Source: a virus | Lineage: Duplodnaviria; Heunggongvirae; Uroviricota; Caudoviricetes | Virus record (IMG/VR): IMGVR_UViG_2636415477_000010 | Reading direction: 5' to 3' (one strand) | DNA length: 33,307 nucleotides | Shown: positions 1 to 33,307 of the stretch, piece after piece | Position numbering within the stretch: position 1 is the first letter of the stretch | Layout of the letters: every line of letters starts with the position of its first letter | The notes under the pieces: generated by a model | What the model was told of the DNA's origin: nothing | The model's input: only the letters and a program-made list of their open reading frames with translations | The model's database searches: none | Program-made: the position numbers and the translations under genes

Positions 1-1143
1 CTATGCTGTTTTGATATCTACGATAATCCAGTCTTTACCACGATCATCATTGTATCGGTCGGTCATTTTTCTGGATTTATGGCCTAACAACTTTTGCGTA
101 TCCAGACCCTGTTCCCGATATAACCGTTCTGACAGAGATCGCTGCTCATGAAATGTGGGCGCAGTTCCTTGCTCCCATTTTATGCCACATTTTTCCCTGG
201 CCTTTTTAAAAGCCGTTGTCAGAGTATTCGCAGAAACCTGGTCTCCTCTGTTTGCTTGAGAGGTTGTGTGACGGTAATGGACCAGATATTTACTAACAAC
301 AGCATCCCTGCACTGAGATATAACTTCACGAAGGGTAATATTCAGAGCATCGCATTTCAGGTTAAGCGGAATAGCAAGTTTTGAACCGGTTTTTTCCTGA
401 GTAATGTGCAACATGTCGTCCCAGATATCAGAGAATTTCAAATTGCAGATATCGCCTAAACGTTGTCCAGTGACAAGAGCAAGTAGCATCCCGCATTTTA
501 AATAGGGCTGCCGTCTGCTTACGCTGTCAAATATTGCCTGCCATTCGGGCAGTGATAATCTTTGGCGGTTTACTCGATTTCGCGGTTGTTTTGTTGCCTG
601 CGCTGGGTTAAATCCTGGCGGAACATGTCCTGCGTGTTGTGCTTCTTTGAAGACGTCGATTAACACCATTCTCACGACTTGCGCCATCCTGTTATGACCT
701 TCAGCCTTTACAGCATCAATTATTTCGGCAATATCAAGTGCGGTAATATCCTTGAGGTGTTGCATTCCACAATGCTCACGGAAAAGACGAATGGGTTTGC
801 CTTTTTGCCGATAGGAGTTGGGTCTTAGTTCATTATGTTGCAGCCTGTCCTCCTGGATAGAAATATATTTATCAAGCCATTCTGTCACCGTAATGTCTGA
901 GCGCCTGCCTTTCATTCTTTCCAGACGCTCATTGACGCTTAATATTTGTCGGGTACGTTGTTCAGCAATAATGGTATTTGCTTCAGTAGCAACTTGTTTT
1001 GCTTCATTCTCATCAGTTCCTAAGCTATGAAAACGACCGGATAGTGGATGTTTGTATTGCCAATATACCTTTCCGGTTCGCTTATCTAATTTGCAATATA
1101 AATTGGGTATAGAGATTTTGTGAGATCGGGGTCTAGCAGCCAT
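1..1143 (-). CDS. int: Tyrosine integrase (lambda Int family); stop codon is at window position 1-3, so the att site lies outside the window
   Basis: 380-aa ORF with ATG at 1141-1143; C-terminal region has the HxxR...Y catalytic arrangement (HEQRSLSERLY...LLGHKSRKMTDRY) typical of lambda-family integrases; overlaps downstream xis as in lambda. Confidence 0.9.
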   Translation of the reverse strand: MAARPRSHKISIPNLYCKLDKRTGKVYWQYKHPLSGRFHSLGTDENEAKQVATEANTIIAEQRTRQILSVNERLERMKGRRSDITVTEWLDKYISIQEDRLQHNELRPNSYRQKGKPIRLFREHCGMQHLKDITALDIAEIIDAVKAEGHNRMAQVVRMVLIDVFKEAQHAGHVPPGFNPAQATKQPRNRVNRQRLSLPEWQAIFDSVSRRQPYLKCGMLLALVTGQRLGDICNLKFSDIWDDMLHITQEKTGSKLAIPLNLKCDALNITLREVISQCRDAVVSKYLVHYRHTTSQANRGDQVSANTLTTAFKKAREKCGIKWEQGTAPTFHEQRSLSERLYREQGLDTQKLLGHKSRKMTDRYNDDRGKDWIIVDIKTA

Positions 1144-1369
1144 CAGCGATTATCCGTTGGAGTTTTGGGTTTGCGTTTATTGGGAGTTGCGGTTCTGCAA
1201 GCGTTCCTACAAAACGGGAATTTCGGTCAATCATCCAGTAGCGACCAACTTTTATAGCGGGTGGGGCCATCATTTTCCCTTGCGCGTATTTTTTCAGAAC
1301 TCGCTCACTTGGTGCTAAGTCCCCAAATTCTTCTTTAGCCCAGTCCTGTAAAGTGATTAGTCGAGACAT
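1133..1369 (-). CDS. xis: Excisionase (Xis-like)
   Basis: 78-aa ORF immediately upstream of and overlapping int by 11 nt; N-terminal LITLQDWAKEE...PP.IKVGR resembles the lambda Xis motif YLTLQEW...PP.K.GR. Confidence 0.7.
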   Translation of the reverse strand: MSRLITLQDWAKEEFGDLAPSERVLKKYAQGKMMAPPAIKVGRYWMIDRNSRFVGTLAEPQLPINANPKLQRIIADGC

Positions 1370-1508
1370 TTGTCCTCCTCTTAGCTACTGAGGGAGTTTG
1401 TGACCGATATATCTGACATGATATTAAGCTCATGGCAGGTACATCTCTTGACTGGTCATAGAGATAAATTTAATGCTGAGAAATGCAGTATTGAATTTAT
1501 CAATTTTT

Positions 1509-1748
1509 CTATTTCCTGCGTATGGCACGTAACTTCTTAATGTGTTCTGCTGTATCGATCTCTTCGGCTATCCGATCTGCATCAGCTTTATTCACAGGTT
1601 CAAAGTCATGATTAAAGCGGAACATGCTGGCGATACATGTTCTGCCTTTTCGGATGTAGTGAACTTTGTTGTGGGTAGAACGCAGGATTTTGCAGGGAGT
1701 GCCGTGGTGGTCGACGTACCAGGTGTTAGGAAAAATGATTCTGAACAT
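1509..1748 (-). CDS. Hypothetical small early-left protein
   Basis: 79-aa ATG-initiated ORF co-oriented with the early-left operon; no family recognised. Confidence 0.4.
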   Translation of the reverse strand: MFRIIFPNTWYVDHHGTPCKILRSTHNKVHYIRKGRTCIASMFRFNHDFEPVNKADADRIAEEIDTAEHIKKLRAIRRK

Positions 1749-1795
1749 TTTTACACCTCAGTTGGACGATGTTGAAATTTGCTGCTTTGAGGCCA

Positions 1796-2014
1796 TCACA
1801 GTCCCCATTGTTTGTTCTTAAGTTCGATCTCCTCCTGGCAACTTGCACAAGTCCGACAACCCTGAACGGCCAGGCGTCTTCGTTCATCTATCGGATCGCC
1901 ACACTCACAACAATGAGTGGCAGATATAGCCTGGTGGTTCAGGCGGCGCATTTTTATTGCTGTGTTGCGCTGTAATTCTTCAATTTCTGATGCTGAATCA
2001 ATGATGTCTGCCAT
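1796..2014 (-). CDS. TraR/DksA-family C4 zinc-finger protein
   Basis: 72 aa with CxxC-(17 aa)-CxxC (CCECGDPIDERRRLAVQGCRTCASC), as in the TraR-like proteins common in lambdoid early-left regions. Confidence 0.7.
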   Translation of the reverse strand: MADIIDSASEIEELQRNTAIKMRRLNHQAISATHCCECGDPIDERRRLAVQGCRTCASCQEEIELKNKQWGL

Positions 2015-2112
2015 CTTTCATTAATCCCTGAATTGTTGGTTAATACGCTTGAGGGTGAATGCGAATAATAAAAAAGGAGCCTGTAGCTCCATGATGATTT
2101 TATTTTTCATGT

Positions 2113-2394
2113 TCACCGTTCCTTAAAGACGCCGTTTAACATGCCGATCGCCAGGCTTAAATGAGTCGGTGTGAATCCCATCAGCGTTACCGTTTCGCGG
2201 TGCTTCTTCAGTACGCTACGGCAAATGTCATCGACGTTTTTATCCGGAAACTGCTGTCTGGCTTTTTTGATTTCATAATTAGCCTGACGGGCAATACTGC
2301 GAAGGGCGTTTTCTTGCTGAGGTGTCATTGAGCAAGTCCCATGTCGGCAAGCATAAGCACACAGAATATGAAGCCCGCTGCCAGAAAAATGCAT
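2113..2394 (-). CDS. Hypothetical protein (alternative ATG start at 2328 gives 71 aa)
   Basis: ORF in early-left orientation between the TraR-like gene and exo; no family recognised. Confidence 0.4.
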   Translation of the reverse strand: MHFSGSGLHILCAYACRHGTCSMTPQQENALRSIARQANYEIKKARQQFPDKNVDDICRSVLKKHRETVTLMGFTPTHLSLAIGMLNGVFKER

Positions 2395-2404
2395 TCAGTG
2401 GTTG

Positions 2405-2596
2405 TCATACCTGGTCTCTCTCATCTGCTTCTGCTTTCGCCACCATCATTTCCAGCTTTTGTGAAAGGGATGTGGCTAACGTATGAAATTCTTCGTCTGT
2501 TTCTACTGGTATTGGCACAAACCTGACTCCAATTTGAGCGAGGCTATGTGCCATCTCGATACTCGTTCTTAACTCAACGGGAGATGCTTTGTGCAT
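2405..2596 (-). CDS. Hypothetical small protein
   Basis: 63-aa ATG-initiated ORF directly downstream of exo on the same strand. Confidence 0.35.
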   Translation of the reverse strand: MHKASPVELRTSIEMAHSLAQIGVRFVPIPVETDEEFHTLATSLSQKLEMMVAKAEADERDQV

Positions 2597-2747
2597 ACAG
2601 CCCCCCGTTTATTATTTATCTCCTCAGCCAGCCGCTGGGCTTTCAGTGGATTTTGGATAACAGAAAGGCCGGGAAATACCCAGCCTCGCTTTGTAACGGA
2701 GTAGACGAAAGTGATCGCGCCTACCCGGATATTATCGTGAGGATGCG

Positions 2748-3428
2748 TCATCGCCATTGCTCCCCAAATACAAAACCAATTTCAGCCAGTGCCTCGTCCA
2801 TTTTTTCGATGAACTCCGGCACCATCTCGTCAAAACTCGCCATGTACTTTTCATCCCGCTCAACCACGACATAATGCAGTCCTTCACGCTTCATACGCGG
2901 GTCATAGTTGGCAAAGTACCAGGCATCTTTTCGCGTCACCCACATGCTGTACTGCACCTGGGCCATGTAAGCCGACTTTATGGCCTCGAAACCACCGAGC
3001 CGGAACTTCATGAAATCCCGGGAGGTAAACGGGCATTTCAGCTCAAGGCCATTGCCGTCACTGCATAAACCATCGGGAGAGCAGGCGGTGCGCATACTTT
3101 CGTCGCGATAGATGATCGGGGATTCAGTAACATTCACGCCGGAAGTGAATTTAAACAGGGTTCTGGCGTCGTTCTCGTACTGTTTTCCCCAGGCCAGCGC
3201 CTTAGCATTAACTTCCGGAGCCACACCGGTGCAAACCTCAGCCAGCAAGGTGTGGAAGTAGGACATTTTCATGTCAGGCCACTTCTTTCCTGAGCGGGGC
3301 TTTGCTATCACGTTGTGAACTTCTGAAGCGGTGATGACGCCGAGCCGTAATTTGTGCCACGCATCATCCCCCTGTTCGACAGCTCTCACGTCGATCCCTG
3401 TACGTTGCAGGATAATGTCCGGTGTCAT
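2748..3428 (-). CDS. exo: Lambda exonuclease (Red alpha)
   Basis: 226 aa; translation [40 protein letters not shown]... matches lambda Exo as recalled, near-identical over full length; not verified by alignment. Confidence 0.95.
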
Positions 3429-4210
3429 GCTGCTACCTTCTGCTCTGTGACTTTCTGTTTCAGGAATCCAAGAACCTTCACAGCTTCAGCCTGTGTTAGT
3501 TCTGAAGATGTGTAAATGTTGCGGCGAAAAATCTGGGAACAGAGCGGCAACAGGTCGTCATCCCACGTTTTTTCCATGGAAGTAAGAAGGGCGTTAATTT
3601 CCGACATGGTTTCTTCGTTAACCGGGGTGATGTCGCGTTCCGGCTGACGTTCTGTAGTATATGCAGTATTTTCGACAATACGCTCGGCTTCATCCTTGTC
3701 ATAGATGCCAGCAAATCCGAAGGCCAGGCGAGCACACTGAATCATGGCTTTGTGCCGTAACATCCGTTTGGGATGCGACTGCCACGGCCCCGTGATTTCT
3801 CTGCCTTCGCGAGTTTTGAATGGTTCGCGGCGGCATTCATCCATCCACTCGGTAACGCAGATCGGGTGATTGCGATCTTTGCGGTAAATCCGGCATGTAC
3901 AGGACTCATTGTCCTGCTCAAAGTCCATGCCATCAAACTGCTGGTTTTCATTGATGATGCGGGACCAGCCATCAACGCCAACCACCGGAACGATGCCGTT
4001 CTGCTTATCAGGGAAGGCGTAAATTTCTTTCGTCCACGGATTAAGGCCGTACTGGTTGGCGACGATCAGCAATGCGATGAACTGCGCATCGCTGGCATCA
4101 CCTTTAAATGCCGTCTGACGAAGAGTGGTGATCAGTTCCTGTGGGTCGACAGAATCCATGCCGACACGTTCAGCCAGCTTCCCGGCTAGCGTTGCGAGTG
4201 CTGTACTCAT
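3425..4210 (-). CDS. bet: Lambda Bet (Red beta) single-strand annealing protein
   Basis: 261 aa; [66 protein letters not shown]... matches lambda Bet as recalled; 4-nt overlap with exo. Confidence 0.95.
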
Positions 4211-4215
4211 CCGTT

Positions 4216-4512
4216 TTATACCTCTGAATCAATATCAACATGGTGGTGAGCAATGGTTTCAACCATGTACCGGATGTGTTCTGCCATGCGCTCCTGAAAC
4301 TCAACATCGTCATCAAACGCACGGGTAATGGCTTTTTTGTTGGCCCCGCAGCGTTGCAAATGATCGATGCAGAGTGATTCAAACAGGTGCTGTGGAAGAC
4401 CTTTTTCCATGTCGTCTGCCAGTTCTGCCTCTTTCTCTTCACGGGCGATCTGCTGGTAGTGACGCGCCCAGCTTTGAGCCTCAAGACGATCCTGAATGTA
4501 ATAAGCGTTCAT
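4216..4512 (-). CDS. gam: Gam (RecBCD inhibitor), short 98-aa form
   Basis: [54 protein letters not shown]... matches lambda Gam as recalled; the upstream in-frame reading hits a stop after 18 codons, so no long GamL extension. Confidence 0.9.
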
Positions 4513-4587
4513 GGCTGAACTCCTGAAAATGGCTGTGAAAATATCGCCTGCGAAATGCCGGGCTGATTAGGTAAACAGGAAAGGGGA

Positions 4588-4878
4588 TTAGTGATTCAGG
4601 CCGTTGCCGCGTCCGTCGAGAAAAACTTCCACGAGCAAATCACGGGTATAAGTGCGCTCGATGCCGCGATGCAGATAAAGCCGTCCGCGTAAATTAGCTG
4701 ATGCAGTCCAGGTACCATCTTTGTGTTTGACCAGCATTCCTGGCATGACCGCACCGCGATTAACGGTCTGCGTTCCGTAATGTTGATGAACCATAAAAAC
4801 TCCTGCCCGTAAGCTGGGCTGCTGAACATATAGAGACTTCTGCGCGTATTCAGGCGGTGGATGGCCGCCGGTTGTCAT
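4588..4878 (-). CDS. Hypothetical protein in the position where lambda has N (first gene downstream of the putative pL); no similarity to lambda N recognised
   Basis: The track ORF 4588-4998 begins with TTG; the first ATG in frame is at 4876-4878 with GAGG about 10 nt upstream, giving about 96 aa ([13 protein letters not shown]...). Confidence 0.35.
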
Positions 4879-5063
4879 AACTAAGCCGCCTCGTTGAAGC
4901 GACTGAGGTATGAGGTGTTGAGTTGATTTCAGCTGGTCACACCGACGTTCACGCGTCCGCTTCACCCCTCGCACTCCCCGGAGCCTGCTGAAATTCAAGC
5001 TGCGGATCTAAGCGGTCATCGCAACGGTGAATCAGGTGATTGCCGTATCGTTGTGTTGTTGCG

Positions 5064-5115
5064 ACATGGTGATAATAGCTATTGCTATTGGCTGTATCAA
5101 TACTTATTGCTATTG
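5064..5115 (-). promoter_or_regulatory. Putative pL promoter with operator boxes (oL)
   Basis: On the minus strand: -35 TTGATA (plus 5095-5100), 17-nt spacer, -10 TATTAT (plus 5072-5077); two copies of ATTGCTATT at 5081-5089 and 5106-5114, 25 bp apart, overlap it. Confidence 0.5.
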
Positions 5116-5240
5116 ATTGATGTGTTTTGATATTAACTGTTTGATAGCAAAAAGAATTAATTTTGTGACTTGTATCGCATAGCGATAACTGAAGGGAGGA
5201 TGTGGTGGTTTTTCGAACGGTTTGTGTGATGAGGGGACAA

Positions 5241-5265
5241 AAGAAAACCCGGCACGGTGGCCGGG
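5241..5265 (-). terminator. Intrinsic terminator ending the cI-linked two-gene operon
   Basis: Perfect 6-bp stem CCCGGC/GCCGGG (5248-5253 and 5260-5265) with 6-nt loop; on the minus strand it is followed by TTTTCTT (plus 5241-5247); sits 5 nt after the stop of the 125-aa gene. Confidence 0.6.
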
Positions 5266-5269
5266 ATTC

Positions 5270-5647
5270 TTACGCAGGTAGGTAAAGATATGATTGTGGT
5301 GGCTTAATATTACTACCTAGAGCAGAGATAGGAATTGGTTCTTTATATCTTTCCACTTCACCAATTTTTATTGCGTAGGCCTTTTCTCTACCTGAATAAT
5401 ATGAGTCATAAAATTGCTTAGAAATACCTGCGTGTTTTTCCGTCTTTTTCCAAAGAGATTCCGGTTCGTCACTTAGTATTGATTCAATACGGAATTGACC
5501 AACAACTTTACCTAATGGCATCGTGGCATAAATAACAACGGTGCTAATTTGCGGATTTTTGAATATACCTTTACGAAACTCGAACCGCTTTGTTCCGTTC
5601 AATATTTTTTCTGCAAACTCAGGCTTAATGGATAATAAAACTTTCAT
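5270..5647 (-). CDS. ASCH-like (PUA-fold) small protein, second gene of the AT-rich immunity-region module
   Basis: 125 aa; N-terminus MKVLLSIKPEFAEKILNGTKRFEFRK resembles the ASCH signature as I recall it; overlaps the 3' end of the upstream gene by 23 nt; visibly AT-rich. Confidence 0.6.
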   Translation of the reverse strand: MKVLLSIKPEFAEKILNGTKRFEFRKGIFKNPQISTVVIYATMPLGKVVGQFRIESILSDEPESLWKKTEKHAGISKQFYDSYYSGREKAYAIKIGEVERYKEPIPISALGSNIKPPQSYLYLPA

Positions 5648-6698
5648 TTATCTTGCCTAACTCGATGATCTTTAAGAACTGCTCATTTGTGAGTTTAAAG
5701 TGACTCCATCGGAATGCACGCGAACCATTTAGCCCCACATGATCTATTAAAATAGCACGATTGGGTCTCTTTGACAAAGACAGATTGTATGTGAATCTTA
5801 TAATGAAAGGGTATCGACGTTCTTTATAGATTTTTCTGAGTTCATCTTCAGAAAATACGCTAAAACGAATACAATAGTCTACAAAACTATCTTCGCTTAA
5901 AAATTCAGAAATATTTTTTACGCTCTCAACTACACATAATGTACTGGCTACAGAACGATAGCGAGCTGGCCCTTTTTTGTCTCCGGTTCTATAGATGACA
6001 ATGATATCTCCTCTTTTCATTCCCATCACAGAACGCATTCCACATATGTAAATTTTATGAATGCTGTTAGCATGGGATATATCTTTGACAATATCTGGTG
6101 ATTCATTTACAAGTTTTGAATCAGGGAATAGTCTAGTGTGATATTCGGGATAAATCGCCAGTAAATATTTGTTGGCCCTTGATGTCATTATTCGAGGGTA
6201 ATCTAATAAAATATCACCATAAGGCTCATGCAAAGACCTCGCATATACAAACTCTTTCCCGTTATGTGTTTCTTTTTCACCATGAATGTAAAATCCGTAC
6301 GTTTGGAAAAGTTTTATTAGATGGACGTGTTTGTCGAAAACAGTAACATAAATATCATCAGATTTTGATGAAAATGCATGGTCAAACGCTTTTTTTAGAA
6401 ATCGTTGTCCGCGAAGGGTGCCTTTAGATTCAAATTTGAATGTTCCTATCTTTAGATGACGTCCTGGTGGGAGCGCTGGATTAATGTCATTTGCATCATC
6501 ATTTTCTTTTAGATACATAAAACCTTCGATTTTATGCTTGTCATCATAGAGCACATAAGCTGATTCTCCTTCTCTGGCTTTTTTTTCTAACCAAAGAGGA
6601 AACTCTTTATAATCTTTTTTTAAAGAGTCAAAAAATGGGTCATTGTGATCAAAATCAGAGAATTTCTCATATTTTAAAGTATCCATTAAGTTCTCCAT
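5625..6698 (-). CDS. Two-domain protein of unknown function with possible GNAT-like N-terminal half and PUA/ASCH-like C-terminal half; first gene of the AT-rich module downstream of cI
   Basis: 357-aa ORF with ATG at 6698; alternative ATG at 6686 has GGAG 6 nt upstream; segment DDIYVTVFDKHVHLIKLFQTYGFYIHGEK resembles the GNAT beta5-alpha4 motif; segment IYICGMRSVMGMKRGDIIVIYRTGD resembles PUA-like barrels; domain calls are by eye only. Confidence 0.6.
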   Translation of the reverse strand: MENLMDTLKYEKFSDFDHNDPFFDSLKKDYKEFPLWLEKKAREGESAYVLYDDKHKIEGFMYLKENDDANDINPALPPGRHLKIGTFKFESKGTLRGQRFLKKAFDHAFSSKSDDIYVTVFDKHVHLIKLFQTYGFYIHGEKETHNGKEFVYARSLHEPYGDILLDYPRIMTSRANKYLLAIYPEYHTRLFPDSKLVNESPDIVKDISHANSIHKIYICGMRSVMGMKRGDIIVIYRTGDKKGPARYRSVASTLCVVESVKNISEFLSEDSFVDYCIRFSVFSEDELRKIYKERRYPFIIRFTYNLSLSKRPNRAILIDHVGLNGSRAFRWSHFKLTNEQFLKIIELGKINESFIIH

Positions 6699-6766
6699 TC
6701 TAAAATGAATAATTAAGTTGTTTTACTGAATGAGCACAATGCCCGGTTGATAATTTTTAATTGGTA

Positions 6767-7459
6767 CTATCCATGCTTCCTATACGTCTGCGGCATGCTC
6801 CCAATAACTTTCCCGAAGATAAATACCCGGTTCATCTCATCTTTCTCGATCGGGTCCCACGGTGAGTAGCTTTTGTTATCAGAGATAACCAGCAGCTTAT
6901 CCTTCATCATTTGCAGGCGCTTTACATGGGCTGTGTCGTCGTACAGAAACGCATAGATACCATCACCGTCGAAAGATTTAACCGTGATATCAACGAATAG
7001 AAGATCACCAGGTTCAATCGTTCCTGACATGCTGTCACCGCGTACGTTAATGATGCGGATATTTTCTGCCTTCCTACCATCGAACATGTGACGAGCATCG
7101 TCAAACGAGTACTCAACCGAGCGTAGAACTTCTACAAACTCACGGTTGATGACTCCCGGCCCGGCACTCACTTCTATATCAAGAACGTCAATCTTGAAGT
7201 ATTTGGGATGGTTGGCAGTAGGCTTCCCTAATTGTTGACCGTCATTTCTCATCGGGCCTATGCCTGATGAGAGCCACTCTGTTCGAACACCCAATGCATT
7301 AGCTATTTCAACAATTTTTGTTGAGCCGCGCGCGTTGCCGCTTGTCAGTCTCCAGATTGTGGGTTGAGCTACGCCAGACGCCTTTGCAAGAGCGCCTTGA
7401 GACATTCCAGATTGTTCCATCGCTAGGTTTAAGCGATCAGCAAGAGTTTCTTTTTTCAT
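6767..7459 (-). CDS. cI: CI-type prophage repressor (N-terminal HTH, C-terminal LexA-like S24 autopeptidase domain)
   Basis: The track ORF to 7495 starts with TTG; first ATG at 7457-7459 gives MKKETLADRLNLAMEQSGMSQGALAKASGV... (HTH), with the C-terminal NVRGDSMSGTIEPGDLLFVD...KRL pattern typical of S24 self-cleaving repressors. Confidence 0.85.
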   Translation of the reverse strand: MKKETLADRLNLAMEQSGMSQGALAKASGVAQPTIWRLTSGNARGSTKIVEIANALGVRTEWLSSGIGPMRNDGQQLGKPTANHPKYFKIDVLDIEVSAGPGVINREFVEVLRSVEYSFDDARHMFDGRKAENIRIINVRGDSMSGTIEPGDLLFVDITVKSFDGDGIYAFLYDDTAHVKRLQMMKDKLLVISDNKSYSPWDPIEKDEMNRVFIFGKVIGSMPQTYRKHG

Positions 7460-7569
7460 AAGTTTTAATTTATACGCTTGCGTATTGATGGTCAAAACAC
7501 GTTTTGCTATTGTTATGATTAATACGCATTGCTATTATTTATTCATTGTAATACCAATAGGAATTAATA
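7460..7569. promoter_or_regulatory. Divergent pRM/pR control region with operator boxes (oR)
   Basis: Two boxes TTTGCTATT (7503-7511) and ATTGCTATT (7528-7536), 25 bp apart; candidate pR -35 TTGTTA (7510-7515), 17-nt spacer, -10 TATTAT (7533-7538); AGGA ribosome-binding site before cro. Confidence 0.55.
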
Positions 7570-7797
7570 ATGACAAATCAAACCATTCAACTCGCAATCA
7601 GTATTACAGGTAGTCAAAAACGACTGGCAGATCTATGCGGTGTAGCCCAGCCCACTGTTTGGCGTTGGCTACACGGTGGCGGAATTGATGCCCGCTATGT
7701 AATGAAAATTGTCTCAGCCACTGGTGGAAAGATTAAACCAGCAGATATTCGTCCCGACCTCGCACCATTGTTTAACGCGAGTAATTCTGCCGCCTAA
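7570..7797 (+). CDS. cro: Cro-like HTH regulator (YdaS-like)
   Basis: 75 aa divergent from cI across the operator region; HTH segment QKRLADLCGVAQPTVWRWL. Confidence 0.75.
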   Translation: MTNQTIQLAISITGSQKRLADLCGVAQPTVWRWLHGGGIDARYVMKIVSATGGKIKPADIRPDLAPLFNASNSAA

Positions 7798-7821
7798 TCT
7801 GCGGCGTTAACTGATAAGGCA

Positions 7822-8367
7822 ATGACTATGCAACCACTTACATACCAACAGACTAGCGGATTTAGCCCGACTGCGGTGATAAATCGTTCTCAAACAAAAC
7901 AGGCGCCAGGCCACGAAAAAATCCGTGATGCCGTTCGCGCCTGGTCGGCTGCAGATAATCAGGATGTTGTTGCCGCACTCATTGTGAATGAGTATCGGGA
8001 GCAGGGCGGCGGCACCATCGATTTTCCTGATGATGTCAGCCGTGCACGCCAGAAGCTGTTCCGCTTCCTCGATAACAAATTCGATTCTGAAAAATACCGA
8101 AATAACGTGCGTGAACTGACCCCGGCAATTCTGGCGGTACTACCGCTGGAATATCGCGGCCACCTGGTTGAGCAGGATAGCTTCATGGCTCGGCTGGCTG
8201 AAATGGAAAAGGAACTCAGTGAGGCAAAACAGGCTGTCATTCTCAACGCACCACGCCACCAGAAACTGAAGGAGATGAGTGAAGGCATTGTGTCGATGTT
8301 TCGTGTGGACCCGGATCTGGCTGGTCCACTGATGGCGATGGTCACCACCATGCTGGGGGCAATATGA
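7822..8367 (+). CDS. YdaT-like protein in the cII position
   Basis: 181-aa ORF between cro and the replication genes; internal LTPAILAVLPLEYR segment resembles what I recall of YdaT-family prophage proteins; unverified. Confidence 0.5.
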   Translation: MTMQPLTYQQTSGFSPTAVINRSQTKQAPGHEKIRDAVRAWSAADNQDVVAALIVNEYREQGGGTIDFPDDVSRARQKLFRFLDNKFDSEKYRNNVRELTPAILAVLPLEYRGHLVEQDSFMARLAEMEKELSEAKQAVILNAPRHQKLKEMSEGIVSMFRVDPDLAGPLMAMVTTMLGAI

Positions 8368-8453
8368 CAGGTTCGGAAATGGCGAAAGCCGGTCTGCGCG
8401 AACAGAACCGACTTTCAGGTGCAAATCGTAACACACTCATTGCGGGAGGAATT

Positions 8454-9383
8454 ATGGCAAACACTGCTGAGATATTCAATTTTCCAGTGCCGGATGTGGC
8501 ACAAAAGGAGCCGCGCGTGGCAGATCTCGATGATGGTTATACGCGCATTGCAAATGAGTTGCTGGAAGCTGTGATGCTGGCCGGATTAACACAGCACCAG
8601 CTTCTGGTCTTCCTGGCTGTCATGCGCAAAACATATGGCTTTAATAAAAAACTGGATTGGGTGAGCAACGAGCAACTTTCCGAGTTGACCGGGATATTGC
8701 CGCACAAGTGTTCTGCTGCAAAAAGTGTTCTGGTAAAGCGTGGGATTTTTATTCAGAGCGGGCGGAATATCGGCATTAATAATGTGGTCAGTGAATGGTC
8801 AACATTACCCGAATCAGGTAAGAAAAATAAAGTTTACCTGAAAGAGGTAAATTTACCTGAATCAGGTAAGAAAAGTTTACCCAAATCAGGTAAAGGCGTT
8901 TACCCGAATCAGGTAAACACAAAAGACAAACTAACAAAAGACAATATAAAACCTTTTTCGTCCGAGAATTCTGACGAATCCTCTGACCAGCCAGAAAACG
9001 ATCTTCCTGTGGTGAAACCGGATGCTGCAATTCAGAGCGGCAGCAAGTGGGGGACAGCAGAAGACCTGACCGCCGCAGAGTGGATGTTTGACATGGTGAA
9101 GACCATCGCGCCATCAGCCAGAAAACCAAATTTTGCAGGGTGGGCTAACGATATCCGCCTGATGCGTGAACGTGACGGACGTAACCACCGCGACATGTGC
9201 GTGCTGTTCCGCTGGGCATGCCAGGACAACTTCTGGTCCGGTAACGTGCTGAGTCCGGCCAAACTCCGCGACAAGTGGACTCAACTCGAAATCAACCGTA
9301 ACAAGCAACAGGCTGGCGTGACAGCCGGAAAATCAAAACTCGACCTGACAAACACTGACTGGATTTACGGGGTGGATTTATGA
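8454..9383 (+). CDS. O: Replication initiator O (lambda O-like), containing the ori iterons
   Basis: ATG at 8454 preceded by GGGAGGA; N-terminus MANTAEIFNFP...VADLDDGYTRIANELLEA...LAVMRKTYGFNK resembles lambda O; stop overlaps the P start (ATGA). Confidence 0.85.
   Translation: MANTAEIFNFPVPDVAQKEPRVADLDDGYTRIANELLEAVMLAGLTQHQLLVFLAVMRKTYGFNKKLDWVSNEQLSELTGILPHKCSAAKSVLVKRGIFIQSGRNIGINNVVSEWSTLPESGKKNKVYLKEVNLPESGKKSLPKSGKGVYPNQVNTKDKLTKDNIKPFSSENSDESSDQPENDLPVVKPDAAIQSGSKWGTAEDLTAAEWMFDMVKTIAPSARKPNFAGWANDIRLMRERDGRNHRDMCVLFRWACQDNFWSGNVLSPAKLRDKWTQLEINRNKQQAGVTAGKSKLDLTNTDWIYGVDL
8805..8917. repeat. Replication origin iterons (four good copies plus one degenerate) inside O
   Basis: Near-palindromic repeats TTACC(C/T)(G/A)AATCAGGTAA at about 8805, 8852, 8876 and 8899, followed by an A-rich stretch 8918-8960, as at lambda ori. 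Confidence 0.75.
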
Positions 9384-10081
9384 AAAACATCGCCGCACAG
9401 ATGGTTAACTTTGACCGTGAGCAGATGCGCCGGATCGCCAACAACATGCCGGAACAGTACGACGAAAAGCCGCAGGTACAGCAGGTAGCGCAGATCATCA
9501 ACGGTGTGTTCAGCCAGTTACTGGCAACTTTCCCGGCGAGTCTGGCTAACCGTGACCAGAACGAACTGAATGAAATCCGCCGCCAGTGGGTTCTGGCTTT
9601 CCGGGAAAACGGGATCACCACAATGGAACAGGTTAACGCAGGAATGCGCGTAGCCCGTCGGCAGAATCGACCATTTCTGCCATCACCCGGGCAGTTTGTT
9701 GCATGGTGCCGGGAAGAAGCATCCGTTATCGCCGGACTGCCAAACGTCAGCGAGCTGGTTGATATGGTTTACGAGTATTGCCGGAAGCGAGGCCTGTATC
9801 CGGATGCGGAGTCTTATCCGTGGAAATCAAACGCGCACTACTGGCTGGTTACCAACCTGTATCAGAACATGCGGGCCAATGCGCTTACTGATGCGGAATT
9901 ACGCCGTAAGGCCGCAGATGAGCTTGTCCATATGACTGCGAGAATTAACCGTGGTGAGGCGATCCCTGAACCAGTAAAACAACTTCCTGTCATGGGCGGT
10001 AGACCTCTAAATCGTGCACAGGCTCTGGCGAAGATCGCAGAAATCAAAGCTAAGTTCGGACTGAAAGGAGCAAGTGTATGA
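9380..10081 (+). CDS. P: Replication protein P (DnaB helicase loader)
   Basis: 233 aa; MKNIAAQMVNFDREQMRRIANNMPEQYDEKPQVQQVAQIINGVFSQLLATFPAS... matches lambda P as recalled, near-identical. Confidence 0.95.
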   Translation: MKNIAAQMVNFDREQMRRIANNMPEQYDEKPQVQQVAQIINGVFSQLLATFPASLANRDQNELNEIRRQWVLAFRENGITTMEQVNAGMRVARRQNRPFLPSPGQFVAWCREEASVIAGLPNVSELVDMVYEYCRKRGLYPDAESYPWKSNAHYWLVTNLYQNMRANALTDAELRRKAADELVHMTARINRGEAIPEPVKQLPVMGGRPLNRAQALAKIAEIKAKFGLKGASV

Positions 10082-10380
10082 CGGGCAAAGAGGCAATTAT
10101 TCATTACCTGGGGACGCATAAGAGCTTCTGTGCACAGGACGTTGCCGCGGTAACAGGCGCAACCGTAACCAGCATAAATCAGGCTGTGGCTAAAATGGCG
10201 CGGGCAGGAATCCTGGTCGTTGATGGTAAGGTCTGGCGAACGGTGTATTATCGGTTCGCTACCAGAGAAGAACGGGAAGGAAAGGTGAGCGCGAATTTGA
10301 TTTTTAAGGAGTGTCGCCAGAGTGCCGCGATGAAACGGGTATTGAGGGTATATAAAAGAACATCAATGGGTACACAATGA
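10078..10380 (+). CDS. ren: Ren
   Basis: MTGKEAIIHYLGTHKSFCAQDVAAVTGATVTSINQAVAKMARAG... matches lambda Ren as recalled; the C-terminal tail differs. Confidence 0.85.
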   Translation: MTGKEAIIHYLGTHKSFCAQDVAAVTGATVTSINQAVAKMARAGILVVDGKVWRTVYYRFATREEREGKVSANLIFKECRQSAAMKRVLRVYKRTSMGTQ

Positions 10381-10447
10381 TGAAACAGGTGAGTTGAGTT
10401 CAAACTGTAGTACAATTCTCTCCAGTTTGAACAGGAAAGAATATGCT

Positions 10448-10780
10448 ATGAACCCTTATATTTATCTTGGTGGTGCAATACTTGCAGAGGTCATTGGTAC
10501 AACCTTAATGAAGTTTTCAGAAGGTTTTACACGGTTATGGCCATCTGTTGGTACAATTATTTGTTATTGTGCATCATTCTGGTTATTAGCTCAGACGCTG
10601 GCTTATATACCTACAGGGATTGCTTATGCTATCTGGTCAGGAGTCGGTATCGTTCTGATTAGTTTGCTTTCCTGGGGATTTTTTGGTCAACGACTGGACC
10701 TGCCAGCTATCATAGGCATGATGTTGATTTGTGCCGGTGTGTTAGTCATTAACTTGTTGTCACGAAGTGCACCGCATTAA
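10448..10780 (+). CDS. emrE: Small multidrug resistance efflux transporter EmrE
   Basis: 110 aa from the ATG at 10448 (AGGAAAGA upstream); MNPYIYLGGAILAEVIGTTLMKFSEGFTRLWPSVGTII... matches E. coli EmrE as recalled. Confidence 0.9.
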   Translation: MNPYIYLGGAILAEVIGTTLMKFSEGFTRLWPSVGTIICYCASFWLLAQTLAYIPTGIAYAIWSGVGIVLISLLSWGFFGQRLDLPAIIGMMLICAGVLVINLLSRSAPH

Positions 10781-10948
10781 AAAATAATTATCCTTGAGAT
10801 AACAGGAATCTGATTTGTGCATATTATGGCTAATGTTCGGGGCACCTTTATAATTATGATTGCATTTGCGCGATCATTGCGCCTTTATGCATAATGAGAT
10901 CAAGGCACATCAAATAAAATAACGATAGGTCACAACAATGAGGTTTTT

Positions 10949-11500
10949 ATGAAAAAACTTATCGTTTCAAGTGTATTGGCATTCATAACATTTTCTGCGC
11001 AGGCCGCAGCATTTCAGGTCACTAGTAATGAAATAAAAACAGGAGAGCAACTTACAACGTCTCATGTATTTTCTGGATTTGGGTGTGAAGGGGGTAATAC
11101 ATCGCCCTCATTAACCTGGTCTGGTGCTCCTGAAGGCACCAAAAGCTTTGCCGTAACTGTGTATGATCCAGATGCTCCTACAGGCAGTGGATGGTGGCAC
11201 TGGACTGTTGCTAATATTCCAGCAACTGTAACATATTTGCCCACTGATGCAGGAAGACGTGATGGTACAAAACTTCCGACTGGTGCTGTTCAAGGCCGAA
11301 ATGATTTTGGTTATGCAGGATTTGGTGGAGCATGTCCTCCCAAAGGAGATAAACCCCATCATTACCAGTTTAAAGTATGGGCTCTAAAAACTGATAAGAT
11401 TCCTGTGGATTCTAATTCCAGCGGAGCGTTAGTTGGTTATATGCTTAATGCCAATAAAATTGCAACCGCTGAGATAACACCAGTTTATGAGATAAAGTAG
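10949..11500 (+). CDS. ybcL: Secreted PEBP/RKIP-family protein (YbcL-like)
   Basis: 183 aa with an N-terminal signal peptide (MKKLIVSSVLAFITFSAQAAA); PEBP-like DPDAP...GxWHW...GG.CPP.GDKPHHY motifs. Confidence 0.8.
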   Translation: MKKLIVSSVLAFITFSAQAAAFQVTSNEIKTGEQLTTSHVFSGFGCEGGNTSPSLTWSGAPEGTKSFAVTVYDPDAPTGSGWWHWTVANIPATVTYLPTDAGRRDGTKLPTGAVQGRNDFGYAGFGGACPPKGDKPHHYQFKVWALKTDKIPVDSNSSGALVGYMLNANKIATAEITPVYEIK

Positions 11501-11509
11501 GGTAAGAGT

Positions 11510-12307
11510 ATGCTGGCAAAAGATAAGTCTAACCTAAAGATTGAAGAAATACGGATGCATAAACATCATGAGATTCACAGGGTTAAGCCTCTTATGCCAG
11601 CTTTATGTCGTATCCGTCAGGGAAAAAAAGTTATCAATTGGGAGACGCATAGTCTAACTGTTGATAATAATCAGATAATATTATTTCCCTGTGGATATGA
11701 ATTTTATATTGCGAATTATCCAGAAGCAGGTCTTTATCTTGCAGAAATGCTTTATTATCCCATTGATCTAATTGAAAAGTTTCAAAAATTTTATGCGATA
11801 ACTGATCAAATTCGTAACACGACAGGTTTCTGCTTACCTCAGAACCCCGAGTTAATATATTGTTGGGAGCAACTAAAAACATCTATTTTCCGAGGCTTCT
11901 CAACGCAAATTCAGGAACACTTAGCAATGGGCGTTCTACTTTCATTAGGAGCACATCATGTTAATTGTTTACTTTTATCAGATAGTAAACAATCATTAAT
12001 AAGTCGTTGTTATAACCTAATGCTATCCGAACCTGGAACAAAATGGACAGCAAACAAGGTAGCGAGATATCTCTACATTTCTGTTTCCACATTGCATCGC
12101 CGTCTGGCAAGCGAGGGAATAAGTTTTCAAAGTATATTGGACGACGTGAGGTTAAATAATGCGTTGTCTGCTATACAAACGACAGTAAAACCCATCAGCG
12201 AGATTGCCAGGGAAAATGGTTACAAGTGTCCTTCTCGTTTTACTGAAAGGTTCCATAATCGTTTTAAGATAACACCAAGAGAGCTAAGAAAAGCGTCCAG
12301 AGAGTAA
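11510..12307 (+). CDS. ybcM: AraC-family transcriptional regulator (YbcM-like)
   Basis: 265 aa; C-terminal AraC-type HTH ([21 protein letters not shown]...[32 protein letters not shown]). Confidence 0.8.
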
Positions 12308-12640
12308 AAGTATTTTATGAAGGAGCAACAGCATCGATTTTTATTTTGGAAAATAAATACGGCATACTCAACCTATTGTATCCTGAACAATCCGGTGACT
12401 TCTGCGCTAATCGGGGACGTTTATAAGCACATATAATTGATACTATCTTCCTCCATCACAATTTCAGAAATGCACGTGTGATTTTTTTGCATCCGGCGTT
12501 TGGACTATGTGGAGCTCAAGAGTGGGAAAGTTACAAGAGGTTGAGGGGATAATTAAAGGGATACTTATGACATTAGATATCAGGTTAGGTACGGATATCG
12601 TTGTTATTAAATCTAGTTGATACGTTAATTGTTCACTGGG

Positions 12641-12671
12641 TATTATTAAAAATGGGGCGTTGAAACGCCCC
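12641..12671 (-). terminator. Candidate intrinsic terminator downstream of the porin gene
   Basis: Stem GGGGCGT/ACGCCCC (12654-12671); on the minus strand it is followed by ATTTTTAATAAT. Confidence 0.45.
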
Positions 12672-12808
12672 AGAAAATAAAGGGTAATATATAACAGAAG
12701 GTTTATATAGTCAGAAGCAAGATAGTGCTTCTAAGGAAAGTGGCTTGAGGGGGCCACTTATATGTTGGGGAGGCAAAGCCTCCCACAACATATCTTTGAG
12801 TAATCAGA

Positions 12809-13891
12809 TTAGAACTGGTAAACCAATCCTACAGCAACGATATCATCGGTAGCAACGCCAGATGCTTTCGTGAAATCGCTCTTATCAATCAGGTTGATTT
12901 TGTAATCAACAAAAGTGGACATATTTTTGTTGAAGTAATAGGTTGCACCTACATCAATATATTCAACCAGGTCCTGATCACCCCACGCACCCAAGTCTTT
13001 TCCTTTAGATTGCAGGTAAGCAACGGACGGACGCAGACCGAAGTCGAACTGATATTGTGCAACTACTTCGAAGTTTTGTGCTTTGTTGGCAATATGGTTA
13101 TTACCAAAAACAGTCATGTTCTGGGTTTCAGAATAGGTGGTAGCCAGATAGATGTTGTTCGCATCATATTTCAGACCAGCTGCCCATACTTCAGCATTTT
13201 GACCAGATGCATTCAGGCTGTTGTTACCGTAGATAACCTGATCATTAGTGCGGTCAGATTTAGCATAGGTTGCACCTACACCGAATCCTTCATACTCATA
13301 AGTAGTGGAGAAACCGAAACCATCACCGTTAGCTTCAGTTACGTCAGTGCGGTCATTTTTACCCTGATACTGAGCAGCAAAGTTCAGACCATCAACCAGA
13401 CCAAAGAAGTCGTTGTTACGATAAGTTGCAACACCAGTAGTGCGACCAGTCATGAACACATCTGTTTGGGTCCAGGTATCACCACCGAATTCTGGCAGGA
13501 CGTCAGTCCACGCACCGATGTCGTATGCTACACCGTAGTTACGGCCGTAATCGATTGAGCCGTAATCACCAAATTTCAGGCCTGCAAATGCAAGACGGGT
13601 TTTGTCTTTGGAAGAACCTTGAGATTCAGCACGGTTGCCTTTGAATTCATATTCCCACTGACCGAAACCAGTCAGTTGATCGTTGATTTGGGTTTCACCT
13701 TTGAAGCCAAGACGGGCATAAGTAGTATCACCATCATCTGCATCATTAGAGGAGAAGTAGTGCTTGGCATTAACTTTCCCGTATAGATCCAGCTTGTTAC
13801 TGTCTTTATTATAAATTTCAGCTGCCTGAGCAGACATCGCCATCAGTACTGATGCAGCTACAGCAGAAATTGCCACTGTTAATTTTTTCAT
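12809..13891 (-). CDS. nmpC: Outer-membrane general porin, OmpC/OmpF family (NmpC/Lc-like lysogenic-conversion porin)
   Basis: 360 aa with signal peptide [23 protein letters not shown], glycine/aromatic-rich beta-barrel sequence, and the C-terminal ...VGLVYQF ending typical of porins. Confidence 0.9.
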
Positions 13892-14318
13892 TGTACGCCC
13901 TTTTTTTTGAACTATTATTAAAAAATGATGTCACTGCGCGATAAATATTCATCTAATCAATGCGATTATTTCAAGATGTAAGTTTTAGTTTCTCATTTAA
14001 TTTGTGAAGTAGATCTCTATTTTTATCTGAACCTTTTCTATCTAATCCTATTCATGGCTCTTGTTTGAACGAAAATAAATCTATTAGCTAATTTATATTA
14101 ATGGCACTTATTTATAAGCACTCTATAATTCTTTAGCTTAATTTAAACAAACTAAAAATAACATCGGAAATTATTCATTGGTTATTTGTTGAAGTTTTCT
14201 TATGTATTTGTGGTGGTGTTTTGAACACTCGGTGGCATTCTCACAAATATCATTTAGTAGTTTACGTACGTAAAAAATTGGTTATGCTGTTAAGAGTGGT
14301 TACTTCGTCACACAGCTT

Positions 14319-14350
14319 AAACCCGCCGTCGAGCGGGTTTTTCCATTTTT
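14319..14350 (+). terminator. Intrinsic terminator upstream of the lysis cassette (possible tR'-like)
   Basis: Stem ACCCGC/GCGGGT (14321-14326 and 14333-14338) with loop CGTCGA, followed by TTTTTCCATTTTTT. Confidence 0.55.
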
Positions 14351-14480
14351 TGAGTCTCGATATTAGCTGATAACCCAATACCTGAGTTATTCACTGACTC
14401 CGAATCTGTTACGTTTCTGCCTTTATTGCGATACGTAGTATCCCCTTAATTTACACCCGCTTTGTCTGCGAGGTGGGGTT

Positions 14481-14696
14481 ATGAAATCCATGGATAAGTT
14501 AACAACGGGTGTCGCCTATGGCACCTCAGCAGGTAGTGCCGGGTACTGGTTTTTACAGTTGCTCGATAAAGTCACGCCCTCACAGTGGGCGGCAATAGGT
14601 GTGCTGGGTAGCCTGGTATTTGGCCTGCTGACGTACCTGACAAACCTTTATTTCAAGATTAAAGAAGATAAGCGTAAGGCTGCACGGGGAGAGTAA
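14481..14696 (+). CDS. S: Class II holin (phage-21 S-type pinholin)
   Basis: 71 aa with dual-start motif MKSMDK, two hydrophobic segments and a charged C-terminus ([13 protein letters not shown]); GGTGGGG ribosome-binding site. Confidence 0.85.
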
Positions 14697-14700
14697 TTCA

Positions 14701-15015
14701 ATGACTCAAAACTATGAACTGATTGTGAAAGGGATCCGCAATTTTGAGAATAAAGTTACGGTAACTTTAGCGTTACGGGACAAAAAACGCTTTGACGGTG
14801 AAATTTTTGACCTGGACATCTCGCTGGACCGTGTTGAAGGTGCCGCGCTGGAGTTTTATGAGGCTGCAGCCAGAAGGAGCATCAGACAGGTCTTCCTGGA
14901 TGTTGCTGCCGGGTTATGTGAAGGGGACGAGCTGTTGCCAGAAACGCGCCCCTGTTCAGAGGCGCGGTATACCATAAAAATTAACAGTTCAGATAACTCG
15001 ATTACTGGTTGTTAG
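14701..15015 (+). CDS. Hypothetical protein inserted between holin and endolysin
   Basis: 104-aa ATG ORF starting 5 nt after the holin stop; no family assigned with confidence. Confidence 0.5.
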   Translation: MTQNYELIVKGIRNFENKVTVTLALRDKKRFDGEIFDLDISLDRVEGAALEFYEAAARRSIRQVFLDVAAGLCEGDELLPETRPCSEARYTIKINSSDNSITGC

Positions 15016-15251
15016 CCTTTTGTTTCAGTTGGTTTTCCAATATCTTTCATTGGTAGCAGCATTTCCAGATTGCTTTTGATATATGGATTATTTACATGTT
15101 CATTTAATTGATGAATGATTCCATTTTTTTCATTCTGGTCCAATACGGAAAATATTACTGTAATCATATATTTAAGAGCTTCAATTTCTTTTGCTGTTGA
15201 TGCAGGAGATGAGCAGTCAGCTGTAATATTGATAAAAACTTCTTTTTGCAT
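15012..15251 (-). CDS. Hypothetical small protein, reverse-oriented inside the lysis cassette
   Basis: 79-aa ATG ORF in an AT-rich segment, convergent with the 104-aa ORF. Confidence 0.35.
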   Translation of the reverse strand: MQKEVFINITADCSSPASTAKEIEALKYMITVIFSVLDQNEKNGIIHQLNEHVNNPYIKSNLEMLLPMKDIGKPTETKG

Positions 15252-15385
15252 ATCAAATCCTCAGATGGGGTAGCTCAGCCAGCATCCCCCATAATCCTTA
15301 ACCAGAGCGCCAGTGTCCTACCACTGACGGGCTGAATGCTTAACATATCCAGGGTTCAGAAACCGATAAATCCTGATAAATATCC

Positions 15386-15919
15386 ATGAACGTAAAAATC
15401 AGATACGGCCTGTCGGCTGCTGTTCTGGCGCTGATTGCCGCAGGCGCGTCTGCTCCTCAGATACTTGACCAGTTTCTGGACGAAAAAGAGGGTAACCACA
15501 CAAAGGCATACCGCGATGGTTCCGGCATATGGACCATTTGCCGGGGTGCCACGGTGGTGGATGGTAAACCTGTTATTCCGGGCATGAAACTGTCGAAGGA
15601 AAAATGCGCCCAGGTTAACGCCATTGAGCGGGATAAGGCGCTGGCATGGGTGGAGCGTAATATAAAAGTTCCACTGACCGAGCCACAAAAAGCAGGTATC
15701 GCGTCATTTTGCCCCTATAACATTGGCCCCGGTAAGTGTTTCCCGTCGACGTTTTATAAGCGGCTTAATGCCGGTGATCGTAAAGGTGCCTGTGAGTCGA
15801 TTCGCTGGTGGATTAAGGACGGTGGGCGTGATTGCCGCACACGTTCAAATAACTGCTACGGACAGGTTATTCGTCGTGACCAGGAAAGCGCATTAGCCTG
15901 TTGGGGGATAGATCAGTGA
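15386..15919 (+). CDS. R: SAR endolysin (T4-lysozyme-like muramidase with N-terminal signal-anchor-release domain)
   Basis: 177 aa; N-terminal hydrophobic Gly/Ala-rich segment [16 protein letters not shown], then lysozyme-like core with E...D...T triad context ([20 protein letters not shown]). Confidence 0.85.
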
Positions 15920-16377
15920 GAAGAGTTGCCGCGATTATCTCCGCTCTGGTTATCTGCATCATCGTCTGCCTGTCTTGGGCTGTTAATCATTACCGCGATA
16001 ACGCGATTACCTACAAAGCCCAGCGCGACAAAAATGCCAGAGAACTGACGCTGGCGAACGCGGCAATTACTGACATACAGATGCGTCAGCGTGATGTTGC
16101 TGCGCTCGATGCAAAATACACGAAGGAGTTAGCTGATGCGAAAGCTGAAAATGATGCTCTGCGTGATGATGTTGCCGCTGGTCGTCGTCGGTTGCACATC
16201 AAAGCAGTCTGTCAGTCAGTGCGTGAAGCCACCACCGCCTCCGGCGTGGATAATGCAGCCTCCCCCCGACTGGCAGACACCGCTGAACGGGATTATTTCA
16301 CCCTCAGAGAGAGGCTGATCACTATGCAAAAACAACTGGAAGGAACCCAGAAGTATATTAATGAGCAGTGCAGATAG
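15916..16377 (+). CDS. Rz: Inner-membrane spanin Rz
   Basis: From the GTG at 15916: [43 protein letters not shown]... matches lambda Rz as recalled. Confidence 0.85.
16136..16318 (+). CDS. Rz1: Outer-membrane lipoprotein spanin Rz1, embedded in Rz in a different frame
   Basis: 60 aa [60 protein letters not shown]; lipobox VVGC and proline-rich segment. Confidence 0.85.
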
Positions 16378-16408
16378 AGCTGCCCATATCGATGGGCAAC
16401 TCATGCAA

Positions 16409-16702
16409 TTATTGTGAGCAATACACACGCGCTTCCAGCGGAGTATAAATGCCTAAAGTAATAAAACCGAGCAATCCATTTACGAATGTTTGCTGGGTTT
16501 CTGTTTTAACAACATTTTCTGCACCACCACAAATTTTTGCTGCATCGACAGTTTTCTTCTGCCCAATTCCCGAAACGAAGAAATGATGGGTGATGGTTTC
16601 CTTTGGTGTTACTGCTGTAGGTTTGTTTCCAACAGTAAACGTCTGTTGAGCACATCCTGTAATAAGCATTGCCAGAGCGGCAGAAAACAACATTTTTTTC
16701 AT
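16409..16702 (-). CDS. bor: Bor lipoprotein (serum-resistance protein)
   Basis: 97 aa from the ATG at 16700-16702; MKKMLFSAALAMLITGCAQQTFTVGNKPTAV... matches lambda Bor as recalled. Confidence 0.85.
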   Translation of the reverse strand: MKKMLFSAALAMLITGCAQQTFTVGNKPTAVTPKETITHHFFVSGIGQKKTVDAAKICGGAENVVKTETQQTFVNGLLGFITLGIYTPLEARVYCSQ

Positions 16703-17182
16703 CTTATTATCCTGCATTGTTAAAAACGGCAGAATCCTATGTGACAACAATTAAACGATAGTTAAATGGATTGATGAAAATTAAAACTACACAGGTGGGC
16801 TCAGACTATTGGAGGAAGTTGGGGACACTCAGAATCCTGTGGAATGAAATAAACCGGTCTATCCGTCCATTACCCTTTTAGCTGCGCTGTATCGTCGCCG
16901 TATTCCCGCATTAACCATGACCGTAGCCCGACGGGGAATTCCTTCTGCGTGAGTGTGCGGGAATAATTAAAAACGATGCACACCGGGTTTTTACCGCGTT
17001 AATGATTCGCGGGTTTATCCCGGTGCGATGGTGGAAGAAACAGGAAGCTGTATTACAGAAAGTGCTACTACTGTATCCCGATGCGATGTATGTAATGTGA
17101 GTCAGATAATGGCACAGGATGTGGTGATGTGGCAGTCTGGAACACAGGATATATTGTCAGAATAAGACCCGTAGGAATAAAA

Positions 17183-17509
17183 ATGAAAAGACGCCTTTTA
17201 CTACTTTTTCTGTTATCTGTCCTGGCAGTGGGATGCTCGCAGCAAAAAGCTGATGAGCCCCGGCAATTAGTGACGGTGTATCCACGATATCCGGAATATG
17301 CTGCAGCAAATTATATCAAGGGGCTGGTTGAGGTTAAGTTCGATATTGGTGCTGATGGGACTGTGACACGGATCGTTTTTCTCCGCTCAGAGCCTCATAA
17401 TTTGTTTCGTGATGAAGTGGTGAAGGCCATGGCGAAATGGCGATTTGAAAAGAATCGCCCCTGTCAGGGAGTGAAGAGACAATTTATCTTTACGCCGTCA
17501 CGTCCTTGA
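17183..17509 (+). CDS. Putative lipoprotein with a TonB C-terminal-like region
   Basis: The track ORF begins with GTG at 17129; the ATG at 17183 has AGGAATAAA upstream and gives MKRRLLLLFLLSVLAVGCSQQ (lipobox), followed by YP...A...GxVEVKFDIGADGTV, reminiscent of TonB C-terminal domains. Confidence 0.5.
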   Translation: MKRRLLLLFLLSVLAVGCSQQKADEPRQLVTVYPRYPEYAAANYIKGLVEVKFDIGADGTVTRIVFLRSEPHNLFRDEVVKAMAKWRFEKNRPCQGVKRQFIFTPSRP

Positions 17510-17631
17510 TGCTTCCAGGTAGAGAGGGGCTGGAAGCAGGAGAAAAATGAAAGAGCCAGCGGTTATATTTTTGTCATGGCTGACGAGGAATGATGGAAGA
17601 AGGCGTTGTATGCCACACAACGCCTCACTGT

Positions 17632-17985
17632 TCATTTCTTCTTTTTCTCTGGTGGAACCCGATGAATAAGAGTTGCACTGGTTTCCGATGAGATGGCGAT
17701 ATACTCGGGCAAAGTATGCTGGCAGTTTTCCAACTGGTCAAAAATACCTGCTCTCGTCTGTTGCAATGCCTGCAGCATGCGGCGGCAATGCGCCTTGCTT
17801 TTACTAACCATCTTTCCTTCCTCTATCAGTCGCTGCGTGAACTCATCATGGAATACCAGGTAAATGCGGATGTTATCGGTTTTGGCTACGCAGCATAGTA
17901 CAAAACGGACAGGTGCATCCCGGGACGGGGGAGGCGTCACATGTCCCTGTGATGGTTGTTCCGGGTAATGTACTGTGTGGGGCAT
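17632..17985 (-). CDS. Hypothetical protein with a lysine-rich C-terminus
   Basis: 117-aa ATG ORF convergent with the lipoprotein gene; no family recognised; may be spurious. Confidence 0.3.
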   Translation of the reverse strand: MPHTVHYPEQPSQGHVTPPPSRDAPVRFVLCCVAKTDNIRIYLVFHDEFTQRLIEEGKMVSKSKAHCRRMLQALQQTRAGIFDQLENCQHTLPEYIAISSETSATLIHRVPPEKKKK

Positions 17986-18261
17986 AAAAATGTCCGATAA
18001 TTTTACTTTCTACCGCAGTTAGTTGATTCGTTGGTCCTGGTAGCACATTGGGCGAGGATTTAAATGCCAGGCAACTGAAGGATGATGTCGCAAGGGAGAT
18101 AGCGAGAATATTTCTGATTTTCATTTGATGATGCCTCTGTGTGAAATGACGGTAAACGACGCACTTGTGCCGGCACATAATAGCAAGCACCATAATAGAT
18201 CAGATTCGATTCTTGCTGTAAGTGATAATTATTCTCGTTTTCGGGTCCTTTCCGTCGATCC

Positions 18262-18460
18262 AACAGGTTACGGGGCGGCGACCTCGCGGGTTTTCGCTAT
18301 TTATGAAAATTTTCCGGTTTAAGGCGTTTCCGTTCTTCTTCGCCGTAACCTAATGTTTTTATTTAAAACACCCCCTGAAAAGAAAGGAAACGACAGGTGC
18401 TGAAAACGGGCTTTTTAGCCTCTGTCGTTTCCTTTCTCTGTTTTTGTCCGTGGAATGAAC
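18262..18460 (+). other. cos site: cosN cohesive end plus cosB terminase-binding region upstream of nu1
   Basis: GGGCGGCGACCT at 18273-18284 followed by TCGCGGGTTTTCGCTATTTATGAAAATTTTCCGG... matches the lambda left-end/cos sequence as recalled. Confidence 0.85.
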
Positions 18461-18461
18461 A

Positions 18462-18981
18462 ATGGAAGTCAACAAAAAGCAGCTGGCTGACATTTTCGGT
18501 GCGAGTATCCGTACCATTCAGAACTGGCAGGAGCAGGGAATGCCCGTTCTGCGAGGTGGTGGGAAGGGTAATGAGGTGCTTTATGACTCTGCCGCCGTCA
18601 TAAAATGGTATGCCGAAAGGGATGCTGAAATTGAGAACGAAAAGCTGCGCCGGGAGGTTGAAGAACTGCGGCAGGCCAGCGAGGCAGATCTCCAGCCAGG
18701 GACTATTGAGTACGAACGCCATCGACTTACGCGTGCGCAGGCCGACGCACAGGAACTGAAGAATGCCAGAGACTCCGCTGAAGTGGTGGAAACCGCATTC
18801 TGTACTTTCGTGTTGTCGCGGATCGCAGGTGAAATTGCCAGTATTCTCGACGGGCTCCCCCTGTCGGTGCAGCGGCGTTTTCCGGAACTGGAAAACCGAC
18901 ATGTTGATTTCCTGAAACGGGATATCATCAAAGCCATGAACAAAGCAGCCGCGCTGGATGAACTGATACCGGGGTTGCTGA

Positions 18982-19007
<26 letters not shown>
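18462..19007 (+). CDS. nu1: Terminase small subunit Nu1
   Basis: 181 aa; MEVNKKQLADIFGASIRTIQNWQEQGMPVLRGGGKGNEVLYDSAAVIKWY... matches lambda Nu1 as recalled. Confidence 0.95.
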
Positions 19008-22688
<3,681 letters not shown>

Positions 22689-22708
<20 letters not shown>

Positions 22709-24020
22709 TCTCCCGCATATTGCCAGCATGGCCTTTAATGAGCCGCTGATGCTTGAACCCGCCTATGCGCGGGTTTTCTTTTGTGCGCTTGCAGGCCAGC
22801 TTGGGATCAGCCGCCTGACGGATGCGGTGTCCGGCGACAGCCTGACTGCCCAGGAGGCACTCGCGACGCTGGCATTATCCGGTGATGATGACGGACCACG
22901 ACAGGCCCGGAGTTATCAGGTCATGAACGGCATCGCCGTGCTGCCGGTGTCCGGCACGCTGGTCAGCCGGACGCGGGCGCTGCAGCCGTACTCGGGGATG
23001 ACCGGTTACAACGGCATTATCGCCCGTCTGCAACAGGCTGCCAGCGACCCGATGGTGGACGGCATTCTGCTCGATATGGACACGCCAGGCGGAATGGTGG
23101 CGGGGGCATTTGACTGCGCTGACATCATCGCCCGTGTGCGTGACATAAAACCGGTATGGGCGCTGGCCAACGACATGAACTGCAGTGCAGGTCAGCTGCT
23201 TGCCAGTGCCGCCTCCCGGCGTCTGGTCACGCAGACCGCCCGGACAGGCTCCATCGGCGTCATGATGGCTCACAGTAATTACGGTGCTGTCCTGGAGAAA
23301 CAGGGTGTGGAAATCACGCTGATTTACAGCGGCAGCCATAAGGTGGATGGCAATCCCTACAGCCATCTTCCGGATGACGTCCGGGAGACACTGCAGTCCC
23401 GGATGGACGCAACCCGCCAGATGTTTGCGCAGAAGGTGTCGGCATATACCGGCCTGTCTGTGCAGGCTGTGCTGGATACCGAGGCTGCAGTGTACAGCGG
23501 TCAGGAGGCCATTGATGCCGGACTGGCTGATGAACTTGTTAACAGCAGCGATGCGATCACCGTCATGCGTGATGCACTGGATGCACGTAAATCCCGTCTC
23601 TCAGGAGGGCGAATGACCAAAGAGACTCAATCAACAACTGTTTCAGCCACTGCTTCGCAGGCTGACATCACCACCGTGGAGCCTGCGAAGGAGGGCGAAA
23701 ACGCCAGCGCGGCGCAGCCGGATGTGAACGCACAGATCACCGCAGCGGTTGCGGCAGAAAACAGCCGCATTATGGGGATCCTCAACTGTGAGGAGGCTCA
23801 CGGACGCGAAGAACAGGCGCGCGTTCTGGCAGAAACCCCCGGAATGACCGTGGAAACGGCCCGCCGCATTCTGGCCGCAGCACCACAGAGTGCACAGGCG
23901 CGCAGTGACACTGCGCTGGATCGTCTGATGCAGGGTGCACCGGCACCGCTGGCTGCAGGTAACCTGGCATCTGATACCAATAAAGAATTACTTAATACAC
24001 CTGAAGCTTTACCGGTATAA
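22689..24020 (+). CDS. C: Head maturation protease C (ClpP-like); the track ORF from 22542 extends upstream, probable start is the GTG at 22689
   Basis: From the GTG: TAELRNLPHIASMAFNEPLMLEPAYARVFFCALAGQLGIS... matches lambda gpC as recalled. Confidence 0.9.
23403..24020 (+). CDS. nu3: Scaffolding protein Nu3, in-frame internal start within C
   Basis: ATG at 23403 in the C frame (MDATRQMFAQKVS...), by analogy with lambda where Nu3 is the C-terminal in-frame product. Confidence 0.6.
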   Translation: MDATRQMFAQKVSAYTGLSVQAVLDTEAAVYSGQEAIDAGLADELVNSSDAITVMRDALDARKSRLSGGRMTKETQSTTVSATASQADITTVEPAKEGENASAAQPDVNAQITAAVAAENSRIMGILNCEEAHGREEQARVLAETPGMTVETARRILAAAPQSAQARSDTALDRLMQGAPAPLAAGNLASDTNKELLNTPEALPV

Positions 24021-24029
24021 GAGGCAGTT

Positions 24030-24362
24030 ATGGCGACAAAAGAAGAGTTTAACCATTACCAGCCGCTGGGTAACAGTGATCCGGCTCATACAGCAATTGC
24101 GCCTGGCGGATTGAGTGCGAAAACGCCTGCAATGACCCCACTGATGCTGGATGGCACTACCCGTAAGCTGGTTGTGTGGGATGGCACCACCGACGGTGCA
24201 GCCGTTGGCATTCTTGCGGTTGCTGCTGACCAGACCAGCACCACACTGACGTTCTACAAGTCCGGCTCGTTCCGTTATGAGGATGTGCTCTGGCCGGAGG
24301 CTGCCAGCGACGAGACGAAAAAACGGACCGCGTTTGCCGGAACGGCAATCAGCATCGTTTAA
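24030..24362 (+). CDS. D: Head decoration protein D
   Basis: 110 aa, lambda gpD-like. Confidence 0.95.
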
Positions 24363-24417
24363 TCTTCCCCTTCATCAACAAAGGCCGCCTGTGCGGCTTT
24401 TTTTATGGAAATAATTT

Positions 24418-25443
24418 ATGTCTGTATATACAACTGCAGAATTACTGGCATCGACCCAGCATCACTTTAAGTTCGATCCGCTGTTTCTGCGCCTGTTTTT
24501 CCGTGAAACCTATCCTTTCACCACGGAAAAAGTCTATCTCTCACAAATTCCGGGACTGGTAAACATGGCGCTGTACGTTTCGCCGATTGTTTCCGGTGAG
24601 GTTATCCGATCCCGTGGCGGCTCCACCTCTGAATTTACGCCGGGTTATGTCAAACCCAAGCATGAGGTGAATCCGCAGATGACCCTGCGTCGCCTGCCGG
24701 ATGAAGATCCGCAGAACCTGGCTGACCCGGCTTACCGTCGTCGCCGTATTATTCGGCAGAATATGCTGGATGAAAATCTGGCGATTGCCCAGGTCGAAGA
24801 GATGCAGGCAGTTTCTGCCGTGCTTAAGGGCAAATATACCATGACCGGTGAAGCCTTCGATCCGGTTGAGGTGGATATGGGCCGCAGTGAGGCGAATAAC
24901 ATCACGCAGTCCGGCGGCACGGAGTGGAGCAAGCGTGACAAGTCCACGTATGACCCGACCGACGATATCGAAGCCTACGCGCTGAACGCCAGCGGTGTGG
25001 TGAATATCATCGTGTTTGATCCGAAAGGCTGGGCGCTGTTCCGTTCCTTCAAAGCCGTCAAGGAGAAGCTGGATACCCGTCGCGGCTCTCATTCCGAGCT
25101 GGAGACAGCGGTAAAAGACCTGGGCAAAGCGGTGTCTTATAAGGGAATGTATGGCGATGTGGCCATCGTCGTGTATTCCGGACAGTACGTGGAAAACGGC
25201 GTCAAAAAGAACTTCCTGCCGGACAACACGATGGTGCTGGGGAACACTCAGGCACGCGGTCTGCGCACCTATGGTTGCATTCAGGATGCGGACGCACAGC
25301 GCGAAGGCATTAACGCCTCTGCCCGTTACCCGAAAAACTGGGTGACCACCGGCGACCCGGCGCGTGAGTTCACCATGATTCAGTCAGCACCGCTGATGCT
25401 GCTGGCTGACCCTGATGAGTTCGTGTCTGTACAACTGGCGTAA
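24418..25443 (+). CDS. E: Major capsid protein E
   Basis: 341 aa, lambda gpE-like; a GC hairpin GGCCCTTCGGGGCC follows the stop. Confidence 0.95.
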   Translation: MSVYTTAELLASTQHHFKFDPLFLRLFFRETYPFTTEKVYLSQIPGLVNMALYVSPIVSGEVIRSRGGSTSEFTPGYVKPKHEVNPQMTLRRLPDEDPQNLADPAYRRRRIIRQNMLDENLAIAQVEEMQAVSAVLKGKYTMTGEAFDPVEVDMGRSEANNITQSGGTEWSKRDKSTYDPTDDIEAYALNASGVVNIIVFDPKGWALFRSFKAVKEKLDTRRGSHSELETAVKDLGKAVSYKGMYGDVAIVVYSGQYVENGVKKNFLPDNTMVLGNTQARGLRTYGCIQDADAQREGINASARYPKNWVTTGDPAREFTMIQSAPLMLLADPDEFVSVQLA

Positions 25444-25484
25444 TCATGGCCCTTCGGGGCCATTGTTTCTCTGTGGAGGAGTCC

Positions 25485-25880
25485 ATGACGAAAGATGAAC
25501 TGATTGCCCGTCTCCGCTCGCTGGGTGAACAACTGAACCGTGATATCAGCCTGACGGGGACGAAAGAAGAACTGGCGCTCCGTGTGGCAGAACTGGAAGA
25601 AGAGCTTGATGACACGGGCGACACTGCCGGTCAGGATATCCCTCTCAGCCCGGAAAATGTGCTGACCGGACATGAAAATGAGGTTGTATCAGCGCAGCCG
25701 GATACCGTGACTGATACGGCTGATCTGGTCACGGTTGTGGCACTGGTGACGCTGCATACTGATGCACTTCACGCCACGCGGGATGAGGCTGTGGCATTTG
25801 TGCTGCCGGGAACGGCGTTCCGTGTCTCTGCCGGTGTGGCAGCTGAAATGACAGAGCGCGGCCTGGCCAGAATACAATAA
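25485..25880 (+). CDS. FI: DNA-packaging protein FI
   Basis: ATG at 25485 with GGAGGA upstream; MTKDELIARLRSLGEQLNRD... matches lambda FI as recalled. Confidence 0.9.
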   Translation: MTKDELIARLRSLGEQLNRDISLTGTKEELALRVAELEEELDDTGDTAGQDIPLSPENVLTGHENEVVSAQPDTVTDTADLVTVVALVTLHTDALHATRDEAVAFVLPGTAFRVSAGVAAEMTERGLARIQ

Positions 25881-25891
25881 CGGGAGGCGCT

Positions 25892-26245
25892 GTGGCTGAT
25901 TTCGATAACCTGTTCGATGCTGCCATTGCCTGCGCCGATGAAACGATACGCGGGTACATGGGAACGTCAGCCACCATGACATCCGGTGAGCAGTCCGGTG
26001 CTGTGATACGTGGTGTTTTTGATGACCCTGAAAATATCAGCTATGCCGGACAGGGCGTGCGCGTTGAAGGCTCCAGCCCGTCCCTGTTTGTCCGGACTGA
26101 TGATGTGCGGCAGCTGCGGCGCGGCGACACGCTGACCATCGGTGAGGAAAACTTCTGGATAGACCGGATTTCGCCGGATGATGGCGGAAGCTGTCATCTC
26201 TGGCTTGGGCGGGGCGTACCGCCTGCCGTTAACCGTCGCCGCTGA
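25892..26245 (+). CDS. FII: Head-tail connector FII (GTG start)
   Basis: 117 aa, lambda FII-like. Confidence 0.9.
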   Translation: MADFDNLFDAAIACADETIRGYMGTSATMTSGEQSGAVIRGVFDDPENISYAGQGVRVEGSSPSLFVRTDDVRQLRRGDTLTIGEENFWIDRISPDDGGSCHLWLGRGVPPAVNRRR

Positions 26246-26256
26246 AAGGGGGATGT

Positions 26257-26835
26257 ATGGCCATAAAAGGTCTTGAGCAGGCCGTTGAAAACCTCAGCCG
26301 TATCAGCAGAACGGCGGTGCCCGGTGCCGCCGCAATGGCCATTAACCGCGTTGCTTCATCCGCGATATCGCAGTCGGTGGCACAGGTTGCCCGTGAGACA
26401 AAGGTACGCCGGAAACTGGTAAAGGAAAGGGCCAGGCTGAAAAGGGCCACAGTCAAAAATCCGCAGGCCAGAATCAAAGTTAACCGGGGGGATTTGCCCG
26501 TAATCAGGCTGGGTAACGCGCGGGTTGTCCTGTCCCGACGCAGGCGTCGTAAAAAGGGGCAGCGTTCATCCCTGAAAGGTGGCGGCAGCGTGCTTGTGGT
26601 GGGAAACCGTCGTATTCCCGGCGCGTTTATTCAGCAACTGAAAAATGGCCGCTGGCATGTCATGCAGCGTGTGGCCGGGAAAAACCGTTACCCCATTGAT
26701 GTGGTGAAAATTCCGATGGCGGTGCCGCTGACCACGGCGTTTAAACAGAATATTGAGCGGATACGGCGTGAGCGTCTTCCGAAAGAGCTGGGCTATGCGC
26801 TGCAGCATCAACTGAGGATGGTAATAAAGCGATGA
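26257..26835 (+). CDS. Z: Tail completion protein Z
   Basis: 192 aa, lambda gpZ-like. Confidence 0.9.
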   Translation: MAIKGLEQAVENLSRISRTAVPGAAAMAINRVASSAISQSVAQVARETKVRRKLVKERARLKRATVKNPQARIKVNRGDLPVIRLGNARVVLSRRRRRKKGQRSSLKGGGSVLVVGNRRIPGAFIQQLKNGRWHVMQRVAGKNRYPIDVVKIPMAVPLTTAFKQNIERIRRERLPKELGYALQHQLRMVIKR

Positions 26836-27227
26836 AACATACTGAACTCCGTGCAGCCGTACTGGATGCACTGGAAAAATATGACACCGGGGCGACGCTT
26901 TTTGATGGTCGCCCCGCTGTTTTTGATGAGGCGGATTTTCCGGCAATTGCCGTTTATCTCACCGGCGCTGAATACACGGGCGAAGAGCTGGACAGCGATA
27001 CCTGGCAGGCGGAGCTGCATATTGAAGTTTTCCTGCCTGCTCAGGTGCCGGATTCAGCGCTGGATTCGTGGATGGAGTCCCGGATTTATCCGGTGATGAG
27101 CGATATCCCGGCACTGTCAGATTTGATCACCAGTATGGTGGCCAGTGGCTATGACTACCGACGCGACGATGATGCGGGCCTGTGGAGTTCAGCCGATCTG
27201 ACTTATGTCATTACCTATGAAATGTGA
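26832..27227 (+). CDS. U: Tail terminator protein U
   Basis: 131 aa, lambda gpU-like. Confidence 0.9.
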
Positions 27228-27975
27228 GGACGATATGCCTGTACCAAATCCTACAATGCCGGTGAAAGGTGCCGGGACCACACTGTGGGTTTATAAGGGG
27301 AACGGTGACCCTTATGCGAACCCGCTTTCAGACGTGGACTGGTCGCGTCTGGCAAAAGTTAAAGACCTGACGCCCGGCGAACTGACCGCTGAGTCCTATG
27401 ACGACAGCTATCTCGATGATGAAGATGCGGACTGGACTGCGACCGGGCAGGGGCAGAAATCAGCCGGAGATACCAGCTTCACGCTGGCGTGGATGCCCGG
27501 AGAACAGGGGCAGCAGGCGCTGCTGGCGTGGTTTAATGAAGGTGATACCCGTGCCTATAAAATCCGCTTCCCGAACGGCACGGTCGATGTGTTCCGTGGC
27601 TGGGTCAGCAGTATCGGTAAAGCGGTGACGGCGAAGGAAGTGATCACCCGCACGGTGAAGGTCACCAATGTGGGACGCCCGTCGATGGCAGAAGATCGCA
27701 GCACGGTCACAGCGGCAACCGGCATGACCGTGACGCCTGCCAGCACCTCGGTGGTGAAAGGGCAGAGCACGACGCTGACCGTGGCATTCCAGCCGGAAGG
27801 CGCAACCGACAAGAGCTTCCGTGCGGTGTCTGCGGATAAAACAAAAGCCACCGTGTCGGTCAGTGGTATGACCATCACCGTGAACGGCGTTGCTGCAGGC
27901 AGGGTCAACATTCCGGTTGTATCCGGTAATGGTGAGTTTGCTGCGGTTGCAGAAATCACCGTCACCGCCAGTTAA
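27205..27975 (+). CDS. V: Major tail tube protein V with C-terminal Ig-like domain
   Basis: 256 aa, lambda gpV-like. Confidence 0.9.
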
Positions 27976-27990
27976 TCCGGAGAGTCAGCG

Positions 27991-28413
27991 ATGTTCCTGA
28001 AAACCGAATCATTTGAACATAACGGCGTGACCGTCACGCTTTCTGAACTGTCAGCCCTGCAGCGTATTGAGCATCTTGCCCTGATGAAACGGCAGGCAGA
28101 ACAGGCGGAGTCAGACAGCAACCGGCAGGTTACTGTGGAAGACGTCATCAGAACCGGTGCTTTTGTGGTGGCGATGTCCCTGTGGCATAACCATCCGAAG
28201 AAGACGCAGATGCCGTCCATGAATGAGGCCGTTAAACAGATTGAGCAGGAAGTGCTTACCACCTGGCCCACAGAGGCAATTTCTCATGCTGAAAACGTGG
28301 TGTACCGGCTGTCCGGTATGTCTGAGTTTGTGGTGAATAATGCCCCTGAACAGGCAGAGGACGCCGGGCCTGCAGAGCCTGTTTCTGCGGGAAAGTGTTC
28401 GACGGTGAGCTGA
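27991..28413 (+). CDS. G: Tail assembly chaperone G
   Basis: 140 aa, lambda gpG-like, ending ...PVSAGKCSTVS. Confidence 0.9.
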   Translation: MFLKTESFEHNGVTVTLSELSALQRIEHLALMKRQAEQAESDSNRQVTVEDVIRTGAFVVAMSLWHNHPKKTQMPSMNEAVKQIEQEVLTTWPTEAISHAENVVYRLSGMSEFVVNNAPEQAEDAGPAEPVSAGKCSTVS

Positions 28414-28829
28414 GTTTTGCCCTGAAACTGGCGCGTGAGATGGGGCGACCCGACTGGCGCGCCATGCTTGCCGGGATGTCATCCACGGAGTATGCCGACT
28501 GGCACCGCTTTTACAGTACCCACTATTTTCATGATGTTCTGCTGGATATGCACTTTTCCGGGCTGACGTACACCGTACTCAGCCTGTTTTTCAGCGATCC
28601 GGATATGCATCCGCTGGATTTCAGTCTGCTGAACCGGCGTGAGGCTGACGAAGAGCCTGAAGATGATGTGCTGATGCAGAAAGCGGCAGGGCTTGCCGGA
28701 GGCGTCCGCTTTGACCCGGACGGGAATGAAGTTATCCCCGCTTCCCCGGATGTGACGGGCATGACGGAGGATGACGTAATGCTGATGACAGTATCAGAAG
28801 GGATCGCAGGAGGAGTCCGGTATGGCTGA
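27991..28829 (+). CDS. T: Tail assembly chaperone G-T fusion made by programmed -1 ribosomal frameshift
   Basis: Slippery heptamer G_GGA_AAG at 28389-28395 in the G frame; the -1 frame continues as VFDGELSFALKLAREMGRPDW... to 28829 (lambda gpT-like). Confidence 0.85.
28389..28395 (+). promoter_or_regulatory. -1 programmed frameshift slippery site (GGGAAAG)
   Basis: XXXYYYZ heptamer with GGA and AAG as zero-frame codons of G, positioned as in lambda G/T. Confidence 0.85.
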
Positions 28830-31383
28830 ACCGGTAGGCGATCTGGTCGTTGATTTAAGTCTGGATGCGGCCAGATTTGACGAGCAGATGGCCAGAGTCA
28901 GGCGTCATTTTTCCGGTACGGAAACTGATGCGAAAAAAACAGCGGCAGTCGTTGAACAGTCGATGAACCGGCAGGCGCTGGCTGCACAGAAAGCGGGGAT
29001 TTCCGTCGGGCAGTATAAAGCTGCCATGCGTATGCTGCCTGCGCAGTTCACCGACGTGGCCACGCAGCTTGCAGGCGGGCAAAGTCCGTGGCTGATCCTG
29101 CTGCAACAGGGTGGTCAGGTTAAGGACTCCTTCGGCGGGATGATCCCCATGTTCCGGGGGCTTGCCGGTGCGATCACCCTGCCGATGGTCGGGGCCACCT
29201 CGCTGGCGGTGGCGACCGGTGCGCTGGCGTATGCCTGGTATCAGGGTAACTCAACCCTGTCCGATTTCAACAAAACGCTGGTCCTTTCCGGTAATCAGTC
29301 GGGTCTGACGGCAGATCGTATGCTGGTCCTGTCCAGAGCCGGGCAGGCGGCAGGGCTGACGTTTAACCAGACCAGCGAGTCACTCAGTGCACTGGTTAAG
29401 GCGGGGGTAAGCGGTGAGGCTCAGATTGCGTCCATCAGCCAGAGTGTGGCGCGTTTCTCCTCTGCATCCGGCGTGGAGGTGGACAAGGTCGCTGAAGCCT
29501 TCGGGAAGCTGACCACTGACCCGACGTCGGGGCTGACGGCGATGGCGCGCCAGTTCCATAACGTGACGGCGGAGCAAATTGCGTATGTTGCTCAGTTGCA
29601 GCGTTCCGGCGATGAGGCCGGGGCATTGCAGGCAGCGAACGAGGCCGCAACGAAAGGGTTTGATGACCAGACCCGCCGCCTGAAAGAGAACATGGGCACG
29701 CTGGAGACCTGGGCAGACAGGACTGCGCGGGCATTCAAATCCATGTGGGATGCGGTGCTGGATATTGGTCGTCCTGATACCGCGCAGGAGATGCTGATTA
29801 AGGCAGAGGCTGCGTTTAAGAAAGCAGACGACATCTGGAATCTGCGCAAGGATGATTATTTTGTTAACGATGAAGCGCGGGCGCGTTACTGGGATGATCG
29901 TGAAAAGGCCCGTCTTGCGCTTGAAGCCGCCCGAAAGAAGGCTGAACAGCAGAGTCAACAGGACAAAAATGCGCAGCAGCAGAGCGATACCGAAGCGTCA
30001 CGGCTGAAATATACCGAAGAGGCGCAGAAGGCTTACGAACGGCTGCAGACGCCGCTGGAGAAATATGCCGCCCGTCAGGAAGAACTGAATAAGGCCCTGA
30101 AAGACGGAAAAATCCTGCAGGCAGATTACAACACGCTGATGGCGGCAGCGAAAAAGGACTATGAAACGACACTGAAAAAGCCGAAGCAGTCCGGCGTGAA
30201 GGTGTCTGCGGGCGATCGTCAGGAAGACAGTGCTCATGCTGCCCTGCTGACGCTTCAGGCTGAACTCCGGACGCTGGAGAAGCATGCCGGAGCAAATGAG
30301 AAAATCAGCCAGCAGCGCCGGGATTTGTGGAAGGCGGAGAGTCAGTTCGCGGTACTGGAGGAGGCGGCGCAACGTCGCCAGCTGTCTGCACAGGAGAAAT
30401 CCCTGCTGGCGCATAAAGATGAGACGCTGGAGTACAAACGCCAGCTGGCTGCACTTGGCGACAAGGTTACGTATCAGGAGCGCCTGAACGCGCTGGCGCA
30501 GCAGGCGGATAAATTCGCACAGCAGCAACGGGCAAAACGGGCCGCCATTGATGCGAAAAGCCGGGGGCTGACTGACCGGCAGGCAGAACGGGAAGCCACG
30601 GAACAGCGCCTGAAGGAACAGTATGGCGATAATCCGCTGGCGCTGAATAACGTCATGTCAGAGCAGAAAAAGACCTGGGCGGCTGAAGACCAGCTTCGCG
30701 GGAACTGGATGGCAGGCCTGAAGTCCGGCTGGAGTGAGTGGGAAGAGAGCGCCACGGACAGTATGTCGCAGGTAAAAAGTGCAGCCACGCAGACCTTTGA
30801 TGGTATTGCACAGAATATGGCGGCGATGCTGACCGGCAGTGAGCAGAACTGGCGCAGCTTCACCCGTTCCGTGCTGTCCATGATGACAGAAATTCTGCTT
30901 AAGCAGGCAATGGTGGGGATTGTCGGGAGTATCGGCAGCGCCATTGGCGGGGCTGTTGGTGGCGGCGCATCCGCGTCAGGCGGTACAGCCATTCAGGCCG
31001 CTGCGGCGAAATTCCATTTTGCAACCGGAGGATTTACGGGAACCGGCGGCAAATATGAGCCAGCGGGGATTGTTCACCGTGGTGAGTTTGTCTTCACGAA
31101 GGAGGCAACCAGCCGGATTGGCGTGGGGAATCTTTACCGGCTGATGCGCGGCTATGCCACCGGCGGTTATGTCGGTACACCGGGCAGCATGGCAGACAGC
31201 CGGTCGCAGGCGTCCGGGACGTTTGAGCAGAATAACCATGTGGTGATTAACAACGACGGCACGAACGGGCAGATAGGTCCGGCTGCTCTGAAGGCGGTGT
31301 ATGACATGGCCCGCAAGGGTGCCCGTGATGAAATTCAGACACAGATGCGTGATGGTGGCCTGTTCTCCGGAGGTGGACGATGA
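28822..31383 (+). CDS. H: Tail tape measure protein H
   Basis: 853 aa, lambda gpH-like. Confidence 0.95.
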   Translation: MAEPVGDLVVDLSLDAARFDEQMARVRRHFSGTETDAKKTAAVVEQSMNRQALAAQKAGISVGQYKAAMRMLPAQFTDVATQLAGGQSPWLILLQQGGQVKDSFGGMIPMFRGLAGAITLPMVGATSLAVATGALAYAWYQGNSTLSDFNKTLVLSGNQSGLTADRMLVLSRAGQAAGLTFNQTSESLSALVKAGVSGEAQIASISQSVARFSSASGVEVDKVAEAFGKLTTDPTSGLTAMARQFHNVTAEQIAYVAQLQRSGDEAGALQAANEAATKGFDDQTRRLKENMGTLETWADRTARAFKSMWDAVLDIGRPDTAQEMLIKAEAAFKKADDIWNLRKDDYFVNDEARARYWDDREKARLALEAARKKAEQQSQQDKNAQQQSDTEASRLKYTEEAQKAYERLQTPLEKYAARQEELNKALKDGKILQADYNTLMAAAKKDYETTLKKPKQSGVKVSAGDRQEDSAHAALLTLQAELRTLEKHAGANEKISQQRRDLWKAESQFAVLEEAAQRRQLSAQEKSLLAHKDETLEYKRQLAALGDKVTYQERLNALAQQADKFAQQQRAKRAAIDAKSRGLTDRQAEREATEQRLKEQYGDNPLALNNVMSEQKKTWAAEDQLRGNWMAGLKSGWSEWEESATDSMSQVKSAATQTFDGIAQNMAAMLTGSEQNWRSFTRSVLSMMTEILLKQAMVGIVGSIGSAIGGAVGGGASASGGTAIQAAAAKFHFATGGFTGTGGKYEPAGIVHRGEFVFTKEATSRIGVGNLYRLMRGYATGGYVGTPGSMADSRSQASGTFEQNNHVVINNDGTNGQIGPAALKAVYDMARKGARDEIQTQMRDGGLFSGGGR

Positions 31384-31709
31384 AGACCTTCCGCTGGAAA
31401 GTGAAACCCGGTATGGATGTGGCTTCGGTCCCTTCTGTAAGAAAGGTGCGCTTTGGTGATGGCTATTCTCAGCGAGCGCCTGCCGGGCTGAATGCCAACC
31501 TGAAAACGTACAGCGTGACGCTTTCTGTCCCCCGTGAGGAGGCCACGGTACTGGAGTCGTTTCTGGAAGAGCACGGGGGCTGGAAATCCTTTCTGTGGAC
31601 GCCGCCTTATGAGTGGCGGCAGATAAAGGTGACCTGCGCAAAATGGTCGTCGCGGGTCAGTATGCTGCGTGTTGAGTTCAGCGCAGAGTTTGAACAGGTG
31701 GTGAACTGA
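31380..31709 (+). CDS. M: Tail tip protein M
   Basis: 109 aa, lambda gpM-like. Confidence 0.9.
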   Translation: MKTFRWKVKPGMDVASVPSVRKVRFGDGYSQRAPAGLNANLKTYSVTLSVPREEATVLESFLEEHGGWKSFLWTPPYEWRQIKVTCAKWSSRVSMLRVEFSAEFEQVVN

Positions 31710-32401
31710 TGCAGGATATCCGGCAGGAAACACTGAATGAATGCACCCGTGCGGAGCAGTCGGCCAGCGTGGTGCTCTGGGAAATCGACCTGACAGAGGT
31801 CGGTGGAGAACGTTATTTTTTCTGTAATGAGCAGAACGAAAAAGGTGAGCCGGTCACCTGGCAGGGGCGACAGTATCAGCCGTATCCCATTCAGGGGAGC
31901 GGTTTTGAACTGAATGGCAAAGGCACCAGTACGCGCCCCACGCTGACGGTTTCTAACCTGTACGGTATGGTCACCGGGATGGCGGAAGATCTGCAGAGTC
32001 TGGTCGGCGGAACGGTGGTCCGGCGTAAGGTTTACGCCCGTTTTCTGGATGCGGTGAACTTCGTCAACGGAAACAGTTATGCCGATCCGGAGCAGGAGGT
32101 GATCAGCCGCTGGCGCATTGAGCAGTGCAGCGAACTGAGCGCGGTGAGTGCCTCCTTTGTACTGTCCACGCCGACGGAAACGGATGGCGCTGTTTTTCCG
32201 GGACGTATCATGCTGGCCAACACCTGCACCTATCGCGGTGACGAGTGCGGTTATAGCGGTCCGGCTGTCGCGGATGAATATGACCAGCCAACGTCCGATA
32301 TCACGAAGGATAAATGCAGCAAATGCCTGAGCGGTTGTAAGTTCCGCAATAACGTCGGCAACTTTGGCGGCTTCCTTTCCATTAACAAACTTTCGCAGTA
32401 A
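31709..32401 (+). CDS. L: Tail tip protein L
   Basis: 230 aa, lambda gpL-like. Confidence 0.9.
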   Translation: MQDIRQETLNECTRAEQSASVVLWEIDLTEVGGERYFFCNEQNEKGEPVTWQGRQYQPYPIQGSGFELNGKGTSTRPTLTVSNLYGMVTGMAEDLQSLVGGTVVRRKVYARFLDAVNFVNGNSYADPEQEVISRWRIEQCSELSAVSASFVLSTPTETDGAVFPGRIMLANTCTYRGDECGYSGPAVADEYDQPTSDITKDKCSKCLSGCKFRNNVGNFGGFLSINKLSQ

Positions 32402-32405
32402 TCCC

Positions 32406-33149
32406 ATGACACAGACAGAATCAGCGATTCTGGCGCACGCCCGGCGATGTGCGCCAGCGGAGTCGTGTGGCTTCGTGGTGAGAACGCCGAAGGGGGAAAG
32501 ATATTTTCCCTGCGTGAATATCTCCGGTGAGCCGGAGGCGTATTTCCGGATGTCGCCGGAGGACTGGCTGCGGGCAGAGATGCAGGGTGAGATTGTGGCG
32601 CTGGTCCACAGCCACCCCGGTGGTCTGCCCTGGCTGAGTGAGGCTGACAGGCGGCTGCAGGTGCAGAGCGATTTGCCGTGGTGGCTGGTCTGCCGGGGTG
32701 AGATTCATAAATTCCGCTGTGTGCCGCATCTTACCGGGCGGCGCTTTGAGCACGGGGTGACGGACTGTTACACGCTGTTCCGGGATGCTTATCATCTGGC
32801 GGGGATTGAGATGCCGGATTTTCATCGCGAGGATGACTGGTGGCGCAACGGCCAGAACCTGTACCTGGATAATCTGGAGGCCACAGGGCTGTATCAGGTG
32901 CCGTTGTCATCAGCACAACCGGGCGATGTGCTGCTGTGCTGTTTTGGTTCATCGGTGCCGAATCATGCCGCCATTTACTGTGGTGATGGCGAGCTGCTGC
33001 ACCATATTCCTGAACAACTGAGCAAACGAGAGAGGTATACCGACAAATGGCAACGACGAACGCATTCTGTCTGGCGTCACCGCCACTGGTCCGCATCTGC
33101 CTTCACGGGGATTTACAACGATTTGGTCGCCGCATCAGCCTGTATGTGA
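32406..33149 (+). CDS. K: Tail tip assembly protein K (JAB/MPN plus NlpC/P60-like)
   Basis: ATG at 32406; MTQTESAILAHARRCAPAESCGFVV... matches lambda gpK as recalled. Confidence 0.85.
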   Translation: MTQTESAILAHARRCAPAESCGFVVRTPKGERYFPCVNISGEPEAYFRMSPEDWLRAEMQGEIVALVHSHPGGLPWLSEADRRLQVQSDLPWWLVCRGEIHKFRCVPHLTGRRFEHGVTDCYTLFRDAYHLAGIEMPDFHREDDWWRNGQNLYLDNLEATGLYQVPLSSAQPGDVLLCCFGSSVPNHAAIYCGDGELLHHIPEQLSKRERYTDKWQRRTHSVWRHRHWSASAFTGIYNDLVAASACM

Positions 33150-33307
33150 ACACGGCAGCGGAAGCCATCCGTGCCCTGTCGCTGCAGGTGCCGGGCTTTC
33201 GCCGTCAGATGAACGAAGGCTGGTACCAGATACGTATTGCCGGTGATGACACGGCACCGGAGGCGGTGTATGCCCGTCTTCACGAACAGCTGGGTGAGGG
33301 AACGGTC
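33047..33307 (+). CDS. I: Tail tip assembly protein I, 3'-truncated by the window end
   Basis: ATG at 33047; MATTNAFCLASPPLVRICLHGDLQRFGRRISL... resembles lambda gpI; open to the end of the window. Confidence 0.8.
   Translation, partial: MATTNAFCLASPPLVRICLHGDLQRFGRRISLYVNTAAEAIRALSLQVPGFRRQMNEGWYQIRIAGDDTAPEAVYARLHEQLGEGTV

Follow-up and report, generated by a model that had tools for sequence, protein, structure and literature searches.

In bacteriophage lambda, the slot downstream of the repressor gene cI is held by rexAB. Toxins with a GNAT fold are encoded in two-gene operons on mobile elements in the TacAT, AtaRT, KacAT and ItaRT systems, where the upstream gene codes for a DUF1778/RHH DNA-binding protein as antitoxin, and solved structures exist for TacT, AtaT, KacT and ItaT. 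In the abortive-infection defence DarTG, the mark that the toxin places on a nucleic acid is taken off enzymatically by the antitoxin. From computational analysis, Bell, Wolf and Koonin (2020) predicted that a GNAT-EVE protein combined with an ASCH protein forms a toxin-antitoxin system, one that is frequent in prophages; the same operon architecture was described by Iyer et al. (2013).

PADLOC includes such pairs as entry PDC-M11, a listing based on relatives embedded in defence loci; PDC entries are candidates and explicitly untested. In the GenBank record PV340567.1 of Escherichia phage PhiR47_2, the two proteins carry the product names GevT toxin and GevA antitoxin. The likely source of these names is work by Brenes and Laub that appeared in Cell Host Microbe in 2025. 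A literature search retrieved no paper on the GevT/GevA system or its biochemical mechanism, the likely primary study lying beyond its reach, and the system is absent from the text of the DefensePredictor preprint.

The stretch of DNA analysed here (33,307 nucleotides of a virus affiliated to the Caudoviricetes, hereafter the window) contains such a pair:

5625..6686, minus strand: gevT, putative toxin gene; open reading frame coding for a fusion of a GNAT domain with a PUA-like domain of the ASCH/EVE type
5270..5647, minus strand: gevA, putative antitoxin gene; open reading frame of 125 aa coding for an ASCH-domain protein with an octapeptide of the GKER type
5625..5647, minus strand: overlap of gevT and gevA, 23 nt, with the gevA start codon inside gevT

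The large protein matched the PADLOC profile PDC-M11A (1.9e-133) and the small protein PDC-M11B (6.8e-52). In comparison with GevT and GevA of PhiR47_2, 356 of 357 and 125 of 125 residues are identical, the single difference being an S309P substitution. PhiR47_2 also shares the position downstream of cI and the overlapping two-gene layout, whereas its surrounding prophage is a mosaic variant. Judged by sequence, the pair is almost certainly the GevT/GevA module, PADLOC candidate PDC-M11, and it is already catalogued and named. The original prediction had presented the pair as undescribed; this discovery claim does not stand, since the pair corresponds to PDC-M11, is named in PV340567.1 and was predicted earlier as GNAT-EVE plus ASCH. 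Its own reservation, the possibility that such a system had already been named and characterised, came true for the naming (PV340567.1, PDC-M11), whereas the words toxin and antitoxin are labels of a GenBank annotation. The present analysis adds a corrected gevT start, the conservation of the overlapping operon across phyla, and a link to Tn-seq data from Dickeya.

Two overlapping minus-strand genes had been proposed, at 5625-6698 (357 aa) and 5270-5647 (125 aa). Both open reading frames are present in the ORF list and overlap by 23 nt in different reading frames. The larger one stood except, most likely, for its start, which at position 6698 adds four residues to the protein. By inspection of the sequence, a Shine-Dalgarno motif GGAG was located at 6696-6693 with the second ATG (6686) 6 nt downstream, and GevT has a length of 353 aa in RefSeq and in most homologues; hence the large gene most likely covers 5625-6686. 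The homologues of the two genes amount to 1630 and 2443 clusters, so both are real genes and not chance reading frames. Translation of gevA would be coupled to that of gevT by the 23-nt overlap.

The segment differs from its surroundings in base composition. An AT-rich character had been estimated by eye, and the computed G+C content is indeed 35% against about 51% in the flanks (0.351 over 5270-6698 with a GC3 of 0.27-0.28, 0.472 for cI, 0.51-0.52 for the flanks and 0.502 for the whole window). The gevTA genes are a self-contained cassette of two genes that comes from a foreign source of low G+C content, and here a lambdoid prophage carries it as cargo within its immunity region. The elements that define this region are:

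7467..7495, minus strand: PRM-like promoter, from promoter scan and sequence
6767..7459, minus strand: cI-type repressor (HTH plus S24 peptidase; Pfam Peptidase_S24 1.5e-18 and HTH_3), upstream of gevT
6687..6766, minus strand: spacer between cI and gevT, from terminator scan and sequence, carrying the gevT Shine-Dalgarno motif
5238..5265, minus strand: intrinsic terminator at which the cI-gevT-gevA transcription unit ends, from terminator scan and sequence
5072..5115, minus strand: pL-like promoter together with OL, two operator-like CAATAGCAATA repeats, from scan and sequence; the immunity region is bounded here on its downstream side

The repressor is labelled cI or XRE/S24 in identical records and cI in phage records. 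Its start is probably the ATG at 7459 (230 aa) and not the TTG at 7495. The -10 element of the PRM-like promoter ends 7 nt before this ATG, which suggests that the cI transcript is leaderless, as in lambda. No terminator-like site was detected by the terminator scan between cI and gevT (6687..6766). The expected hairpin terminator closing the pair was found 4 nt past the gevA stop codon; it consists of the stem CCCGGC (5265-5260), a 6-nt loop and the stem GCCGGG (5253-5248), followed by TTTTCTTTTG. Operator-like TTGCTATTG half-sites at 5080-5115 adjoin the pL-like promoter (5100-5072), and a related operator-like TTGCTATTG site lies at 7502-7512 in the divergent cI/cro (OR) region. With operator-like sites on both sides, gevTA is therefore located inside the immunity region, as is rexAB in lambda. 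The assignment to a rexAB-equivalent slot on the cI strand is thereby borne out, with no terminator found from cI to the pair and the pair lying before OL/pL. A scan of the whole window against Rfam returned no RNA family. We infer that gevTA would be co-transcribed with cI from the lysogenic promoter, with transcription ending at the terminator of the cassette itself, a short distance ahead of OL/pL.

With RexAB of lambda and Stk of 933W, gevTA has in common the slot, the cI strand and the immunity region, and lysogenic expression is presumed. In contrast, it has no sequence or fold relation to either system, and the predicted biochemistry differs. The PADLOC, Pfam and PHROG scans for homology of GevT or GevA to RexA or RexB gave no Rex family.

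Composition and organization of the cassette are conserved well beyond this prophage. A GevA homologue is encoded at every one of the 80 species loci that have a GevT homologue. In 77 of the 80 species genomes, which represent many phyla, the GNAT gene is overlapped by the ASCH gene, which comes directly after it and shares its strand. The modal overlap of exactly 23 nt occurs in 44/80 loci, again across many phyla; when GevA homologues are read from this -23 position, 34 of 35 begin with MK[VIL]LLSIKPE. A truncated gevT beside an intact gevA was observed at one of the 80 loci, and the reverse at none. In the window, the two genes likewise are adjacent, co-directional and overlapping with the GNAT gene first, which is the PDC-M11 layout. 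The upstream neighbours vary, with S24 repressors in 6/71 and AAA_17 ATPases in 5/71 cases. A position downstream of cI was considered as the general context and rejected, given the S24 peptidase domain in only 6 of 71 upstream neighbours; the cI-downstream slot is one of many contexts. Pairs beside repressors occur both in lambdoid and in P2/186-like prophages, which are unrelated types, and many gevTA loci lie outside phages altogether.

GevT consists of a GNAT acetyltransferase domain (about residues 1-155) and a PUA-like domain of the ASCH/EVE type (about residues 165-353), in agreement with the GNAT-like and PUA-like segments recognised in the original prediction. The protein shows the GNAT fold, and the residues G97, R99, K102, K103 and Y134-G135-F136 of the GNAT motif are invariant in the homologue alignment. 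In a search of the GevT family profile against all PDB sequences (E <= 10), the only matches were PaiA, 8OSP and SpeG-like proteins, with no structure of a tRNA-acetylating toxin among them; the nearest solved relative of the GNAT domain is the polyamine acetyltransferase PaiA. Membership of GevT in the TacT/AtaT/KacT/ItaT family by sequence is not supported by this search, which did not recover those toxins at E <= 10. GevTA resembles TacAT, AtaRT, KacAT and ItaRT in its GNAT-fold toxin and in the two-gene operon on mobile elements, and a translation-related target is plausible, but a sequence relation to GevT is not detectable in the same search. GevT further differs from these toxins by its additional PUA-like domain, and its partner, an ASCH protein, has its gene on the downstream side, whereas the upstream gene is cI and not a DUF1778/RHH antitoxin.

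GevA affiliates with the ASCH domain (Pfam ASCH 2.5e-8), and its relation to ZmASCH (5GUQ) was detected with an E value of 8e-16, which became 4e-20 when the family profile was used. Together with the PDC-M11B match, these values support the ASCH-like nature that had been supposed for the small protein. GevA carries the octapeptide GxKxxExR with G18, K20, E23 and R25, and the residues K20, E23, R25, Y40 and S119 are invariant across 35 GevA homologues; ASCH fold, octapeptide and the conserved Lys and Glu characterise it as GKER-type. Fold and motif are common to ZmASCH (PDB 5GUQ), TthASCH, EOLA1 and TRIP4, and the nucleic-acid-binding Tyr and Ser of ZmASCH and GKER-type proteins also occur in GevA. 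GKER-type ASCH proteins including ZmASCH deacetylate tRNA ac4C in vitro and require a Lys/Glu dyad for this reaction. ZmASCH, the characterised ASCH protein closest to GevA, showed no activity on the ac4C nucleoside and its effect in vivo was not significant; it was first reported as a ribonuclease cleaving ssRNA in vitro. ZmASCH as a true component of a GevTA pair was rejected: its upstream neighbour (375 aa) shows no GevT similarity and no PADLOC match, which makes ZmASCH a solo family member, in contrast to GevA with its GevT partner. GevA as a sequence paralogue of the C-terminal domain of GevT was also dismissed, BLASTP giving no hit and hhalign only 32% probability over 34 columns; the two are alike at the fold level only.

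Evidence for the behaviour of the pair comes from Dickeya. For prophage 1 of D. dadantii 3937, a published Tn-seq study lists as essential the gene of the ASCH protein Dda3937_01763, along with that of the CI repressor and two further genes. The adjacent GNAT homologue is off the essential list, which is weaker than a measured insertion density, and the ASCH protein was described by the authors as an endoribonuclease. The strain-3937 proteins ADM97071 (ASCH) and ADM97072 (GNAT), with the locus tag linked to the accession by consecutive numbering, belong to the 90%-identity clusters of GevA and GevT homologues and are 64% and 59% identical to GevA and GevT of the window, respectively. In a related Dickeya prophage, the genes are arranged on one strand in the order CI, a 358-aa gene, GevT, GevA and integrase. 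An essential ASCH gene next to an unlisted GNAT gene is the signature of a toxin-antitoxin pair, and the essential antitoxin in these data had previously gone unrecognised as such; being essential, its gene would be expressed in the lysogen. The toxin-antitoxin idea of the original prediction thus gains indirect support from this pattern and from the product names in PV340567.1, and it is probable that gevTA acts as a toxin-antitoxin system in which GevT is harmful without GevA.

For the mode of action, a model can be proposed in which the PUA-like C-terminal domain of GevT docks on nucleic acid and the GNAT domain moves an acyl group from acyl-CoA to the docked target, which would result in growth arrest. 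The likeliest target would be a base or an aminoacyl group of tRNA or another RNA, DNA being less likely. GevA would counter GevT mainly by erasing the mark, and direct binding of GevT may contribute. This logic would be nearer to DarT/DarG than to TacA/TacT. The likeness to DarT/DarG concerns the proposed writing and erasing only, the eraser activity of GevA being a deduction; the systems are not homologous, with PDC-M11 models as the only result of the PADLOC scan, and DarT/DarG chemistry is ADP-ribosylation where acyl transfer is proposed for GevTA. The writer/eraser reading is plausible but unproven; it is plausible because the Lys/Glu dyad of the GKER-type ac4C deacetylases is invariant in the GevA family. 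An enzymatic eraser mechanism of GevA is put forward tentatively. The more specific version, in which toxin-antitoxin activity or abortive infection proceeds via reversible nucleobase acylation, with GevT placing an acetyl group on a particular tRNA, RNA or DNA base picked by its PUA-like domain and GevA as a dedicated ASCH deacetylase, is somewhat doubtful. As to the role, the genomic context is consistent with abortive-infection exclusion of superinfecting phages and/or prophage stabilisation, and it inclines us slightly towards an anti-phage function. As a whole, the explanation uniting identity, expression, toxin-antitoxin behaviour, mechanism and role appears probable.

The invariant residues of GevA also bear on a classical type II arrangement, in which GevA would neutralise GevT by stoichiometric binding alone, without catalysis, and the ASCH fold would be a scaffold that possibly pairs with the ASCH-like domain of GevT. 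The conserved overlap of 23 nt suggests that both proteins are made in a coupled and nearly stoichiometric manner, and divergence across loci is similar for both partners (mean pairwise identity 51% and 52% for the two proteins, r = 0.56), as such a binder would have it. However, the catalytic-type residues K20, E23 and R25 and the nucleic-acid-binding Y40 and S119 do not vary between phyla, although a pure binder could dispense with them, and solo GevA-like ASCH proteins such as ZmASCH occur without GevT, so that we consider pure binding rather unlikely. The reverse assignment, with GevA as effector and ssRNA ribonuclease and GevT as its regulator, could appeal to the cleavage of ssRNA by ZmASCH in vitro and to the endoribonuclease label of the Dickeya protein. 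Since the gene of a toxic effector should not score as essential, while in Dickeya the ASCH gene does and the GNAT gene is unlisted, and since GenBank labels GevA as antitoxin, this assignment is hardly credible.

The genomic setting weighs on two further explanations. GevT might acylate DNA bases against host restriction in a Mom-like manner, with GevA limiting or editing the mark and toxicity as a side effect. Acetylation of DNA bases by GNAT-EVE proteins was reportedly proposed by Iyer et al. (2013), EVE and PUA-like domains of type IV restriction enzymes read modified DNA bases, and PIN-GNAT-EVE relatives occur within type I restriction-modification loci. A lysogenic cI operon, neither early nor late lytic, is nevertheless unsuited to an enzyme for the modification of phage DNA during replication. 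Many loci lie outside phages, and RNA is the substrate of the nearest characterised ASCH relatives. These points render DNA modification improbable. Alternatively, gevTA could be a pure addiction or stabilisation module devoid of anti-phage activity, kept in place because cells that lose the prophage or the cassette die. The essential-antitoxin signature in Dickeya would then be expected, and the autonomous two-gene unit with its wide horizontal spread and varied contexts agrees with it. Yet the pair occupies lysogenic-conversion slots beside repressors in lambdoid and P2/186-like prophages, in lambda the slot of rexAB, and its relatives sit in defence loci, the basis of the PDC-M11 listing; addiction and defence roles can moreover coexist, and addiction as the sole function is unlikely.

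Should the writer/eraser reading hold, ASCH deacetylases would be tied to a GNAT writer within a conflict system. Reversible nucleobase acylation, if true, would make GevT the first toxin acting by nucleic-acid base acetylation and would provide a physiological role for the otherwise orphan eraser activity of ASCH proteins. If the toxin-antitoxin and defence function is confirmed, gevTA would be another lysogenic-conversion immunity module shaping phage-phage competition.

A gene of about 358 aa, which gave no match in Pfam or PADLOC, accompanies the pair in some loci and is missing from the window. Relatives of the pair are present in at least 217 species genomes from many phyla, and the pair itself occurs at an identity of at least 99% in 275 of 5426 complete E. 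coli genomes.

The gene pair downstream of the repressor is GevTA, also listed as PDC-M11, and is already known, which refutes the original prediction of an undescribed system. Both proteins matched profiles of the PADLOC candidate system PDC-M11 (PDC-M11A for GevT, 1.9e-133; PDC-M11B for GevA, 6.8e-52). PDC entries are untested candidates, picked because they sit within restriction-modification, BREX and DISARM loci ('guilt by embedding'; PADLOC). Genes for (PIN-)GNAT-EVE proteins are nearly always paired with an ASCH gene, and these pairs were predicted as toxin-antitoxin systems, the GNAT-EVE form being frequent in beta- and gammaproteobacterial prophages (Bell, Wolf and Koonin 2020, following Iyer et al. 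2013). 'GevT toxin' and 'GevA antitoxin' are GenBank product names in phage PhiR47_2 (PV340567.1), where the genes lie 3' of cI and the products are identical to ours at 356/357 (GevT) and 125/125 (GevA) positions. Judging from the record set, the names probably go back to Brenes and Laub (2025). The residual interest of GevTA is its mechanism, for which the literature search gave no description; the likely naming paper lay outside that search.

The pair and its surroundings comprise the following features.

5625-6698, minus strand: gevT ORF, 357 aa as listed (likelier start 6686)
5270-5647, minus strand: gevA ORF, 125 aa
5265-5260 and 5253-5248, minus strand: stems of the GC-rich gevA terminator hairpin, then TTTTCTTTTG (terminator scan and sequence)
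5100-5072: pL-like promoter just beyond the gevA terminator, carrying two CAATAGCAATA repeats

The two ORFs overlap by 23 nt as originally read, and the clean terminator noted there is a hairpin beginning 4 nt past the gevA stop codon. The upstream gene encodes a repressor with HTH and S24 peptidase domains (domain search) and is labelled cI in near-identical phages. The AT-richness first judged by eye was borne out by computation: G+C is 0.351 across gevT-gevA (GC3 0.27-0.28), against 0.472 in the repressor gene, 0.51-0.52 in the flanks and 0.502 in the whole window. Lambda keeps rexAB in the corresponding slot of its immunity region. The predicted equivalence with that slot holds, since the pair lies between the cI-type repressor and the pL-like promoter, and the operator-like repeats near pL together with a related site at 7502-7512, in the cI/cro divergent region, place it inside the immunity region. 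The large ORF stands, with its start probably to be corrected from 6698 to 6686, because a GGAG Shine-Dalgarno sequence precedes the second ATG at 6686 by 6 nt and GevT measures 353 aa in RefSeq and most homologues. The start of cI is TTG 7495 (242 aa) in the mechanical ORF list and ATG 7459 (230 aa) in annotated records; a PRM-like -10 element ending at 7467 points to cI translation from a leaderless mRNA, the lambda arrangement.

The gevTA stretch is 100% identical to a lambdoid prophage adjoining icd in E. coli NRG 857C. Other cargo of that identical prophage, by RefSeq annotation, includes an EmrE-type SMR transporter, a YbcK recombinase (G+C ~0.34), an alpha/beta hydrolase, an OmpC-like porin and the serum-survival lipoprotein Iss (genes within window 10448-10780, 11036-12562, 12912-13955, 16465-17547 and 20065-20358). 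The terminator/pL junction 3' of gevA (window 5200-5270) recurs at ~87-96% identity in ~700 complete E. coli genomes without gevTA and looks like a boundary common to lambdoid prophages at a slot where cargo is exchanged.

GevA contains an ASCH domain (Pfam, 2.5e-8), and its closest solved relative is the crystallised Zymomonas protein ZmASCH (E 8e-16; 4e-20 with the family profile). GevT gave zero matches in the Pfam search. Its AlphaFold model, computed with 40 homologues as input, is confident and has two domains (pLDDT 85.7, pTM 0.84), and residues of the GNAT cofactor loop and motif B are invariant (G97, R99, K102, K103, Y134-G135-F136); the predicted GNAT-like and PUA-like composition was thus correct, as was the ASCH-like reading of GevA. 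At the position of the GevA octapeptide, the PUA-like domain carries an invariant NSIxKxY motif without Glu (matched by eye), which would be in keeping with a reading role of this domain and not a catalytic one.

In a profile search of PDB sequences, the GNAT domain of GevT had no detectable relation to toxins known to acetylate tRNA; among solved structures it came closest to PaiA (1.8e-5). The antitoxins of TacAT and AtaRT are DUF1778/RHH proteins, whereas GevA is not, and this difference together with the unrelated GNAT domain places GevTA outside the TacAT/AtaRT family. By its octapeptide, GevA is an ASCH protein of the GKER class, which requires a Lys/Glu dyad, and 19 ASCH proteins including ZmASCH strip ac4C from tRNA in vitro (2026 preprint). 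K20, E23 and R25 are invariant among GevA homologues, as are Y40 and S119, the equivalents of the nucleic-acid-binding ZmASCH residues Y47 and S128. This invariance favours a catalytic antitoxin, a putative eraser, over a passive binder. The originally proposed writer/eraser mechanism of GevT and GevA is plausible and is something that we infer, because ZmASCH was without activity on the free ac4C nucleoside and had no significant effect in vivo (2026 preprint), was first reported as an ssRNA RNase, and is encoded by a solo gene without a GevT neighbour, unlike GevA. ZmASCH matches the PDC-M11B family (3e-29). At its locus in Zymomonas mobilis (L085:3825-5447), the ZmASCH gene lies 48 nt 3' of a gene for a 375-aa protein. 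This neighbour is dissimilar to GevT and unmatched in Pfam and PADLOC, and may represent another partner of this ASCH family.

Relatives were sought in one genome per species; 217 genomes were positive and 80 loci were retained for comparison. These (45-73% identity) stem from Gamma-, Beta- and Alphaproteobacteria, Bacteroidota, Firmicutes, Verrucomicrobia, Acidobacteria, Campylobacterota and others. All 80 encode a GevA homologue; in 77 its gene directly follows and overlaps gevT in the same orientation, with a modal overlap of exactly 23 nt (44/80). When the start was forced to this overlap, 34 of 35 GevA homologues began with MK[VIL]LLSIKPE. In the exceptions L014, L018 and L023 (Vibrio, Photobacterium), the ASCH and GNAT genes lie on opposite strands or as much as 2.2 kb apart. 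Upstream neighbours are mixed (S24 repressors 6/71, AAA_17 ATPases 5/71). This heterogeneity beside a conserved pair arrangement identifies GevTA as an autonomous mobile module, for which the cI slot is just one of several homes. In Dickeya the pair resides in a P2/186-like prophage, where CI, 358-aa unknown, GevT, GevA and integrase follow one another on a single strand, again a lysogenic operon.

Toxin-antitoxin behaviour of GevTA is supported indirectly. Tn-seq of D. dadantii 3937 identified four essential genes in prophage 1, of which one encodes the CI repressor and another, Dda3937_01763, 'an ASCH domain-containing protein'; this list lacks the GNAT gene (2026 study; PMC13566846, Table 2). 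The consecutive accessions ADM97071 (ASCH) and ADM97072 ('Acetyltransferase, GNAT family') of this strain fall within 90%-identity clusters of GevA and GevT homologues; their identity to GevA and GevT of the window is 64% and 59%. An essential downstream ASCH gene beside an upstream GNAT gene off the essential list is the classical antitoxin/toxin signature, although the authors read the protein as an endoribonuclease that might block virion production (PMC13566846). The adjoining GNAT-EVE gene suggests instead that Dda3937_01763 is an unrecognised antitoxin, and its essentiality implies expression in the lysogen. One locus (L045:6652-7408, Arcobacteraceae) combines an intact gevA with a gevT remnant of 134 aa, which fits toxin decay before antitoxin; the reverse, intact gevT with truncated gevA, occurred at 0 of 80 loci.

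A family of ~358-aa proteins with a hydrophobic C-terminus adjoins GevTA in 9/80 species loci.

L083:3893-4969 (Dickeya prophage, between CI and GevT): ~358-aa neighbour family; further loci L009, L010, L013, L022, L023, L059, L070, L072, L074

The family had no Pfam or PADLOC matches and its gene is absent from the window; the protein could be a third component or co-travelling cargo.

Follow-up and report, generated by a model that had tools for sequence, protein, structure and literature searches.

Replacement of the nin-Q segment in a Perceval-family lambdoid prophage, probably by recombination with a chromosomal prophage relic

What became of the late antiterminator Q in a lambdoid prophage whose gene content otherwise looks complete? 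The window, i.e. the whole stretch of 33,307 nucleotides of viral DNA analysed here (IMGVR_UViG_2636415477_000010), follows the lambdoid order int-xis-exo/bet/gam, repressor, cro-like gene, O, P, ren, cargo, lysis, terminase, head and tail, with Pfam matches for the S24 repressor, O, P, holin and lysozyme. The nin genes and Q, which belong between the replication and lysis genes, are missing from it. Between ren and the holin gene we found emrE, ybcL, ybcM and a minus-strand porin gene alone, and our ORF and Pfam map agrees with the original prediction in gene order and gap sizes. The genes of this interval are as follows:

10078-10380, plus strand: ren, end of the early-right operon, preceding the cargo (annotated "protein ren" in the colinear LF82, NRG 857C and SCU-124 prophages)
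10448-10780, plus strand: emrE, SMR efflux pump (PF00893, E=2e-35), a chimeric gene
10949-11500, plus strand: ybcL, PEBP/Raf-kinase-inhibitor-like, cargo of the relic described below (PF01161, E=3e-42; named ybcL in 536, LF82 and NRG 857C)
11510-12307, plus strand: ybcM, AraC-type regulator with HTH, relic cargo (PF12833, E=1e-16; named ybcM in the relics)
12653-12672, minus strand: terminator hairpin 3' of the porin gene (terminator scan), present also in PhiR34_1
12809-13891, minus strand: porin gene, nmpC/ompD-like moron (PF00267, E=7e-154), a chimeric gene
14481-14696, plus strand: essD, P21-type holin, first late gene (PF04971, E=2e-35; named essD in relatives)

The 501 bp at 12308-12808 indeed contain no long ORF, as expected of DNA described beforehand as about 500 bp of non-coding sequence; the description is nevertheless incomplete, because the segment carries the ybcM-ybcN spacer, an in-frame fusion of the ybcN start to the 3' end of quuD (12522-12620) and the porin terminators. 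The gap between porin and holin (13892-14480) measures 589 bp, with a G+C content of 34% over 14001-14500.

Using tblastn with the Perceval ybcK, hydrolase, ybcN, NinE, YbcO, RusA, YlcG and QuuD as well as an Stx-phage Q as queries, we found no Q, nin or rusA gene in the whole 33.3 kb, which bears out the predicted absence of Q, NinB-H and RusA. The searches returned just two stumps, a ylcH-like small ORF and a match of QuuD residues 98-127 to 12528-12617, i.e. the last 30 quuD codons; a closer look for a Q-like gene yielded nothing beyond this 3' end. Perceval QuuD matches PF06530 (E=9e-54, 180.8 bits), the window has no PF06530 Q gene ahead of its late promoter, and the 32-codon quuD stump has no Pfam match. 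Another mechanism of late expression had also been considered beforehand, and nothing in the window suggests one: no other Q family, N-like gene or antitermination RNA was detected (tblastn, Pfam, Rfam), and Rfam and tRNA scans returned nothing. A second quuD-type Q, or the reciprocal product of the exchange proposed below at the fliE locus, may be present elsewhere in the source genome. The missing genes map to two deletion junctions:

10789-10794: relic-type deletion junction 1 (blastn against PhiR34_1, in which 10789 corresponds to 3789 and 10794 to 5874)
12423-12488: ylcH-like small ORF stump of 22 codons (tblastn)
12522-12620, plus strand: relic-type deletion junction 2, joining the ybcN GTG start in frame to the last 31 quuD codons and leaving a 32-codon stump

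At junction 1, ylcJ and ybcK are missing relative to DLP12-type phages. Junction 2, defined by alignment to PhiR34_1 on either side, removes ybcN, ninE, ybcO, rusA, ylcG and the first 96 codons of quuD. By descent, the window is a deletion-substitution derivative of the Perceval/DLP12 group of lambdoid phages.

To which phage do the flanks belong? Perceval of E. coli LF82, an active phage that yields virions (PMC9928086), is colinear with the window at about 99% identity over 1-5265, 6767-10789 and 12524-33243, and prophages of NRG 857C, SCU-124 and others are 100% identical to it over 4800-10560. The integrase (1-1143) is the one adjoining icd in LF82, NRG 857C and SCU-124, and ren is of the Perceval type, with 0 differences from LF82 Perceval over 9800-10650. 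No damage is apparent in any of the structural, lysis and replication genes, which are about 99% identical to those of the active phage. From its sequence, we assign the window to the Perceval family of lambdoid prophages, with an integrase of the icd type. The Perceval relatives examined (LF82, NRG 857C, SCU-124) all carry ybcK-hydrolase-ybcN-ninE-ybcO-rusA-ylcG-quuD between emrE and the porin gene. The original prediction had counted emrE and the porin gene as part of an accessory island; neither is a new insertion, both being standard cargo of this phage family, with nin and Q normally between them. The accessory genes kept in the window comprise an efflux pump, a porin, Bor/Iss and a TonB fragment. 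A 357-aa protein encoded beside cI gave sequence matches solely in contigs shorter than 5 kb.

The layout emrE-ybcL-ybcM-quuD stump-porin is that of a prophage relic located between fliE and yedK on the E. coli chromosome. Of the 5,426 complete E. coli genomes, 1,635 or more carry the ybcN'-'quuD junction, always chromosomal, and each of the 11 loci inspected places it between fliE and yedK. The relic haplotypes are diverse, and the phage copy is identical to one variant. As the phage homology of the relic stops at positions equivalent to 10371 and about 14220 of the window, the relic lacks PR' and the holin gene. Its ancestral form is a DLP12-type phage. The relic locus has fliE and yedK as flanks and no phage genes around it, whereas the flanks in the window are ren and the holin gene of a full-length prophage; the window holds a copy of the relic core and not the relic locus. 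Descent from a DLP12-type phage by deletion alone was considered and dropped, because the junction is widespread on chromosomes and the flanks are of the Perceval type.

The borders of the relic-derived segment can be drawn to within tens of base pairs:

10651-13394: minimal relic-derived tract of 2,744 bp, in place of 6,400 bp of Perceval-type DNA (L006, 13990-20389)
10565-10650: left crossover interval in emrE, 86 bp of phage/relic identity (last relic difference 10564, first Perceval difference 10651)
13395-13423: right crossover interval in the porin gene, 29 bp of phage/relic identity (last Perceval difference 13394, first relic difference 13424)

Window 10565-13423 (2,859 bp) shows 0 differences from the LF82 fliE-yedK relic and 157 from Perceval in the alignable parts. 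Outside the tract (9800-10650 and 13395-15498) we counted 0 differences from Perceval versus 12 and 101, respectively, from the relic, and divergence jumps sharply from 0 to about 16% at both borders. Since the tract is 100% relic and its flanks are 100% Perceval, 2,744 bp of relic DNA appear to have replaced 6,400 bp of phage DNA comprising the emrE 3' end, a small orf, ybcK, the hydrolase gene, ybcN, ninE, ybcO, rusA, ylcG, quuD and the 3' two-thirds of the porin gene. The predicted island that replaces the nin region and Q is thus more literally true than proposed, the replacing DNA being identical to a chromosomal prophage relic. Both border genes are chimeric. In emrE, phage-type alleles extend to 10564 (5' part) and relic-type alleles begin at 10651 (3' part), and the encoded protein equals relic EmrE; in the porin gene, the 3' two-thirds are relic and the 5' third is phage, the alleles switching within 13395-13423. 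Compared with the Perceval porin, the encoded protein is altered in 20 C-terminal residues; from the porin of the LF82 relic it differs at residue 59. Exact-sequence look-ups of the chimeric porin and EmrE proteins were uninformative as a marker of the recombinant: owing to synonymous DNA differences, thousands of assemblies contain a relic porin with the very same protein sequence.

We consider it likely that the relic tract overwrote the Q/nin segment by homologous recombination and thereby generated a Q-less, late-defective prophage. The donor would be 2.7-2.9 kb of a decayed DLP12-like relic that numerous E. coli chromosomes carry as a fixed resident of the fliE-yedK interval. By gene conversion or a double crossover, with a single exchange in each of emrE and the porin gene, this DNA would have overwritten a much longer homologous phage segment. 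Long before, the relic would have lost ybcK and the ybcN-to-quuD block; owing to these earlier losses, the conversion would have deleted the nin genes, rusA and the Q21/Q933W-family QuuD while importing ybcL and ybcM. The phage encodes exo, bet and gam, and Red-type recombinases drive the exchange of phages with defective prophages via short diverged homologies (De Paepe et al. 2014, PMC3945230).

How would such a prophage express its late genes? The exchange would leave the cis-acting late switch untouched, i.e. the promoter PR', the initial transcribed region and the terminator tR' directly upstream of the holin gene:

14261-14288, plus strand: late promoter PR', assigned by homology, with -35 TTTACG (14261-14266), a 16-nt spacer and -10 TATGCT (14283-14288)
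14319-14350, plus strand: intrinsic terminator tR', an 8-bp G+C-rich stem followed by a T-run (terminator scan)

In Stx2 phage II, the homologue of PR' is found at the stop codon of Q: TTTACG-16 nt-TATCAT there aligns with TTTACG-16 nt-TATGCT of the window. PR' is invariant in PhiR34_1 and an O55:H7 prophage. With a start placed at about 14295, the conserved initial transcribed sequence TAAGAGTGGTTAC is a candidate sigma-dependent pause region; AAGAGT within it presumably represents the A2/T6 pattern of a -10-like element. The position of the Stx2 phage II promoter agrees with the 258 nt mapped between PR' and tR' in Stx phage (PMC7547250). Another candidate, ATGGCA-17-TATAAT at 14101-14129, was rejected because the Stx-phage PR' homology falls at 14261-14288. 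By eye, we saw no TGAGCA, the Q-binding repeat of phage 21 (PMC6606751), in the PR' region, including between -35 and -10. The terminator lies about 25-55 nt downstream of the presumed start and 130 nt upstream of the holin gene, its centroid fold is the hairpin alone (-12 kcal/mol), and it is conserved in Stx2 phage II and DLP12-type phages. The original prediction located this terminator correctly, a real hairpin with a T-run that belongs to the late-promoter cassette; it is no leftover, the whole PR'-tR' segment (13892-14480) being intact and 100% identical to that of active Perceval.

In the absence of Q, RNA polymerase starting from PR' should halt at tR', and the lysis, packaging, head and tail genes would then be silent, while derepression, excision and replication would probably be retained. 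Virions would not be made unless a Q of matching specificity acted in trans or Q were restored by recombination. The predicted late-expression defect is the most likely outcome of the loss of Q, with the PR' start and the tR' efficiency taken from homology; most likely, the prophage is Q-less, late-defective and rescued only by a matching Q in trans. Because the homologous Stx hairpin sits inside a 258-nt leader (PMC7547250), tR' may stop transcription only in part, and some Q-independent expression of the lysis genes is conceivable, as the DLP12 lysis cassette is reported, in work cited in PMC7918800, to be RpoE-dependent.

Is the recombinant a real molecule or a product of assembly? Neither the adjacency ren-emrE-ybcL nor the allele combination at the right-hand junction (best match 98.6%) occurs in any of the 5,426 complete E. 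coli genomes, and the layout was not found in 50,697 phage records. Given this absence from complete genomes, the recombinant is rare, and a single assembly is what vouches for it. The window starts exactly at the integrase stop codon, its last 64 nt are unmatched in LF82 and, as it resembles a stand-alone contig, it may be of short-read origin. An assembler faced with an intact Perceval-like prophage and a relic in one genome might then have threaded the relic middle between the phage flanks by way of the emrE and porin sequences common to both, in which case the Q-less prophage would be no real molecule. Indeed, both parents coexist in LF82, NRG 857C and SK1144, each 100% identical to its part of the window, and the switch points fall exactly within stretches of identity. 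A contig from IMG/VR (L017) has the same ren-emrE-ybcL-ybcM-stump layout with a different relic haplotype and 1 SNP to the window backbone in 4.3 kb; it halts in an IS200 typical of the relic, with an IS200 junction identical to that of the relic in more than 1,100 genomes, and could itself be a chimeric assembly via the 86-bp emrE repeat. A metagenome scan for the ren...junction-1 pattern and a viral-contig scan for the right-junction 58-mer both returned nothing; in metagenomes, the 58-mer had a single match, an ompF/porin hybrid contig that is uninformative on the island haplotype to its left and illustrates that hybrid joins of porin paralogues occur in assemblies. We nevertheless regard an assembly chimera as unlikely. 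Across the 29 bp of identity at the right switch, a de Bruijn graph with k of at least 31 needs reads that carry the relic allele at 13394 together with the phage allele at 13424, and no relic or prophage in the complete genomes has this combination. Moreover, the 86-bp repeat on the left is shorter than an ordinary read, two in-register mis-joins would be needed in one contig, the left junction appears also in the unrelated data set that contains L017, and reciprocal conversion tracts, i.e. Perceval-type porin 5' tracts held by several relics, indicate that the two loci truly recombine.

Nor is the direction of transfer easily reversed. The phage lineage itself could have lost ylcJ-ybcK and ybcN-quuD' in situ, with the relic as its descendant instead of its donor; both deletion junctions are common to the window and the relic, and either way the ancestry must include a DLP12-type form that carried ybcL and ybcM. 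We hold this to be very improbable, given that so sharp a rise in divergence at the two borders marks the tract as imported and that the relic haplotype is fixed in more than 1,600 genomes and diverse, the phage copy being one variant. The flank-identical Perceval-type relatives carry the hydrolase gene and not ybcL-ybcM at this position, and the window is therefore not derivable from them by deletion. A different reading, which we consider quite unlikely, accepts the recombinant as a viable, transmissible lineage without a Q of its own, served by a co-resident Q, the reciprocal product at the fliE locus, read-through from PR or another promoter. Near-identical backbones and layouts with different relic haplotypes in two data sets could reflect one lineage moving between hosts, its apparently intact genes would serve such a lineage, and E. 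coli prophages commonly carry Q genes of the QuuD/Q933W type. However, the window itself offers no substitute for Q, the tract differences match resident relic haplotypes, which independent local conversions or a chimera explain better, and the layout is missing from all the complete genomes and phage records searched.

Relic-mediated loss of Q is, in our reading, an event of a known kind and an ordinary route of prophage decay, here mapped with unusual precision. It would provide a base-pair-resolved case in which an active temperate phage becomes a defective prophage in one step by ectopic recombination with an older relic of its own host chromosome, losing the single regulator needed for virions while accessory and all structural genes remain. 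The current view of lambdoid regulation is unchanged, but a prophage that is complete by gene content may still be without its late switch, a warning for annotation. We anticipate a helper-dependent Perceval-type prophage in strains related to AIEC LF82 and NRG 857C. The exchange between phage locus and relic locus appears, from sequence comparison, to recur. Since the same backbone and left junction occur with different relic haplotypes and conversion has also carried phage sequence into relics, one may speculate that relics repeatedly overwrite the late switch of incoming phages while sparing the cargo, perhaps as a selected disarmament, or that a transmissible lineage relies on Q in trans; this broader reading seems improbable to us.

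Among known systems, Perceval (AIEC LF82, OV696612.1 / NC_011993.1 1173160-1216630, with copies in NRG 857C and SCU-124) is closest to the window in its integrase next to icd, its recombination, replication, lysis, head and tail genes (99-100% identical), its emrE and porin morons and an identical PR'-tR'-holin segment, and differs in carrying ybcK, an alpha/beta hydrolase gene, ybcN, ninE, ybcO, rusA, ylcG and quuD where the window has ybcL, ybcM and the quuD stump. The fliE-yedK relic (e.g. E. coli 536, NC_008253.1, 1913.5-1917.4 kb) is 100% identical to 10565-13423 and shares both deletion junctions, but is flanked by flagellar genes and yedK without other phage genes. DLP12 (qsr', E. coli K-12) and PhiR34_1 (PV340559.1) share the order ren-emrE-...-ybcL-ybcM-...-porin (reverse)-essD, a Q of the Q21/Q933W family and the same PR' core sequence, whereas they retain ylcJ-ybcK and ybcN-ninE-ybcO-rusA-ylcG-quuD and are only 89-95% identical to the window tract. 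DLP12 proper integrates at argU with its own integrase, in contrast to the icd-type integrase of the window. The late operons of phage 21 and 933W/Stx phages (Q21/Q933W, PF06530) have a homologous PR', initial transcribed sequence and hairpin and a P21-type holin, and the QuuD that the parental phage encodes shares 80% identity with an Stx2-phage Q; in Stx phages, however, the 3' end of Q overlaps PR', while in the Perceval family the porin moron separates the two and the window has no Q. The mosaics described by De Paepe et al. (PMC3945230) likewise arise when prophage-remnant DNA replaces a phage segment by homology, with exchange in short stretches of identity and a Red-type recombinase. 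Those, in contrast, were selected as viable phages, whereas the prophage described here would have been crippled, because the segment that it imported came without an essential regulator.

The interval from ren to the holin is arranged as the original prediction had described it, which both the ORF list and the Pfam scans confirmed, and a tblastn search added two gene stumps.

Features from ren to the holin (genes from the ORF list and Pfam scans, long-ORF-free stretch from the ORF list, stumps from tblastn)
10078-10380, ren
10448-10780, emrE
10949-11500, ybcL
11510-12307, ybcM
12308-12808, stretch of 501 bp free of long ORFs
12423-12488, stump of a ylcH-like small ORF, 22 codons
12528-12617, quuD stump, the final 30 codons
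12809-13891, minus strand, porin gene
13892-14480, AT-rich spacer of 589 bp (34% G+C over 14001-14500)
14481-14696, P21-type holin

For tblastn, the entire 33.3-kb window was searched with one Stx-phage Q and with the ten proteins encoded at this position in the closest relative. No gene of the Q/nin interval was found there beyond the two stumps, so that the predicted absence of Q, nin and rusA genes stands. Scans of the window for Rfam families and tRNAs returned none of either.

Here, we found that the prophage next to icd in E. coli LF82, which is phage Perceval, is colinear with the window at ~99% identity over 1-5265, 6767-10789 and 12524-33243. Virion and plaque production have been shown for Perceval (PMC9928086). 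NRG 857C, SCU-124 and several other complete genomes hold copies that are 100% identical to the window at 4800-10560. In every such relative, emrE and the porin gene are separated by a small ORF, ybcK, an alpha/beta hydrolase gene, ybcN, ninE, ybcO, rusA, ylcG and quuD. QuuD matches PF06530 in Pfam (E=9e-54), the family that Yin et al. (bioRxiv 10.1101/651190) define as Q21/Q933W, and shares 80% identity with the Q of an Stx2 phage.

Other parts of the element are mosaic as well. The module beside the repressor gene (5266-6766), which encodes an ASCH-domain protein of 125 aa and a 357-aa protein without Pfam match, is unlike that of LF82 Perceval and the same as in NRG 857C and SCU-124; in a large assembly collection it was seen on contigs of <5 kb only. 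Around 50 SNPs relative to SCU-124 cluster at 3360-3980 (exo/bet recombination genes), and at 29998-33307 the tail genes are just 94% identical to SCU-124, with a final 64 nt that have no LF82 match. The NRG 857C prophage copy carries an 11-kb satellite-like insert in its major capsid gene (L029 30341-41408; ~24660 in the window), which codes for an integrase, a primase, its own capsid and decoration proteins, and HEPN and DUF262 proteins.

Comparing the window site by site with LF82 Perceval and with the LF82 relic, the old prophage remnant between fliE and yedK, gave an unambiguous pattern of parentage. Over 9800-10650 the window shows 0 differences from Perceval and 12 from the relic; over 10565-13423 it shows 0 from the relic and 157 from Perceval in the alignable parts, and lacks 5.4 kb present in Perceval; over 13395-15498 it again shows 0 from Perceval and 101 from the relic. 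This pattern places the switches as follows, together with the deletion junctions that separate the window from the DLP12-type phages PhiR34_1 and the O55:H7 prophage.

Switch intervals and deletion junctions
10565-10650, left switch interval, 86 bp of shared identity in emrE
10789/10794, junction of deletion 1, ylcJ-ybcK gone
12522-12620, junction of deletion 2, which runs from the ybcN start codon into quuD and leaves the ybcN GTG in frame with the last 31 quuD codons
13395-13423, right switch interval, 29 bp of shared identity in the porin gene

Thus a 6,400-bp stretch of Perceval (L006 13990-20389) is replaced by 2,744 bp of relic DNA. The element is best read as a substitution-deletion derivative of Perceval whose inserted core is a copy of the fliE-yedK relic. 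The initial proposal of an island in place of the nin region and Q is literally true and, with the relic tract as the island, mechanistically correct; emrE and the porin gene, however, are usual cargo of the family and not newcomers.

The relic itself is a DLP12-type cargo/nin/Q segment that was deleted twice. A 301-bp probe spanning junction 2 was searched against 5,426 complete E. coli genomes and found an unbroken match in at least 1,635, chromosomal in all; in 99 of these at least 1,635 genomes the match reached ≥99% identity. The junction belongs to a 3.85-kb relic (emrE, ybcL, ybcM, quuD stump, porin) in E. coli 536, LF82, NRG 857C and eight more assemblies; this relic is flanked by fliE and yedK with no additional phage genes, and its homology to the window spans 10371 to ~14220. 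In the predicted 32-codon ORF that the second deletion produced (12522-12620), ybcN supplies the start codon and ribosome-binding site, and the final 31 quuD codons follow in frame; this ORF is conserved in >1,600 genomes. Two Shigella flexneri loci, L003 (CP182557.1) and L004 (CP182556.1), keep the ybcN'-'quuD junction and have lost the porin gene almost wholly, the equivalents of window positions 12616 and 13851 lying only ~30 bp apart. In the relic of >1,100 complete E. coli genomes an IS200/IS605 element follows directly after the quuD stump (equivalent to window 12628).

The late promoter was located by homology. When the porin-holin spacer was compared with phage genomes by distant blastn, 14258-14342 proved homologous to DNA at the stop codon of Q in many Stx phages. 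The Stx2 phage II version is TTTACG, 16 nt, TATCAT, then the conserved GATAAGAGTGGTTAC and a G+C-rich hairpin with a T-run. A start set ~7 nt past that -10 lies 258 nt before the T-run of the next terminator, which equals the spacing of PR' and tR' that dRNA-seq and Term-seq gave for Stx phages (PMC7547250).

Predicted PR' of the window
14261-14266, -35 TTTACG, by homology to Stx2 phage II
14283-14288, -10 TATGCT, after a 16-nt spacer

In the window, TATGCT is followed by GTTAAGAGTGGTTAC and by a hairpin with T-run at 14319-14350. This core is unchanged in PhiR34_1 and the O55:H7 prophage, and Perceval matches the window at 100% across the full spacer (13892-14480). The Q-binding TGAGCA repeats known from phage 21 (PMC6606751) are not evident in the PR' region of the window. 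The terminator, earlier thought to be possibly a leftover tR', is indeed tR', but the cis-acting part of the late switch, to which it belongs, is intact and not vestigial. Relic homology ends ~40 bp before PR', and conversion therefore could not damage it. Because PR' was found in the porin-holin spacer, the porin moron lies between Q and PR' in the Perceval/DLP12-type family. QuuD has 127 aa against 157 aa for a Stx-phage Q (L016 1043-1516) and lacks ~25 C-terminal residues; the 3' end of the Stx-phage Q gene overlaps PR'. Weak similarity just upstream of the window's PR' (14228-14260) suggests that an ancestral Q gene received the moron in its 3' end.

Is the recombinant a real molecule? The window resembles a self-contained contig, starting at the integrase stop codon and ending in the stretch unmatched in LF82, and it therefore has to be considered whether mis-joining during assembly produced it. 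The adjacency ren-emrE-ybcL occurs in 0 of the 5,426 complete E. coli genomes, and the allele combination at the right switch in none of those searched (best match 98.6%), as such a chimera would have it. However, it would require two in-register mis-joins, of which the right one would have to use an identity of only 29 bp, too short to mislead assemblers with k≥31, and the left one an 86-bp repeat shorter than a normal read. Moreover, the IMG/VR contig L017, which comes from an unrelated metagenome, shares the backbone (1 SNP in 4.3 kb), the left switch and the layout through the quuD stump. Its tract is a different relic haplotype and ends in a copy (L017 6405-6660) of the IS200/IS605 element that interrupts the relic of >1,100 genomes, so that L017 either stems from a conversion event of its own or was mis-assembled through the 86-bp repeat.

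In several relics (L009, L011-L014) the 5' half of the porin gene (window-equivalent 13388-13891) is a Perceval-type tract, which ends exactly at the start codon. Conversion thus runs from phage to relic as well, and these tracts argue independently for recombination between the two loci. One metagenome pattern scan and one viral-contig scan for the junctions gave no matches; looking up exact proteins was of no help, since the DNA differences that are diagnostic do not alter the protein. The sole match of a right-junction 58-mer was the metagenome contig L028 (OLOA01020030.1, 1-2601), in which aspC-ompF is joined to the relic porin 5' half within the conserved porin core, and which is either a genuine ompF/porin hybrid or an assembly chimera. 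Taken together, we consider it likely that the recombinant molecule is real.

We infer that the parental phage depends on a Q of the Q21/Q933W type acting at PR', and that with Q missing PR' transcripts should stop at tR', ~130 nt ahead of the holin, which would leave the element without lysis, packaging, head or tail proteins. Since the window carries a repressor and a cro-like gene along with O, P, int and xis, derepression, excision and replication should still occur, and the late defect could be complemented if another prophage supplied a Q of matching specificity. The simplest form of the exchange would be a gene conversion, carried out by RecA or by the exo/bet system that the phage encodes; experiments have yielded such phage-relic mosaics, in which the exchange points fall within short tracts of identity (PMC3945230). 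As the two loci lie ~0.8 Mb apart in inverted orientation (LF82, NRG 857C), a reciprocal double exchange is also conceivable, which would carry quuD to the fliE locus. We regard this full explanation, including the late-expression defect that we infer, as likely.

Prophage decay through the loss of regulatory genes and recombination between phages and cryptic prophages are both well known. The present case is unusual only in its resolution, in that donor, recipient and crossover points can all be named, and it hints that such overwriting by relics may recur. Because it has no Q, the element does not count as a functional Q-dependent late operon, from which it differs in lacking Q while retaining that operon's promoter and terminator.
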